The translations under genes and the position numbers were made by a program. This document shows, in pieces, positions 1 through 64,000 of a stretch of DNA of 64,000 bases (positions are counted from its first letter, which is position 1; each line of letters begins with the position of its first letter). This stretch comes from an uncultured Nitrososphaerota archaeon (GTDB taxonomy: Archaea > Korarchaeota > Korarchaeia > Korarchaeales > Korarchaeaceae), in NCBI GenBank assembly GCA_964618805.1, contig CAZUBM010000009.1, forward strand, positions 1-64,000. Direction: 5' to 3'. The notes beneath the pieces are model-generated. The model was given only the letters and a program-made list of their open reading frames with translations, made no database searches and was not told the DNA's origin.

Positions 1-327
1 AACCTCGCTTAACATTTCCTGATACTCCTTTAGTAGAAGCTCCCTTACTTCTGGTCATTCATCACTTCGCCTACGGTTACTCCTCTCCTCTCCGCTATCT
101 CCCTTATCCTCGAATAGAGAGATCTGCTCAGGTTCCTAATCGGTATCGGCCTTCTTTGCCAGTCCTCTTCCTCGATCAAGTGTCTTACGCTAACAACGGC
201 CCTTGGTCTGTGCATTGCAGCCCTAAATGCCCTTCTCATGGCACTATCTATCATTAATCCAATTCTCTTGCCGAATTCTTCGGCCCATTCTTCCCATCTT
301 TTCTCAAATTCCTCCCACCTCTCTTCC
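1..327 (-). pseudogene. 5'-truncated ribbon-helix-helix-type DNA-binding protein fragment
   Basis: The frame EWAEEFGKRIGLMIDSAMRR...PIPIRNLSRSLYSRIREIAERRGVTVGEVMN resembles an RHH motif. Its 5' end abuts the HD-gene fragment at about 327. Confidence 0.45.
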
Positions 328-515
328 CTTAAGACAGCTGTGAGATATCCTCTTGTCCAATGTCTTTCGGATCTGAAAGACCCCCGCGCTATTGTTCATC
401 CAGATCTTGATTCTAACAGGAGGTCTCCTCACTCTCTCTATGGAAAGGGCAGAGACCGTGTGAATGTTAACATTTCCTGCCTCAAATATAAGCCTTCCTC
501 TTCTCGACAACAAAC
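327..515 (-). pseudogene. Internally deleted copy of the HD-domain phosphohydrolase gene (intact copy at 6124-7017)
   Basis: FEAGNVNIHTVSALSIERV..PVRIKIWMNNSAG matches 6229-6417. It is joined directly to the start region (7002-7020) through CTCT microhomology. Confidence 0.9.
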
Positions 516-990
516 TACCTATATGGAAATTCTGGCATAAGAAAAATCGGCGCATGATGGGGCTGTCCTTGATCCTCTAAGTAGCAGAATAGTTTAAAGA
601 AAGTGCAACCAAGCACTTAGATCCACCACAATAGTACCTTGCCGATTTTTCATGTATAGGGCTGTCATATGGATCTCTTAGAAGGATAGTAAGTAACTAC
701 CATTTTAATAAAACAACCTCCCACGTGAGGTTGATCTTAAACCTAGAGTTTCTAGTTATGGAAGAACCAGATCCGTCTCAGAGGCATATTATGGAAGAGA
801 TACCATTATTACGGCTGTTTAAGCTCTATGCTAGGTGTTTTTAGCGACAATATTCTCGATTTTAGGCACTGTCCTTGGTATTAAGGGACAGACTTCTTTT
901 CTGCTAGAAATCGCTCTAAGCGAAGAGAGATGAAGTAAACAACTCAGTTCTCAAAACTTTTATTTTAGTAATGCGCTTGAAAAATGAGAG

Positions 991-1386
991 TTGCCTAGGA
1001 AAAAACTGACACCCCTCCAGAGGGCCTTAATATTGGCTTGGCATGTCGCTCGGGGATTCCTGGTCCGATCAGAATCGAGTAAGATCTATCACTTCGCTAA
1101 GGCGGCATATCATGGCAAGAGACTAACAGAAAAGGGGTTTAAGAGGCAAAAAGATGCTGAAAAACTTGGATTGTCAAAGAAACAGTATGAAATTCTCGTA
1201 GCTTTAGCAAACGGTCAGGCTTATACGGTTAAGCAACTTGCTGAGAGGTTAGAAGCATCTGAAAGGACAATAAGAAAGTATCTTAACAAATTCGCTGAAG
1301 AGGACATAGTAGAGAAGGATACATCAAGTCGCCCTTACCTTTATAGGTTAAGTAGGAAAGTATTTGAACCTTTGGAGGAGGAATAG
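991..1386 (+). CDS. Winged helix-turn-helix transcriptional regulator (TrmB/ArsR-like)
   Basis: LGLSKKQYEILVAL...TVKQLAERLEASERTIRKYLNKF...RPYLYRL is a wHTH. Confidence 0.75.
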   Translation: MPRKKLTPLQRALILAWHVARGFLVRSESSKIYHFAKAAYHGKRLTEKGFKRQKDAEKLGLSKKQYEILVALANGQAYTVKQLAERLEASERTIRKYLNKFAEEDIVEKDTSSRPYLYRLSRKVFEPLEEE

Positions 1387-1389
1387 TAA

Positions 1390-1659
1390 ATGCCCGAAGA
1401 TGAGAAGCAGAAGGAGAAGGGGTTGGATCTTTTTGGAGGGGGAACGGCTACAGCCATTCAACTGATCCTCTTAACCAAAGCTCTTAAGAGACTTGCGGAT
1501 AAAATAGAAAAGGAGCAATTTGATAGGGCGTTCCTAAGCGATGCTGTATATGTAATAGGGGCTCTTTTCATCCTGCTTGGAATAAGCCATCCCTCTACCC
1601 TGAAGAGTATGAAATCATTTTTTGAAGACCTTCTCTCAGAGAAAGAGGAGAAAGAATAA
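1390..1659 (+). CDS. Hypothetical small protein with one hydrophobic segment
   Basis: ORF starts 3 nt after the wHTH gene, with a GGAGG RBS and typical codon usage. Confidence 0.6.
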   Translation: MPEDEKQKEKGLDLFGGGTATAIQLILLTKALKRLADKIEKEQFDRAFLSDAVYVIGALFILLGISHPSTLKSMKSFFEDLLSEKEEKE

Positions 1660-1739
1660 TAGGGACCAGTTTTTATCGGACCTGTCCAAGGGAGAAGGTT
1701 TTAATCTTCTCATTTAAGGTTTTTATCGGTGGTTCTGAG

Positions 1740-2312
1740 TTGCAGTTAGCTCCAGAACCTTATATATACGTGTTGATTATCGTTATTGCCATAATTCTAG
1801 CCTACAGGATAATAGTTGCTTTGGCCCTTGGAATGCTTGCTTCTAAACTCAGAGGGAGGTTTGGAGTCTCAAAGAAGGAGATGACATATGTTGTCATAGC
1901 AAGCTTCTTTGACACAGTACTTGGGATCTTTATTCTAGCAATGAGCGCCTTAACTAGGGAAGTGGATCCAAAAAAGGCAAAAAGAGTCATATTAAGGATG
2001 AAAGACGATGCGTCAAGGATAATAACTACTTTAGAGGAGGTCAAGGATCCCCCAGTTAGGAACTTAGTTAAAGACGTGGAGCTTATTGCACAAAAACTTT
2101 CCCAAATAGAGGAGGATCTCGAGGTAATGTCCGAGGAAACGATGGAAATATTAGAGAAGATGGAATCAGAGCTCCTTTACATCAGAGATAAAGCTGACGA
2201 TATAAGCATAGAAACTGATGAGAAAATTAGAGCCAAAATGACATCCCTTTGTGCGAAAAGAGCCAGTATACTAACCGAACTAATAAGAAAGCTCATAAGT
2301 TCTCTCACTTGA
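1740..2312 (+). CDS. Hypothetical membrane protein (2 TM plus cytoplasmic helical bundle)
   Basis: Two N-terminal hydrophobic helices followed by a charged heptad-like C-terminus. Confidence 0.7.
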   Translation: MQLAPEPYIYVLIIVIAIILAYRIIVALALGMLASKLRGRFGVSKKEMTYVVIASFFDTVLGIFILAMSALTREVDPKKAKRVILRMKDDASRIITTLEEVKDPPVRNLVKDVELIAQKLSQIEEDLEVMSEETMEILEKMESELLYIRDKADDISIETDEKIRAKMTSLCAKRASILTELIRKLISSLT

Positions 2313-2378
2313 AGAATTTCTTGAGCAGAGCAAGGTTCTTTTATTCTAACTCATGCTAGGTGAGGAATGGCATCTGCT

Positions 2379-2744
2379 TCAAGCTTCTTTAGTTTCTCCT
2401 TCCCCTCTTAGCTTCTTTATCAGATCAACTATTTCTTTGACGGCCTCTCTCGGCTCTTTTTCTTCTTTCTCGGCCTTCTCCTTTCCTGCTTCAAGAAGTC
2501 CTACTAAAACTGCAGTACCTAGCTCAAGAAGATCTTCTTTCTCCTTTTCTGGCAAGTATTCCTTTGCAATTTTTACCATTTTTTCCTTCATACTAAGACT
2601 CTTGTCGGATAATATGTCCATGATCTCCTTTCTTTCAAGAATCGTTGCTAAAAGAGCATAGGCTACTGCTGACGATCCAATTGCCTTTAAAATGGCTTTA
2701 GAGGTGGTCTCTTCTTTTTTCTCCTCTTTCTCTTCTTCTCCCAC
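2379..2744 (-). CDS. Hypothetical E/K-rich protein
   Basis: 121-aa ORF with purine-rich coding bias. The opposite-strand ORF is its S/F-rich shadow. Confidence 0.65.
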   Translation of the reverse strand: MGEEEKEEKKEETTSKAILKAIGSSAVAYALLATILERKEIMDILSDKSLSMKEKMVKIAKEYLPEKEKEDLLELGTAVLVGLLEAGKEKAEKEEKEPREAVKEIVDLIKKLRGEGETKEA

Positions 2745-3208
2745 CTTTCATCCCTGACCTTTTTTATCAAGGATTCTATATTAACCTTTTGTTCATTTTT
2801 AGACATTACATTAGAAAAATAGAGCATCTTATAGTAGAATTATAGAATTTGAGTGGTCTTGGAGAAGAGTTACTGGGAGCCTCATATGCAGGTGTCAGAA
2901 TTACAAGATTCTTTCGAACTAGAATAGAACTGGTCGATTGGAGGATAAAAAGGATAGTTCCTAGTATTGATCTCAGCGCAGGCATCAGGATTCTCTATCA
3001 GAGAATTTGGGCTTCTCAATGTGTAACTCAACTTCCAAAGGGGACGTAAACGAAGCTGTTTTTAAATGTAATTGACACAGGCAAGGCAGAACCGTAGCAT
3101 TAGAAAATCTTTGGCTGGAGATTACATAACAAAGGTAAAAGTAAGATTGTAGTAAAGTGGCTTATTATAACCTCTAGATATCAGAATGATTTTAAAGAAA
3201 GCATAACT

Positions 3209-3574
3209 ATGCATTTTAGATCCAATATGGTAATACCATTTAGAGAGGTGAGTCAAAGCACCCTTACTAATTTCATCGTGTATACTGTTGTGATATGGAT
3301 CTCCCAGAAGCTAATACTCCCCGCTGAAAAGGAAAAGGGGGTCTTTTCCATCATAACCTTAACTCTAATCATCTCGATTGTCCACCTTGTTCTCAGGCTT
3401 ATAATACCCGAATTTTGGATTTGGTTAGTAATCTTCGCCATAGCAGGGATAGGTTTGATAAAGCGATGGTTTGATGTCGATTGGGCCCGAGGTATAGCTA
3501 TTGGTGTAATTTCTGCAGCGTTGGCCCAGTTAATAGCGTACCTACCTCAGATCATGGAAATGCTTGGAACATAA
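3209..3574 (+). CDS. Hypothetical 4-TM membrane protein
   Basis: Four hydrophobic segments. A degraded paralogue lies at 7105-7321. Confidence 0.7.
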   Translation: MHFRSNMVIPFREVSQSTLTNFIVYTVVIWISQKLILPAEKEKGVFSIITLTLIISIVHLVLRLIIPEFWIWLVIFAIAGIGLIKRWFDVDWARGIAIGVISAALAQLIAYLPQIMEMLGT

Positions 3575-3775
3575 GGGAACATTACCAATGTCTCAACTCC
3601 ATATTATCAACGAGAATCTCTAGCCCTCCTACTTAAAACGAATGGCATATCATCTATTTTTTCGGCTACTAAGTGTTTTTTGATTGATATAACAACAGAA
3701 TTTCTACATTAATGACTTTTTTATTAAATCGTAATCATAACTTTCCATGGGATAAATCGTTAATGTTAGAGCAAG

Positions 3776-4357
3776 GTGCGTGACATACTAGTAGAAATTG
3801 CCTTCGTAGTTCTCCTCATGATAATGAGCGCTTACGCCATCAGACACTATAAGTTTACTTGGAGCAGGCTGTACGGTAAGCAAAGGAGGGCATATCAAGA
3901 GCTTGCAGGGCATTATTTGCCAAGCGTTAGCATAATAGTACCCATGCATAATGAGGAGGTGGTAGCACCGCACATCCTGCAGAGACTTGTGGAGATGGAT
4001 TATCCCAAGGAAAATGGAATATATGAAGTGATTGCATTAGATGGCTGCTCTCAAGACAGGACCGGGGAAATAATAGATGAGTTTGCTGAAAAGTATCCCT
4101 TCATAAAGGCAGTTCATAGAACAGAAAATGGTGGAAACGGAAAAACCAGAAGCTATGAAAATCGCTCTGAGATTTGCTCATAATGAAATCATTATCACCT
4201 TTGATGCGGACTATCTTCCACCAAAAGATTGCGTTAAGAGGCTCGTCGCGCCCTTCCACGATCCAGAGGTGGGGGTGTCATGGGTAGGGTTGTGCCAGCA
4301 AACACACCAGACAGCCTTACTACGAGGCTCTTAGATCTCGAAAGAGCGGCTGGATAC
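3776..4357 (+). pseudogene. Truncated, frameshifted copy of the GT2 at 7570-8946
   Basis: Homologous to the first ~195 codons of the 7570 gene. Frameshifts near 4140 and 4275, and it ends at LERAAGY. Confidence 0.9.
3819..3959 (+). repeat. 141-bp exact direct repeat (second copy at 7613-7753)
   Basis: Compared base by base, TGATAATGAGCG...CATAATGAGGAGG is identical in both copies, while the flanks are diverged. Confidence 0.9.
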
Positions 4358-4364
4358 GCGCGCT

Positions 4365-5078
4365 AACCTTATGTCACAGGCAGGAGAGCATAGGGCTTTT
4401 TGGCATACCCTTCTATCGCTACATAGATATAGATGACTCTAAAAGGGTTTTAAGGGCAATAAGGGCAACTCCAAAGGACAGACCAATAGATCTGATTATT
4501 CACACGCCCGGTGGACTTGTGATAGCAGTAACCCAAATAGCAAAGGCCACAAGAGAACATCCAGCTAAGATGACAGTGATAGTGCCCACTACGCCATGAG
4601 CGGAGGAACCCTAATTGTCTTAGCTACCGACGAGATCCTAATGGATAGGAACGCAGTTTTGGGACCCATTGACCCACAGCTTGGAAGATATCGAGCCCCA
4701 TCCATACTTAAGGCAGTAAAGCAGAAGAGTCCGAACAAAATAGATGACAAGACCCTTATAATGGCAGATATGGCAGAAAAAGCAATAAATCAGGTTAGGG
4801 AATTCGTTTTATGGCTCTTAGAGGATAAAATGAGCAAAGAGAAGGCAGAGGAAGTTGCTAAGATGTTTACTGAGGGAAGATGGACCCACGACTACCCGAT
4901 AACATACGAGAAGGCGAAGGAATCGGGGCTTCCAGTTAGAGACGATGTTCCACATGAAGTTTACGCTTTAATGGAGCTTTATCCACAGCCCATAGTTAGA
5001 AGGGTTCCAACCGTAGAATTCATGCCAGCTCCTCGCGTCTCAAGGAGAGAGGCAGCGCAGAGTTATGTGCCAAGCTAG
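4365..5078 (+). pseudogene. ClpP-like SDH-family serine protease, 5'-truncated and frameshifted
   Basis: HRQESIGLFGIPFYRYIDIDDS..DLIIHTPGGL, then a frameshift to AMSGGTL..LGPIDPQ..WTHDYPIT. The N-terminus is replaced by the GT2 fragment. Confidence 0.85.
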
Positions 5079-6106
5079 GTAGAACTAAGCAGGGACTCAA
5101 GGACCTCGTATACCTCATCCCTTGGCGGAGGGTTCAGCGCCATCCTTTCACTGTCTCGAATCATCCAGACTCCTTTACCTTTTTTCACGCTTCCAATGAT
5201 CGCTGAACAAATCCCTTCATTTTTTAAGGCCTCTACAGCCTTTTTTGCATCCTCTCCCCTAACAGCAGCTAGCAAGGTCCCTGAGGAAAGTATGTTCAAG
5301 GGATTAAGCCCTAGATGCGAGCATATCCTTCTCGTCTCCTCTCTAATTGGAATAGAGCTGGCTTCTATCTCTATAGAGACATTAGAAGCAACTGCCATCT
5401 CCCATAAGCCGCTTGATATCCCTCCCTCGGTTGGGTCATGTAATGCGTGCACTTCGCAGGAGTCCATCAACACCATGGCGTCTTTTACCACGCTTATCTC
5501 ATGAATCATCCTCTTCGCTCTTTCAACAACATCCCTTCCTAAATAAGGAATTAAGTCCTTCTCAAGCTCAGAGGCTAAGACAGCAGTTCCCTCAAGACCT
5601 GCTGCCTTCGTCAATATGATCGAATCCCCTGGTTTTGCACCTCCAGTCCTGACGTACCTGTCCTTGGGTGCCTCTCCTATCATGAATCCGATGATTATGG
5701 GCCTATTAAGTCCAGCACTTATCTCAGTGTGCCCGCCTATGAGCGCTATTTTGAGCTCCTTGCATGCCTGATCGACCTGTGAAAGTATCCCTTCTACGAT
5801 GCTCTCATCACTTCCTTCTGGTAAGAGTATTGTACAAAGGAACCAGATGGGCTTTACTCCACAAGAAGCAATGTCATTGGCGTTTATATGGACTGAAAGC
5901 CAACCTATGTCCTTAGTAGCTGCTGTAATTGGATCAGTTGCCATTACTAGAACTCTGTCTCTGAACTCAACTATGGCTGCGTCCTCTCCTATCGAGGGAC
6001 CAACTATTACTCTCTCGTCCGGAACCCCTAGCTTAGTGAAAACCAGCCTTTGAAGGAATTCATATGGTAACTTACCTGGGAGAAACCTGCTCATTTGGCT
6101 CACCAA
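5075..6106 (-). CDS. AIR synthase-family protein (HypE/ThiL-like)
   Basis: Motifs GEDAA, TDPIT, NANDIA, GGHTE and LHDPTEGG. Confidence 0.85.
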   Translation of the reverse strand: MVSQMSRFLPGKLPYEFLQRLVFTKLGVPDERVIVGPSIGEDAAIVEFRDRVLVMATDPITAATKDIGWLSVHINANDIASCGVKPIWFLCTILLPEGSDESIVEGILSQVDQACKELKIALIGGHTEISAGLNRPIIIGFMIGEAPKDRYVRTGGAKPGDSIILTKAAGLEGTAVLASELEKDLIPYLGRDVVERAKRMIHEISVVKDAMVLMDSCEVHALHDPTEGGISSGLWEMAVASNVSIEIEASSIPIREETRRICSHLGLNPLNILSSGTLLAAVRGEDAKKAVEALKNEGICSAIIGSVKKGKGVWMIRDSERMALNPPPRDEVYEVLESLLSST

Positions 6107-6123
6107 GAAATGGCAAGCTTAAA

Positions 6124-7017
6124 TCAAAAGGCCTCAAAGCCTTTCTCAGTGAACAAAAGGCTCTGAATTATCCTATTGTCCGTTAAGACCCCTTCTGGCT
6201 GTGTGATTGCATATATTTCCACTTTTACCTTAAGACGGCTGTGAGATATCTTCTTGTCCAATGTCTCTTGGATCTGAAAGATTCCCGCACTGTTGTTCAT
6301 CCAGATCTTGATTCTAACAGGAGCTCTCTCCCCTCTCTCTATCTCCACTCTCTCTATGGAGAGGGCAGAGACCGTGTGAATGTTAACATTTCCTGCCTCA
6401 AATGTAAGCCTTCCTCTGCCCTTTGCCATATCCGTTCCATCAGCTATCCCAACTAGGGAAGCCTCTATCGTAAGATCATCCATTTCAAACTCGTGAGAGT
6501 ATATCGTGTGTAGAATATGACCTCTAACCTCGTACATTAACTCAGGCTCGGAGTATACTAAAGGAAGAAGCCCGTTTAAAAGAGGTATGGCTAGATAAAC
6601 CCCACTTACGTTATGCATCTCCCTATGAACCTGGTTTCCTATGTCATGAAGGAGTCCTCCTGTCATCACAATCAGATGAGCATCATCCTCGTTCCCTGCC
6701 CTCTCTTTCATTATGTCTGGGAGGACTCCTCCTTCCAAGAGCAATTTAAGCATTTTTAGGGCATTTGCAGCCGCTATTTTTGCGTGAACTTCTCCATGAT
6801 CATTGTAATGCAGCTTTGATGTGGTTATGTAGTCAGCCATGTCCCAGTTTGCGTTAACCTCAGCGTCTTCATTCAGTATCTTCCACATCTTCTCGGCCTT
6901 TGGATATGCTCCCACTATGCTAGATATGGCTTCCTCTGCCTCCTTTTTTAGTTTAAAATGTGATGAAGGCACCTCTATTTCGAACCCCATTCCTGTCCTC
7001 ACTCTTCTCGACAACAA
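6124..7017 (-). CDS. HD-domain metal-dependent phosphohydrolase
   Basis: YNDHGEVH...LLHDIGN...H..ADGTD HD-superfamily motifs. Confidence 0.9.
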   Translation of the reverse strand: MLSRRVRTGMGFEIEVPSSHFKLKKEAEEAISSIVGAYPKAEKMWKILNEDAEVNANWDMADYITTSKLHYNDHGEVHAKIAAANALKMLKLLLEGGVLPDIMKERAGNEDDAHLIVMTGGLLHDIGNQVHREMHNVSGVYLAIPLLNGLLPLVYSEPELMYEVRGHILHTIYSHEFEMDDLTIEASLVGIADGTDMAKGRGRLTFEAGNVNIHTVSALSIERVEIERGERAPVRIKIWMNNSAGIFQIQETLDKKISHSRLKVKVEIYAITQPEGVLTDNRIIQSLLFTEKGFEAF

Positions 7018-7104
7018 ATCACCTAGTATGGAAATTGTGGCATCAGAAAAATATTTAGTAATTAATTTCGAGAAAATGAAAATTGGCGCGCGATAAGGCT
7101 GTCC

Positions 7105-7321
7105 TTGGCCCTGACATTCATTATTTCAGTAGTGCACCTCATCTTAAGGCCTATAATTCCTGAATTTTTGATTTGGCTGGTGATCTTTGCCATAGCTGGG
7201 AAGTCTATAAAAGGTGGTTTGATGTTGAGTGGATGCTGGGTATAGAAATGAGTACGATCTCTGCGGCTTTACCCAGCTACTAGCATATCTGCCCCAGATA
7301 ATGAAAGTTCTTGGAGCATAA
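7105..7321 (+). pseudogene. Degraded 3' part of a paralogue of the 3209-3574 membrane gene
   Basis: IIPEFLIWLVIFAIAG and LAYLPQIMKVLGA* match IIPEFWIWLVIFAIAG and IAYLPQIMEMLGT*. It has frameshifts and no 5' part. Confidence 0.85.
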
Positions 7322-7569
7322 TGAAACATTGGGACGCTACAACTAAACTCCTACAACAAAAATTTTATGTTCTATGCTTGAAAGAAGGGAGCTGTTGCTT
7401 TATCTTTCCTATTTTTTCTTTTTCAAGCCTGATCTCCACTCTACTAAGTTTTTTTGAGATTTAATCAATTGATTGATCTAATGACAAAAATTCTGCATCA
7501 ACGACACATTTTTTAATCATAATCGCGACAATTCCGAATATAGGACAAGTCGTTGATATTAGAACAAGG

Positions 7570-8946
7570 GTGCACGACATGCTAATAGAAATTGCTTTTA
7601 CAGTTCTCTTCGTGATAATGAGCGCTTACGCCATCAGACACTATAAGTTTACTTGGAGCAGGCTGTACGGTAAGCAAAGGAGGGCATATCAAGAGCTTGC
7701 AGGGCATTATTTGCCAAGCGTTAGCATAATAGTACCCATGCATAATGAGGAGGCAGTCGCTCCTCACATCCTGCAGAGACTTGTTGAGATGGATTATCCG
7801 AAAGAAAATGGGAGATATGAAGTTATAGCCCTAGATGATCGTTCTGAAGATAGAACTGGTGAGATAATAGACGAGTTCGCTAGCAGATACCCGTTCATCA
7901 AGGCAGTTCACAGGGTGGAAAACGGAGGACGTGGGAAGCCTGAAGCCATGAACGTTGCGCTTAGGTTCGCGCATAACGACATAGTAATCACATTCGACGC
8001 TGACTACCTTCCTTCAAGGGACTGTGTTAAGAGATTAGCCGCCCCCTTTTATGATCCGGAAGTAGGAGCTGTCATGGGAAGGGTTGTTCCAGCAAATTCC
8101 CCAGATAGTCTGACGACGAGGTTGCTCGACCTAGAGAGGGCGGCTGGCTATCAGGTTGATCAGCAGGCAAGGTACAACTTGGATTTGATAACCCTCTATG
8201 GAGGAACCGTTGGCGGATTCAGGAGAGACGTCCTGAAGAGGCTAGGCGGCTGGGATGAGACGAAGCTAGCCGAAGACACCGATCTCTCTTTTAGGGTCTT
8301 CCTTGCTGGTTGGAAAGTGGTCTATGTGAATGCAGCTGAGGCTTATGAGGAAGCCGTTCCAACGTGGGAGCAGAGGAGTAAACAGCTAAGGAGATGGGCC
8401 ATAGGACACATCCAATGCTTGTTCGACCACCTTATCCCAGTAATTAAGTCACCTTTCCTAACTTTCTGGCAGAAAGTTGACGGAATCCTCCTTCTAGGGG
8501 TATTCCTCATACCTTTCCTGATGTTCTCTGGCTGGATCCTAGGTCTGATATCCTACCTCTTCATGCCCCCGAAGTGGTCAACCTTCTTCATAGCCATACC
8601 AGTGACCATAACCTACACTAATTTGGGGAACTTTGCCATGTTAAATCAAGTAGCTGCAAGCGCCTACATAGACGGGAGGAAGAGGGCGATCTGGCTTTTA
8701 CCATCCATGCTTCTCCTGGTTATTCATAGCGCCTGGGTTTGTACTCTAGCCTTCTTTGAAGCCATATTATTGCACAGGAGGCAGAAGAAGCTAAAGGAGT
8801 GGTACAAGACGTCTAGGGCTGGAAGCAGCTTCTACTACTATAATAACCTGAAGAATAACAATAACAACGTGAATAGCTGGTATAAGACCCAGCACAACGG
8901 AAACGGGCTTGGGTACTTGAACGGCGGGAAGGGGCGAGGATCATGA
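7570..8946 (+). CDS. Processive GT2 glycosyltransferase (cellulose synthase/PgaC-like)
   Basis: D,D,D,QxxRW signature: DD, FDAD, AEDTD, QLRRW. One N-terminal TM and several C-terminal TMs. Confidence 0.92.
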   Translation: MHDMLIEIAFTVLFVIMSAYAIRHYKFTWSRLYGKQRRAYQELAGHYLPSVSIIVPMHNEEAVAPHILQRLVEMDYPKENGRYEVIALDDRSEDRTGEIIDEFASRYPFIKAVHRVENGGRGKPEAMNVALRFAHNDIVITFDADYLPSRDCVKRLAAPFYDPEVGAVMGRVVPANSPDSLTTRLLDLERAAGYQVDQQARYNLDLITLYGGTVGGFRRDVLKRLGGWDETKLAEDTDLSFRVFLAGWKVVYVNAAEAYEEAVPTWEQRSKQLRRWAIGHIQCLFDHLIPVIKSPFLTFWQKVDGILLLGVFLIPFLMFSGWILGLISYLFMPPKWSTFFIAIPVTITYTNLGNFAMLNQVAASAYIDGRKRAIWLLPSMLLLVIHSAWVCTLAFFEAILLHRRQKKLKEWYKTSRAGSSFYYYNNLKNNNNNVNSWYKTQHNGNGLGYLNGGKGRGS

Positions 8947-9602
8947 GCTTAGGGTACATCATTCTGTTCGTCCTGTATGCGGCCTTAGCCCTATTCCCAT
9001 TTATTTTAGGTTTTCTCGAGTACAAGAAACCGGCTGATCCAGGACCTTTGTACATAAACCTAGATACGATAGTATCTGACAGGAAGGAGGCCCTAACCTT
9101 TAGGGAAATCATTGAGCCAGCTGTAGAGATAGGACTTCTAGCAAAAGATGTGGAGGATCTCTCCTCTGAGACTGTTCTCAGGCAAAAACCGAAGTTTCAC
9201 CCTGAGCTCGGTTACTTCAGGCTGATCTATGGGGATGTTGAAATTCCAAGCAACACCGTGATAGAAGATCTTCTGATAGTCATTGGGAACCTCAGGATAG
9301 GCGACATGTGCAAGATGCTGGGAGGCGTTTACGCGACAGGGAATGTGAGGGTCGGCTCAGATTGCACGATAAATTTCATTGCTTCGGACTCAGACGTCTT
9401 CCTGGGCAGGAATACTAGCGTTGAAAGATGGCTGGATGCTAAGGGGATCATCGTAATATCCAAGAACTGCCGCGTCAGAAAAGCCACGTCAGAACACCAG
9501 ATCGAGGTCATAGAATGCTGTGAGATGAGGGAGGCGTGCGCCAATATGGGCTTAGAAGTTCTCGACTCCTCAGAGTTGGTGCAGGGAGGGAGTGAGGGAT
9601 GA
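8943..9602 (+). CDS. Membrane-anchored beta-helix (bactofilin/polymer-forming-like) protein
   Basis: N-terminal TM and repeated GxVxVG/GxLxIG strands. Overlaps the GT2 stop (ATGA). Confidence 0.7.
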   Translation: MSLGYIILFVLYAALALFPFILGFLEYKKPADPGPLYINLDTIVSDRKEALTFREIIEPAVEIGLLAKDVEDLSSETVLRQKPKFHPELGYFRLIYGDVEIPSNTVIEDLLIVIGNLRIGDMCKMLGGVYATGNVRVGSDCTINFIASDSDVFLGRNTSVERWLDAKGIIVISKNCRVRKATSEHQIEVIECCEMREACANMGLEVLDSSELVQGGSEG

Positions 9603-10273
9603 TGACAACAGAGGTAAAGTGGTCATCAGCTATTGATGAGTTCCTGAGGCAGAAGTTCAAAGAGCTCACCATAGAAAAGCTTAGGGAGGAGATATTTGCT
9701 AAGCACAGGACAAATGTTCCTGAATTGCTCATACTCTACAGAGCTGAGGAGTTAGGCCTTATAGACGAGGTGTTTAAGGAGTTAGAGAGGGGCAATAAGC
9801 CCCCTTATCTCAAGTCTCAGAGGGTTTGGCTTCAGGGCGCTGAGACCATAAGAGTAAAGGGTGATGTCAGAATACCTCCGAAGGAGGTAGTTCCATATAA
9901 CCTCATCGTTTGCGGGGATCTATTCACAAAGGAGGAGGTCGTCATCAGTGGTGGGATTCACGTTAAGGGAGATGCAGTTATAGGGCCCGAGAACGGGATA
10001 GGAAAGTCCTTAGTCGTTGAAGGAGATCTCCTCATAGGAAAAGATGCTCTTGTGGGAAATTGTGCTGACGCAAAGGGCTCCATATACGTGGCTAGAGGGG
10101 TTACTATCGGCATCTCCAAGGAGGGTGGTGGTTTGGTCTCAGGAAAAAAGGTGTACATGGAAAGACAGACCTTAGGGAAGACTAAGATATACGCAGCTGA
10201 GGGGATTAGGGTAGTGGACTCTCTAATGGAGGTACTGCCAGAGAAGTTCAGGGTGACATTCGCTTGGAGATAA
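9599..10273 (+). CDS. Beta-helix (bactofilin/polymer-forming-like) protein
   Basis: VKGDVRI, VCGDLFT, VKGDAVI and VEGDLLI repeats. ATGA overlap with the previous gene. Confidence 0.7.
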   Translation: MMTTEVKWSSAIDEFLRQKFKELTIEKLREEIFAKHRTNVPELLILYRAEELGLIDEVFKELERGNKPPYLKSQRVWLQGAETIRVKGDVRIPPKEVVPYNLIVCGDLFTKEEVVISGGIHVKGDAVIGPENGIGKSLVVEGDLLIGKDALVGNCADAKGSIYVARGVTIGISKEGGGLVSGKKVYMERQTLGKTKIYAAEGIRVVDSLMEVLPEKFRVTFAWR

Positions 10274-11040
10274 ATGATGAGCTAAGAAGGGCCTTTTGGG
10301 CTCCAGGTTTCCAGAGAGGTCACTTCTTCCTAGGTCTATTTATCTCAGCATTCATAACCTACCTCGTTGGGACGAACTTCTTAAGTTATTGGTGGTTTCA
10401 GGCGAGAATAATAGCGAGGCTTCTGGACATGGCTGGAGTTTCCTATCACCTCTTTGACATGGGAAGGGTCAGGTCTCTGTTCGAAGTGTTCCCATTAAGG
10501 TATACCGCTGGAGGACCGACGTTTGAGCTACCGGTTCCCTATCAAAGACCTGATCCTTCTACGGTAGTTTTCATCCTATTGAACCTCGCAATAGCTTCGT
10601 TCATAATCTGGAGGTTGAGAAAGATCCCCTTCCCTCTAAAGATACTCTGGTTCATAATAGTGCCTATGATGGGTGCGACCCTGCTTTACAACGCCTTCTG
10701 GGGAGTTCCTCACAGATTCACGTGGATAACAATCGATTGGACCTGTTCTGGTGTCTTGATGTTCGTGCTTATATCTGTAGCCTTTTTAATTGGTGTATTC
10801 GGTCTGAAGGGACCCCTCCATATAAAACTTTTCTGGATGGGACTTACCATGGTTTTCTCAATTGCGTGGAACGTAATAAGGCTGGCCTTCACCATAGCAA
10901 CCCTCTATCATATGGGAACCTTCGTTTTCGTACTGGTTCACTACCTAGCTGGCGCCTTCCTAGACTTCATCTACTTGGTGACCTTTGCAGGGCTCGCCAT
11001 AGGACAGCTCTCAGGCATTTACTCCGGGGAGGGTCCTTGA
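10264..11040 (+). CDS. Exosortase/archaeosortase-family transpeptidase
   Basis: Multi-TM protein with the catalytic triad motifs IDWTCSG (Cys), NVIRL (Arg) and VHY (His) in the family order. Confidence 0.8.
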   Translation: MEINDELRRAFWAPGFQRGHFFLGLFISAFITYLVGTNFLSYWWFQARIIARLLDMAGVSYHLFDMGRVRSLFEVFPLRYTAGGPTFELPVPYQRPDPSTVVFILLNLAIASFIIWRLRKIPFPLKILWFIIVPMMGATLLYNAFWGVPHRFTWITIDWTCSGVLMFVLISVAFLIGVFGLKGPLHIKLFWMGLTMVFSIAWNVIRLAFTIATLYHMGTFVFVLVHYLAGAFLDFIYLVTFAGLAIGQLSGIYSGEGP

Positions 11041-11160
11041 GATGTTGGCTCTAATTCCAGTTCATCTAAGGAGGCGTATTGGGCCTGTTGGAATAGCAGC
11101 CATAAGGTGGTGATTCCCATGAGAAATGATTATTACTCGGAGCATAGTGGTTCACCTGAC

Positions 11161-11772
11161 ATGAAGAAAGTATCTTATGCCCTCATAGTGCTGCTGCTCT
11201 CATTGACGGCAGGGCTCTCCCTCAGAATGGGTGCTCAAAAGCCTTCATCATCATCTGTGTCGGTAAGTCTCAACTTTATCATCGATCACAAGTACTCAGA
11301 GACCCACATCCACGTGAAGGTGGTTGGAGAGACCATAGTTTCGTCTGTGAAAAGCTTGCTTGGGGAGAAAGCTGAAGTTTTTCTATCTAAGGAAGCAGGG
11401 GTTCCGAAGGAGTTCGTTAAAGCGAGCTTTAGAGAAAAGGAGGCGGAAATATCGCTTGAGATCGTGGGATGTCCCCCTCCAAATGATGGGATAAATTTCG
11501 TCATTCAGAGCGACGTAGGCGAGGTTGTCTCAGCCTTCCTGGAAAAACTAGGACTTTCCGGGGTACCAGTGAACCTGTCGATCTTAATAAGCCTGCCAAA
11601 GGGAGCAGAAGTGAAGGAGCTTGAAGTTTCTCCAAGAAGTTCATTTAATGCTCAGGTGGAGGGATGCTCGATCATCATATCTTCAAAGTCCCCTCTCTCC
11701 ATGAGTAAAGGTTCACTCTCCTTGTACATAAGGTACTCGATGCCGGGGTCCAAGAGGATCCCAGGGGAGTAG
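11161..11772 (+). CDS. Secreted or membrane-anchored hypothetical protein
   Basis: MKKVSYALIVLLLSLTAG signal-like N-terminus from ATG 11161. The ORF track starts it at 11107. Confidence 0.65.
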   Translation: MKKVSYALIVLLLSLTAGLSLRMGAQKPSSSSVSVSLNFIIDHKYSETHIHVKVVGETIVSSVKSLLGEKAEVFLSKEAGVPKEFVKASFREKEAEISLEIVGCPPPNDGINFVIQSDVGEVVSAFLEKLGLSGVPVNLSILISLPKGAEVKELEVSPRSSFNAQVEGCSIIISSKSPLSMSKGSLSLYIRYSMPGSKRIPGE

Positions 11773-11778
11773 GTTGCC

Positions 11779-14700
11779 ATGAAGGCGAGAATTCTGTCAA
11801 TCTTGATCCTAGCTCCGCTGCTACTTAACGCCCTCTACGTACGGGAGATATCTGCCGCTACTTCCCCAGGTGGGCAGTGGTTGTGCGTTCAGGGCTCTGG
11901 CGCTCCAGCCCAGTTTGGGGACTATTACAGCGCCAGTGACGGGGGAAACACTTATTACTCCTTCTACATAGAGGTTCCTCCTGGAACCTCCGTTCTAGAC
12001 ATAGACATATTTGATCCAGATGTTGGGCTAGGGGGATCTGGGGAGGTACCGCTAAACAGGGACAGGCAGAGAGGGGGGTCTTGGGACACCTCAACGAAGT
12101 ACACGCTATACGATCCAAGCGGAACCGAAGTCGTATCTGTTATAGGTGATTCTACGGGCCCAGCAGGAAGCGATGGTGTATGGTGGGACTTCTACGAGGT
12201 TTCCAACCCTGCAAGCGGCATATGGGAGCTTAGAATCGACTCCTCCAGCGCAGTTACTACAGGAAACGACATAAACTACTTCGGACTGAGGGCAAACGGG
12301 CTGAACATTTACGCTTATAGGATAAGTGTTGGGACAAATCCTTCCCTCTCCAGAAAGTACGACCTATACCTATACGTTCACAAGGGCTGTCAGTTTAGCG
12401 TTAGGGAGTGGGACTGGGACTCCGATGCAAGAGGGAGCCAGGGTTTCATAAGGGTTACAAGCCCCTCTTACACATTCTCAGTGGAGTACGATGATTTGGA
12501 CCTCTCCCCAAATGCCGCTTGGAACTCCCACACGATCTCCGGTTGGACCTACGATAAGAAGTCCAATGATTACGGGCTGTGGCACTTTGAGGTTAACATA
12601 ACCTACTACGGCAGTGGGGGGAACTACGGTGTCGTCGAAGCCTATGACTTTGAGGGCCACCCCATCAAGATATACCTTCCATCTGACGCCGGAGGCACCC
12701 CATCAAAGCCCAGGCTATCCAAGGAGTGCACGGTAATACTGGGACCTGATCCTCCCGAGCTAGGAGTCACTAGCACGGTAGAGGTAAGGGTAAAGGCATC
12801 AAATCCAACCTCGCAGACGCTTAACAGCGTCTCCGTCGTCGACTATGTCTCGTTCGATGTCACATGGGAAGATGCCCTTATCACAACGCAGGGCACTGCC
12901 TCGTACGACCCAGATACCAGAAGAATAGACTGGAACGTTGGTTCCCTAGCTCCGGGCTCTTCTGCCGAGATGAGCTACAGGGTTTCCGTGACGCCAAGCT
13001 CAGGCGGTCAGCAGCTCTCAATAAACTTGCCACCAGGTCCTCAAGGGACTAAAGCCAGTTACACTTCCCCGATAACGGGCCTTTCTGAGACCATAGGCCC
13101 CATATGTAACCTGAAGCTCGCTTCATCTCCAGCAGAGATCAAGCAACTCTATTTGAGGGATGGTTACTTGCTAAAGACTTCAAAAGGAAGCTCTTTATTC
13201 AGTGAAAGTATACTTAATGGAGAATCCAGTGCATGGACCCAAACTCCTGCCTTTGCAGCCGATTTAAGCGTTGAAGGGGATATTACGGTTCTCCTGTACA
13301 TAGTTCCCCATCCGAGCTTCTTCTTCATTCTAGTTTTTTACCCGGACGTGAGGGTTACCATGTCTTATGAGGGGAACTCTTACACCAGCACAATCTATGA
13401 CATAACGTCGGCAGGATGGTACGCCTTCACCTTCTCCGGCATTGCCAACATTCCCCAGGGAAGTTCCATTACCCTAACTGTGGAAGTTTTGCCTGACGGG
13501 TTCTTCAACCGGAGACCTTGGGTGGAGGTCTACTATAACTCCCAGGCTTACGACTCCAAGATCGAAATACCTACCTCCTCCTACGTTGATGTGGAGTGGG
13601 TGAAGACCTACGACTCTTCTAATGTGGAGAGATCGACGTTCTCTACGGATGAAACTGTCGTTGTGAGGGCAAAGGTGAACGATCCTTTTGGATCTGGAGA
13701 CATTGCGGGAGCCTGGATCACTATATACTTCCCGGATCATACGAAGGCCGTCGATAACCAACTGATGAGCGTAGAAACAGTGGATCCGAGCACTCCCTCC
13801 CTCTACAAGATCTTTAGATACGATTATTCCATACCTCTGACAGCACCAACTGGCACGTACCTCATAGTCGTGGTGGCCAACGAGACAAACGGGGTCTTCA
13901 GCTCCCACTCGACGACCATCATGGTAGTCTTAGGAGGAGTTATGTTCGAGCCAAACCAGTCGTTTTCAGCACCAGCTGGCTCAAACGTAACCTACAACAT
14001 TTACGTGTTTAATACTAGACAGGCTAGCGACATATTTGACCTTGAAGAGAGGGCAAACCAGACGGTTGGCGTCGACATCTGGCTAGATGTGGACTGGTTG
14101 GGAGGAGGGGACGTGCATATAGCCTACGATGCCGACGGGGATGGCGTGTGGGAAGCTGTCTACACCGATGCAAATGCAAACGGAAAGCCCGACGTTAGCG
14201 TAGCTTCTAACTCAAACGTTACCTTGATAGTGACTGTAGTGCTTCCATCTACCATATCCGGCTCCGTCCAAGTTAACATGACGGCGACCAGTTCCAGTAC
14301 ATCAGCCCAGGACTTCGTGCTCATGAGCACGAAGGTAGATAACTCGTTGCCCTGGCCCTCTAACTGGTTCCAGCTTGGATCTGATCCTATTAAAGAGGTT
14401 TCTCCGGCATGCGTCGATGACAAGGCCATGTACTCCACCTACAACGACACGTGCGTCTTCTTCAGGCTTGCTGAGACATCTCAACCGGACCCAAGCTCAT
14501 ACTTGTATGAGGTCCTCCTCGACACAAGGGCGGGAGGCGTTAACATAGGAGGAATAGGCTACGACTACAAGCTGAGTTCAGACGGCAAACTCTACGAGTG
14601 GAACGGAGCTTCCTGGGTCGTGATCTCGGACACTTACTTCCAGGTCTCGGGGACCAGCATAGTCATGTGGGCTAAGATAAGCGATATTGAGGTGGAGTAC

Positions 14701-14868
14701 CAGGACGTTTACATCTTGGTCAGAACTTATGAGGGAGCAGTCCTGAAGGACGAAAAGGGCCCATACATGATAAGCAGGACTCTCATCTCTGAAATGCCTG
14801 TCTTCATGGTTCCTATCCTAGCATTTCTCCTGTTATTATACATGGCTCTTAAGAGGCGTGCTTCATGA
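11779..14868 (+). CDS. Large cell-surface glycoprotein (DUF11/Ig-like domains) with a C-terminal sorting signal
   Basis: Signal peptide, S/T/G/D-rich beta domains, DUF11-like WNVGSLAPGSSAEMSYRV, DADGDG/DANANG Ca-binding-like loops, and tail ISEMP + TM + KRRAS. Confidence 0.85.
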   Translation: MKARILSILILAPLLLNALYVREISAATSPGGQWLCVQGSGAPAQFGDYYSASDGGNTYYSFYIEVPPGTSVLDIDIFDPDVGLGGSGEVPLNRDRQRGGSWDTSTKYTLYDPSGTEVVSVIGDSTGPAGSDGVWWDFYEVSNPASGIWELRIDSSSAVTTGNDINYFGLRANGLNIYAYRISVGTNPSLSRKYDLYLYVHKGCQFSVREWDWDSDARGSQGFIRVTSPSYTFSVEYDDLDLSPNAAWNSHTISGWTYDKKSNDYGLWHFEVNITYYGSGGNYGVVEAYDFEGHPIKIYLPSDAGGTPSKPRLSKECTVILGPDPPELGVTSTVEVRVKASNPTSQTLNSVSVVDYVSFDVTWEDALITTQGTASYDPDTRRIDWNVGSLAPGSSAEMSYRVSVTPSSGGQQLSINLPPGPQGTKASYTSPITGLSETIGPICNLKLASSPAEIKQLYLRDGYLLKTSKGSSLFSESILNGESSAWTQTPAFAADLSVEGDITVLLYIVPHPSFFFILVFYPDVRVTMSYEGNSYTSTIYDITSAGWYAFTFSGIANIPQGSSITLTVEVLPDGFFNRRPWVEVYYNSQAYDSKIEIPTSSYVDVEWVKTYDSSNVERSTFSTDETVVVRAKVNDPFGSGDIAGAWITIYFPDHTKAVDNQLMSVETVDPSTPSLYKIFRYDYSIPLTAPTGTYLIVVVANETNGVFSSHSTTIMVVLGGVMFEPNQSFSAPAGSNVTYNIYVFNTRQASDIFDLEERANQTVGVDIWLDVDWLGGGDVHIAYDADGDGVWEAVYTDANANGKPDVSVASNSNVTLIVTVVLPSTISGSVQVNMTATSSSTSAQDFVLMSTKVDNSLPWPSNWFQLGSDPIKEVSPACVDDKAMYSTYNDTCVFFRLAETSQPDPSSYLYEVLLDTRAGGVNIGGIGYDYKLSSDGKLYEWNGASWVVISDTYFQVSGTSIVMWAKISDIEVEYQDVYILVRTYEGAVLKDEKGPYMISRTLISEMPVFMVPILAFLLLLYMALKRRAS

Positions 14869-15548
14869 TCTCGGTCATAGTACCGGCTTATAACGAGGAA
14901 AAAACCATAAAGGAATGCTTCAAAAGGATTTACAGCGTGTTGAAGAATAATGGACATGAGTTTGAGGTCCTGCTCGAGCAGGACGGAAGCTCCGATCAAA
15001 CACCCCACATTATAGAGGAGCTCTCGAGGAAATTCGAGAACGTAGAAGCTATTGGCTTCCTCAAGAGGAGAGGCAAGGGGTTTGGGATAAGGAAGTGCCT
15101 TGAAAGGGCAAGAGGGGAAATAATCGTCTTGATAGATGCGGATCTGGAGTACCCCCCCGAGAAGATCCCTGAGATGGTTGAGATCATCTCAAGGGGGGAG
15201 GCAGATATAGTCGTGGCCAAGAGGGTTAATTCAAGAAGATCCTTTGTTAGAAGTTTTCTCAGCTCCATTTACAGGTTTATCCTACTAGTTCTCTTTGGAA
15301 AAAACTTCCATGATCCCCAATCTGGCCTAAAGGCCATGAGACGGGAAGTGATAGATGAAATTTGGCCAATAGCATCTAATGGTTTCGAGATAGACGCTGA
15401 AATTCTAATAAAAGCCTACAATAATGGGTTTAAGATCTCATACGTTCCTGTAAAGTACACTTACAGGAGGGAGTCTAGGGTCAGCATTCTAAAGGATCCT
15501 TTGAAGATGCTATCCTCTCTGATAAAGTGGCGTTTACATGGAGGTTGA
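14865..15548 (+). CDS. Polyprenol/dolichol-phosphate hexose synthase (DPM1-like GT2)
   Basis: VPAYNEE, DGSSD, GKG, DADL, DPQSG and FEIDAE motifs. No C-terminal TM. Confidence 0.88.
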   Translation: MISVIVPAYNEEKTIKECFKRIYSVLKNNGHEFEVLLEQDGSSDQTPHIIEELSRKFENVEAIGFLKRRGKGFGIRKCLERARGEIIVLIDADLEYPPEKIPEMVEIISRGEADIVVAKRVNSRRSFVRSFLSSIYRFILLVLFGKNFHDPQSGLKAMRREVIDEIWPIASNGFEIDAEILIKAYNNGFKISYVPVKYTYRRESRVSILKDPLKMLSSLIKWRLHGG

Positions 15549-15575
15549 AGAGGTTTCCTAGCCGGAGGGATCGAA

Positions 15576-18107
15576 TTGAGGTCGAGAAGGCTTGGAGAGA
15601 TTATCTTAGCGCTACTATCTTTCTTAATCTCAGCCATTAGCTCGGCTTTCATATTTCAGGGAGTGCCAAGATACGCCCCATGGGAAGGGTCTCCTCTCAT
15701 GCACATGTCTCTCGTCAACAGGATCATGAAGTACCTCCCTGGGCTTCCTCGTTGGAACGACGGTTGGTTCTTCGGCAGTCCTGCACTAAGGTTTTATCCT
15801 CCCTTCTCGCACATAGCGATGGCCTTCATTGGATGGATCCTTAGAATTCCAGTTTTCCAAGCCTACAGAGTTTACACTTGCCTCTTCTTCGGCTTAGGAT
15901 CTGCCTTCCTCTACCTACTAGCAAGGAAGCTTGGATTAGGTAAGGCTGGAGCTCTTGCATCCTCAATCCTGTTCTCATCATCGTACAATTTGTACTCTTT
16001 TTGGAATGTTGGAGCCATTCCTATGATTACCGGGGTTTTCCTATTCATAGGGACTTTTTACTTCTTCCTTAGAGCTGTTGAATTGCAATCAACCATTGAT
16101 ATGTTGATAAGCGGTGCCCTCTTCGCTGCCACATCCTTATCCCACTTCCATAATGCTTTTATCTCAGTTCTCTTGCTTTCAATTTTCTCTATTCTAATGG
16201 TACTAATGAAGCCAGAGCTCTTCATCAAAATCAAGCCTGGGACAAAACTCCCTGAGTACACGCTTCGTTTGCCAAAAGCTCTCGCAGGAATGGTGGTCGT
16301 TGGGTTTGGGTTATCTGCTTGGTGGTGGATTCCTTTCTTCATAGAAGGAGGTTATTCTCATGTTACTCGAGGTTGGCAGATGGGAATACTACCTTCTGGT
16401 GGTTTTCCAGAAGTTGAAGTGATTTATAACTACATGAAGATGCTATTTGGACTTAAATATGAGCGAAATTTATTTTCTCCTGGTATTGGCCATGTCTTTC
16501 TAGGTTTCCTTGGTCTTCCAATCCTAGTTAAGGATGATAAGGTGGATTACATCAAGCTTTCTGCAGCTGGCTTTGTAATTAGTCTTGTGGCCTTGTTTTT
16601 CCCAATCCTTAGGATTTCTTTCCCTCTTCCCAGCAGATTCTCCCCATATCTCTCTTTGTTTGCTTCTATCGTAGGGGGATACTTTATGCAGAGGTGTTTC
16701 ACCTCTGGAAGAAAATTGATAGTTATACTCTCCCTACTACTGCTTGCAACAGCCTCAATTAGTATGAGAGAGGTCTTCATCAACATAGCACCAAGCCACA
16801 GGTTGTTGGAATCAGAAATCCCACCCGAGATGCTTTGGTTGAGAGAAAACTCTAGAAAAGGGGAGAGGCTTGCTACGGAGATGATAGAGTGGATCTGGAG
16901 ATTAGACCTTTACACTGATTTAGGATTAAGCAGCGGAGCCACCCATATAGCTATGACAAACGACTTTGCTTACACCTTCTGGTATTACCTCCTTTCTCTG
17001 TCAGATCCCTCCTACCTAGATTACTTTTCAAAACAATATAATGTGAGGTTCCTGTACAATCCGAGGTTTAGTGAGGGTCTTAAGAGGGTTTCAGACTTCT
17101 TCTTTCTTTACGAGGTTGAGGGCTTTGACTCCTCTTTGGTTGAGTTAGTAGGACCAGAAACTGTGAAAGTTCTTGTATTTGGAAGCTATGCGGACTATCA
17201 ACGGATTTTTTCTGCCATATCTCCAACAGGAGCCAAGGACATCCTCTTGGCTTATGGAGGGGAATACGTCGATGCTCAATCTGCAGAGAACCTCTCGAAG
17301 TTTGATGTTCTCTACCTCTTTGGAATAAGATACCTGAGCAAAGATGCTTATTACAACGAGATCAGGGAGTATGTGAAAGAAGGGGGCTCTGTAATAATTG
17401 ACACAGGAGACTTACTTCATGGAGGTGCTTCATCCGATCTTGAGGGACCTTTCCCCATAACCGAATGTTGGATCAGAAATAGCCAATTTAACATAAACTT
17501 AGTGAGAAATTGGACCTCAAAGCCCATCAACGCTGCTTTATTCACAAAAGGAGAGTACGGAGTTTCCTATGCTGTAAATGAAAGCCTGAGTTCAGGGGCA
17601 ATTCCCCTGATTTACGACGAAGATAAGGCAATCTTGGCTGCTCTTATTGAATATGGAAAGGGAAAGGTGCTGTGGACTGGTCTAAACCTTCCTTATCATG
17701 CGGTATTTCACCTTAACCATGAAGAGTCCTTATTGCTTGAAGAGATGATTAGGGCAGTGTCTAGTCCAGGCTCAAGAACAAAGGGGTCCCTGAGCTTTGA
17801 GTATCTTATGCCAGAAGAGTTGTTGATAGGTGTAAGGGAAGCGCAAACTGGAGACGGCATCTTCGTAAAGATCAGCTACTATAAAGGGTGGTCTGCCTAT
17901 CTCGACGGGAAATCGCTTAAGGTCTTTAAGGCTGGCCCAGGCATGATGTTGATATTTCCAGAGAGCTCCGGGAACTTTAATGTAAAGGTCAAGTTTGAGA
18001 AAACAGATTATGTTACTTTAAGTGAGGGTCTAACTATTGCAAGCACGATCATCTCGCTACCAGCGGCTATCTATGTTGATTTTAGAAGGAGAAGGGTTGA
18101 AGTATGA
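15576..18107 (+). CDS. Multi-pass membrane protein, PTPS-related/YfhO-like (putative GT-C glycosyltransferase)
   Basis: PRWNDGWFFGSPALRFYPP motif, many TMs, an extracellular domain and a YfhO-like YYKGWSAYLDG C-terminus. Confidence 0.75.
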   Translation: MRSRRLGEIILALLSFLISAISSAFIFQGVPRYAPWEGSPLMHMSLVNRIMKYLPGLPRWNDGWFFGSPALRFYPPFSHIAMAFIGWILRIPVFQAYRVYTCLFFGLGSAFLYLLARKLGLGKAGALASSILFSSSYNLYSFWNVGAIPMITGVFLFIGTFYFFLRAVELQSTIDMLISGALFAATSLSHFHNAFISVLLLSIFSILMVLMKPELFIKIKPGTKLPEYTLRLPKALAGMVVVGFGLSAWWWIPFFIEGGYSHVTRGWQMGILPSGGFPEVEVIYNYMKMLFGLKYERNLFSPGIGHVFLGFLGLPILVKDDKVDYIKLSAAGFVISLVALFFPILRISFPLPSRFSPYLSLFASIVGGYFMQRCFTSGRKLIVILSLLLLATASISMREVFINIAPSHRLLESEIPPEMLWLRENSRKGERLATEMIEWIWRLDLYTDLGLSSGATHIAMTNDFAYTFWYYLLSLSDPSYLDYFSKQYNVRFLYNPRFSEGLKRVSDFFFLYEVEGFDSSLVELVGPETVKVLVFGSYADYQRIFSAISPTGAKDILLAYGGEYVDAQSAENLSKFDVLYLFGIRYLSKDAYYNEIREYVKEGGSVIIDTGDLLHGGASSDLEGPFPITECWIRNSQFNINLVRNWTSKPINAALFTKGEYGVSYAVNESLSSGAIPLIYDEDKAILAALIEYGKGKVLWTGLNLPYHAVFHLNHEESLLLEEMIRAVSSPGSRTKGSLSFEYLMPEELLIGVREAQTGDGIFVKISYYKGWSAYLDGKSLKVFKAGPGMMLIFPESSGNFNVKVKFEKTDYVTLSEGLTIASTIISLPAAIYVDFRRRRVEV

Positions 18108-19186
18108 GGATAGTACACGTAACACCATATTTCGTGCCTGAAGTAAACGCTGGAGTTGAAATTCATGTCTACGAACTCTGTCAACAACTTCTAAGGATGG
18201 GACATGAGCCAGTTGTTTACACTTGCAGCAAGGTCCCAAGCGAAGTTGATGGGATTGAAGTTCGCACATTCTCCTCTTTCAAACCCCTTCCACAAATTCC
18301 GAATCCTTGTCCTTTCCCCAGATTCTTCTTTGAGTTAAGCAAGGAGCATGATGTTATCCATGTACATGGTCAAGAATATGTGACCTCCTTCATAGCTGCC
18401 CTTGCTTCGAAGAAAGGCAGAATTCCATTAGTTTTAACCGCCCACAATGTAGGTAGAAGCTTTCAAGAAAGATGGTACATAAGGATTTTGAGGCCACTTA
18501 TGTATCGCAGTATCTTCGGTTACGTTATAACATCTGCAGACGCAGCCGTGGCCCCTACCGAAGAAGCGTTTGAAATACTAAGCAAATTCCGCAAAGAAGG
18601 GATTGTAACAATTCCTCACGGAATCAGATGCTACTCAGTTCAAGAAAATTCAGAAGGCAATTATATCCTTTATCTAGGAAGGCTTTTGCCTGTAAAGGGG
18701 CCCGAAACCTTCATAAAGGCAATTCCCCTGGTTCTCAGCCAGGTTAAGGTAAAATTTGTGATTGCCGGTGGGGGACCTCAACTTAAGCCCCTTAAAAAAC
18801 TAGCCAGAGACATTGGAATCCTAGATTTTGTAGAATTCATTGGTCCAGTATCAAGAGAGGAGGGCCTGAATCTAATTAGAGGAGCTTCCGTTTTTGTTGC
18901 GCCTGGTAATGCTGGATATAGTTTGCTTGATGCCGCGTGTATTGGAAAGCCGATTGTTAGCGCAAATCAGAAGTGGAATATCTCATGTATAGGGTCGAAA
19001 TCAGCAATATATGTTAGCACGGGGGATGTCAAAGGATTTGCAGGCGCAATCGTTAGGCTTCTTACAGACAAAGAGCTAGCTAGGAAATTTGCTAGGGAAG
19101 CACGAAGTTATGTAAAAGCTTTCAGAGATATTGGGAAAGTTGCTGAGATCTATGTATCAATATATGAGTCCCTTATTCATAGGTAA
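18104..19186 (+). CDS. GT4 glycosyltransferase
   Basis: GT-B fold motifs YLGRLLPVKG and GGGP. The usual ExxxxxxxE motif is degenerate. Confidence 0.88.
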   Translation: MRIVHVTPYFVPEVNAGVEIHVYELCQQLLRMGHEPVVYTCSKVPSEVDGIEVRTFSSFKPLPQIPNPCPFPRFFFELSKEHDVIHVHGQEYVTSFIAALASKKGRIPLVLTAHNVGRSFQERWYIRILRPLMYRSIFGYVITSADAAVAPTEEAFEILSKFRKEGIVTIPHGIRCYSVQENSEGNYILYLGRLLPVKGPETFIKAIPLVLSQVKVKFVIAGGGPQLKPLKKLARDIGILDFVEFIGPVSREEGLNLIRGASVFVAPGNAGYSLLDAACIGKPIVSANQKWNISCIGSKSAIYVSTGDVKGFAGAIVRLLTDKELARKFAREARSYVKAFRDIGKVAEIYVSIYESLIHR

Positions 19187-19341
19187 TCCTTGTATTATAG
19201 AAGCTTTCTTTCTGGTTTTCAAGTGTACCACTAAAGAACTAAAGAAGTGAACTGGTATTTTAACGTGGCCATTAACGATTAATTCAGTAAATTGATGACA
19301 TTAGCTAGCCTAATTCCCATCATTGCTCTAAGCTGGAAGAA

Positions 19342-20361
19342 TCAGGCTAAGATAAGATTAAAGATCTTCTCATATCTTGATGTTATTTGGTTCCATCCAT
19401 ATCTTTCAGCCAATTTTCTGCCTTTATTACCCATTTCCTTTCTTAGGGATTCATCGGCTATAAATAGAAGCATATACTTGACCAGTTCTCTGAAGTTATT
19501 AGCTAGAAATCCATTATATCCGTGTATAATTCTCTCAGGCATTGCTGCTCTGTTATATCCGATCACTGGTTTTGCACAAGCATTTGCTTCCAAGAAAGGC
19601 ATGCCAAAGCCCTCCCATTTAGAAGCAGATACAAAGAAAGAGCAGTTCCTGTACTCTTTAACCAGCTCCTCTTCTGATAGGGTACCGAGGAATTTCACCC
19701 TGTCTTCAATTCTAAGATTTCTAGCAAGCTTCATTAGCCTATTAAGCTCTGGTCCTCTGCCTACTATATGCAGGTCCATTTTTATAGTTGCAGTTGCAAA
19801 AATCAGTTCATGAACTCCCTTATACCAAACAAGCCTGCCAACGAATAAAGCGTATCCTTGATCCTCTCCTGGTCTGTATGTCGAGAGATCAACTCCATTC
19901 GGAATTACAACTGTTTTTAAGATGTTTCTAATCTTTTCTGCAAGATATTGACTAACTGCGATTACGAGTCGGCATTTCCTTGCTGGAATTCTCAGCAGAT
20001 TCATTATAACTTCCCTACTTGCCCATAAGATTGATGGTGTCTCTGTTTCTGGGACATCGGTCCATCCATGGAATGTCAAGACAACAGAGCTTTTGAGGAA
20101 AGGGGCATACATACAGAAGGGATAAAAATGGATGTTAACTATATCGAACTCATTTAGTTCTTTTATAAGCCGTGGGCTGGGCAGAGGGACCGGGAAACCA
20201 GAAGGATAGGCACATGGAGCTGGGGAAACCCCACGATCTTCCCCTTTGCACGCAAAAATCCTTACATCATGTCTTGTAGCTAGCCTCTTACTTAGCTCTA
20301 AGATCACCCTGTCAGGTCCTGACCCAGAGAGGAATGTATGGTTAACAAAAGAGATCTTCAT
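19342..20361 (-). CDS. GT4 glycosyltransferase
   Basis: FVGRLVWYKG and EGFGMPFLEA. Confidence 0.92.
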   Translation of the reverse strand: MKISFVNHTFLSGSGPDRVILELSKRLATRHDVRIFACKGEDRGVSPAPCAYPSGFPVPLPSPRLIKELNEFDIVNIHFYPFCMYAPFLKSSVVLTFHGWTDVPETETPSILWASREVIMNLLRIPARKCRLVIAVSQYLAEKIRNILKTVVIPNGVDLSTYRPGEDQGYALFVGRLVWYKGVHELIFATATIKMDLHIVGRGPELNRLMKLARNLRIEDRVKFLGTLSEEELVKEYRNCSFFVSASKWEGFGMPFLEANACAKPVIGYNRAAMPERIIHGYNGFLANNFRELVKYMLLFIADESLRKEMGNKGRKLAERYGWNQITSRYEKIFNLILA

Positions 20362-20415
20362 CTATCCGAAATAGTGTGGATGTTCTTTTATAACGACTGC
20401 ATAAAAACACCTTGA

Positions 20416-21480
20416 ATGAAGCTGCTGGTAGAGATCAACCACTATCCTGGAATACTTGACAGAGAATTTGATATAACCTACATAGGGCTTGGAAAGAGAG
20501 GAGAAAAAAGAGGTTTTATTACTGTAAGCTCTCGCTTCGGGGAAATTCCCCTTAGGACAGGATTAGACCACCTAGCGATAAAAGACTTAGCGAAAAAATA
20601 TCTTGACTTTGATGTCGTAATATGCACAAACCTTCCTACCATCTTAGCAGGAAAGCTAGCTAGAAAAATGGGCTTTTCTGGAAAGATAATTTTCGATGAT
20701 TACGGAGTTTGGCCATGGAAGGGCTTTTTACCATGGGGACCCTTAGCTGTTTTTTTCCCGTGCTGGGTTAGAGCGAACATAATATCTTGTAAAGAAGCAA
20801 TAGACGTTGCTGTGACTCCATCTGAATTCGAGAGACAGAATGCAATAAGAAAATACGGCTTTAAACCAGAATCTGTCCTTAAAATCCCATACACAATTGA
20901 GGATTTTTTCTCACCTTCTGTGTCCGGCAATGAGTTTAGAAGCAAGATCGGCGTAGAAGATACTGAGCTTTTAATTACTTATGCAGGAAGACTTAATCCC
21001 ACAAAGGGTATAGACAGATTGGTCAGGGCTTTATTATTAATAAGAAATGAAATTCCAAGCAGATTGCTTTTAGTAGGAAGGAATCAAAGGTTTCTTAGAA
21101 AGATCCTGAGAATAAGCAGGAGTCTTAGTGTTCTTGATAAGGTGATATACGCTGGTTTTCTGCCTCGTGAGAGAATGCCAGAAGTTTATGCGGCATCTGA
21201 CATCGTTGTTATACCATCTCTCTACGAGACGTTCTGCTTTGCTGCCTTAGAAGCGATGGCTTGTGGACGTCCTGTAATAGCTTCGAATGTAGGAAGTTTG
21301 CCTGAAGTGGTTGGAGATGCTGGAATTCTTTGCGATCCCAACCCAAAAGAACTAGCAAGCGCTATTAAGAGGCTTTGGAATGATAAAGAACTAGCGAGAG
21401 AATTGATGGAAAAAGGCCCTCAAAGAGCAAAAGAAATAAGAACGAAGGCGGAAAGAATTCTCCGGGTTCTTTCATCATGA
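20416..21480 (+). CDS. GT4 glycosyltransferase
   Basis: AGRLNPTKG and PSLYETFCFAALEAMACG. Confidence 0.92.
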   Translation: MKLLVEINHYPGILDREFDITYIGLGKRGEKRGFITVSSRFGEIPLRTGLDHLAIKDLAKKYLDFDVVICTNLPTILAGKLARKMGFSGKIIFDDYGVWPWKGFLPWGPLAVFFPCWVRANIISCKEAIDVAVTPSEFERQNAIRKYGFKPESVLKIPYTIEDFFSPSVSGNEFRSKIGVEDTELLITYAGRLNPTKGIDRLVRALLLIRNEIPSRLLLVGRNQRFLRKILRISRSLSVLDKVIYAGFLPRERMPEVYAASDIVVIPSLYETFCFAALEAMACGRPVIASNVGSLPEVVGDAGILCDPNPKELASAIKRLWNDKELARELMEKGPQRAKEIRTKAERILRVLSS

Positions 21481-21490
21481 GGGATACCTC

Positions 21491-22651
21491 TTGAAGAAGC
21501 TTCTAATGGTAGAGTACAACTTCCCGCCGAGAGTAGGAGTAGGCGTGATAAGAGCAGTTAAGATGGCAAAATATCTCCCTAATTATGGTTGGAAACCTGT
21601 AGTTCTTTCTGTAAAGCTTTCAAATGGGGCCCTAGGGTTCAAATACTTAGATGCAGAGGGTATCCCAGATTTGAAAGTCTATTATGTTAGAGAGCTGGTT
21701 CCTTTGAATAGATTAGTCAAAAGGGACATTCATCTTGGTTGGTCTCCAAGCGCTTTTCTTAAAGGGCTTAAAATAATCAAAAACGAGCAAATTAATGCAA
21801 TTTATTCCTCTTATCCCTTTGCAGCCAACATGCTCGTTGCATCTCTACTGAAGAGAGTTACTGGAATCCCTCTCTTAGTAAATTATAGAGATCTCTGGAT
21901 AAACTCCTTCTTCCCTCCCCCTCCACTTGAATTTTCTGTTCAAAAGATTATGGAGAATTTCGTCCTTAAATCATCAGATGCTATAGTAACGGTGACTCCA
22001 AGCCATATAGGGGAGCTAAAGCGGTTCTTTCCGTTTATAAAAAAGGTTAATGTAGTTAGGAATGGATACGATCCAGCAGACTTTGAGTCCGCAATTCCTG
22101 TTAAATTTTCTAAGTTCACGATTTTGCATGCTGGCGACATAGTAGGAACTAGGGTTAAGAGATTCATTGAATTTCTTTATGCCCTAAGAGAGTTTCGAGG
22201 CACGGATGACTTTCAAGTCGTGCTTCTTGGACGCGTATCTCCCAAAGTAAGGGATTTTGTAAGTAGGCTTGAAATAAATAACATTGTTAAGTTTGAGGGC
22301 AGGAAACCCCATAGAGAAGCCATTAGATGGATTTTGGGGGCAAATGTGCTTTTGCTCGTAGCAGCAGCTGAGTATATTCCCACCATGAAGCTTTATGAAT
22401 ATCTAGCGTCAGGCAACTTCATTCTCAACATAGGGTATGAGTGGGGAGAGGCCGGTAAGCTAATATCAAAGTTTAGAGCAGGTATTTCAGTTGTTCCTGA
22501 CAAAAAGGAGATTTCGAAAGCAATTAAAGACGTTGTTTACGGAGATTTGCTTGAAAAATGGGCTGGCCCAGATCGTAAAGGAATTGAAGAACTTTCTTGG
22601 CCAAAATTGGCCGAAAAACTAGCTTCAATCCTTAATTCCATAGCTAGATGA
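21491..22651 (+). CDS. GT4-like glycosyltransferase
   Basis: YNFPP, YRDLW, NGYDP and KLYEYLA motifs. Confidence 0.88.
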   Translation: MKKLLMVEYNFPPRVGVGVIRAVKMAKYLPNYGWKPVVLSVKLSNGALGFKYLDAEGIPDLKVYYVRELVPLNRLVKRDIHLGWSPSAFLKGLKIIKNEQINAIYSSYPFAANMLVASLLKRVTGIPLLVNYRDLWINSFFPPPPLEFSVQKIMENFVLKSSDAIVTVTPSHIGELKRFFPFIKKVNVVRNGYDPADFESAIPVKFSKFTILHAGDIVGTRVKRFIEFLYALREFRGTDDFQVVLLGRVSPKVRDFVSRLEINNIVKFEGRKPHREAIRWILGANVLLLVAAAEYIPTMKLYEYLASGNFILNIGYEWGEAGKLISKFRAGISVVPDKKEISKAIKDVVYGDLLEKWAGPDRKGIEELSWPKLAEKLASILNSIAR

Positions 22652-22686
22652 TCCCTCTTTGACCTTAAGGGGCAAGAACTGGGATC

Positions 22687-23427
22687 TTAAATTTTTTGAG
22701 CCAAAATCCCCAAGCCCATTGCAAGAGAAGTTCTTGTGGATAGGAGTTGATCAAGGACTCTGAGAAATGGGTTCTTAACGTCTCCTCTAAGCCCTTTTTT
22801 TGCAACGATTGAAAAGCCATTCGCTTTTAATAGGTCTTCAAGGGCTCTCAGTGTAAATAATCTGATATGGCCAGCGGGTTGGAAGCCTTGGGGGACAAAC
22901 AGATAACCAGCTGCAAATTTGGTACTGGGTTCGCTCATTAATGGCTGATAACCCAGTAAGAGTATCAATCTATTTACCCAAAAGGCTAGATTTGGGGTTG
23001 TTAGAACAAAAAAGCCATTTTTTCTAAGAATTCTATGTGTTTCACTTAGGAAGTGATCTGGATTAATAAGATGCTCCATCAGGTCAATAGCCGAAACTAA
23101 ATCAAAGCTTTCTGAGGGAAAAGGGAGTTTCTCACTACTTAGGTCTACTCTTACTATGTTTATGCCCTTCTCTTTAGCTCGTTGAAGAGCTGATTCAGAG
23201 ATATCCGCTATCCAAATTTCCTTAGCCCCAACGACTTCTGCTATGGAAAGAGTGAAGAATCCACTGGCTCCTCCAGCATCTAACATTTTATCTGCTCTGA
23301 TACCATGAGATCTCAGAAGAGAAATGATCCCTTTTCTGAATCCTTTGCAAGACCCTTGAATTCTTGTGGAATAATATCGTAATATTGCACTTTTTTCAGA
23401 TTCAAGTTTCATCTCCTTAGTCACCAA
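22687..23427 (-). CDS. Class I SAM-dependent methyltransferase
   Basis: LDAGGASG motif I, LPFPSESFD and TTPN. Confidence 0.88.
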   Translation of the reverse strand: MVTKEMKLESEKSAILRYYSTRIQGSCKGFRKGIISLLRSHGIRADKMLDAGGASGFFTLSIAEVVGAKEIWIADISESALQRAKEKGINIVRVDLSSEKLPFPSESFDLVSAIDLMEHLINPDHFLSETHRILRKNGFFVLTTPNLAFWVNRLILLLGYQPLMSEPSTKFAAGYLFVPQGFQPAGHIRLFTLRALEDLLKANGFSIVAKKGLRGDVKNPFLRVLDQLLSTRTSLAMGLGILAQKI

Positions 23428-23497
23428 GCCATCTTTTCAGTTTCATCCCAAAATATTTAGAGGATATGCTTCAGATCTGCCTTTGATTACTTGGAAA

Positions 23498-23713
23498 CTA
23501 TGAAAGATTGGTCCCTTGTTTTGGTGCTGAACTCGTTGCCATTATGTACCCTACCCAAGCTATCAAACAAAACAGAACTGATATAGCCACAAAAGCTGTA
23601 ACTTTCAGCACCAAGAAGCTGTATTTGCTGAAAAACAACAGCCAGCCAGAGACTATGATAGCTATCAATGAGATCACCACAAGTCCCAAGCCAATCAGCC
23701 TTTCATCAGTCAT
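23498..23713 (-). CDS. Small 2-TM archaeal membrane protein (possible DPM2-like)
   Basis: Two TMs, IGLGLVVISLI and WVGYIMAT. Confidence 0.65.
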   Translation of the reverse strand: MTDERLIGLGLVVISLIAIIVSGWLLFFSKYSFLVLKVTAFVAISVLFCLIAWVGYIMATSSAPKQGTNLS

Positions 23714-23817
23714 TTTCCACTAATTGCGTTTTGGAATCGATATAAAGCTTTGCGAGCCTTACAACAGGGATAGGCAAGATCCATAATAGCCAGCTCAAAT
23801 CTTTTTACATATATAGA

Positions 23818-24429
23818 GTGTCTTTATGGTGGAAAATGAGCGACCTAAGCGTCGTTGGAGTGGACTTAGCTGGAAATGAGGATAGACCTACTGGCATTTG
23901 CTTCCTAACTGGGAAAAAATTCACAACTAGAGTAGCCTATGGGGATGAGGAGATCTTAGAAGAGATAGTAAGCTTTAACCCGATGGTAGTGGCCATAGAT
24001 GCCCCTCTTTCCCTGCCTATTGGAAAGACATTAGATTCACGCTACTGCATTAGAAAGTGTGATGAAGAGCTGAGGAAGTTTGGCATCAAGTTCTTTTCGT
24101 TAAACTTCGCAGGAATGAGGAAGCTCACCATAAGGGGCATTAGACTTAGAAAGACCTTGGAAGAAAAGGGAGTAAAGGTTATAGAGACCTATCCAGGTGC
24201 CTTTTATGATTTAATGGGCCTATCTAGGCCAAAAAACAAGAAAGAAAGGAGGCAAGTGCTAAAAGCGTTGATTAAAGGGTTTGGCTTAAATGACCCCATT
24301 AATGATCTGAGTTCTCATGAACTAGATTCCATAGTCTGTGCTCTTGTGGGTTTACTTTATTTGGAAGGAAAAGTTATCTTACTTGGAGATCCTAAAGAAG
24401 GTATTATGGTGCTTCCTAGGCTTTCTTGA
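23818..24429 (+). CDS. DUF429 RNase H-fold predicted nuclease
   Basis: GVDLAG, AIDAPLSLP, IETYPG and HELDS..CA motifs. Confidence 0.85.
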   Translation: MSLWWKMSDLSVVGVDLAGNEDRPTGICFLTGKKFTTRVAYGDEEILEEIVSFNPMVVAIDAPLSLPIGKTLDSRYCIRKCDEELRKFGIKFFSLNFAGMRKLTIRGIRLRKTLEEKGVKVIETYPGAFYDLMGLSRPKNKKERRQVLKALIKGFGLNDPINDLSSHELDSIVCALVGLLYLEGKVILLGDPKEGIMVLPRLS

Positions 24430-24433
24430 GAGA

Positions 24434-25168
24434 TTATGGCCTCAATTCGATTTTAATATATTTTAGGATGATCCAATATCCCTTCTTTATTACACCCAGG
24501 AAATCATTGATTAGAATCCAGAGTTCTAATGGTAGGGGCTGGAATATATTCAAGCAGGATAAAATGCCAACGTTAGGCATGTACTTCTTCTTTGTCAATC
24601 TATAGCATGAAGGAAGAAGTTCTGTCACTTTGTGTTCATCCAAACTACGGAGGTGTCCCCATAATGGGGTTAGTTTGCCGCAATGAATGCATTGGGTGAA
24701 TTGTATCCTTTCTCTGTAAGGTACCGAGATCAATAAGGTCCCTCCAGTTCTTAGAACCCGATCTGTTTCCTTGATTCCTTCGCTTAATGATTCTTCTGGT
24801 AAATGCTCTAAAATCTCCAACAAACACACAGCGTCAAAAGAATGATCCCTAAAGGGTAGGTATTCTATTGTCGCATGAACGAAATCTGCCTGCTTCACCC
24901 TTTTTCTTGCCACAGTAAGGCTGTGAATATTCGGCTCGACGCCCACCGCATAATCAGATACTTGAGAAATGAAGCTTGTGATGAAGCCCTCACCACAACC
25001 GATGTCTAACACCTTTCCAGGTCTTTCTTTCAAGTATTTACTAACGATTTGTGCTCTCCTTAGTTGTCTATGTAGTTGCTTACCTTTTTTCTTCCATATG
25101 TTTTGAATCAATTCGGTTCCTTTAGCTTCACAAATCCATGGTTTTAATCTTAATTCTTGAAAAGCCAA
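24434..25168 (-). CDS. Class I SAM-dependent methyltransferase with a CxxC insert
   Basis: VLDIGCGEG, EILEHL and CIHCGKLTP. Confidence 0.88.
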   Translation of the reverse strand: MAFQELRLKPWICEAKGTELIQNIWKKKGKQLHRQLRRAQIVSKYLKERPGKVLDIGCGEGFITSFISQVSDYAVGVEPNIHSLTVARKRVKQADFVHATIEYLPFRDHSFDAVCLLEILEHLPEESLSEGIKETDRVLRTGGTLLISVPYRERIQFTQCIHCGKLTPLWGHLRSLDEHKVTELLPSCYRLTKKKYMPNVGILSCLNIFQPLPLELWILINDFLGVIKKGYWIILKYIKIELRP

Positions 25169-25288
25169 ACAAGAAATCTTTCAAGCCTTCAAGTGATTTT
25201 TCGATAGGCCTCGTGAGTTTAGATTGTGAAAGATTTAGGTCCGCAGGATTTTGGCAGGTTAAATTTTTCTCAACAAGATAATCTCCAA

Positions 25289-25690
25289 ATGAAGGCAGAG
25301 GTAAATTGGATTGAGGAATTGATGTTTCTGGGAAGGAGTGGTTCAAATCACTTGGTTCCAATAGAGCCGACAACGAAGAACAGGATAGGAGGAGCACCCA
25401 GTCCAATGGAGTACATCCTCATAGCGCTTGGAGGATGCACAGGCGTCGATGTGGTCTCCCTTTTGAAGAAATGGAAAGTTCCACTCAAGTCTTTGAAAAT
25501 AGAGATTTCTGCAGAGAGAAGAGATGAATTTCCAAGGGTCTTCTCCAAGACAAAGTTGAGGTACGTGGCTTCAGGAGTAAAGGGGGAGGACCTTAGAAGG
25601 GCGATAGAGGAATCCATGCAGAAATTTTGCTCAGTTTCCGCGATACTAGGCTCTGTTGCCGAAATAGAATATGAATACCGGATTGAATGA
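25289..25690 (+). CDS. OsmC/Ohr-family protein
   Basis: PSPMEYILIALGGCTGVDV and KFCSVS. Likely start is ATG 25289. Confidence 0.88.
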   Translation: MKAEVNWIEELMFLGRSGSNHLVPIEPTTKNRIGGAPSPMEYILIALGGCTGVDVVSLLKKWKVPLKSLKIEISAERRDEFPRVFSKTKLRYVASGVKGEDLRRAIEESMQKFCSVSAILGSVAEIEYEYRIE

Positions 25691-25702
25691 GGGCTTAAGG
25701 GA

Positions 25703-27124
25703 TCAACGCACAACGTCCTTGATCTTCACCGGACTCATGGGACAAAGCGGATCTGGGACTCCAACCTTCATCTTCCCGTATGCGGCAACTATGCGGAAAT
25801 AGCAAAGCTTACCGGCGCCAACGCACCTCTCAAAGGCCTCGCAGGAATAACAGGGAGATCCCTTGAATTTCTCCCTCTCAAAAGTAGCTAATATTTCATT
25901 TATCCTGCTTGAGTTCCAGGCCTCAACTATAGATTGTTTTGAAAGGTCCCCGTAGATAAAGTCAGGATTCACTCCAAGCCTCTCGCATATCGTCACCCTT
26001 CCGTCAGGCAGGATTATCATTCCCAAGGTTATCCCTCCGCAACCGGGAGCTCCCTCGATGCTTAGTCCTGAAAGAAGTCCTTCTATGCTCTTTGGCCTAT
26101 GGAGCACGGCACCGTTTTCCATAACCTCTTCCTCGATCTCGTCAAGCTCTGAGATTAGCTGCTCATACTGCTTTATTGTTGGGAAGAGGTCGTCTCTTGG
26201 CTTATAGATCGAGAGAGAATATGGGCTAAGGTTTATTTCACTAACGCCTTGTTCTGAAAGCCATTTCGCAAGCTTAGGAACTCCAGATATGTTGAGAGAG
26301 CATATAACTGTGTTTGTGGAAACTTTTAGGCCTTCCTTGAGGAATAGGCGAATTGCCCTTACCATCCTCTCGTGCGAACCAACCCTTTGCGTTAGCATAT
26401 CTTGAAGCTTTGGATCAAGGGCATCGATGCTAACCTGCATAGCATCCATTCCAACATCAGCTATGCGTCGAACAAGTTCCTCCGTAACGGGCCAGCCCTT
26501 TGTGCTGGTGTGCGGGTAAACTCCTACATCCAAAGCTATCTTTGCGATCTCCGGGAAATCCTTCCTTAAAAGGGGTTCTCCCCCAGCCAAATAAACGTCG
26601 CTCATTCCCAGGCTTCCAGCTTCCTCGAATATCTCCTTTATCCTCTTAAGTCCTAGTGTTTTCTCAGGATCCGAGGCGTTTATCTTGTCAGCATAGCAAT
26701 AAATGCAGTCAAGCGGGCATCTCCTTGTAAGGATTAGAGCAAGTCTTAAGGGAGCTTTATAGCGAATTAGCCCTCCCTTAGGCTTCTTTGGCTTGTATAT
26801 GAAATCTTGAGGGTTATACCTTCTTTGAGGAGGAATTTTCTCATTTCTTAGCTCTATTAGGTCCGAAAATTCGTTTAAAACAGAATTAACAGCTTCTTCT
26901 GCTTCTTCTACGGAGGAATTGAAGACGTAAGCGACTGCCTCTATGAGTTCTTTAACATTGGCGGAACCATCCATTAATGAGAGTATAACAGCTTTTGGAG
27001 GTCCAACTATCCTAAACTCAGGCCTTTCCCCCACTTCATAAATAACAACTCCAAATTCCTCTTTTCTAAGCCTTACTTCTTTTCTTAAACAGGGAAAAAG
27101 AAGGGAAGGTGGGTTTTTGTTCAA
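25703..27124 (-). CDS. Radical SAM/SPASM peptide maturase with an N-terminal PqqD/RRE domain
   Basis: N-terminal ~95 aa is PqqD-like (ILSLMDGSANVKELIEAV). Also CPLDCIYC, GGEP and SPASM cysteines (CGG..PDGRVTIC..CYSCEAFERC..C..DPLCP). Confidence 0.92.
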   Translation of the reverse strand: MNKNPPSLLFPCLRKEVRLRKEEFGVVIYEVGERPEFRIVGPPKAVILSLMDGSANVKELIEAVAYVFNSSVEEAEEAVNSVLNEFSDLIELRNEKIPPQRRYNPQDFIYKPKKPKGGLIRYKAPLRLALILTRRCPLDCIYCYADKINASDPEKTLGLKRIKEIFEEAGSLGMSDVYLAGGEPLLRKDFPEIAKIALDVGVYPHTSTKGWPVTEELVRRIADVGMDAMQVSIDALDPKLQDMLTQRVGSHERMVRAIRLFLKEGLKVSTNTVICSLNISGVPKLAKWLSEQGVSEINLSPYSLSIYKPRDDLFPTIKQYEQLISELDEIEEEVMENGAVLHRPKSIEGLLSGLSIEGAPGCGGITLGMIILPDGRVTICERLGVNPDFIYGDLSKQSIVEAWNSSRINEILATFEREKFKGSPCYSCEAFERCVGAGKLCYFRIVAAYGKMKVGVPDPLCPMSPVKIKDVVR

Positions 27125-27138
27125 TCAATGTCCCCTTT

Positions 27139-27276
27139 CTAATCGGGACTGTACTTTATTATAATACAAGCTACAGGACATACGTCCGTAACATCTACTC
27201 CTCCGCCGTCATTAAGCTTTAGACCTGCAGCTATTATTCCCCTCCTAATTCTATCCAACTCTTCCTTTGTAATCAT
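27139..27276 (-). CDS. Putative RiPP precursor peptide, 45 aa (absent from the ORF track)
   Basis: Hand translation gives MITKEELDRIRRGIIAAGLKLNDGGGVDVTDVCPVACIIIKYSPD*. A GAGGTG RBS lies 7 nt before the ATG, and the stop is 14 nt before the rSAM start. Confidence 0.8.
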   Translation of the reverse strand: MITKEELDRIRRGIIAAGLKLNDGGGVDVTDVCPVACIIIKYSPD

Positions 27277-27367
27277 GTTTCAGCACCTCGGAATTGTTAT
27301 TAGTTTAGAACTAGTACAATCTTGATAGAGATGATTAATTAGTATTATATTCAGTAGCGTACTCTTG

Positions 27368-27387
27368 AAAAGAAGTTAATTTCTTTT
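27368..27387. promoter_or_regulatory. Near-perfect inverted repeat, candidate operator in a divergent promoter
   Basis: AAAAGAAGTTAATTTCTTTT has one mismatched pair. An ATGAAACA direct repeat lies at 27422 and 27432. Confidence 0.35.
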
Positions 27388-27522
27388 TATTTACTTCTAC
27401 CTTTTATGCGTTTCTTTACCCATGAAACAGGATGAAACATTCTAATAATGACAACGAAATCTAGAAAGCATTATTTTGTTTTTTAGATTGGTTTTTATTT
27501 TATTCATTAACTACCTGATTGT

Positions 27523-28620
27523 ATGACTTCCGAAGCACGTGCTCGCATACTTGACAAGATAATAAGACCGCAGGACTGGAAAGCTGTCAAAATTTACTCT
27601 GCTGTTCCTAAAGCAACAGAAGCTACCATAGAATTAGAGGAGCGTGTGATGGAAGCACTTATCAGATATTTAATAAGATTTAGAATGGAACCTGAGAAGA
27701 TAACCCTGAGGGGAATAGAAAGGGGTCTCGGCCTCAGTTATTCAAAGGCTAGGCGATTATTGAAAAAACTCGTTGACAGTGAAATTGTTATTAGTTGGCC
27801 CATGGGTAAACAAGTTGTTTTTCTTGTAGCAGATTTAGAGAGAGCTATCCGCGAAGGATATCTTGCTCTAGATAAAGAAGAAATACGTCTATTATCACTT
27901 TTACTTTCATTAGGCGAGCTGGAAGAGCAAATTGGAAGTACAATTCTTGCACTCCCTAAGATATTAACTTTTCCGGGCGTATATTTCAAGGGATTGAATG
28001 CTCTCACCGAATCTTGGTTAGCTTCGCTAGAAGCAAGTAAGTACATACTAGAATTGAAGAAGAAGGGGTCTTCTATTAGTGGAGTACCGACGCATTTGCT
28101 GAATCTTATAGATAAATATAAGGAGTTCGAAGAATTCGAAAGGTTTGTCGGGCAGGTTCCATTAACCGTTATTCCTGTTTATAGATCTATCGTAGTTCCA
28201 GGTATGAAAGATGTTATAAGCAGGATGAGAAGCGAGTTTGGGATAAAAGAGGATCTGAGAGTTAGATTAAAAAATCTCCACCCAATGGCTTATGGAATCC
28301 TAATGAGAGAGCTTTTCTTTGAGCTAGATTGCAACAAAAATCCATCTGAGGAGGAGGTAAAAGTAGCAATGAAAAGGCTCTCAGAGAAACAGCTAAAATT
28401 AATTCTCTATATAGAAGAACCTATCCTTAACAAAATAAGACAAGGCAATTTCACAGAAGAATATTCGGTTGAGGCATTATTGTACGAGGCAATTGTCCTG
28501 AGGCTTGCTGCTGTCTTTGCCTTAAATCTGGGCGCTGATGATCAACTTGTACGGGAAGCTAGAGAAGCAGCTGAACTCTTAGAAAGCACTGCAGAGGAGT
28601 TGAGAACAAGAATTGGATAG
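27523..28620 (+). CDS. wHTH-containing putative regulator with a large uncharacterised C-terminal domain
   Basis: ITLRGIERGLGLSYSKARRLLKKLVDSEIVISWPMGKQVVFLV is a wHTH. Confidence 0.7.
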   Translation: MTSEARARILDKIIRPQDWKAVKIYSAVPKATEATIELEERVMEALIRYLIRFRMEPEKITLRGIERGLGLSYSKARRLLKKLVDSEIVISWPMGKQVVFLVADLERAIREGYLALDKEEIRLLSLLLSLGELEEQIGSTILALPKILTFPGVYFKGLNALTESWLASLEASKYILELKKKGSSISGVPTHLLNLIDKYKEFEEFERFVGQVPLTVIPVYRSIVVPGMKDVISRMRSEFGIKEDLRVRLKNLHPMAYGILMRELFFELDCNKNPSEEEVKVAMKRLSEKQLKLILYIEEPILNKIRQGNFTEEYSVEALLYEAIVLRLAAVFALNLGADDQLVREAREAAELLESTAEELRTRIG

Positions 28621-28942
28621 AGAAGTAAGTAAATACGACTACAGGGTCATATATTCGCTTAGAAGAAGCTGGATCCGTAGAAACGTTTTAAAATTCCTAG
28701 TTTCGATACATCCAGAACCATCCTACCCTCAAGAAATTGCAAGAAGAATCGGTGCAAGAAGCACAGATGTCTTAGGTGCTTTAAGAGGATCCAGTAAGAG
28801 GTACAAGCCAACTTTCTCCCTCATAAAGTTAGGACTAGTTGAAGTTCTATCATCAGATGACTGGCCCAGAAAGCTTTACAGGGCCACAGAATTAGGTATA
28901 AAGGTTTGGAGGGAATTTGTAGAAGAATCTCAAACTAGTTAG
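28613..28942 (+). CDS. EarA-family (DUF1495) winged-helix transcriptional activator
   Basis: SLRRSWIRRNVLKFL..SYPQEIARR..DVLGALRG..RY...SLIKLGLVE matches the EarA family pattern as recalled. Confidence 0.8.
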   Translation: MDREVSKYDYRVIYSLRRSWIRRNVLKFLVSIHPEPSYPQEIARRIGARSTDVLGALRGSSKRYKPTFSLIKLGLVEVLSSDDWPRKLYRATELGIKVWREFVEESQTS

Positions 28943-31134
28943 ATCGACTCCTTTTTCTCCTTTATCTGATCATTTAACTCATCTAGTTCCTTTTCCAACT
29001 CTTTTAGGGCTTCATAAAGTTGTCTCCTCATCTCTCTGTTCATTCTCACCCTTAACAAGGCTATTAGGGGGATTGTAAGGAGAATTGGGCCCAAGATGAA
29101 GTAAATGTAACTCATCCCTCTTTCTTCAGGAACAACCTCTACCTCTGGAGGAGGAGTTTCCCCAACATATTCTTCGGTTAGATTCATGTTTAGGGCAATG
29201 TAAGGATTATCAACCTTAGTTATCATCCTTACCTTTGGGATCTCAACTGAACCGCAGATTTGATCTATTTTACACGTCACTTCAGGAGTGGATTTAGAAT
29301 CAACGATTATCCTGAACTTATTTTTCATTAGATCAATTAAGGGATTTGAACCGTTGTTAAGAGCCTCTCCGGGCTTATAGAGCAAAACTCCAAGCTCATC
29401 GTCATACTTGACCCCTAAGGATGTCTCATTAACATCAACCCATTTCCCATTCTCATAGACTTGTACTTTCACAGCTCCTTCTGGAGGAGTCCTCATAATG
29501 CCGTCATACTCTCCAAACATCTGTAGGGCTATTTCTGAAGCATTTATAGAGGTCCCCTCCAAGATCAAGAAAGATATTGCCCATACTCCATCAGAAATTT
29601 CGGACAATTCAGCGCTTACTCTTGCTTCTGTACAGCTAGAGTTCCTTAGTTCAACGTCGCCGAGAAACGGCTCTCTAAGTCTTGTGATCTGAACCTTTCT
29701 GGAGAGATCTTCCATCTCAGACCTCATTTCTGAGATCTTGGAGTCTATGTCCTTGATAGACGCATCTATAACTTGCAAAGACGCATCTGTGATGGCTTCA
29801 ACATATGTAAGGGATTCTTGTAATTCGCCTAATGCTAAGGACGCGTTATATGCATAGTCTGCAGCTTCTGAAAGAGATGTCTGCATAGTCTCAAATGCCT
29901 TATCTGCTGCCGAAAGACTTGACCTCGTCGACCTAATCCTGGACATTATCTTTGATAGTTCTCCTTTAAATGAGAAGTTGAGGGTTGGAATGGGGATTGT
30001 TAAGTTTGGGATGGAAATGTTTGTTACTTGTCCGAATTTGCTTTGAATTTCCTCAATAATTTCCATCATCCTCATTAGATTGGATTCTAAGGAAGATAGA
30101 ACAGAATTGACTCTTTTTAATGGAGATCTTGCGCTTTGAACCGAGATAGAAGCGTCTCTAAGTGATTCGGATAGTTCAATGAGTTCCAGCTGAGCTTCAT
30201 CAAGGTTCTGGCTTGCTTCAGCGATCCCATCAGAGAACTCTGACATTAATTTTTTCATATTTGTCATCGATTCTTTCATGGTCTCAAGCTCATCTATTGA
30301 GGTATTATATGATTTTAAGGCCTCCTCTAGTTGATCTGCTATTGAAGAGGCATCCAGTTGAAGCTGTATTCGAACTGCTTTTAGCTCCACTTCTCCCACG
30401 TATTCTGTACTCCTAGCCTTAGCAGATAAGGAGATGTTCAAGAATTCGTCCTCAAGCATCCCAATCCAAGTGATAGACCATTCATCTGACAGAGAATATA
30501 TCATGTAGGGCTCTGGATTACATTCTGGCTCCAAGAAATTGTTCTTAGGGATCCTCATCTCTATGGAGTAGGGAAGAGGAGGCCTTAGCACTTCTCCTTC
30601 TACGTATTTTGGGTCCCTCAGGTTCCTTACTGTGAGGTTAATTGCGAACACGTCTCCTGAATTTACTACTATGTAGTAATCCCCCTCAAGCTCTATTGGT
30701 TGGACCTTCTCCCCGTTAACATAGTAACTAATGTTGGCCAAGATGGGAGGAAGTTTAAAGGTTGAAACAGAATACCTAAGCTCCAAATCCGAGGAAGGGG
30801 GTATGACGAGGTCCTTCCAAACACAAACAAGGTGATCAAAGAAAACCTCCAAAGAAGAAGGCTCTGGGGAACCAGATAGGATGCTAAAGCTCTCAATTTG
30901 ACCCTCTGAAATCCTGTCAACTATAGTTATTGCTTTCTCCTCTTCACTAGGGTTTTCAACCCTTATGGTAACCTCAGCCTCTCCATTTGATATCGTTCCA
31001 TCGGGCAAAAGCTTGTAGTAAACGTTTTCCAGCTTTGATAATTTGATTTCCGTAGGGTCTGCTTTTACAAGCGATGTTTGGAGACAGAACAGTAGTGCGG
31101 CCATTGTAACAGCCATGATGTTTTTCTTATTCAT
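28939..31134 (-). CDS. Secreted coiled-coil protein with a C-terminal TM anchor (ABC exporter partner)
   Basis: Signal peptide, long central heptad region, TM YIYFILGPILLTIPLIALL and a cytoplasmic coiled-coil tail. Coupled to the ATPase gene. Confidence 0.8.
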   Translation of the reverse strand: MNKKNIMAVTMAALLFCLQTSLVKADPTEIKLSKLENVYYKLLPDGTISNGEAEVTIRVENPSEEEKAITIVDRISEGQIESFSILSGSPEPSSLEVFFDHLVCVWKDLVIPPSSDLELRYSVSTFKLPPILANISYYVNGEKVQPIELEGDYYIVVNSGDVFAINLTVRNLRDPKYVEGEVLRPPLPYSIEMRIPKNNFLEPECNPEPYMIYSLSDEWSITWIGMLEDEFLNISLSAKARSTEYVGEVELKAVRIQLQLDASSIADQLEEALKSYNTSIDELETMKESMTNMKKLMSEFSDGIAEASQNLDEAQLELIELSESLRDASISVQSARSPLKRVNSVLSSLESNLMRMMEIIEEIQSKFGQVTNISIPNLTIPIPTLNFSFKGELSKIMSRIRSTRSSLSAADKAFETMQTSLSEAADYAYNASLALGELQESLTYVEAITDASLQVIDASIKDIDSKISEMRSEMEDLSRKVQITRLREPFLGDVELRNSSCTEARVSAELSEISDGVWAISFLILEGTSINASEIALQMFGEYDGIMRTPPEGAVKVQVYENGKWVDVNETSLGVKYDDELGVLLYKPGEALNNGSNPLIDLMKNKFRIIVDSKSTPEVTCKIDQICGSVEIPKVRMITKVDNPYIALNMNLTEEYVGETPPPEVEVVPEERGMSYIYFILGPILLTIPLIALLRVRMNREMRRQLYEALKELEKELDELNDQIKEKKESI

Positions 31135-32018
31135 ATCTCATCCAGCCTCCTTCTAATCCTTCTAACTCCCATTTTTACCCTCAAAACTGCATTTCTAAGC
31201 TCTTTTACCCTCATCTTCTTTGTCTTCATTTCTTGCAATTGAGAAGCGAGTTCCTCTATCTCCTTTTCAAGCTCAGAAAGCAATCTAACCCTATCTTCCA
31301 CGCTTTTAATCTCCCCGAAGGTTGGGATTTTGCTTGGATCCTCGTAAAGCCTGCCATCAACCATATAAAGAGTTTTTCTAGTCCTTTTTGCCACATTTGC
31401 GTCGTGAGTGACTATTATGAAGGTCTTCCCAGTCTCTCTGTTAAGCTCTTCCATTAGAGAGATTACCTCGGATCCAGTTTTCGAATCAAGGTTACCAGTA
31501 GGCTCATCAGCCAGAACCAGCGCTGGATCGTTTGCTAAAGCCCTTGCAATCGCAACTCTCTGCTGTTGACCTCCTGATAGTTCAGAAGGTCTATGATCTG
31601 CTCTATCAAGAAGTCCTACAAGATCTAAAAGTTCTAGAGCCCTATCCCTGATTTCCCACTCAGAAAGCTTTCCAGCAAAGATCATAGGTAATTCAACGTT
31701 CTCTAGAGCTGTTAGAGTTGGGATTAAGTTGAAAAATTGGAAGACGAACCCAATTTTATGGCATCTTATGTCAGAAAGCTCTGCTTCACTCATATCTGTC
31801 ACATCTACACCATCTATAAGGACTCTTCCGCTTGTAGGCTTGGCCAAACATCCTATTACGCTCAAGAGCGTGGTTTTCCCTGATCCAGATGGTCCTATCA
31901 CGGATGTAAATTCTCCAGGCATTACTTTGAGAGAAACGTGATCTAAAGCTCTAACTTCTGTTGAGCCAAGGGTATAGATCTTGCTAACGCTTCTTAGTTC
32001 TACTACCGGATTACTCAT
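31131..32018 (-). CDS. ABC transporter ATP-binding protein (MacB/LolD-type)
   Basis: GPSGSGKT, LSGGQQQRV, ADEPTGNLD and VTHD, plus a C-terminal coiled-coil extension. Confidence 0.95.
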   Translation of the reverse strand: MSNPVVELRSVSKIYTLGSTEVRALDHVSLKVMPGEFTSVIGPSGSGKTTLLSVIGCLAKPTSGRVLIDGVDVTDMSEAELSDIRCHKIGFVFQFFNLIPTLTALENVELPMIFAGKLSEWEIRDRALELLDLVGLLDRADHRPSELSGGQQQRVAIARALANDPALVLADEPTGNLDSKTGSEVISLMEELNRETGKTFIIVTHDANVAKRTRKTLYMVDGRLYEDPSKIPTFGEIKSVEDRVRLLSELEKEIEELASQLQEMKTKKMRVKELRNAVLRVKMGVRRIRRRLDEI

Positions 32019-33162
32019 ATCTTATCGCCTCTATAGGCCTGACGTTTGCTCCCTTCCAAGATGGATAGAAACCAGCTATCATTCCAAGGAGGACGGATAG
32101 AGCTATTGGGCCAAATATAAGGGCTGGGAAAACCTTGTAAGGCGTTGGAAATCCTATCATTTTTGGGATAATCTCACTAGCGATTTTCGCTAGGATGACC
32201 CCTCCTATGGCACCAAGAATTCCACCAACAAAGCTAGTTATCATGGCCTCTGTGAGGAATATGGTTAAGACATGGGATCTTTTTGCTCCGATAGCCTTCA
32301 TTATGCCTATTTCCCTTATCCTTTCTAGAACAGATACCATAGTTGTGTTCATTATGCCTAGGCCGCCTATTAAGAGAGAAATGGATCCTATCGCAAGTAA
32401 AACGCTGTTAAGCATGTCAAGAACCTTTCCAACGTTCTCAGATATTTGTTCAGGTTCAACTACGTCTAGATCGCCGTATCTTTTCTCCACTTTCTCCTTA
32501 AATGATTCTCCAAGCCTTGGATCCCTTAGCTTAACCATGATCATCGAGATCTTTCCTCTCTTGTGCACAATCTCCTGCAATTCTTTGAGATCCATGTAAC
32601 ATCCTATGTCTACTATGCTTCCTGTGGGTTCAAGGATTCCGGTGACCACGAACACTTTCCCCGGTTCATCAGATGATGCGCTTATCCTCACGCTTTCTCC
32701 AACCTTTAGCTTCAACTGATCGGCAAGGTTGCTTCCAACGACTATTTTTCCCTTGTCTCCTTCTTTAAATGCCTTTCCCTCCTTTAGGGGGATATATATG
32801 ATCTCATACGTGTCAGATGTAATTCCAAGTGCCCATGCAAACTCCCCGTTTATGAAAACCATCTGGGAGAGGACAGGTCCTGCTGCATCTACTTCAGCGT
32901 AAAGCTTAATCTGCTTCACTAGCCTCTCCGGAAGCTCTGCTTGCATTTCTCCTGCTGCTTTTGAAGTTATCATGAAGTCAGTGGTCTCACTGAGGAAACT
33001 AACTGCTTGTTCTTTTGCCCCATAGGCAACCGAAACTAAGGCAACAATAGTAGCTATTCCTACTGCAACTCCCAGGAGCGTTAAAGCTGTTCTGAACCTT
33101 CTCCTTCCAAAGTTCCTAAATGCCAGTTTAAATGCTGTCTTCAGTATTCTTAACGGAATCAT
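32011..33162 (-). CDS. ABC transporter permease (MacB/FtsX family)
   Basis: RTALTLLGVAVG, VLERIREIGIMKAIGA and PIEAIRYE. Confidence 0.95.
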   Translation of the reverse strand: MIPLRILKTAFKLAFRNFGRRRFRTALTLLGVAVGIATIVALVSVAYGAKEQAVSFLSETTDFMITSKAAGEMQAELPERLVKQIKLYAEVDAAGPVLSQMVFINGEFAWALGITSDTYEIIYIPLKEGKAFKEGDKGKIVVGSNLADQLKLKVGESVRISASSDEPGKVFVVTGILEPTGSIVDIGCYMDLKELQEIVHKRGKISMIMVKLRDPRLGESFKEKVEKRYGDLDVVEPEQISENVGKVLDMLNSVLLAIGSISLLIGGLGIMNTTMVSVLERIREIGIMKAIGAKRSHVLTIFLTEAMITSFVGGILGAIGGVILAKIASEIIPKMIGFPTPYKVFPALIFGPIALSVLLGMIAGFYPSWKGANVRPIEAIRYE

Positions 33163-33417
33163 CTACAATAAAATGTGTTATAACATAAAAATAAACAATA
33201 ATACCTTGTAGGATGGCAGATTAGACTAGCGTACTCCTTAAGTCCCATTCCTAAAGAAAGAAGCCCTTGATTTAGTGTAGATGTAATCCTTTGCTTGACT
33301 TTTCCCAAAGAACATTAGGGAAATCGAATAGGGGAGATGCCAGTTTTTATAAGATATTAGGCTTTCTGGTGCCAAAATCTCTCAATAAGAAGATTATTAT
33401 GGCTTATGAACTGTATG

Positions 33418-33924
33418 CTATCGCTTTGAGGTCCCCTTTAGGTTGGATATCGCCTCCTCTCTACCCATTGAGTACCCACAATAATCGCACGTAATTAGCA
33501 GAGGAACCCTTCTTTTTACCGTGAAAGAAGTTTTGATGGGCTCCCCCGCTGAATTCGTGATGCAATTGGGATTTGGACACTTCAATATGCTTACTAGTTT
33601 ATCTTCCATCTCCACACGCCTCTTTTCAACAACCTTCCACCCCTTAATCAGGTTTATGGTGGCAGAAGGGGCGACTATAGCTATCCTATCGACCTGTTCC
33701 TGGCTAAGCTCAACCCATTCTATCTTTACAATGTCTTTCTTCCCTAACTTCTTGCTAGGCACATTCATAACCACAGCTATGGTATAACCCTCTCTTCCTG
33801 TTATCCCAAGGATTTTAAGGACATCTAAGGCTCTACCAGCAGGAATATGATCTATGACCGTCCCAGCCTCTATTTTCCTTACCATAAGATGTTCATTTTT
33901 GTGGATCCCCTCCATTAGCATCAC
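33418..33924 (-). CDS. pyrI: Aspartate carbamoyltransferase regulatory subunit
   Basis: LMVRKIEAGTVIDHI, KKDIVKIE and CPNPNCIT...CDYC. Confidence 0.96.
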   Translation of the reverse strand: MMLMEGIHKNEHLMVRKIEAGTVIDHIPAGRALDVLKILGITGREGYTIAVVMNVPSKKLGKKDIVKIEWVELSQEQVDRIAIVAPSATINLIKGWKVVEKRRVEMEDKLVSILKCPNPNCITNSAGEPIKTSFTVKRRVPLLITCDYCGYSMGREEAISNLKGTSKR

Positions 33925-35648
33925 CGGCGTACGTCATTGTTATCGAGATTACTTCCCATGCTTGTTGAAAAAGATCGCAGGTGGAAGTCTTCATCTCCAA
34001 TTTCAATAATCGATAACTTCTCTTCAGCAAGCCTTGAGGTTGTTCTATTCGTGCAAGACTTTAAAAACTCCAAAAAGAGAGGATGAGGCCTATCTAATCT
34101 GGATTTAAACTCTGGATGGGCTTGAGTCCCGATGAAGAATGGATGATTCGAGATCTCAATGAACTCCGCGAGTCTACCATCTGGAGAGGTTCCTGAAACC
34201 GTTAATCCATGTTCTATAAGTATTGGAATGTACTCCGGGTTTATCTCGTACCTATGTCTATGCCTTTCATAGACTAGTTCCTTACCGTAAATCCTTCTAA
34301 CGAGGGATCTCTCCTTAAGAACAGCTGGAAATGATCCCAATCTCATCGTCCCTCCCATCTCCTCTATTTCCTTCTGTTCTGGAAGTATATCTACTACGGG
34401 ATGAGGGGTCCCCGGATCTATCTCTGTGGAGTTAGCTCCATGCAAACCGCACACGTTTCTTGCAAATTCAACAACAGCTAACTGCATTCCGAAACAAAGG
34501 CCCAAGTAAGGAATCTTGTGCAATCTGGCAAACTCTATTGCCTTTATCTTCCCTTCTACTCCCCTTTTTCCAAACCCTCCAGGCACTATTATGCCAGAAA
34601 CCTCTGATAAAAGATCTATTGGGCTTATTTTCTCGAGATCTGTTGACTCTACCCATTTTATATTAGCTTTCAGGCCTAAGTGCATCTCTGCATGCCTTAT
34701 CGCTTCTATTAAAGAGGCATATGAGTCCCTCAGCCCAGTATATTTACCAACTATTGCTATCTTAACCTCTTGGCTCGATTTTTCGGATCTAGAAAGGACT
34801 TCTTCCCAGTCTCGAAGCACCTCTCTCCTCTTTGGTCTAAGACCAAGTTTTCTTACTATTATCTCATGAACATCCTGCTTTTTGAAAAGAAAAGGTACCT
34901 TGTATATTGAATCAACGTCGTGATCAGAGATTACAGCTTCCTCAGGGACATCACAAAAAAGCGAGATCTTCCTTCTTACTTTGGAGTTAAGGGGTTGTCT
35001 ACACCTTCCAACTATCATATCAGGCTGGATTCCAATGGAGCGTAACATTGAAACGGAGTGTTGAGTTGGCTTAGATTTTTGCTCACCAACAGGATCTATC
35101 ACGGGTATCAGGGTAACATGAACGAAGAAGAAGTTCTCCCTTCCCTCCTCAAGAACTAATTCTCTTATCGCTTCGATGAAGTAAGCGTTCTCAATATCCC
35201 CTACTGTGCCACCTACTTCTATTAGGACTATGTCCGCCTTTTGCTCTTTTGCAACTTTCTTTATCCAAGTTTTCGCCTCTTCTGTTACGTGAGGGATAAA
35301 TTGGACGGTTTGCCCCAAGTATTCCCCCTTTCTTTCCTTTTGGATCACCTTAAAGAAGAGTTTCCCTGATGTTATGTTGTTTTCGCCTCGCAGATCGATG
35401 TCTAGGAACCTCTCATAAGTCCCTAGATCCATATCGCACTCAGCACCATCCTCAAGAACAAAGACCTCTCCGTGTTCGTAAGGATTCATGGTCCCAGCGT
35501 CCATGTTTAGATAACCATCAAACTTGATCGGTATTACCCTGAAGCCCATGTCCTTCAACAGTTTTCCTATACTTGCAGCTGCTATTCCTTTCCCCAGTCC
35601 CGACATTACTCCGCCGGTAACAACAAGATACTTGGGCACGTCTTCCAA
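33921..35648 (-). CDS. pyrG: CTP synthase
   Basis: VTGGVMSGLGKG, SKPTQHSV, GLCFGMQ, RHRHRYE and QAHPEF, with a ~40-aa atypical C-terminal extension. Confidence 0.97.
   Translation of the reverse strand: MEDVPKYLVVTGGVMSGLGKGIAAASIGKLLKDMGFRVIPIKFDGYLNMDAGTMNPYEHGEVFVLEDGAECDMDLGTYERFLDIDLRGENNITSGKLFFKVIQKERKGEYLGQTVQFIPHVTEEAKTWIKKVAKEQKADIVLIEVGGTVGDIENAYFIEAIRELVLEEGRENFFFVHVTLIPVIDPVGEQKSKPTQHSVSMLRSIGIQPDMIVGRCRQPLNSKVRRKISLFCDVPEEAVISDHDVDSIYKVPFLFKKQDVHEIIVRKLGLRPKRREVLRDWEEVLSRSEKSSQEVKIAIVGKYTGLRDSYASLIEAIRHAEMHLGLKANIKWVESTDLEKISPIDLLSEVSGIIVPGGFGKRGVEGKIKAIEFARLHKIPYLGLCFGMQLAVVEFARNVCGLHGANSTEIDPGTPHPVVDILPEQKEIEEMGGTMRLGSFPAVLKERSLVRRIYGKELVYERHRHRYEINPEYIPILIEHGLTVSGTSPDGRLAEFIEISNHPFFIGTQAHPEFKSRLDRPHPLFLEFLKSCTNRTTSRLAEEKLSIIEIGDEDFHLRSFSTSMGSNLDNNDVRR
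33925..34010 (-). pseudogene. pyrB: Probable eroded 3' remnant of aspartate carbamoyltransferase catalytic subunit
   Basis: An alternative frame reads KTSTCDLFQQAWEVISITM, with the same spacing as the PyrB C-terminal KTxxxxxFQQAxxGxxxRM. It lies immediately upstream of pyrI. Confidence 0.45.
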
Positions 35649-35744
35649 TCCATCTTGGACGATAAAAATGGTTCGACGCTGTTTTCTACTCCATCGTACA
35701 AAATAAGCGTTTTATTTAGACCACCTTATCCCACTCGGTATGCT

Positions 35745-36156
35745 ATGAGAGCAAGGTCAAAGCTAGTTGAAGGATATAGGTCAGTTGTAGATGATGGCGG
35801 GGTCATAGTGCAATTACAGATCTCCCAAAGGATTTAGGAGGGATGGATACAGCCCCTACTGCCCTAGAACTAGCAGTAATGGGGCTGGCTGGATGTATAA
35901 CCACTATTTTTGCCATGATAGCTAGTGGAAAGAAGCTTTCTTTCGAAGATATCGAAGTCATAGTCGATGCAGAGAAATCTGAGAAGGATCAAACGATAAC
36001 GTCGGGAAAGATAAAGGGAATAGTTGTTTCCAGCGAACCTGAGAACAGAGTTAGAAAGATCTGGAGGACACTTTAAGGATATGCCCGGTTGGAGTTCTAT
36101 TTCAAAGAGCTGCGGTTCATTTCGAGCACGAACTAGAAATAATAAGAAAGAGATAA
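35745..36156 (+). pseudogene. Frameshifted OsmC-family gene
   Basis: MRARSKLVEGYRSVVDDG /fs/ GHSAITDLPKDLGGMDTAPTALEL..LAGC /fs/ ICPVGVLF. Confidence 0.8.
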
Positions 36157-36316
36157 ATAGATAGCTCTATGAATCTATCGAAATAATCTGAAAATTCTTA
36201 ATGATCAAACACTAAAAAAGAACAGTTCTAGCTAGATTTATCATTCTTTATGGTCTCTGTTGCGGCTTTTGGTCTTCTGCATGCAGAAGACTTTCATCCT
36301 TTATTTTTGAATACCG

Positions 36317-36347
36317 TTTTATATACTACCATTTTGGTAATACCAAA
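36317..36347 (+). promoter_or_regulatory. TATA box followed by overlapping inverted repeats (vapBC operator candidate)
   Basis: TTTTATATA at 36317-36325, TACCA-TTT-TGGTA at 36327-36339 and TTTGGTA-A-TACCAAA at 36333-36347. Confidence 0.55.
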
Positions 36348-36357
36348 GGTGTATGAC

Positions 36358-36588
36358 TTGAGTAGGTATGTCACGGTTTCGGCGAAGATACCTGAAGATC
36401 TCAAAAGACGAGCGAAGGAGTTAAACATCAACATCAGTCAATTAATTAGGAAAGCGATTGAACGGGAAGTTAGGCTAAGGGAAGAGAAAAGATTAAGAAT
36501 GATGGCCAAGGAAGCGAGCGATGTCCTGAGAAAGATTCCAAGCATCGAAATTGTAAGAGCCATACGTGAGACGAGGGAACAGCGGTGA
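36358..36588 (+). CDS. vapB: RHH antitoxin (VapB/CcdA-like)
   Basis: VTVSAKIPEDLKRRAKELNINISQLIRKAIE. Likely TTG start at 36358. Confidence 0.85.
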   Translation: MSRYVTVSAKIPEDLKRRAKELNINISQLIRKAIEREVRLREEKRLRMMAKEASDVLRKIPSIEIVRAIRETREQR

Positions 36589-37004
36589 GCTACGTTTTTG
36601 ATGCGTGCAGTCTACTCAATCTGACAAGAGCTCTTGCAGATGAAGTTGTTGATGTTCTCAAGGGAAACCTTACGGTTTCATTAGCATATTACGAGATCGC
36701 CAATGCGCTCTGGAAAGAGTGCATTCTAAAGAGAATCAGCGTTGAAGAGGCTGTAAAAACCCTGAGATTCATCTATTCAATGCTTGAGTTAATGAATGTC
36801 GTCCAGATAAAAAAAGTGGACATTGGAACCACCACTTTATCGATGGCATATAAGCTGAATATCACGTATTATGACGCAACTTATCTTAACACGGCTAAAG
36901 AACTAGACAAGATTTTAGTCACAGATGATGAGGAATTGAGGAGAAAGGCCGAAAGAGTCGGCATCAAAACGCTTTCAAGTGAAAAATTGACTCAACAGGT
37001 ATGA
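36585..37004 (+). CDS. vapC: PIN-domain toxin
   Basis: VFDAC, YEIANALWK, TYYDATY and LVTDD. GTGA overlap with the antitoxin. Confidence 0.92.
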   Translation: MSYVFDACSLLNLTRALADEVVDVLKGNLTVSLAYYEIANALWKECILKRISVEEAVKTLRFIYSMLELMNVVQIKKVDIGTTTLSMAYKLNITYYDATYLNTAKELDKILVTDDEELRRKAERVGIKTLSSEKLTQQV

Positions 37005-37119
37005 TTCCTGATTTTTTAGCTTGGCCCAAAAGTTCAAGGACGAGAGGAGGGGATTGAATAAAGCAAATCTAGCTTAGCGAACATAGAACCTCAAGCTCTT
37101 ACCTGAATGTCTGAAAGAA

Positions 37120-37584
37120 TTAGGTTGGGCGATAAGAGAGGGTACGTGATCTCTCGTAATCTAATATCTTCTTTACTCTTCTCAAGTGCCTTCCTCCTTC
37201 AAATTCGGTTTGGAGCCAAATATCTACGATCTTCTTTGCATCTTTCTCCTTTAGAATCCTTCCTCCAATGCACAAGATGTTTGAATTGTTGTGTTTCCTA
37301 CTTAACTCCGCAGATCTCTCATCCCAACAAAGAGCTGCCCTTATTCCATCGACCTTGTTTGCTGCTATGCACATCCCTATCCCAGTTCCACAAATCAAAA
37401 TGCCTCTGTCAAAGTTGCCTGTAGAAACCTCTTCTGCAACTTTGAAAGCGATATCTGGATAATCAACGCTTTCCTCGCTGTAAGTGCCGAAATCCTTCAC
37501 TTTATTTCCTTTCTCTATTAGTTGCCTCTTCAACATTTCCTTAAGCTTGAAACCTGCATGGTCACTTCCTATTGCAATCCTCAC
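37120..37584 (-). CDS. rpiB: Ribose-5-phosphate isomerase B
   Basis: GSDHAG, DYPD, CGTGIG, HNNSN and FEGGRHLRR. Confidence 0.95.
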   Translation of the reverse strand: MRIAIGSDHAGFKLKEMLKRQLIEKGNKVKDFGTYSEESVDYPDIAFKVAEEVSTGNFDRGILICGTGIGMCIAANKVDGIRAALCWDERSAELSRKHNNSNILCIGGRILKEKDAKKIVDIWLQTEFEGGRHLRRVKKILDYERSRTLSYRPT

Positions 37585-37606
37585 CTATCTCACCAAACCA
37601 TGTCGA

Positions 37607-38248
37607 CTAATCAAAAAGCTCGGCTAAAGCTTTTTTCATCTGCATCGCCGCTTCTCTTGGATCTGAGCTTTTTGTTATGTATCCTCCAACTATCACAACA
37701 TCTACCCTGCAATCCTTGAGAAGCGAGATATGCTCCGGTCTTATCCCTCCAGCAACAGCTAGCTTAACTGAAACCTCCCCTGATACCTCCTTTAGATCTT
37801 GAAATGGGAGCTTTCCAGTCCTCTGCTCATCTATTCCTGCGTGAACGATCAAGTAATCTACTCCAATCTTCTCTAGCTCTCTAGCCCTCTCAAGTTTATT
37901 CTTAACACCAATTAGATCTGCCATTACCTCAATCCCATAGTCTTCTTTCGCTTCCATCGCCCCAAGAATGGTAGGATCTGGAGCAACTCCTAAGATGGAA
38001 ACTATATCTGCTCCGGCTTTTGCTGCGATCTCTGCCTCTAAATAGCCAGTATCCATCGTTTTCATGTCTGCTACAATTATCTTTTCGGGGAAAAGCTCCT
38101 TTAGGGCTTTAACACACCTTATTCCCTCCGATTTTATCAAAGGAGTACCTGCTTCTAAGAAATCTATATTATCACAAGCCTTCTTAGCTATTCTAAGGGC
38201 GTCATCTAAGTTAATCAAATCTAGGGCAAGCTGTAGCTTTACAGGCAT
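37607..38248 (-). CDS. hxlA: 3-hexulose-6-phosphate synthase
   Basis: LQLALD, EAGTPLIKSEG, ADMKTMDTG, HAGIDEQ and AVAGG. Confidence 0.9.
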   Translation of the reverse strand: MPVKLQLALDLINLDDALRIAKKACDNIDFLEAGTPLIKSEGIRCVKALKELFPEKIIVADMKTMDTGYLEAEIAAKAGADIVSILGVAPDPTILGAMEAKEDYGIEVMADLIGVKNKLERARELEKIGVDYLIVHAGIDEQRTGKLPFQDLKEVSGEVSVKLAVAGGIRPEHISLLKDCRVDVVIVGGYITKSSDPREAAMQMKKALAELFD

Positions 38249-38371
38249 AATCGCTCGCTAAGGATGTTAATCTAGTTCTTAATTTACTTAGTGAAATTCT
38301 CAAATCACCCCTCTTAAACGAAATTCTCAGAGAAGACGATTAAGCAATTATATTTTCAGCTATCAAAAATT

Positions 38372-38905
38372 GTGGGATTGAATATGGAAGTTATGGAAGC
38401 GATTCTAGGTAGGAGGAGCGTTAGAAGATTTAGATCAGACCCTATTCCTGAAGAAGATCTGAGAAAAATCCTAGAAGCTGCAATATGGGCTCCTTCTGCT
38501 GGAAACATGCAATCTTGGGAATTTGTTATAGTCAGAGATCCTAATAGAAAGCGAGAAATTGCTAGAGCAGCCCTAGGTCAGTGGTTCATCGCAGAGGCGC
38601 CTGTCGTCGTAGTAGTATGTGCAAATGAGGATAGAAGTGCTTCTCGTTATGGTGAGAGAGGAAGAAAGCTCTATTGTATACAAGATACGGCTGCTGCAAC
38701 GCAGAACCTGCTTTTGGCAGCTTACTCCATGGGTTATGGAACTTGCTGGGTTGGAGCATTTGATGAGGATTCTGTCTCCTCCGTCATCAAAGTTCCAAGT
38801 GGAGTGAGACCAGTCGCCATAATTCCAATAGGAAGGTCTGCAGAAACTCCAATTGGCCCTAGAAGAATGCCTTTAGAAAGAGTCATGCATGAGGAAACTT
38901 TCTAA
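38372..38905 (+). CDS. Nitroreductase-family protein
   Basis: RRSVRRF, APSAGNMQSW and GTCWVGAF. Confidence 0.92.
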   Translation: MGLNMEVMEAILGRRSVRRFRSDPIPEEDLRKILEAAIWAPSAGNMQSWEFVIVRDPNRKREIARAALGQWFIAEAPVVVVVCANEDRSASRYGERGRKLYCIQDTAAATQNLLLAAYSMGYGTCWVGAFDEDSVSSVIKVPSGVRPVAIIPIGRSAETPIGPRRMPLERVMHEETF

Positions 38906-39201
38906 GGAGAGAATTAGGGAAGAATTTGATCACTCAATCTCTAAGAGATCGTTATTCTTGATCTACTAGGACCGTCTATCCAAGATCATGAGAGCCCTTG
39001 GCTGCGACTTAATTGCTACCTTTAGACTAAACCTAAGATTCTAACCTTAGTCAATTTTTTGGTTACGAGCTCCAGCAAAAACTATTAAGGAGTCCTATGG
39101 CCGATTATCTTCAATCAAGGAAAGGTAAAGAATTTAAATCAATCAAGTTGGGATAAGAGCGCGTCATCTAAAAGAACATTCAGAAATGAGGTGATTGTAA
39201 A

Positions 39202-41229
39202 GTGAATCCTGGACTTCTGGCTGCTTTGGTTGGCAGCATAGCTATGGGCTTCGTTGGTCTTCTAGCCTGGCTAGTCATAAAGGAAGACATGGGAACTGAA
39301 AGGATGAAAGAAGTTGCATCATTCATCCAGGAGGGCGCTGCTGCCTTCCTGAAGAGAGAGTTCAAGACAATAATTTACTTCGTAATACCACTAGCCTTGT
39401 TGCTCTTAGTCTTCCTTAGATGGGAGATAGCTTTTGGTTTCATCCTAGGTTCTGCATTTTCGCTTCTCGCAGCTTACATAGGCATGAGCATTGCTGTAAG
39501 AGCGAACGTTAGGACAGCAAATGCGGCTAGAAGATCTGCAGCTGATGCAATGATAATAGCCTTCAGGGGCGGGGCTGTTACAGGCTTATCAATAGTAGGA
39601 ATGTCCTTACTTGGTCTAGGACTTTTGTTCTATTTCTTCAAGAAGCCAAGCCTTCTAGTAGGTTTTGGATTTGGAGCAAGCTTAGCTGCACTCTTTGCCC
39701 AGCTTGGAGGAGGAATATACACAAAGGCCGCAGACGTAGGAGCTGATCTGGTAGGAAAAGTGGAGGCTAAGATACCGGAGGATGATCCTAGGAACCCTGC
39801 AGTAATAGCTGATCTGGTTGGAGACAACGTTGGAGATTGTGCTGGAAGAGGTGCTGACCTCTTTGAGTCGTTTTCAGACAACATAATCGGTACCATGATC
39901 CTTGGTATGTCCTTCTTGGCGTTTTACGGGTTCAAAGCGGTTGTGTTTCCGCTGTTTATAGAATCGATAGGAGTTATAGCCACAATAATAGGCATCTTAT
40001 CAATTAAAAGGACGAAGAACGTGACTAAATCCCTTTATATGACCCTTTTCATATCTGGAATCATCTGCCTGATAGGTTTTTACTTTCTAACTACCAAATA
40101 CATGCAGGACATACATCTCTTCTATTCAGCTTCCCTTGGCCTAGCAGCAAGCCTTATCGTAGCCCTTCTTACCCTCTATTACACTGGATCAGAAGGAAGA
40201 GTTGTTAGAAGGATTGCTGAAGCCTCTCAAAGCGGAGCAGCTATAAACTTGATAACAGGCTTTTCCTATGGTCTAGAGAGCGCAGTATTGCCGGTCTTCA
40301 TAATAGCAATAGTCACAATAACATCCTACTTCATATGTGGCGGCGGCTTCAAAGGAATTTATGGCATTGCAACCGCAACTATGGGGATATTATCCACTAC
40401 AGGAATAGTGATGGCCTCTGACACTTTTGGCCCAATTTCTGATAATGCAGATGGAATAGCTGAGATGTCTGGAATATCTAAAGAAGTGGGAGAAGCTACT
40501 GAGATGTTAGATGCCGTTGGAAACGTAACAAAAGCTGTTACAAAGGGCTATGCTATGGCTACGATGATGCTGACTGCAGTCGTTATCCTCTTTGCCTACC
40601 TAACAGAGGCAGCCTCGCTGTTGGGAGTTGAGATAACAAGTGTACATGATGTTATCGTCAACCTTTTCGATCCGATAAGCATAGTTGCAGTCATAATAGG
40701 TGCTACAATTCCCTTCCTATTCTCTGCTTGGGCCATAAGAGCGGTGGGTCATGCAGCATTTCAGGTTGTTGAAGAGGTCAGAAGACAGTTCAGAGAGATC
40801 AAGGGACTCCTAGAAGGAAAGGCGAAGGCAGACTATTCGACTTGCGTGGACATAACCACTAAGAACGCGTTGAAGGAGATGATTCCTCCGACAATGCTGG
40901 GTCTCATAGCTCCAGTTGTCATAGGCTTCTTGATGAACGTATGGGCCCTAGCGGCTTACTTAATTGCTGTCAAAGTGGTTTCAGCTATACTTGCCATGTT
41001 CATGTACAACGCTGGAGGAGCTTGGGACAACGCAAAGAAGTACATAGAAGCTGGAAACTTCGGAGGAAAGGGCTCGAAGAGTCACGAAGCAGCCGTCATC
41101 GGGGATACATTTGGTGATCCTCTAAAAGATACGGCAGGGCCTTCGTTACACATCCTAGTGAAGCTTCAGAACATCTTATCAATAACCTTGCTTCCACTAT
41201 TCCTGTCCTACGCTCTCCTTCCGTTATGA
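39202..41229 (+). CDS. hppA: Membrane-bound ion-translocating pyrophosphatase (K+-independent signature)
   Basis: GGGIYTKAADVGADLVGKVE, EDDPRN, GNVTKA and GDPLKDTAGP. Confidence 0.95.
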   Translation: MNPGLLAALVGSIAMGFVGLLAWLVIKEDMGTERMKEVASFIQEGAAAFLKREFKTIIYFVIPLALLLLVFLRWEIAFGFILGSAFSLLAAYIGMSIAVRANVRTANAARRSAADAMIIAFRGGAVTGLSIVGMSLLGLGLLFYFFKKPSLLVGFGFGASLAALFAQLGGGIYTKAADVGADLVGKVEAKIPEDDPRNPAVIADLVGDNVGDCAGRGADLFESFSDNIIGTMILGMSFLAFYGFKAVVFPLFIESIGVIATIIGILSIKRTKNVTKSLYMTLFISGIICLIGFYFLTTKYMQDIHLFYSASLGLAASLIVALLTLYYTGSEGRVVRRIAEASQSGAAINLITGFSYGLESAVLPVFIIAIVTITSYFICGGGFKGIYGIATATMGILSTTGIVMASDTFGPISDNADGIAEMSGISKEVGEATEMLDAVGNVTKAVTKGYAMATMMLTAVVILFAYLTEAASLLGVEITSVHDVIVNLFDPISIVAVIIGATIPFLFSAWAIRAVGHAAFQVVEEVRRQFREIKGLLEGKAKADYSTCVDITTKNALKEMIPPTMLGLIAPVVIGFLMNVWALAAYLIAVKVVSAILAMFMYNAGGAWDNAKKYIEAGNFGGKGSKSHEAAVIGDTFGDPLKDTAGPSLHILVKLQNILSITLLPLFLSYALLPL

Positions 41230-41328
41230 GGAGAGCGCTTCCCCATTTTATTTTAAATTGAAATTGGATGGTTTAAGACAGATTCTAAGTTCCTGTTTAA
41301 ACAAATTATCTCATATCTTAATTCTTGA

Positions 41329-43062
41329 CTAAGTGGTCTCCTTCGATTTTGATTGGCGCACTAGTTTCTTTATCGTCCAATTAGTAATGCTGTTCACCAG
41401 GTAAGCGGTTACAAACATCCCAATTAGAGATATTGGAGAGGAAAGAGGAAGCCAAAGGCCTTCCTCTGTCTTTATCAGGGTTTCAAGGAGGTCCATTACG
41501 GGGGCCAGAGCCATGTAGGTCAGTAGCAGCCTTAATATCAGGAAGAATGAACTTTCAACCCTCTCAAACTCGCTGAGTTCGCTTAATATGTGTCTCTCGA
41601 AGAACGTGTATGTGTGCTGGATTGTCGAAATGAAAGCGCCCATTGAAAACATTGCAAATACTAGACCAGCTAGTTTGTGACCTGGGGGCAAGAGTTTTGA
41701 GACCGTTAAAAGCACGTATATTAGTATTAACCTCACAATTGCCCCATACATCCATCCTTTAAACTCGGGATCCCCAAGAGATGCAGCTGCTTGAGAGCTA
41801 AGTGATTTTAGAGCTTCTGCCAACTTCCTAGGCATCTTACTTATGAGCCATGGGACTAGCTTCTCCACCCTCAACGTCACCTCTGATTCAAGGGTTAGGT
41901 TGAAAGCATAGGCAAACATGGCTGCAAACACAACGGTAGGAGGTAACATTCTGGTCATCCCTGCTAGAACTATTAGCCCGAACTCCCCCGTATTTGCAAG
42001 AGTCAACGAAATTTTCAGGGCTTCCTCCAAGGTGAAACCAGCCAAGATGGAAGAAATGAGCAGCATTAGTCCTCTCAACATGAAAGCAGCTAAAGCCAGC
42101 ATGAAACCATATCCCATTGACATCAAGAATTCTCTTGAACCCATACCTGCTTCTAACCTAAAGGGTAGAGATGAGATGAATCCCAATAGAGCCAGCATCA
42201 GGTAGTGCTCTATGCTCTCAAAGGTTTCCTTGTCGAATCCATAAATGGAGAGCATTAGAGCTCCTATGAACACTGGGATTGCCTCTGGAACATGTAAGGC
42301 ATGCCCAATTGATGTTAGAACGAAGATGTACAGGATTGTGCTGAAAATTCTTGCATCCAGTCTTAATGTGTCCTTAATGTACCTGCTAAAGGGCTTGGCA
42401 AATAGATAAAGGGCCGGTATCAGCAAGGCCGTTATGGTCAGGGCCTCTAATGCTTGGATCCTTATTCCCTTTAGGCTCTTTTCTGTGAAAAAGCCTACTG
42501 ACAGTAAGAAGACTGCCAAAGAGTCCTCTAACACCGATAGAGCTATGCCAAAGTTTGCTAGTCTCTCGTCTCCAACCTTTTTCAGCTCTAAAACGAACAT
42601 CTCGTTAGAGGCTACCATTATTGCCACCAGAGCTAGCGAAATAGGTCCTCCAAGGGTAATGCTCAGGAGATAAAACAGGGAGAGGAATATCATGACTTCA
42701 ATTGAGAACATAATGAAAAGTTTCTCCTTCTCAACCATGAAAGTCTCAACATCGAGTTCCAAACCAGCTACAAATACGATCAGGGCTGTTGCTAAGGGGG
42801 ATATACTGATAAGCACTTCGTGGGCTTGAAGTCCTAGGAAGGAGCACATTAAGGAGGCGAACATTATGGCTGGGAGCAAGACCACTGATCTTCTCTTGGC
42901 GTACAATAGGGCAAATACGGAGACCAGTGCTAGGTGTATCAAGTACCCTGTTTCCGCTAACGGTTCTAGGAGTTCGGGCATCGTATCTGAATTATAATGT
43001 CTTTTTATAGATTTCGTCACCATAACTTCTCCAATTCTTATTTTTCTACCTATCTGGGCCAT
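41329..43062 (-). CDS. Cation:proton antiporter (CPA2/Kef-like)
   Basis: More than 12 TMs, with FVAGLELD, LEDSLAV and GEFGLIV motifs. The true start is probably near 42980. Confidence 0.75.
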   Translation of the reverse strand: MAQIGRKIRIGEVMVTKSIKRHYNSDTMPELLEPLAETGYLIHLALVSVFALLYAKRRSVVLLPAIMFASLMCSFLGLQAHEVLISISPLATALIVFVAGLELDVETFMVEKEKLFIMFSIEVMIFLSLFYLLSITLGGPISLALVAIMVASNEMFVLELKKVGDERLANFGIALSVLEDSLAVFLLSVGFFTEKSLKGIRIQALEALTITALLIPALYLFAKPFSRYIKDTLRLDARIFSTILYIFVLTSIGHALHVPEAIPVFIGALMLSIYGFDKETFESIEHYLMLALLGFISSLPFRLEAGMGSREFLMSMGYGFMLALAAFMLRGLMLLISSILAGFTLEEALKISLTLANTGEFGLIVLAGMTRMLPPTVVFAAMFAYAFNLTLESEVTLRVEKLVPWLISKMPRKLAEALKSLSSQAAASLGDPEFKGWMYGAIVRLILIYVLLTVSKLLPPGHKLAGLVFAMFSMGAFISTIQHTYTFFERHILSELSEFERVESSFFLILRLLLTYMALAPVMDLLETLIKTEEGLWLPLSSPISLIGMFVTAYLVNSITNWTIKKLVRQSKSKETT

Positions 43063-43091
43063 GCGATCTTGTTAATGCACTCTAATAGCTT

Positions 43092-43259
43092 TTCGGAATA
43101 AAGGCACCAGCAGCTGTCCGAATATACAAGGCTCTTCTTGAAACTAATGGTAGAAGGGCACCCGTTACTGAGGAAGAAATCATCGAACTCTTGAAGAAAT
43201 GCTTGAGGATCATTGAAACGATTCCTGAAAGGGTTTCAACAGACATTCTTAGTAACTAG
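43092..43259 (+). pseudogene. Possible 3' remnant of an ECF transporter ATPase gene
   Basis: A start-less frame FGIKAPAAVRIYKALL..APVTEEEIIELLKK resembles the EcfA/CbiO C-terminal tail. Confidence 0.35.
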
Positions 43260-43412
43260 TTATAGGAACAAAGGTAAGGATTGTTTTCAATATGTATTTC
43301 GCGAAACCTCCTTTCATGCATTCCATAAAGAAAAACACAGGAAATTTAGCGTTCCTTTTTCTTTAATTAAGTTTAATGCAAACAGATAAAAGGTGATTTG
43401 TTAACGTCCCTT

Positions 43413-43959
43413 GTGACGAAAGGGAAACTTGTAGAAAAAATCATCGGTTGGTCTAAGAAGGAAAGGTCAAAATTCGAGAAAGTCATTGCTCTTGCTCTAG
43501 GAGCAGTGATCTTCGCCTTTCTGCTGCCTTCCTTTCTTATTTTTAGGCATTGAAAGGCTGTTTCCAGAGCCATCTAATCTCATTCTTGGACTTTTGCTTG
43601 TTATCGTAGGATGGTCTTTTGCTGCATGGTCTGTCTACGTTCAATATGAAATAGGGAAGGGCACGCCTGTACCAGTTGTCCCAACAAAGAGGCTAATAAC
43701 ATCTGGTCCCTACAAATATTGCAGGAATCCGATGGTTTTCGGGACTCTACTCTTTTATGTAGGTCTTTCTGTTATATTTAATGCGGTTTCAGCTATCTTA
43801 ATGTTGGTTCCTTTGATATCCATCCCTATCTTAATTTTCATTAAGCTAGTAGAAGAAAAGGAACTTGAGATTAGATTTGGCCAAGATTACCTAGAATATA
43901 AAGAGAGAACGCCGTTTTCTGATACCACGTCCAGGAGTAAGGAAAGAATGTGGTGTTAA
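43413..43959 (+). pseudogene. Isoprenylcysteine carboxyl methyltransferase-family gene, disrupted
   Basis: GKGTPVP..PTKRLITSGPYKYCRNPM..EEKEL..FG. The 5' portion (from 43413) is cut by a stop or frameshift. Confidence 0.7.
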
Positions 43960-44338
43960 GTGAGACCTTTGTTTAGAGCGGAGAGCACGTAATTAATAAT
44001 CTCTATAAATGATTCAGGCGAAGGTATTTCGAACGCGTCTACTCTATTCTAAGCCTTCCTTATGCCTCTAGCACGTCTGATCAGTGCGAAGAGCAACAAG
44101 GCAAGCAATAAAATTAAAAGCCAATCTACTCCCACAATCCAATCCATTCTTTCCATCCCTAAGTTAGCCCGTATATCAACTGATACATGATTTTGTTAAT
44201 AACTACATGTTTTTTTATTACTCTAGAAATTTGTCATCAAGTTTCAATATTTTTCCATTTGCGAGGTCACATCTCGCGAAAAATATTAGTAGGAAACCAA
44301 CAGGAATAGCAGGTTGAGGATTTTGAAGGGATGAAGTT

Positions 44339-45304
44339 TTGGGACTAGCGATATTATTGTTGGCACTTAGCTCTTCTGTGTACATAGCTTGGAGTATCGG
44401 GGCAAACGATGAGACCATGGCTACAGTCGCTGGAAGTGGATTTTTAACCCCTACAAGGGCTGTAGCGCTTGGAGCTTTGATGGACTTCTTTGGAGCCATT
44501 TTCTTAGGGGGAAGAGTGGAGAAGACCTTAGGAGAAGGAATTCTCTCCTTCCAGATCGGTCTTATGGAAGCTTTCATAATCATTCTTACTGTCGCTACAT
44601 GGCTTACCTTAGCATCATATAGAGGGTGGCCCGTTTCAACGACGCATTCTGCAGTAGGTGCTGCTCTCGGCATTGGTCTCGCTTTAAGCGGTTCAAAGGG
44701 TATAAATTGGGAGGGAATCGGGAAGGTTGCAGCAGGATGGGTTTTGTCGCCAGCTTTAGGCATGGTGACATCCTTCTTCCTCTACATAGCCTTTTCAAGG
44801 CTAGTAATCTCAAAAGTAAGGGGACTTAAGGACAGGGATAGGATGGAGTTCTCTTCTGCATTAATTTTAACGTTAGGAGCATCGATAACGGCCTTTTCCA
44901 GAGGAGCAAACGACATAGGGAACGCAACTGCTTTTTTGTCCGTAGTCTTAGGTAAACCCCTTCTTATCAGATTAATTTGTGGCTCGGGAATGGCCATAGG
45001 CCTGTATACACTAGGCAAAAAGGTGATCGAGTCTGTTGGCCTTCAAATAATAAGGATGTCTCCAGGAATGGCTCTCATAGCCCAGCTGTCTACTGGCATC
45101 ATAATGTTTACTGGGACATGGCTGGGACTTCCAATATCAGGAACTCACGTGCTAGTAGCCTCTATAGCTGGCATGGCCTTAGCAAAAAGAGCAAGGCTTA
45201 ATTTGAGGGAATTATGGGGGATCGTCTTCTCATGGATTGCCACTTTTCCTACCGCTGCGATAATCAGCTTTTCAATGGGTAAGATTTTGATGATATTAAT
45301 CTAG
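44339..45304 (+). CDS. PiT-family inorganic phosphate transporter
   Basis: Two GAND repeats, PVSTTH and PISGTH. Confidence 0.93.
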   Translation: MGLAILLLALSSSVYIAWSIGANDETMATVAGSGFLTPTRAVALGALMDFFGAIFLGGRVEKTLGEGILSFQIGLMEAFIIILTVATWLTLASYRGWPVSTTHSAVGAALGIGLALSGSKGINWEGIGKVAAGWVLSPALGMVTSFFLYIAFSRLVISKVRGLKDRDRMEFSSALILTLGASITAFSRGANDIGNATAFLSVVLGKPLLIRLICGSGMAIGLYTLGKKVIESVGLQIIRMSPGMALIAQLSTGIIMFTGTWLGLPISGTHVLVASIAGMALAKRARLNLRELWGIVFSWIATFPTAAIISFSMGKILMILI

Positions 45305-45912
45305 CCGGATGCCCTGATGATAACTGCCTTCATCACGTCTACGGTATTTTCACACGCATCTGATATGTTTTCCATTGAAATTATGAGATCATGAACTAGA
45401 AGCAGGAGACCGGATGGAATATTCCTTATACATGGCAACTTTCCTATAAGATCTAAGAACAGGTTATCACAAACCAGCTCTATCCTCTCAACCTCATCAC
45501 AAAGCTCAATACATCTTGCGAAATCAGATTCTAGTGCTTTTACCGCTTCTTTTGTTGCATCAGCACACCTAAATGTTTCTTCCGCAAGCTTGATAAGTCC
45601 TCTATTCACATCCTCTGGGATCCTAGTTAGGTCCACAAACATCAAGAACCTTGCGGCTTCATGAGCATAGTCGGTTATGTAATCCAGTCTTCTAGCTAAA
45701 TGGACGAGATCTTGCCTGCTAATTGGAGGTAATACACCTTCTGTAAGCTTATCCATAATCTGCCTTCTAAGCTCGTCTGCTTCGTGCTCCTTGACATCTA
45801 TCTGCCTAATCTTTCTCAAGCTACCTTCTTTGTCCCCTTTTACTCTTAGAGATATGGCCTCCCTCAGGTCATTTACTACACTTACCGTCATATTTACATG
45901 CTCAAGCATCAT
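45301..45912 (-). CDS. DUF47/PhoU-like phosphate transport regulator
   Basis: EHEADELRR..PPISRQDL..LDYITD and the second repeat ENISDACE. Confidence 0.9.
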   Translation of the reverse strand: MMLEHVNMTVSVVNDLREAISLRVKGDKEGSLRKIRQIDVKEHEADELRRQIMDKLTEGVLPPISRQDLVHLARRLDYITDYAHEAARFLMFVDLTRIPEDVNRGLIKLAEETFRCADATKEAVKALESDFARCIELCDEVERIELVCDNLFLDLIGKLPCIRNIPSGLLLLVHDLIISMENISDACENTVDVMKAVIIRASG

Positions 45913-46150
45913 GTTGAAGGCTGGGCTCCATCTCTTGCTGCCGAATTTCTTAAGAAACCCTATCTTGGATCACCAAGTCAAATCTCTGGTTTACATCTGC
46001 TATAAAAATAGCCAACGTACATGAAACCGTTGAGCAGTACATGAATTAAATATTTTTACAGTTAGAAATTTTCTATTTTGTATCAACAAAGTTTAATGTA
46101 TGAACGATGATTAGCTTAATGGCCTATTAAAAAGTTCAATTAAACCGTTC

Positions 46151-46438
46151 TCAGGATTTAGTCAGCGAAATTGAGGGTATAATCGTTATGGTGTTCTGAA
46201 TGCCCTCTATCTTGCTGATAACATCAGTTACGAACTTCCCTATTTTCTCTGAAGGTGGAGTTATTATCTCCCTCTCGACCTCTAAGACAACAATCAGATC
46301 GTGCTCTCCAGGAGTCACATGAGCCTCCTTTACCTCTTCGTATTCCATGAGCTTTTCAGCTATTTCCCTCTCTCTTCCAGGTTCTACATCGACTAGAACA
46401 AATCCTCTTGCTTTCCTTCTCATTTCGAAAAAGGGCAT
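46151..46438 (-). CDS. Stand-alone Lrp/AsnC ligand-binding (RAM) domain protein
   Basis: FVLVDVEPG, GEHDLIV and IEGIQNTIT. Confidence 0.85.
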   Translation of the reverse strand: MPFFEMRRKARGFVLVDVEPGREREIAEKLMEYEEVKEAHVTPGEHDLIVVLEVEREIITPPSEKIGKFVTDVISKIEGIQNTITIIPSISLTKS

Positions 46439-46458
46439 TTTATCACATCCTTGCTCTT

Positions 46459-46980
46459 CTAGCCTCCCTTTAAAGCCCTAATGATCTCTCGGCAAAAATC
46501 AGGGAGGTCTAGCGGAATTCTCGAGGATATAAGGTTTCCATCCCTGACAACAGGCTCGTCTACGAAAGCTGCACCTGCATTGATCACATCGTCCTTTATT
46601 GCAGAGAAGCAAGTGATCTTCTTACCCTTCAAGATTCCAGCAGATATGAGGATTTGTGGTCCATGACATATGCTAGCAACTATCTTTCCCATCTCGAACA
46701 TTTTCCTTGTGAACTCAAGGACCTCTGGCATGCGCCTCAATCTGTCTGGAGCCCATCCTCCTGGAATCACAAGGGCATCAAATTCCTCTGGCTTAGCCTC
46801 CTTGAAAGTTAGGTCTGGTTTTATGATAAGCCCATGTTTACCTCGATAGTTGTCCATGGTTGGAGCTATAACCTTGACTTCGGCTCCTTCCTCCTTTAAC
46901 CTCAACAAGGGGTAAAATAACTCTAGATCTTCAAACTCGGGCCCAGCCATCACGGCTACCCGCTTACTTGATAGACTCAT
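46459..46980 (-). CDS. pfpI: PfpI/DJ-1-family protease/deglycase
   Basis: FEDLE, IPGGWAPD, ICHGP and SSRIPLDL. Start is ATG 46980. Confidence 0.9.
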   Translation of the reverse strand: MSLSSKRVAVMAGPEFEDLELFYPLLRLKEEGAEVKVIAPTMDNYRGKHGLIIKPDLTFKEAKPEEFDALVIPGGWAPDRLRRMPEVLEFTRKMFEMGKIVASICHGPQILISAGILKGKKITCFSAIKDDVINAGAAFVDEPVVRDGNLISSRIPLDLPDFCREIIRALKGG

Positions 46981-47109
46981 AATAAACCCAGTTATCAAGG
47001 ACTGCAAATAATTAAATCATGGCTGATGAATTTTCACTAAAATTATTTCATCCTTCGTACCATGCAAACCTTCCTATCGCATTATATCTCAGAAGCTAAT
47101 TGGAGACCT

Positions 47110-48234
47110 TCACCGCAACAACAGCCTTTCCATCAACTCAGTCCTTGGACATATTACAATCCTCCTATAATATGGACAAGCCGCGCAACTAGGGGTGTTC
47201 CCCCAGCAATCTAACTCATTTGAGGACGCCATATCACAAAACTCCTCATAGGGGCAGTCGTTACAAGATGGGAACTGAAGGAGTTCTACATGCGCTCTAA
47301 ACTCCGCATACCTTTTATCCCACCAGATATCCCTGAGATTTCTGTTCAAGATGTTTCCAAACTTTATTTGATTAATCTTCTTCCTTCTACCATCGATCCA
47401 AGCTACGTAATTGTGTAAGGCGAATAAGCACGGAGAGACGTCTCCGCTCCTGTTAATGGCGAGTTGGTCCCTTCCAACAAAGGGACAAAATCTGTCAGTT
47501 CTGTACTCAAATTCAGGCTCCACCAACTTTATTCTGCTAAGAATGGCTTTTCCTCTGGCAATATGAAGTATTTTCTTCGTTTTTGGATCAGGGTTCCTTC
47601 CGTAAAGCACCTGATCGGACAAATGCTCTTGAGTTGGAATGAGGTTCGACAAGATGAGCCCAACAGCCCCAATTTCAGAGGCTCTTTTTACTTCTTCTGG
47701 AAGATCTTCTAAGTTTGTCTTCATTAGGACTTTTATAAACCAAATCGAGGGATACTTACTCCCTTGCCTCTTTTTCTCCTCCTTTAACTCCTTGATCGAT
47801 TCAAACAGGCTTTCAAGCTCAGATCCAACCCTTATATGTCCATATTTCTCTGGATCCAGACTGTCAACGCTTACTACAACCTTCTCGACTTCATGAGAAA
47901 CTATATCCTCGGCATACTGTCCCAGCAGGACTCCGTTTGTGAGTATTCCTAACCTGAACCTTCCAGACGCTATTTCAAGCAATTCAGGAAAATTCTTGTG
48001 GTATGTGGGCTCTCCCCACCCACTTAACCAAACAAACTCGGTTCCAATGCTTTCAAGCTGATCAAGAACCTCAGAGTAGAGCTCTAAGTCCATATCCCTT
48101 GGCGTCTCATCCCAGCTCCTCCTGTAGCAGAACTCGCAGTTTAGGTTACATTCAGAGGTTACTTCGACATGTACTTCTCTAGGGTAGGTATTGGGAGGGA
48201 TGTATTCACCTCTACCCATCCTTATAGAAAGCAT
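47110..48234 (-). CDS. Tungsten-cofactor oxidoreductase-associated radical SAM/SPASM maturase
   Basis: CNLNCEFC, GWGEP, CPF..PC and SCNDC..C..DCWGNTPSCAAC..CP. Lies next to AOR. Confidence 0.85.
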   Translation of the reverse strand: MLSIRMGRGEYIPPNTYPREVHVEVTSECNLNCEFCYRRSWDETPRDMDLELYSEVLDQLESIGTEFVWLSGWGEPTYHKNFPELLEIASGRFRLGILTNGVLLGQYAEDIVSHEVEKVVVSVDSLDPEKYGHIRVGSELESLFESIKELKEEKKRQGSKYPSIWFIKVLMKTNLEDLPEEVKRASEIGAVGLILSNLIPTQEHLSDQVLYGRNPDPKTKKILHIARGKAILSRIKLVEPEFEYRTDRFCPFVGRDQLAINRSGDVSPCLFALHNYVAWIDGRRKKINQIKFGNILNRNLRDIWWDKRYAEFRAHVELLQFPSCNDCPYEEFCDMASSNELDCWGNTPSCAACPYYRRIVICPRTELMERLLLR

Positions 48235-48419
48235 CTCGGATAATGCTCTGACCTGATTAAAATGATTTCAAGTTCAGCTTTACAACCAAAATAGGCCTCT
48301 ACTATGCTTTCTCTTTTCCCCTAGAAGTCTATTTCTCTTAAGAAAACTTGTCAGATGAGAAGATCACATCATTAGTTCAGACGCCCTACGATTTGTAAAA
48401 AGAAGAAAGAGGAGAGGAG

Positions 48420-50288
48420 TTAGCCTGGCAGAAGACCCGCTTCCTCAAGCCTATCTGCAAGTTCTTTAAGTCCTAATCTCTCCAGAGTAGATCTAGTGGG
48501 CCGTCCCTTCTTCCACCCTCTTAGCTCATAATACTCAGGCAACATCTCCGATATCTTTGCTACATGCCCTTTGCTTGGTCCTGAAGGCATGGGAGTCTTT
48601 GTGAACCTCTCTGGAAGGGTATCGTACGCTTCACCATCTCCAAAGCTAAGGATATTGAATACCCTTTCTGCGTTCCAGATTCTTTCTCCTATCTCCATGA
48701 GGCCTTTTCCATCTATATCCCAGCCAGTTACTGCTGAGAGCTGAGAGGCAAGTTCATCAACCCAATAGGCGAATGTCACGAACTTGCAGACGATCATGCT
48801 GTCTAGAGCAGCAAAGGCATCTTGGAAGTCCTTCGTCCACTTAGCCTTTCCTTTTGTTGTGTATGGATCAAGCTTCTCAGGAACACCTAGTATCTCTGGG
48901 GCTATCAGGTAACCCCTGAGGTGGCACCCTCCCCTGTTGCTCGTTGCATAACCTAAGGCATGGGCCTGAACACCTCTTGGATCATAGGCAGGGAGACATT
49001 GCCCTCTGACCTGAGGAGCTAGCTCTGGATGTCCGTACTTCTTTGCAAGCCTGTAGCCTCCTTCCGCTAAATCATCTCCTATGCCACTTCTGTAGGCCAT
49101 CCTCCAAATCATCTCAACAACGGCCCCTGAATTGCCGAATTTTAGTTCTATACCCTCCAACTTCTCCTTTGGAATATATCCTCTCTCATATAGCTCCATA
49201 GCAACAGCAATGGCATTTCCAGCACTTATCGTGTCAAAGCCAAGCTCGTTACACAGATAATTTGCCTTACACACAGCTCCTAGATCTCCTACACCTACGT
49301 CAGCTCCTAAAGCCCAAACGGTCTCGTACTCTGGTCCATCTCCCTCTCCTTGGAAGGGTGGCTCTTTTATCTTTGTGTATCTTCCGCACGCTATCATGCA
49401 TCCCCAGCATGGAACCTTTCTCACCAGTACCTTTTCAGCCATGGTCTCCCCGCTTATGTTCTCAGCCTTATCGAACTGTCCAAACTGGAAGTTATTGGTC
49501 GGAAAGATCCCAGCTTCATTTATTATGTTAACAAGGACTGCCGTTCCATAAGTAGGTAAGGCCTCATTTGTGACTCCGCTAGCCTTCGTTTTCTCGATCG
49601 CATCCCTTATCACTTGCTTGAATTCATCTTCCTTTGCTATCGGGACCTTCATCTTGCCCTTAGCCACAATGGCCTTAAACTTCTTCGATCCCCAAACAGC
49701 CCCGTGTCCTCCTCTCCCGGCTGCCCTACCTTCGTCGTTTATTATGCAGGCGATCCTAGAAAGGTTTTCACCGGCAGGTCCTATGCAAGCAACTTTTGCC
49801 TCTTCCCCATGTCTTTCCTTCAATATCCTGGTTGTTGCATGAGTATCCTTCCCCCAGATGTCCTTCGCATCCTTTAGCTCCGCCTTTCCATCCTCAAGCA
49901 ACAGGTACACGGGTTCATCCGAGGCACCCTCAAGCACGACGAAGTCGAAGCCGGCGAACTTCACGTGAGGGCCGAACTTACCACCAGAGTTAGAATCATG
50001 AACGGTGTTTGTTAAAGGTGATTTTGTGACACTACACCATCTTCCAGCCTCTATTGATGCTCCTGAACCTGTTACAGGGCCGGTCATTACGAATGCTTTG
50101 TTCTCAGGACTAAGAGGATCCACTCGGGGATCGACTTCCTTTAGCATAAGATAAACTCCTAGCCCTCTCCCTCCTATCCACGTTTTGAGGATGTCTTCGG
50201 GAAGATAATCGAACAAGGTTTCGATGCGGACCTTCTGCTCGGACAAGTTCACCCTAACGAATTTGCCCATGTATCCTCCAACAGCCAA
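48420..50288 (-). CDS. aor: Tungsten-dependent aldehyde:ferredoxin oxidoreductase
   Basis: KSPLT, GPAGE, AAGRGG.GAV.GSK, CWGCMIAC, GPEYET, DTIS and RGGCH. TTG start after GGTGA. Confidence 0.93.
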   Translation of the reverse strand: MAVGGYMGKFVRVNLSEQKVRIETLFDYLPEDILKTWIGGRGLGVYLMLKEVDPRVDPLSPENKAFVMTGPVTGSGASIEAGRWCSVTKSPLTNTVHDSNSGGKFGPHVKFAGFDFVVLEGASDEPVYLLLEDGKAELKDAKDIWGKDTHATTRILKERHGEEAKVACIGPAGENLSRIACIINDEGRAAGRGGHGAVWGSKKFKAIVAKGKMKVPIAKEDEFKQVIRDAIEKTKASGVTNEALPTYGTAVLVNIINEAGIFPTNNFQFGQFDKAENISGETMAEKVLVRKVPCWGCMIACGRYTKIKEPPFQGEGDGPEYETVWALGADVGVGDLGAVCKANYLCNELGFDTISAGNAIAVAMELYERGYIPKEKLEGIELKFGNSGAVVEMIWRMAYRSGIGDDLAEGGYRLAKKYGHPELAPQVRGQCLPAYDPRGVQAHALGYATSNRGGCHLRGYLIAPEILGVPEKLDPYTTKGKAKWTKDFQDAFAALDSMIVCKFVTFAYWVDELASQLSAVTGWDIDGKGLMEIGERIWNAERVFNILSFGDGEAYDTLPERFTKTPMPSGPSKGHVAKISEMLPEYYELRGWKKGRPTRSTLERLGLKELADRLEEAGLLPG

Positions 50289-50784
50289 ATCGATCACCGG
50301 AGTTTTCTGCGATACTAGCACAATGAAACTAAAAAAAGAGTCGATGTGACACAGGAGTTAATTCGATCTTCGATCCAGTTGTTGAACCTCTGGCTATTTT
50401 TCCTTTTAAGAGAGGTAAGAAGAAAGAAAAAGCTAAATTCGCCTAAGGGGCTCTTATGACGTGATCCAAGCTTCGTTATAGGGGAATTCCTCCTGGATAC
50501 CCCGAGGGCGTTGCCTCCATCAAGATCCGGAGTAAGTCCTCAGCGAGCTTCTCCAAGACCTCCCCAGCCCCTTTCTGGAGAGAATCATCATCCTTCCCAA
50601 TGGGATGAGGCATCGAGATGGTCCAAGATCATCAGGGCAAGGAGATCCAGCTAATAAAGACGAGTTCTATTGTTTTCCTAGAAGTGTCCCTTTGTCGGGC
50701 CATTGATTATCGGCAAAATATTCAAATTCCAAAATTCTTGCAAAATTTTTAACTCTTTGAAACCTAAATTGTTGGTGAGACCTT

Positions 50785-51363
50785 TTGAGGGTAGGCGTCA
50801 CGAAAGATTCGGCCCTAATAATTGTTGATGTCCAAAGGGACTTCATGCCAGGAGGTGCTCTTCCGGTTCCCTCTGGAGAGAGCATAATTCCTGTCATAAA
50901 CCGGTTGATAGCTAGTTTCAAGGAAAGAGAAATGCCTATAATAGCAACTAGAGACTGGCACCCCAAGGACCACATTTCTTTCAAACCAAGGGGACCTTGG
51001 CCTCCTCACTGCATACAGGGGACCGCAGGGGCTGAATTTCATCCTTCTCTTGAGCTGCCAGAAAAGGCAATAATAGTTTCCAAAGGAACTTCTGCAGAAA
51101 AGGAGGCCTACTCAGCTTTTCAGGGAACCGGGCTTGAAAACACGCTTAATAAACTTAGGATCAAGAGGTTGTTCGTCTGCGGTGTTGCTACAGAGTACTG
51201 CGTTAAGGAAACCGTTATGGATGCCCTCAAAAGAGGATTTCAAACCTTTGTACTTGAGGATGCCATAAAAGGAATTGATGTGAGAGGAGAGGACAAAGCT
51301 AAAGGAGAAATGCTTAAAAAAGGAGCCGTTATGACCAGTAGCTCAGAACTGGTTTTCTTTTAG
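50785..51363 (+). CDS. pncA: Nicotinamidase/pyrazinamidase
   Basis: VDVQRDF, RDWHP, WPPHC, SKG..YSAF and ATEYCV. Confidence 0.92.
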   Translation: MRVGVTKDSALIIVDVQRDFMPGGALPVPSGESIIPVINRLIASFKEREMPIIATRDWHPKDHISFKPRGPWPPHCIQGTAGAEFHPSLELPEKAIIVSKGTSAEKEAYSAFQGTGLENTLNKLRIKRLFVCGVATEYCVKETVMDALKRGFQTFVLEDAIKGIDVRGEDKAKGEMLKKGAVMTSSSELVFF

Positions 51364-51483
51364 AAAAAATATAAGTCAATCGCAAAAACCTATCTGATGC
51401 TCAGAAAGATTAATTTTCAGATTCATTTCATGTTAGGCAACTTCTCTGATCTCGGTGTGCCCTGTTCAAACATAAATAGAGAT

Positions 51484-51552
51484 TTACGATTTTATCCTCA
51501 TCAGGTGCACTGAACAGGATATGCATGGGTCCTAGGCCCTTACAATCTGTTC
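51484..51552 (-). pseudogene. hydA: C-terminal remnant of a NiFe hydrogenase large subunit (group 3b-like)
   Basis: Reads EQIVRA*DPCISCSVHLMRIKS*, the L2 motif DPCxxCxxH with the Tyr codon changed to TAG. Confidence 0.85.
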
Positions 51553-52346
51553 CAATGCCCGCATTTCCCAATACCACATCTCATCCTCCTCTCCAACGTC
51601 AGGTAAATTTGCCAAGGTTCGAAATTACGTCTTATTAGTTCCTTCACTACAAACTTGTACATTATTGGCGGACCACAAATTATTGCATAAGTGTTCTCTG
51701 TTGACGTTTCCGTCTTCTCAAAGAGTTTTGTAACCACACCTTGGACGATCCTCTCCCCTCAGCAAGCCTTTTACATTTTCGTCATTCTGATCCTCATATG
51801 ATAGATATAATCTTAATTTTTGCTCATCTCCTTCGCGAAATAGATATAGGAATTCCTCTCGAAACAGCATAAGTTCATAGCTCTCAAATCCATAAAACAC
51901 GGTTATCTCACCGTATCTTTCCCTATTTTAAGCGCATATTGGAGCACTGCTCGTAAAGGCGCTACTCCCAATCCGCCTGCTATCAAAAGGAGGTTGTTCC
52001 CTTCCATCTCTTCCATTGGAAAGCCGTTTCCATATGGTCCTCTGATCCACAATAAGTCACCTTCCTTTAGTTTATGGATAGCGTTCGTTACCCTACCAAC
52101 CCTTCTAATACATAGCTCCAGAATTTCTGGCTCTCCCCTCCATGAACAAATTGAGATGGGGGCCTCTCCGACTCCCGTTACGCCTACCTCCACGAACTGA
52201 CCAGGTCTGTAAACGAATCTTTCTACAAGATCCCTGCCCAAGAACTTAACGTGAAATAGGCGCTCTATTTCCGTCATCTTTTCGATTTTAATAATTCTTG
52301 ATGGGCTTGGAGCCAAGACATTGTCTATTGCCTCTACTTCCGCCAT
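51553..52346 (-). pseudogene. hydG: Sulfhydrogenase gamma subunit (FAD/NAD-binding), frameshifted and truncated
   Basis: PGQF, GEAPIS, RGPYG, AGGLG, CGPP and ERRMRCGIGKCGH spread over three frames. Ends at a deletion junction. Confidence 0.88.
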
Positions 52347-52348
52347 TC

Positions 52349-53359
52349 CTAATCACCTACGATTTTTTGGAGAACCTCAATGTAGTCAATACCGGCTGGA
52401 CAATAAACAGTACATCTCCCGCACACTACGCAGTTTGGCATTCCCTCAAGCAGGCTTCCCTTGCAGTTGAACCTATTTCTCAGTCTCTCAACCCTAGTGG
52501 GCCTAAAATTAAGGCCCCCTGCAATAAGACCATGTCTCCTCAACATGTGCATGAATCCCATCTACGAACCCTTTCGCCAGTTGTTATGTCCAAGTTCACA
52601 AAGTCAATTACGTCGTAGCACCTACATGTAGGACAAACGGGGTTGCACGTACCGCATCCAAGACATTTTTCAGCGTATTCATCCCAGATCTGGCTATTAT
52701 GAGCAAGTTAAAGCATGTCTTGAAGTCCCCAGATGCTGAGTTCCAACTTGAATTCATTCAAGCGCTTCTTTTGGCTTCTCTTAAACTCCTCTATATCTTC
52801 TGATCCAACAGGATCAAATAAACCCTTGTTTTTGCAACTATTTCATGACCTCTCATGCTTCCAACTCGAACGAAGAAACCATCGCTTATCTCATGTAAGA
52901 ATAGGTCAAATCCGTCAGTTGCATAACTTGTTCCCATAGACTTACAGAAGCAATGCTCATCTGGATGACAGTCGATGCCTATCAAGATAGCATTTCTCCT
53001 TCTCTCCAAGTAGTACTTGTCTGCCATATCCTCAAGGTAGATTTTATCCAGTAACTTCAAGGCATGAATGTCACATGGGTGAATACCAAAGATTACCTTG
53101 CGCAGGTCGTCTTCGATGACCTCCCTGAACTCTGCTCTTTTCTCATCAAACTCAAAGATTTTTCCTTTAATCCGACGAAGAATTTCTTTGGCGGAATAAT
53201 CGTGCGATTATACGAAAGATCCATTTCATCTAGGGTTGTGACTTCTTTGAAATTACAAGCTGAGGATCCAGCCTTAACTGGACCATAAATTTTGCCATAT
53301 TCCTGCAAGTTTTTGAAAAAGGCTTCAAAATCTTTCCTTGGAAGCTTCAAATACATCAT
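52349..53359 (-). pseudogene. hydB: Sulfhydrogenase beta subunit (4Fe-4S dicluster), disrupted
   Basis: [29 protein letters not shown] and CVVCGRC..CP in several frames, with an in-frame TAA at 52708-52710. Confidence 0.88.
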
Positions 53360-53503
53360 TTTTTCTTCATCACCTAAAATTCGCTTGGATCAATACGGGC
53401 ACCCATTACTCCCTGCACGACTGAGCATCTCAATTCTTTCACCCCTACTAGCAATGTGTTAGATAGCTCAAAAAGTCTAAAGGTCTAGGGATCCATCCGT
53501 GAA

Positions 53504-54190
53504 TCAGCTCTCTTCTTCTCTTACACAAGTTCCGCATTCGCCTTTCAAGCCCATCCAACATGCGTATTCGCCGTAAACTTCGAGACAAGTCGGTTGTAAG
53601 ACATTTAGGCATCCTCCACATAGTACATCCTTTGGCTCTGCTCCCTCACATCTCAATACAATGGCTGGACAGATGTACATACAGGCCCCACATTTTCTGC
53701 ATACCTCAGAGGTCTTGTCAAATGGTGTCGTTATCCTTATCTTGTCACCTCTGTTAACGAAGCCTATTGCTTTTGCCATCATCTGCTCCTCACACATTCT
53801 AACGCATAGCCCACAGTAAATGCAATCCTCCCACTTTGGCTTGAACCTAACCTTTTCAATTCCCATCTTGGCTGCCATATCTTGAAGCACTTTTGATGTC
53901 GGGCATTGGGAGATGAGAAGCTCCAGCATCATCTTTCTTGCTTTTATAACGCGTTCTGTAGCTGTTCGGACAACAAGTCCATCTTCAACAGGGTATGTAC
54001 ATGATGAGACCAACTTCGTTTTTTCGCCTTCACCGATCTCAACCAAGCAGAGCCGGCATCCTCCCCACGGTGAAAGCCCATCATGGTGGCATAGCGTTGG
54101 TATATCTATCCCCAGAAACCTTGCTGCGTCCAGAATAGTCCACCCCTCAGGTGCATCGAATTCAATTCCATCTATTATTATTTTTGGCAT
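53504..54190 (-). CDS. NuoG/HydA N-terminal-like Fe-S subunit without a catalytic domain
   Basis: IPTLC..GGCRLCLVE..SSC (2Fe-2S), CIYCGLCVRMC and CRKCGACMYICP, plus a Cys-rich tail. Confidence 0.88.
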   Translation of the reverse strand: MPKIIIDGIEFDAPEGWTILDAARFLGIDIPTLCHHDGLSPWGGCRLCLVEIGEGEKTKLVSSCTYPVEDGLVVRTATERVIKARKMMLELLISQCPTSKVLQDMAAKMGIEKVRFKPKWEDCIYCGLCVRMCEEQMMAKAIGFVNRGDKIRITTPFDKTSEVCRKCGACMYICPAIVLRCEGAEPKDVLCGGCLNVLQPTCLEVYGEYACWMGLKGECGTCVREEES

Positions 54191-54202
54191 ACAATATCCC
54201 TC

Positions 54203-56050
54203 CTAAGACACGATCACCGCCCCAAACTTGCATACATCCCGGCATATTCCGCATTTTATGCACTTCTCTTGGATTATGGAGTGCGGTTCTTTAGGCTTGC
54301 CCGTTATGGCTCCTACTGGACAGTTTATCCTGCATGCATCACAACCAGTACATTTCTCAGGATCTATCGTGTATTTTATCAGCGCCTTGCATACTCCAGC
54401 AGGGCATCTTTTTTCCCTTATGTGAGCTAGGTATTCTTCTCTAAAATACCTCAGAGTTGTCAATACTGGATTTGGAGCCGTTTGCCCCAACCCACAGAGA
54501 GAAGCATCCTTAACCACGTTTGCCAGCTCCTCAAGGAGCTGAAGATCCTCTTCTGAGGCCTTTCCCTCAGTTATATCTGATAGAATCTCATACATCCTCT
54601 GGGTTCCCTCCCTGCACGATACGCATTTCCCGCAAGATTCGTCTTTAAGGAATTTCATGAAGTACTTTGCAGTATCGACCATGCATGTGTTTTCGTCCAT
54701 CACTATAACACCTCCTGAACCCATCATGGAGCCTGCTTCTGTCAATGATTCGTAATCTATAGGCAAATCAAATAGTTCTTCTGGTATACAACCCCCCGAG
54801 GGTCCGCCTATTTGCACCGCTTTGACCTTTTTACCATCGGGAGCCCCTCCGCCGATATCATATATAAGCTCCCTGAGAGTGATTCCCATTGGGACTTCGA
54901 CTAGACCAGAGTTTTTCACCTTTCCTACCAACGAAAATACCTTTGTACCCTTGCTTGTCTTTGTACCAATGCTTGAAAACCAATCTGCGCCTCTTTCTAT
55001 TATATACGGGACGTTTGCCCAAGTTTTGACGTTGTTTATACATGTTGGTTTGCCAAAGAGCCCTTTTTCCGCTGGATATGGAGGTCTTTGCCTTGGCGAT
55101 GGTCTTTTTCCTTCTATAGATTGCAATAGAGCAGTTTCTTCTCCACAGACAAACGCACCAGCGCCTTTAACTATTTCTATATCGAAACTGAACCCTGATC
55201 CCAATATGTTTTCACCAAGCAAGCCTAGCTCCCTTGCTTGATTTACTGCAATTGTAGCATGCTTTACTGCAAGAGGATATTCGTGTCGAACGTAGATCCA
55301 GCCCTTATTAGCCCCTATTGCGTAAGCACCTATTATCATCCCTTCTATGACAGAATGCGGATTTCCTTCTAGAACGCTTCTGTCCATGTACGCACCAGGA
55401 TCTCCCTCATCACAGTTGCAAATGATGTATTTCACATCGCTTTTTTGCATTCTTGTTATCTCCCATTTTTTCCCGGTTGGAAAACCAGCTCCTCCCCTTC
55501 CTCTTAGACCAGATCTCTTTATTTCCTCTATTATTTCCTCAGGCTTCATTTGAAGGGCCTTTGCGAGAGCTTTATAGCCTCCTGTAGCTATGTAGTCTTC
55601 TATGCTTGTTGGATCTATCAAACCGTTTTTAGAGAGGACGATCCTCTTTTGTTTGGCATAAAATGGAATCTCATATACGTGTTTTATCTTCCTTCCAGTG
55701 TTAGGATCTTCATAAAGCAGTCTATCTACAACTTCTCCCCTAGTTAACCTCTCCAATATTTCTGGAACATCCTCTGGCTTAACCCTTTGATAAAATATCT
55801 GCTCGGGATAAATTACAACTATCGGACCTCTTTCGCAGAAACCATGGCAGCCACTAACCTTGAGATCTATTTTGTTTTCTAGTCCCAACGATTTGATCTC
55901 CTTTTTAAATGCTTCTACTACTTCCATAGATCTGCTGGACCTACATCCTGTTCCCCCACATACTATGATACGGAGTTTTTCAGCACTGTATTTTTCTTGC
56001 AGCTTCCTGCGTAAAGCCTCCAGATCTGCTACGGAGGTTATTCTCCTCAT
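54203..56050 (-). CDS. NuoF/HydB (BfuB-like) NADH/FMN-binding subunit
   Basis: N-terminal 2Fe-2S, GRGGAGFP, DEGDPGAYM, GAFVCGEETA, CGKCVSCREG, HIREKRCPAGVC and a C-terminal 2x4Fe-4S domain. Confidence 0.93.
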   Translation of the reverse strand: MRRITSVADLEALRRKLQEKYSAEKLRIIVCGGTGCRSSRSMEVVEAFKKEIKSLGLENKIDLKVSGCHGFCERGPIVVIYPEQIFYQRVKPEDVPEILERLTRGEVVDRLLYEDPNTGRKIKHVYEIPFYAKQKRIVLSKNGLIDPTSIEDYIATGGYKALAKALQMKPEEIIEEIKRSGLRGRGGAGFPTGKKWEITRMQKSDVKYIICNCDEGDPGAYMDRSVLEGNPHSVIEGMIIGAYAIGANKGWIYVRHEYPLAVKHATIAVNQARELGLLGENILGSGFSFDIEIVKGAGAFVCGEETALLQSIEGKRPSPRQRPPYPAEKGLFGKPTCINNVKTWANVPYIIERGADWFSSIGTKTSKGTKVFSLVGKVKNSGLVEVPMGITLRELIYDIGGGAPDGKKVKAVQIGGPSGGCIPEELFDLPIDYESLTEAGSMMGSGGVIVMDENTCMVDTAKYFMKFLKDESCGKCVSCREGTQRMYEILSDITEGKASEEDLQLLEELANVVKDASLCGLGQTAPNPVLTTLRYFREEYLAHIREKRCPAGVCKALIKYTIDPEKCTGCDACRINCPVGAITGKPKEPHSIIQEKCIKCGICRDVCKFGAVIVS

Positions 56051-56523
56051 GCCTGTTTAGCCTCCTCCCTCATTCTTTTAATAATGGACAAGATCTTATT
56101 AGGCGTCATGTGCCCCCAATACCTACCATCAATGACTACCACGGGCCCAAGTGCACAGCAACCCAAGCAATAGACCGTCTCCAACGTGAAATTCAAATCT
56201 GGCGTAGTCTCCCCAGGATTTATCTTCAGTTCCCTGGAGATAGCATCTACTATCCTTCTGCCTCCACGGACATGGCATGCAGTCCCTAGACAAACCGTTA
56301 TAACATGCCTCCCTTTGGGGACAAAGCTAAAAGACCTATAGAATGTAGCGACTCCGTATACGTCCACAAGGGGGATTTTAAGCCTACTTGCAACCTCCCT
56401 TAGTGCCTCTTCGGGTAGATAATTAAAGCGTTCTTGGATGTCTTGTAGTATAGGAACGAGGAATTTACCATGTTTTTCAATGCACTCATCAACAAACTCA
56501 GATATATCTGTCATGGGGATCAC
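56047..56523 (-). CDS. NuoE/HydC 2Fe-2S subunit
   Basis: VATFY, CLGTACHVRG and CLGCCALGP. Confidence 0.93.
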   Translation of the reverse strand: MIPMTDISEFVDECIEKHGKFLVPILQDIQERFNYLPEEALREVASRLKIPLVDVYGVATFYRSFSFVPKGRHVITVCLGTACHVRGGRRIVDAISRELKINPGETTPDLNFTLETVYCLGCCALGPVVVIDGRYWGHMTPNKILSIIKRMREEAKQA

Positions 56524-56546
56524 TACGCTTTTTCCTCAAGTTTGGT

Positions 56547-58127
56547 TCAGCAGTCAAGTATTCTCTCCACTTCTTCTTCATCACACTCCATTATGTACTT
56601 TATGCCACTTATTTCGCTTGCTTCCCTGGTCAAAGCTGCAATATCGTCTCTTGACAGGTACTCTAAGCTGAATTTTCTTGCACCACACATGAGTTGCTTT
56701 AGTCCTTGTTCAAGCCTTTTCATATATGTGTAAAGACCCAAGGCGCCAGTTGGAATCTTATGGAAATCTTCTCCGAATCTTTCCATGAGTTCTGGGGCTG
56801 TTATGAATATCTCCTCCTTTCTTGTTCCGAATCTAGCAATGTAGGTCGGTACTCTCCCTTCCTCAATCCTCTTGCCGATGTTCTTTCCAACCATCACAGC
56901 TGTAAGTGGAGCTCTAGCCATTGTGATAAGCTTGAAGTAAGGTGCACCAAGACATAAACCTTTGAATATTTGATCTTCAAAAGCGAATCCGCCTGCTATT
57001 GAGACATCAGGTATGTACTTACCCTTCTTTGCCAATTTATCTAGGTATTTATAGAGTAGGGACCAAAGCTCTACCCCCGGTACGCCCCATTCGTTCATCA
57101 TTCTCCAAGGACTCATGCCGGTCCCGCCTCCAGCCGCATCTACGGTCAGCAAATCAATTTTTGCCTCTGAGGATAATTTTACTGCAAGTGCAAGAGCGCT
57201 AGGTCTATATGCACCGGTTTTTAAGAAAACATACTTTGCACCAGCTTCTCTTAATTCATCAACTCTGTTGCAGAAACTCTCCTCTTCTACCATCCCCAAC
57301 CTTGAATGTCTCTCAAATTCATGGAAGACTCCCTGTTTAAATGCTTCTATAACGACCGGATCGAAGGGGTCTGGTAAGACTATATACCCCCTTTCCTTCA
57401 ACATCTGCGCTCTTTCAAGGTCCTTTATCTTCACCTCCCCGCCTATGCTTTTCGCACCTTGGCCCCATTTGATTTCGACAGCATCAACTTCCAGTTTTGA
57501 CAACACGTATTCGTGTACTCCAAGTCTAGTATCCTCAACATTAGCTTGTACAGCAACAGTGCCATATCCATCCTGTTGCCATTCTTTGAAGAGCTTGACC
57601 CTTCTTTCCATATCCTCAGAGTAGACAACTTTTCCATTTTCAAACAAAGAGCTCGGATCCATGCCGCACACGTTCTCACCTACCGTTAGCATAATGCCTG
57701 AGAGTGCTGCACCAATAGCTAATCCTTCCCAGTTCCTCTTTGCTACGGCTGTTGAGCCTAGAGCTCCAATAGAAATAGGTAATTTCAATTTTATCCCTTT
57801 ATCTCTACCTATTCTCTGCTCTGTATCCACATTTATGAATAGAGCTTTATCTGGATCAGGTTCTATTCCATGTGCGCCCCTCACTGTTCCTAGTATTGTA
57901 AAGTGGGATAAGTCTACTGGATATTTTTTCGTGGCAGCGGTTGTGATTATTCCGAAAGGTTGAGGATAGAGCACCTCTGTTCCCCTGTAGGCTGACTTGC
58001 CTATTTCGCATGGACCTATGCATCCATCCACACAAGTAGCGCACAGCCCACTTATTGGAACAACCGAATCGGGCGTTCTATTTTTTGTCAACGTTGCAGC
58101 AGAAGCATTCAGTCGCGAATAACTCAT
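56547..58127 (-). CDS. FMN-binding glutamate synthase-family protein
   Basis: EIKWGQGAKSIGGE, GGTGMSP and IAGG, plus N-terminal CATCVDGC..CE. Confidence 0.88.
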   Translation of the reverse strand: MSYSRLNASAATLTKNRTPDSVVPISGLCATCVDGCIGPCEIGKSAYRGTEVLYPQPFGIITTAATKKYPVDLSHFTILGTVRGAHGIEPDPDKALFINVDTEQRIGRDKGIKLKLPISIGALGSTAVAKRNWEGLAIGAALSGIMLTVGENVCGMDPSSLFENGKVVYSEDMERRVKLFKEWQQDGYGTVAVQANVEDTRLGVHEYVLSKLEVDAVEIKWGQGAKSIGGEVKIKDLERAQMLKERGYIVLPDPFDPVVIEAFKQGVFHEFERHSRLGMVEEESFCNRVDELREAGAKYVFLKTGAYRPSALALAVKLSSEAKIDLLTVDAAGGGTGMSPWRMMNEWGVPGVELWSLLYKYLDKLAKKGKYIPDVSIAGGFAFEDQIFKGLCLGAPYFKLITMARAPLTAVMVGKNIGKRIEEGRVPTYIARFGTRKEEIFITAPELMERFGEDFHKIPTGALGLYTYMKRLEQGLKQLMCGARKFSLEYLSRDDIAALTREASEISGIKYIMECDEEEVERILDC

Positions 58128-58151
58128 CCAGACACCTCCCTTACATCTGAA

Positions 58152-58173
58152 TTTTCAGGCATATGCCTGAAAA
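58152..58173. promoter_or_regulatory. Perfect 22-bp palindrome, candidate operator or leader hairpin
   Basis: TTTTCAGGCATATGCCTGAAAA is its own reverse complement and lies 24 nt upstream of the 58127 start. Confidence 0.6.
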
Positions 58174-58396
58174 CCACTAAATCTCGCTTAAACATATGGA
58201 CAACTCCTTTTGTTCAAGTGCTGATTGTTAAAAAATTTTACTATCCCTTCGCGATGAGCCCTGATACATCTTATTGAAGCACATATTAGCATCTTTGAGG
58301 ATTATACGAGGAAAGAGGTCGAGGAAAGAGGTCAGATAGGGCGTTTATATGAATTTTATTAATAAGCTTTATATAATCCTTGATTTGGGTGGGTAA

Positions 58397-58894
58397 ATGC
58401 GTAGCACTAGTTTTAAGATGGAAATTGTGTCCATTAGACCACCTGAAGGATGCAACGTTATTTTGGGTCAGTCTCACTTCATAAAAACTGTAGAAGACAT
58501 TTATGAGGCCTTAGTAAATACAGTTCCTGGAATAAAGTTTGGCATAGGATTTGTCGAGTCCTCAGGGAAATGTTTAGTTAGGCATGAAGGGAATGACGAG
58601 GAGTTAAGGAAGCTGGCCGCTGAAACAGCTTTAAAGCTTGGAACAGGCCACGCTTTTGTCATATTTCTCAAAGAAGGCTGGCCTTTAAACGTACTTCAAA
58701 GATTGAAAAGCGTTCCAGAGGTTTGTAAGATATTCTGCGCTACCGCTAACCCTGTTCAAGTGATCGTAGCCGAAACAGAGCAGGGAAGGGGGATACTTGG
58801 TGTTATAGATGGATTTAAGACGAAGGGAATAGAGAGCGAGCAAGACATTAAGGAGAGAAGGGAGTTCCTAAGAAAAATCGGTTATAAGTTCTGA
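58397..58894 (+). CDS. Adenosine-specific kinase family (DUF355)
   Basis: [21 protein letters not shown] and [10 protein letters not shown]. Confidence 0.9.
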
Positions 58895-58926
58895 ACAAGC
58901 CCTCTTACAACAGGCACAGAAAATCT

Positions 58927-59622
58927 TTAGGTCAGTAACTTGAGGCTCACACCTTTTATCTCGTGGATGATTATCTTAGCTACTACCTCCATCGGATCCA
59001 AGTAGGGGAACTCTTCCTTTGATATAACAAGGGGTATTTCGGTGCACCCTGCTATAACTACTTCTGCTCCCTTGTTTCTGAGTTCTCTGAACAGCTCAAG
59101 GAATTTTTGTTTTGCCCCCTGCTTCTTTCCAGCTTTTATGTTGTAAATAGCCCTCATAACTCCTTCTATGTCGCTAGCTTCGATTAGCTCAATCCCTCTC
59201 CTTCCAAGAGCGTTATGATAAAGGCGGGTCTTTAATGTCCCTTTTGTGGCAACTATGCCCGCTTTCTTTATCCCAGCCTTCTCTATGGCCTTTGCAGTTT
59301 CCTCAATCATGTGTATGATAGGTATAGAAACCTCTTTCTGAACCTCCTCATAAAAGAAGAAAAATGTGTTACAAGGAACAGCTATCAAATCGGCTCCAGC
59401 ATCCTCAAGAAGCTTAGCATCCCTAATAAGAACTGGAACGGGATTTTCTCCTCCCCCTAGGATTGCAGCTGTTCTATCTGGGATTTTCGGATCATTGATC
59501 ACGATCATTCTAATGTGATCTTGATCCCTTTCAGCAGGCGTTAGCTCAATTATCTTATTCATAAAGTAGACAGTAGCCTCGGGTCCCATCCCTCCTAGTA
59601 TTCCGAGTGTCTTCTCATTCAT
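58927..59622 (-). CDS. Aspartate/glutamate racemase
   Basis: GGMGPEAT, IPDRT, and the two-Cys motifs PCNT and GCTE. Confidence 0.92.
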   Translation of the reverse strand: MNEKTLGILGGMGPEATVYFMNKIIELTPAERDQDHIRMIVINDPKIPDRTAAILGGGENPVPVLIRDAKLLEDAGADLIAVPCNTFFFFYEEVQKEVSIPIIHMIEETAKAIEKAGIKKAGIVATKGTLKTRLYHNALGRRGIELIEASDIEGVMRAIYNIKAGKKQGAKQKFLELFRELRNKGAEVVIAGCTEIPLVISKEEFPYLDPMEVVAKIIIHEIKGVSLKLLT

Positions 59623-59688
59623 CTAAAATCAAGAAGATAAGCTAATATGACGTTAAAAATCCTTTGTAAGAGTTAAGTATCTTTAATT

Positions 59689-60771
59689 TTAGTCTAAGAA
59701 CCTCCACCCTCTTGAGGTACACCTTCCAATAATTGGTATCGTTTCTCCGCACTTAGGACATTCATTCCCTTCAAGCAGATTGCACTTCAGCACATCAAAG
59801 CCATACCTCTGTATCAAAAGCTCGCCGCAATTCGGGCAATATGTGTTCTCTCCAGGATCTCCTACCACATTTCCCGTATAAACATACCTTACCCCTTCCT
59901 CCATGGCTATCTTCCTGGCCTTGTCAACGGTCTCTATCGGTGTTGGGGGTCTGTCAAGCATCTTATAATGTGGGTAGAACCTGGAGAAGTGCACCGGAGT
60001 ATCCGGACTTACTTCTCTAACCACCCATTTCGCGAATTCTCTTATCTCATCCTCATCGTCGTTAAGCCCAGGAATTACGAGATAAGTAATTTCCACATGA
60101 ACTCCCGCCTTCTTAAGGTGAAGAACAGTGTCTAGAACTGGCTTTAGGGATGGGGCCTTGCATACCTTTCTGTAAAATTCGTCAGTGAACGCCTTTACAT
60201 CCACGTTTGCGGCATCTATTAGAGGTGCAAGGAGTTCTCTTGTCTCCTTGCTCCAATATCCATTTGTTATGCTAAGGGTCTTAATCCCCTCCTTTTTCGC
60301 AAGCCTCGAAGTCTCGACAACCCATTCCAAGTTAACTATGGTCGGCTCATTGTAGGTGAAGGCTATGGAGAGGGCTCCAGATCTCTTGGCCCCATTAACT
60401 GCCTCTTCAGGCAAAAGCGTCTGAAGCCATGGGTAATCAAGGGGATCCGCTTGGCTTATCCCCCAGTTTTGGCAGTGCTCACACATCAGGTTGCATCCAA
60501 CGGTTCCTATGCTGTATGCCCATGAACCTGGATAGTAGTGAAAAAGGGGCTTTTTCTCAATAGGGTCCATCGCTACGGAACTAACCTTCCCATAATTTAC
60601 TTCGCAAAGCTGACCATTTGAGTTTATTTTGTTTTTACATGCTCCTCTCTTCCCTTCAGGAATCACACAATATCTAGGACAAGCTAGGCATTTCACCTTG
60701 CCATCTCCTAAGGGCTCTTGGAGGGTAGCTCTAACCCAATCCTTTTTGCCCTCAGGACAGGGTTCAACCAT
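59689..60771 (-). CDS. AmmeMemoRadiSam-system radical SAM enzyme
   Basis: DPIEKKPLFH, CNLMCEHCQNW, TYNEP and NTYCPNCG. Confidence 0.9.
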   Translation of the reverse strand: MVEPCPEGKKDWVRATLQEPLGDGKVKCLACPRYCVIPEGKRGACKNKINSNGQLCEVNYGKVSSVAMDPIEKKPLFHYYPGSWAYSIGTVGCNLMCEHCQNWGISQADPLDYPWLQTLLPEEAVNGAKRSGALSIAFTYNEPTIVNLEWVVETSRLAKKEGIKTLSITNGYWSKETRELLAPLIDAANVDVKAFTDEFYRKVCKAPSLKPVLDTVLHLKKAGVHVEITYLVIPGLNDDEDEIREFAKWVVREVSPDTPVHFSRFYPHYKMLDRPPTPIETVDKARKIAMEEGVRYVYTGNVVGDPGENTYCPNCGELLIQRYGFDVLKCNLLEGNECPKCGETIPIIGRCTSRGWRFLD

Positions 60772-60852
60772 ATCGTATCATCAATTAAGATAGCATTACC
60801 CCTTTTTAACCTTGGAAAAAATGGAAGAAGTTATGAGCTTCACCACTTTATT

Positions 60853-61458
60853 CTATCTCATCTCTCCCCTTTCCTTTAGCATTCTCTCGTAGTCAGATCT
60901 CCTTATCCTGACTTCTTTCCCACACGAGCTGCATTTATAGACTACTTCTTCCTCAAGCAGCAGAGGTTCATTAACTAAGGGCCTTCCGCAGTAGCAAACA
61001 AAGCCGACAAGTCTTGCTGGGCTCCCAATGACAAGACCATGATCCGGGACATCTGATGTCACCACAGCCCCTGCAGCAATCATAGCATATCTGCCAACAG
61101 TAATGCCGCAAAGTATGGTAGCGTTAGCCCCTATAGATGCACCCTTCTTCACAAGGGTTGGAATGACTTCCCAATCCTCATTGAAGGACCTTGGATATTT
61201 GTCGTTGGTAAACACTACATGAGGGCCTATGAACGCCTCATCTTCAATGACTACACCCCTGTAAACCGAAACGAAGTTTTGGATCTTCACACTATCGCCT
61301 ATAATTGCTCCTTTATCTATGTAAACGCCCTTTCCAATGTTGCAGTTCCTTCCTATCCTCGCTCCCTCCCTAACATGGACAAAATGCCAGATCCTAGTCC
61401 CTTCTCCTATCTCAGCTCCTTCCTCAACAATAGCCGTTGGATGAATGAATTTCCCCAT
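60853..61458 (-). CDS. Hexapeptide-repeat N-acetyltransferase (WbpD/WlbB-like) with a C-terminal Zn ribbon
   Basis: [20 protein letters not shown] and CYCG...CSSC. Confidence 0.88.
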
Positions 61459-61527
61459 TCGATCAAAAATAAAGCAGGGGATTCTAAAAAGTTCATCAAA
61501 GGGTCAACGGGCTTACCCTTTCACAGC

Positions 61528-61770
61528 CTAAATTCTGGATTCCAAGAACTCCTTTATCAGGTTGAGTCCTGGAAGAACGCAATTCTCAGTCACAAGTGTA
61601 GGGGTTACGGCTGTGCCTATATCTTGAACGAGATAAGGAGCCACATCAGGATTCCCCGCATTCAATATCTCAACTTCTAGCCCTTTCTGCTTGACTAACT
61701 TGATCGCTTCCAAAGATTCCCTTTCTTCAGGCCTTACTAGTAGAAATATTGTCATTTTTCGCCCTTTCAT
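61528..61770 (-). CDS. Small glutaredoxin/thioredoxin-fold-like protein lacking CxxC
   Basis: TPTLV..GL..IKEFL pattern in an 80-aa ORF. Confidence 0.5.
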   Translation of the reverse strand: MKGRKMTIFLLVRPEERESLEAIKLVKQKGLEVEILNAGNPDVAPYLVQDIGTAVTPTLVTENCVLPGLNLIKEFLESRI

Positions 61771-61829
61771 TTATTAGTGATCGAGGTCATAAGCCTCATA
61801 ACTTCCGTTTCCAGTCCAGGGTGTGAGTC

Positions 61830-62978
61830 GTGAAGAAGTCCAAGGTCATTTTGGCTGCTGGACCTGCTGGATGCAGGACTATTGAAAGATTGCTTGAGGC
61901 AGTTGAGTATGCTAAGAAAGAAGAAGGGATCGATATAAAGCTTGAAAGGACATTTGAAAGGATGAGAGAGATAGCTGAGACTGATTACAACATCAACGTA
62001 ACTGAGGAGAACATACTTAACTTATTACCAGAGACGCTGAGGTCCCTAAGAAAGGACGCTTTAAGGAAGATCAAGGAGAGGATGAGGAAAGAGCCTGGCA
62101 TATACGTTGTTAGGTCGCCTGCTACATTCCTATGGGGAGGAACCCTCATCTCAGGCATAGACTATGATGATGTGGATCTGTTGCGTCCAGATGTCTTCTT
62201 GGTCGTTATAGATGATGTTATGATGGTAAAGGAGACCTTAAAGATGGATCCAGAGTGGAAAACTCAGAGATTCTCCCTTAGAGATTTGGCTGCATGGAGA
62301 GAGCAGGAGATAATGACGATAGAGGACCATGCAAGGAGGTTAAAGAGCGAATTCTTCATAGTAGCTAGGGCACATAATCCGAGGGTTTTCTACGACCTAA
62401 TAATGCACACGAACAAGCCTAAGATTTACCTTAGCTATCCAATGACTCACGTATCTCCGGAGCTGGAGGAGAAGTTCAGCGAGAAGAGGAGGGAGTTCAT
62501 AGAGGCTTTGATGGAATTAGGATACATAGTTTTTGACCCAATTACAATAAGAGAGGGGATAATACTTAGCAAACTCGAGGAGTACGAGAAAGAGGTAAAA
62601 AGAGGGGGAAAAGAGCCAGATCCAAATGCTATTATTGAGTTTGAGGTTAAATACGACGATCTCGGAAGGGTAAAGTTCTCATACCCCTATTTTGAGCTTC
62701 TTAATGTTAGCGAGTTAGTTGAGGGTCAAATAGTGAAGAGAGATTTCGCATTAATATCTTCCAGCGACCTAGTAGTAGTATACAATCCTCTAGGGATAGG
62801 ATCTCCTGGAGTTGCTTGTGAAATGATGTATGGGCATAGGATAATGGGCAAGCGCGTTTACCTTATTTGGGGTGGGGAAGGTAGACCAAGTCCCTTTTAC
62901 ACAGCTTTCTGCGATAGGAGATTCTCCACAAAGGAAGAATTCCTCGAATACCTCAAAGAATTCATGAAATCTTCTTAA
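61830..62978 (+). CDS. Archaeal adenylate-kinase-like domain fused to a nucleoside deoxyribosyltransferase-like domain
   Basis: N-terminal WREQE motif, and C-terminal IYLSYPMT..FDP..RDFALISSSD..SPGVACE. Confidence 0.7.
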   Translation: MKKSKVILAAGPAGCRTIERLLEAVEYAKKEEGIDIKLERTFERMREIAETDYNINVTEENILNLLPETLRSLRKDALRKIKERMRKEPGIYVVRSPATFLWGGTLISGIDYDDVDLLRPDVFLVVIDDVMMVKETLKMDPEWKTQRFSLRDLAAWREQEIMTIEDHARRLKSEFFIVARAHNPRVFYDLIMHTNKPKIYLSYPMTHVSPELEEKFSEKRREFIEALMELGYIVFDPITIREGIILSKLEEYEKEVKRGGKEPDPNAIIEFEVKYDDLGRVKFSYPYFELLNVSELVEGQIVKRDFALISSSDLVVVYNPLGIGSPGVACEMMYGHRIMGKRVYLIWGGEGRPSPFYTAFCDRRFSTKEEFLEYLKEFMKSS

Positions 62979-63045
62979 ATCTTTTTTGAAGATTTGTGGG
63001 CAAGTCCATTTCTCTTGAAGGAAAATAGTAAGATAAGATAAGAAC

Positions 63046-63405
63046 TTAGAGCATGAAATATGACAGTTTTATCCTTTCTATCTCTTCCAAGAAGTCACCA
63101 TTCTCATCAATTTTTATTCCTATGTTGTCATTGAGTTTTTGAAGTATTCTTCTTTCAATTATCTTCCCTCCATATCCGAACAACCCCAATAAGCCAAGAT
63201 GTATGGCTTTAGGGTTTCTTAATGCGCTCTCTATCGAAGACTGGTTTAGCTCAGCTATCATTCGGACTATAGCCTTAGTAGCTACGCTTCCTAATATCTC
63301 CTCTAAGCTCTCAACTACAGCGTTTGCGAGCAGGTCTTCAAAGAGGTTCGTACTGGAGTTATGAGTTAACGGTTCTTCCATAATTTCTTCCCTCATGATT
63401 TTCAT
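63046..63405 (-). CDS. Small helical archaeal protein (DUF3227/NitrOD5-like)
   Basis: AVVESLEEILG...L.GLFGYGGKIIERRIL pattern. Confidence 0.6.
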   Translation of the reverse strand: MKIMREEIMEEPLTHNSSTNLFEDLLANAVVESLEEILGSVATKAIVRMIAELNQSSIESALRNPKAIHLGLLGLFGYGGKIIERRILQKLNDNIGIKIDENGDFLEEIERIKLSYFML

Positions 63406-63525
63406 CTCTTCAAAGACGGTGCTTCTCTATCGTATATAAATGTTTCCAAAAAGCAACATAGTTATTATTTTAGTAACAAAGGTTACATTTAAATATTAAT
63501 ATGTATTCAACATAGGGGGAATCGC

Positions 63526-63807
63526 TTGTTTAACGAACTATTTGGACCATCAATATTCCTTTTAGTACTAGATCTTTTCTTAGAGAACCCAGACGAGCTG
63601 CTGAACATAAGAGAGATTGCAAGGAGAGTGAACAAGAATCCAGGGAGTATATCGAGGGTAATGCCCCTCCTTCTTGAGAGGGGATTTGTGAAGCAGATCA
63701 AGATAGGTAAAGCAGTTCGTGCATATCGTCTTAATGTAGAAAGCGAATTAGTTCAAGTATTAATTGAGTTTCAAAGAAAGTTAAAAAGTATGAACTATAG
63801 CCCATAA
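63526..63807 (+). CDS. Winged-helix transcriptional regulator
   Basis: LNIREIARRVNKNPGSISRVMPLLLERGFV..AYRLN. Confidence 0.8.
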   Translation: MFNELFGPSIFLLVLDLFLENPDELLNIREIARRVNKNPGSISRVMPLLLERGFVKQIKIGKAVRAYRLNVESELVQVLIEFQRKLKSMNYSP

Positions 63808-64000
63808 TATAAATCAGTCCATATATGCACCTTATATTATAGCCTTTGTACAGGTTTTTCCGATGGATAGGGAAACTTATGAAATAAAACGTTCTCCGGG
63901 TGAGGCTTGGATAAGGATATTTAGAAAGGGGGTTCGAGTAATCATCATTCGAGCTGGAACCTTCGTGAACATGCAAAAGGATGTGGAGGAATGCTTTGGA

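What the first reader, a model, noticed from the sequence alone, without database searches (positions are those of the whole stretch)
25703..27276. Candidate archaeal RiPP system: hidden 45-aa precursor directly upstream of an RRE-radical SAM-SPASM maturase
Seen: an ORF missed by the track (27276-27139, minus strand) encodes MITKEELDRIRRGIIAAGLKLNDGGGVDVTDVCPVACIIIKYSPD. It has a GAGGTG RBS and ends 14 nt before a 473-aa rSAM with an N-terminal PqqD-like domain and a full SPASM cysteine set. Established: a short peptide next to an RRE-rSAM-SPASM enzyme is the architecture of sacti/ranthipeptide and cyclophane RiPP clusters. The segment ITKEELDRIRRG resembles the double-glycine leader consensus LSxxELxxIxGG, and a GGG precedes the C-terminal part. 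Inference: the core VDVTDVCPVACIIIKYSPD (CxxxC, Asp/Thr, Lys-Tyr) is crosslinked through thioethers or an aromatic C-C bond. I do not recognise it as SCIFF, PqqA or MftA, and few rSAM RiPPs are characterised in archaea.
Basis: partly seen in the sequence, partly recalled or inferred. Interest (0 to 1): 0.88.

Follow-up and report, generated by a model that had tools for sequence, protein, structure and literature searches.

The report
Archaeal radical-SAM peptide gene cluster
A small conserved peptide gene sits directly in front of a peptide-modifying radical SAM enzyme in an uncultured hot-vent archaeon. Together with two regulator-like genes and a transporter it looks like a new family of a known kind of peptide natural-product cluster, whose chemistry is still untested.

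Summary
Window 27139-27276(-) encodes a 45-aa peptide with a GAGGTG ribosome-binding site. It ends 14 nt before a 473-aa enzyme (25703-27124, -) that has a CX3CX2C radical SAM core and a 7-Cys SPASM domain.

The peptide is a real gene. Eight distinct variants keep TDVCPVAC..K[YF].P, and core pN/pS is about 0.1-0.3. A sister genus has two CxxCC peptides in the same place.

The enzyme's N-terminal domain folds as an RRE; the best structural matches are PqqD and TbiB1. The co-fold of enzyme and peptide scores 0.70 against 0.01 for the best control.

New here: an orphan 365-aa winged-helix protein and an EarA-like regulator are conserved with the pair in both genera, with an ABC transporter nearby. 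Relatives at about 30% identity, many apparently bacterial, also carry upstream Cys-rich peptides (31 of 55 loci, against 5 of 55 antisense).

No curated family cut-off is reached. Thioether crosslinking is the likeliest chemistry but is untested. Archaeal rSAM RiPP clusters have already been predicted in bulk, so this is a well-defined new member, not a new kind.

The parts
27139..27276 (-). Precursor peptide gene, 45 aa. The leader is about residues 1-26: an [DE][DE]Lxx[IL][RK]..I...GLKL segment followed by an NDGGG hinge. The core is residues 27-45: VDVTDVCPVACIIIKYSPD.
   Evidence: Searches give the ORF. Core pN is 0.046-0.184 against pS 0.30-0.67. It is a single copy in its own genome.
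27284..27289 (-). GAGGTG Shine-Dalgarno-like site, 7 nt upstream of the peptide ATG.
   Evidence: Purine-rich equivalents occur in the orthologues.
27344..27365 (-). Conserved promoter block. It holds a 10-bp palindrome (AGAGTACTCT in the relatives, one mismatch here, 27356-27365) directly upstream of a TATA-like GAATATAAT (27344-27352).
   Evidence: The block is invariant in the intergenic alignment of 4 orthologous loci. The exact palindrome occurs in the 111 fetched loci only in L002, L103, L006 and L022. Within the window it is not enriched: 3 matches against 3.0 expected. Its role as an operator or promoter is inferred.
25703..27124 (-). RRE-radical SAM-SPASM maturase, 473 aa, TTG start.
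   Evidence: Pfam. The AlphaFold2 model has pLDDT 89. Best fold matches are SuiB, SkfB, PqqE and CteB. The N-terminus is conserved from residue 1 in the orthologues.
26846..27097 (-). RRE (PqqD-like winged helix), residues about 10-93: four strands and three helices.
   Evidence: The model of residues 1-112 has pLDDT 88. Foldseek top hits are PqqD 5sxy, TbiB1-leader complexes 5v1v/5v1u, 6jx3 and SuiB (E 2e-3 to 2e-2, prob 0.98-1.00), then the PbtF RRE (E 3.5e-2, prob 0.97). Pfam PqqD matches 6 of 17 N-terminal domains of relatives, best 5.8e-06, and the window copy at 19.6 bits against a 23.4-bit cut-off.
26696..26719 (-). CX3CX2C motif (C136, C140, C143) for the SAM-binding [4Fe-4S] cluster.
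   Evidence: Invariant in 16 of 16 sequences.
25742..26041 (-). SPASM domain with seven invariant Cys (C362, C380, C425, C428, C434, C441, C461).
   Evidence: In the co-fold the core peptide contacts residues 360-367, 380-382 and 433-443.
27523..28620 (+). Orphan 365-aa protein, divergently transcribed. It has a probable winged helix-turn-helix near residues 53-85 and a large C-terminal domain of unknown family. It is co-conserved with the peptide/rSAM pair.
   Evidence: Found in 7 of 43 genomes of the phylum, only in the two genera that have the cluster, and always beside it where the contigs allow. Only 11 clusters exist in 5.8 billion proteins, none with an informative name (10 unnamed, one 'hypothetical protein, partial'). 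There are 47 representatives at E<=1e-3. HTH hits are weak.
28613..28942 (+). EarA-like winged-helix regulator, 109 aa, overlapping the end of the 365-aa gene by 8 nt.
   Evidence: Pfam EarA 4.6e-24. The same gene follows the 365-aa homologue in G002 (L103) and in the sister genus (L104:2058-2402, 1.7e-22).
28939..33162 (-). Possible export module on the same strand, upstream of the peptide: a 731-aa protein of unknown family, an ABC ATPase (31131-32018) and a MacB/FtsX-type permease (32011-33162).
   Evidence: Pfam. A homologue of the 731-aa protein lies in the same position in G002. The sister genus instead has an ABC ATPase and an ABC-2 permease directly after the rSAM. The link to the peptide is inferred.

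Best explanation
This is a peptide natural-product (RiPP-type) gene cluster of an uncultured Thermoproteota-like archaeon from a hydrothermal setting.

Proposed mechanism:
1. The 45-aa peptide and the enzyme are probably co-transcribed from a conserved TATA-type promoter.
2. The enzyme's N-terminal RRE binds the peptide's leader, roughly residues 7-21.
3. The invariant core TDVCPVAC is fed into the cavity between the SAM-binding cluster and the first auxiliary cluster of a 7-Cys SPASM domain.
4. The most likely chemistry, at roughly even odds, is the sacti/ranthipeptide type. A 5'-deoxyadenosyl radical abstracts a hydrogen from a neighbouring residue, and one or both Cys sulfurs form thioether crosslinks.
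5. The product is probably exported by a nearby ABC transporter.
6. The cluster is probably controlled by the two co-conserved winged-helix proteins, the orphan 365-aa protein and the EarA-like protein.

Shown: the gene, its conservation, the domain folds and the conserved gene set.
Predicted: binding of peptide to enzyme.
Inferred: the chemistry, export, leader removal and regulation.
For: The peptide is a real, selected gene:
- 4 of 4 close loci with upstream sequence carry it 14 nt before the enzyme.
- 8 distinct variants keep TDVCPVAC, a Lys and a Pro.
- Core pN is 0.046-0.184 against pS 0.30-0.67. Leader pN is 0.13-0.38 against pS 0.51-1.03.

The cluster is homologous across genera:
- 3 of 3 sister-genus loci with upstream sequence (L004, L007, L023) have two small ORFs, ending ..C[SA][AF]CCL.., in front of a 34%-identical enzyme.
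- Both genera also keep the 365-aa protein and an EarA-like gene.
- The rSAM is found in 7 of 43 genomes of the phylum, in 2 of 10 genera.

The enzyme is built like a peptide maturase:
- RRE fold.
- The full-length model is closest to SuiB (TM 0.70/0.75, E 3e-19), then SkfB, PqqE and CteB.
- The sequence profile hits PqqE at 9.8e-33 and SkfB at 2.4e-25. It hits SuiB at 1.2e-19 over profile positions 6-438, which include the N-terminal domain.

The co-fold supports binding:
- Score 0.70, best of 3 controls 0.01.
- The mark was reached by 58 of 80 solved complexes and 2 of 110 mismatched pairs. These counts hold only roughly because my own alignments were used.
- The runs agree in at least 59% of their contacts, and partner pLDDT is at least 67.
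- Leader residues 7-21 sit on enzyme residues 39-46, 63-70 and 105-115. Core residues 32-38 sit by residues 360-367, 380-382 and 433-443.

Distant relatives behave the same way:
- 31 of 55 dereplicated metagenome loci have a sense-strand small ORF with CxxC/CxxxC in its C-terminal half within 500 nt upstream. The antisense control gives 5 of 55.
- Several of these (L028, L030, L035) share the [DE]Lxx[IL][KR]...GL leader.

A 7-Cys SPASM domain is also what QhpD, CteB and Tte1186 have, all three grouped with thioether-forming maturases in that paper (passage read in PMC10352776).
Against: - No modification has been observed, and no RNA data exist for this locus.
- The co-fold could be echoing solved RRE-leader and SuiB/CteB-substrate complexes. 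It shows likeness, not binding.
- The closest solved enzymes by sequence (PqqE) and by fold (SuiB) make C-C bonds, not thioethers.
- No acceptor residue is conserved between the two genera. Thr and Asp lie upstream of the Cys pair in this genus, while the sister genus has a C-terminal GGGTLI tail.
- Neither a protease nor a PCAT-type transporter was seen among the neighbours scanned.
- The MacB-type transporter is separated from the pair by two genes on the other strand.
- Pairwise peptide similarity to distant relatives is weak (BLASTP E 0.022 for one comparison).
- Pfam PqqD is below its cut-off for the window copy.
- In 24 of 55 distant loci my simple screen found no upstream Cys ORF.
Confidence: 0.6

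Rival explanations
1. Same architecture, different chemistry. The enzyme modifies the peptide, but not through thioethers. Candidates are a carbon-carbon crosslink (as made by SuiB or PqqE), epimerisation of the hydrophobic run after the second Cys, or a still undescribed reaction on the CxxxC unit.
For: The nearest solved relatives are PqqE by sequence (9.8e-33; NCBIfam PqqE is the top hit at 116.8 bits) and SuiB by fold. Both form C-C bonds. No acceptor residue is conserved across the two genera. An aromatic residue (Tyr in 5, Phe in 3 of 8 variants) and an invariant Lys follow the Cys pair in this genus.
Against: The only core feature shared by both genera and by the distant relatives is the pair of Cys four residues apart (invariant C33 and C37 in the 16-sequence alignment). 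The aromatic residue and the Lys are absent from the sister-genus cores. The SPASM domain has seven Cys, the count reported for QhpD, CteB and Tte1186 (PMC10352776 passage).
Confidence: 0.25
2. The peptide is the scaffold of a peptide-derived cofactor or redox molecule used inside the cell, in the manner of PQQ or mycofactocin. It would not be an exported natural product.
For: The core is more conserved than the leader, as in single-product cofactor systems. PqqE and MftC are among the best NCBIfam hits. No peptidase was seen in the neighbourhood. An OsmC-like peroxidase gene lies convergent to the enzyme here and in G002.
Against: Scores are far below the family cut-offs: PqqE 116.8 against 381 bits, and MftC 94.2 against 265 bits. 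The core differs strongly between the two genera. The sister-genus cluster has an ABC ATPase and an ABC-2 permease directly after the enzyme. The distribution is patchy: 7 of 43 genomes, and 0 of 21 in the largest genus. The enzyme carries a frameshift in G009 and is reduced to a remnant in G012, which is unlike an essential cofactor pathway.
Confidence: 0.06
3. The small ORF is not the substrate. It would be a regulatory upstream ORF or an unrelated small protein, and the enzyme would act on something else.
For: No experimental link exists. Small ORFs are common by chance (62 ORFs of 30 aa or more in 9 kb).
Against: There is purifying selection on the amino-acid sequence, strongest in the C-terminal core. 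Homologous Cys peptides lie upstream of enzymes at only 30-34% identity. The enzyme has an RRE fold. The co-fold score is 0.70 against 0.01 for the best control.
Confidence: 0.05

Closest known systems
Sactipeptide and ranthipeptide systems (for example CteB/CteA SCIFF, PapB/freyrasin, SkfB/SkfA)
   Same: A short Cys-bearing precursor lies next to an RRE-rSAM-SPASM enzyme. The SPASM domain has 7 Cys. CteB and SkfB are among the best fold and sequence matches. The predicted position of the Cys core is beside the auxiliary-cluster cysteines.
   Different: Curated cut-offs are not reached: PapB 60.3 against 340 bits, and StsB 57.2 against 625 bits. The precursor matches no curated peptide model. 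There is only one CxxxC unit and no conserved acceptor. The host is archaeal. The cluster is accompanied by an orphan winged-helix protein and an EarA-like regulator.
SuiB/SuiA (streptide Lys-Trp crosslink)
   Same: It is the best full-length structural match (TM 0.70/0.75, E 3e-19). The sequence profile aligns from the N-terminal RRE through the SPASM domain (positions 6-438).
   Different: Identity is only 16%. SuiA has no Cys chemistry, and the peptide here has no Trp.
PqqE/PqqA and MftC/MftA (peptide-derived cofactors)
   Same: PqqE gives the best sequence scores (PDB 9.8e-33; NCBIfam 1e-33).
   Different: Scores are far below the equivalog cut-offs. The RRE is fused here rather than being a separate PqqD or MftB protein. 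From memory, PqqA has an E..Y motif and MftA a C-terminal Val-Tyr, and neither is present here.
CrpC/CrpA of Methanococcus voltae
   Same: It is an archaeal SPASM rSAM enzyme with a predicted RRE that installs ranthionine crosslinks on a Cys-rich substrate encoded in the same cluster (PMC13692751; abstract and section list read).
   Different: According to that abstract the substrate is a large Cys-rich protein, not a 45-aa peptide, and the host is a methanogen. I did not compare the sequences.
CXXX-repeat peptide systems (NCBIfam TIGR04115 maturase; TIGR04114, TIGR04117 and TIGR04118 targets)
   Same: Distant relatives of the enzyme sit beside peptides with repeated CxxxC units. These peptides weakly resemble the target models (0.0012-0.059, below the cut-offs). 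The window core looks like a single such unit.
   Different: TIGR04115 does not hit the window enzyme at E 1e-5. None of 8 relatives scanned reaches any curated family.

Membership tests
RRE-dependent rSAM-SPASM peptide maturases (general class) | CX3CX2C radical SAM core | tested here: met
   Pfam Radical_SAM 1.4e-27. C136, C140 and C143 are invariant in 16 of 16 sequences.
RRE-dependent rSAM-SPASM peptide maturases (general class) | C-terminal SPASM domain with 7-8 Cys for two auxiliary clusters | tested here: met
   Pfam SPASM 2.3e-08. Seven Cys are invariant.
RRE-dependent rSAM-SPASM peptide maturases (general class) | PqqD-like RRE (three strands and three helices) that binds the leader | tested here: met
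   The fold is met. The model has pLDDT 88, and the top Foldseek hits are PqqD, TbiB1 and SuiB, followed by the PbtF RRE. Pfam PqqD is sub-threshold for the window copy (17 and 19.6 bits against 23.4) and matches 6 of 17 relatives. Binding is only predicted.
RRE-dependent rSAM-SPASM peptide maturases (general class) | Conserved adjacent precursor peptide | tested here: met
   4 of 4 close loci and 3 of 3 sister-genus loci with upstream sequence carry one. Among distant loci the figure is 31 of 55, against 5 of 55 antisense.
RRE-dependent rSAM-SPASM peptide maturases (general class) | The enzyme modifies the peptide | not testable with these tools
   This needs co-expression and mass spectrometry.
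Sactipeptides / ranthipeptides | Cys sulfur linked to an alpha (sacti) or beta/gamma (ranthi) carbon of another residue | not testable with these tools
   Two invariant Cys are present. No chemistry has been observed.
Sactipeptides / ranthipeptides | Maturase belongs to a curated thioether-maturase family (PapB NF047865, StsB NF045574) | tested here: not met
   60.3 against 340 bits, and 57.2 against 625 bits.
PQQ (PqqE/PqqA) | PqqE equivalog score | tested here: not met
   TIGR02109 gives 116.8 bits against a 381.35-bit cut-off.
Mycofactocin (MftC/MftA) | MftC equivalog score | tested here: not met
   TIGR03962 gives 94.2 bits against a 265-bit cut-off.
CXXX-repeat peptide maturase (TIGR04115) | Family model score over 350 bits | tested here: not met
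   There is no hit to the window gene at E 1e-5. Three other genes of the genome hit weakly.
Double-glycine (LSxxELxxIxGG) leader | GG directly after the ELxxI helix, conserved in orthologues | tested here: not met
A GG is conserved in 7 of 8 variants about 10 residues further on, just before the core. Textbook ELxxIxGG leaders do occur in distant relatives, apparently bacterial, such as L040, L059 and L081. The consensus itself is recalled from memory.
EarA-like regulators (PF07381) | Pfam score over the cut-off | tested here: met
   84.5 bits against a 22-bit cut-off for window 28613-28942. Orthologues score 86 and 79.5 bits.

The most novel reading that the evidence does not exclude
The cluster may be a peptide-signalling circuit rather than an antibiotic cluster. 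In this reading the rSAM-crosslinked peptide is exported by the ABC transporter. It is then sensed, directly or after re-import, by the orphan 365-aa protein, which has a winged helix and a large domain of unknown family. That protein, together with the EarA-like regulator, would act on the conserved palindrome next to the TATA box of the peptide promoter. This would be a quorum-sensing-like, receptor-plus-peptide module in thermophilic archaea, loosely comparable in layout to bacterial HTH-plus-helical-repeat peptide receptors.
Probability: 0.1. Interest if true: 0.85.

Novelty: new member of a known kind. Interest (0 to 1): 0.5.

Why it matters
Radical SAM peptide clusters have been predicted in archaea in bulk by antiSMASH. 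According to the passages I read in PMC12144867, only haloarchaeal lanthipeptides had been validated by 2025. One methanogen enzyme, CrpC, followed in 2026 (PMC13692751 abstract).

This locus offers a compact case that can be tested:
- A 45-aa substrate with an invariant 8-residue core.
- A single enzyme from a hot-vent archaeon, which may therefore be thermostable (an inference from habitat, not tested).
- Natural variants from two genera.
- A conserved set of accessory genes, including an orphan regulator-like family that is found almost only beside this cluster.

It also links the archaeal system to a large uncurated group of enzymes, many apparently bacterial, that sit beside CxxxC-repeat peptides. 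I found no characterised chemistry for that group in the papers I read.

Tried and rejected
Things that led nowhere:
- RNA evidence: the look-up of sequencing runs listed 10 DNA-type runs and no RNA holder, so I did not lay reads.
- Protein atlas look-ups gave only generic rSAM/SPASM clusters for the enzyme and sub-0.9 HTH leads for the 365-aa protein.
- A PDB profile search with the 365-aa family gave nothing below E 0.039.
- Pfam and NCBIfam gave no hit for the peptide.
- The sigma-70 promoter and terminator scan does not apply to archaeal promoters, and I did not use it.
- The palindrome is not enriched in the window: 3 matches against 3.0 expected. Its only support is conservation among orthologues.

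An error of mine: the first pN/pS run compared L006 out of register by one codon. Those L006 rows are wrong and were replaced.

Ideas considered and rejected:
- Membership of PQQ, mycofactocin, PapB, StsB or CXXX-repeat families, because the scores are far below the cut-offs.
- A canonical double-glycine leader at residues 2-13, because it is not conserved.

Not done:
- I built no tree of the enzymes.
- Supplements of the cited papers were not available. The archaeal cluster lists in the supplements of PMC12144867 and the rSAM compendium of PMC10288494 may already contain this locus.

Literature:
- Four searches were run (plus in-paper term searches).
- None turned up this peptide family, but the searches were by keyword and not by sequence.
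Full report
**What is there.**
- GAGGTG lies 7 nt before the ATG. The stop is followed by 14 nt, containing GGGGA, and then by the TTG start of a 473-aa ORF, 25703-27124(-).
- Pfam gives Radical_SAM 1.4e-27 and SPASM 2.3e-08, but PqqD only 0.0078 (17 bits, cut-off 23.4).
- No NCBIfam model comes near its cut-off. The best hits are PqqE (116.8 of 381 bits), GeoRSP (111.1 of 400) and MftC (94.2 of 265).
- An ORF of this size is not evidence by itself: 62 ORFs of 30 aa or more overlap the 9 kb around it.

**The peptide is a real gene.**
- A search of 41 related genomes found close copies of the enzyme in three genomes of the same genus (86%, 86% and 78% identity). It found 34-36% copies in three genomes of a second genus. 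The remaining matches are paralogous rSAM families.
- Where upstream DNA exists, the peptide is there, in 4 of 4 loci, always 14 nt before the enzyme. This holds for the window, L002, L006 and the metagenome contig L022. In G004 the contig starts inside the enzyme.
- A profile of these four found five further peptide clusters, plus the window's own, among 5.8 billion proteins. None carries a name or a Pfam family.
- The eight distinct variants share [DE][DE]Lxx[IL][RK]..I...G[LI]KL, then GG in 7 of 8, then an invariant TDVCPVAC, three aliphatic residues, Lys, Tyr (5) or Phe (3), one residue, and Pro.
- For the three colinear pairs, core pN is 0.046-0.069 against pS 0.30-0.52. Leader pN is 0.13-0.34 against pS 0.53-0.70.
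- Against L006, after correcting a one-codon offset, core pN is 0.14-0.18 against pS 0.51-0.67.
- The enzyme itself shows pN 0.05-0.13 against pS 0.56-0.73.
- The peptide is a single copy in its genome.

**The second genus.**
- Three of three loci with upstream sequence (L004, L007, L023) carry two small ORFs in front of the enzyme. Their tails contain CSACC or CAFCC followed by L(L)AGGG(G)TLI.
- The two Cys four residues apart are the only core feature shared with the window peptide.

**The enzyme is built like a peptide maturase.**
- In 16 aligned homologues the CX3CX2C Cys and seven C-terminal Cys are invariant.
- Residues 1-112 fold with pLDDT 88 into four strands and three helices.
- The best Foldseek matches are PqqD (5sxy), the lasso RRE TbiB1 bound to its leaders (5v1v, 5v1u), 6jx3 and SuiB, followed by the PbtF RRE. 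E-values are modest (2e-3 to 3.5e-2), probabilities are 0.97-1.00, and target-normalised TM for the single-domain RREs is up to 0.73.
- Pfam PqqD matches 6 of 17 N-terminal domains of relatives, best 5.8e-06.
- The full-length model (pLDDT 89) is closest to SuiB (E 3e-19, TM 0.70/0.75), then SkfB, PqqE and CteB.
- A sequence profile hits PqqE at 9.8e-33 and SkfB at 2.4e-25. It hits SuiB at 1.2e-19 across positions 6-438 and CteB at 1.3e-12.

**Predicted binding.**
- The co-fold of the whole enzyme with the peptide, both given as alignments, scored 0.70. The best of three controls scored 0.01.
- That mark was reached by 58 of 80 solved complexes and 2 of 110 mismatched pairs. The counts hold only roughly because I supplied my own alignments.
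- The runs agree in at least 59% of their contacts, and partner pLDDT is at least 67.
- Leader residues 7-21 touch enzyme residues 39-46, 63-70 and 105-115. Core residues 32-38 touch residues 360-367, 380-382 and 433-443, the surroundings of C362, C380, C434 and C441.
- Solved RRE-leader and SuiB/CteB-substrate complexes exist, so this pass may partly reflect likeness to them. It supports binding but does not show it.
- Assigning those Cys to the first auxiliary cluster, with an open site for a substrate Cys, rests on my recollection of the SPASM literature. It also rests on the statement that QhpD, CteB and Tte1186 have seven SPASM Cys (passage in PMC10352776).

**A larger conserved cluster.**
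- The divergently transcribed 365-aa protein (27523-28620) has no Pfam or NCBIfam hit.
- Searching the 43 genomes of the phylum found it in 7, only in the two genera that have the enzyme.
- In the second genus it lies just after the enzyme. The order there is peptide, peptide, rSAM, ABC ATPase (PF00005), ABC-2 permease (PF01061), then a 341-350-aa homologue.
- In both genera it is followed by an overlapping EarA-like winged-helix gene.
- The family is tiny. It has 11 clusters in 5.8 billion proteins: 10 unnamed and one labelled only 'hypothetical protein, partial'. In the 1.84-billion representative set it has 47 members at E<=1e-3, 34 at 1e-10 and 9 at 1e-30.
- Weak but repeated winged-helix hits fall at residues about 53-85. 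HTH_IclR matches 3 of 7 members, best 2.3e-4. Two more distant homologues just reach the HTH_IclR cut-off.
- In the window, a 731-aa protein, an ABC ATPase and a MacB/FtsX permease lie on the peptide's strand just beyond the two regulator-like genes. The 731-aa homologue keeps this position in G002.
- The cluster is patchy: the enzyme is in 7 of 43 genomes, and in 0 of 21 genomes of the largest genus.
- It also decays. The enzyme is split over two reading frames in G009, and only a 157-aa C-terminal remnant is left in G012.

**Promoter region.**
- The 246-bp intergenic region aligns across four orthologous loci. One block is invariant: AGAGTAC.CTA.TGAATATAA...TAATT.
- Its first ten bases form a perfect palindrome in three relatives and carry one mismatch here (27356-27365).
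- The GAATATAAT that follows is a plausible archaeal TATA box, about 70 nt before the ATG.
- Any function for this block is inferred.

**Wider family.**
- The enzyme has few close relatives: 37 proteins at E<=1e-30 among the 8000 candidates scored.
- A metagenome scan returned 80 loci, mostly at 27-32% identity, some from gut samples.
- Of 55 dereplicated loci with 500 nt upstream, 31 have a sense-strand small ORF with CxxC/CxxxC in its C-terminal half. The antisense control gives 5 of 55.
- Many of these are CxxxC repeats behind ELxxIxGG leaders. Others (L028, L030, L035) have a leader like the archaeal one, although one pairwise comparison gives only E 0.022.
- None of 8 such enzymes reaches a curated family, and their peptides match the CXXX-repeat target models only below the cut-offs. 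TIGR04115 does not hit the window enzyme.

**Organism and literature.**
- Two public records with the 86% copy are titled as a Thermoproteota MAG and an uncultured Nitrososphaerota MAG.
- The runs that hold the DNA are labelled hydrothermal vent metagenomes.
- Passages of PMC12144867 say that antiSMASH predicts rSAM-type (ranthipeptide, sactipeptide) clusters across archaeal phyla. They also say that only two haloarchaeal lanthipeptides had been validated in earlier work.
- The abstract of PMC13692751 reports ranthionine crosslinks made by CrpC in a methanogen.
- A passage of PMC13635244 calls ranthipeptides 'only recently reported in archaea'.
- PMC10288494 does not mention archaea in its main text.
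- Supplements were closed, so this locus may already be listed there.

**Verdict.**
- The chemistry is open. I put a thioether at about even odds, another rSAM reaction on the same peptide at about one in four, and a cofactor role or a non-substrate ORF at about one in twenty each.
- This is a new, uncurated family within a known kind of system. Its added interest comes from the archaeal, probably thermophilic host and from the co-conserved orphan regulator-like pair.

Noticed in passing
L106 1737-1850 (+) and 1889-3325 (+) (= G000 contig C19): The same genome has a second PqqD-rSAM-SPASM enzyme of 478 aa (PqqD 33.6 bits, above the cut-off). A 37-aa Cys-rich ORF ends 38 nt before it (core CGKCYGCFCCF). 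The peptide was found in 1 of 26 genomes searched, its own only.
   Followed up: partly
L105 1771-3213 (-) (= G000 contig C1): A third PqqD-rSAM-SPASM enzyme of 480 aa (PqqD 35.5 bits). I saw no convincing Cys peptide upstream. Similar 484-aa proteins occur in G002 and G004.
   Followed up: partly
L108 1-1211; L111 502-975: The cluster is decaying in the sister genus. The enzyme is split over two reading frames in G009, which could be a frameshift or an assembly error. In G012 only a 157-aa C-terminal remnant is left, although the transporter and the 341-aa homologue remain.
   Followed up: partly
window 27356-27365 and 27344-27352: A 10-bp palindrome (perfect in three relatives, one mismatch here) abuts a TATA-like box in the peptide promoter. 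This is the most conserved stretch of the intergenic region and a candidate operator for the winged-helix proteins.
   Followed up: partly
window 25226-25690 (+): An OsmC-like gene (Pfam 2.6e-14) lies convergent to the enzyme, with the ends of the two ORFs nearly touching. A 139-aa ORF on the opposite strand occupies the same position in G002 (L103 5426-5845), but I did not scan it. I did not see such a gene in the sister-genus clusters.
   Followed up: no
window 18104-25168: An island of four GT4-type glycosyltransferases, two class I methyltransferases and a DUF429 protein lies next to the cluster. It is probably cell-surface glycan synthesis, and no link to the peptide has been shown.
   Followed up: no
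L040, L043, L062, L064 and others (metagenome loci, some from gut samples): Enzymes of about 500 aa at roughly 30% identity, apparently bacterial, sit beside peptides with ELLHILGG-type leaders and KCGDGCRKACK.GCK cores. Neither the one such enzyme scanned (L064) nor its peptide reaches a curated NCBIfam family.
   Followed up: partly
window 27422-27439: A tandem ATGAAACA..ATGAAACA repeat with 10-nt spacing lies in the divergent intergenic region. The same octamer, inverted, overlaps the peptide start codon (27275-27282).
   Followed up: no
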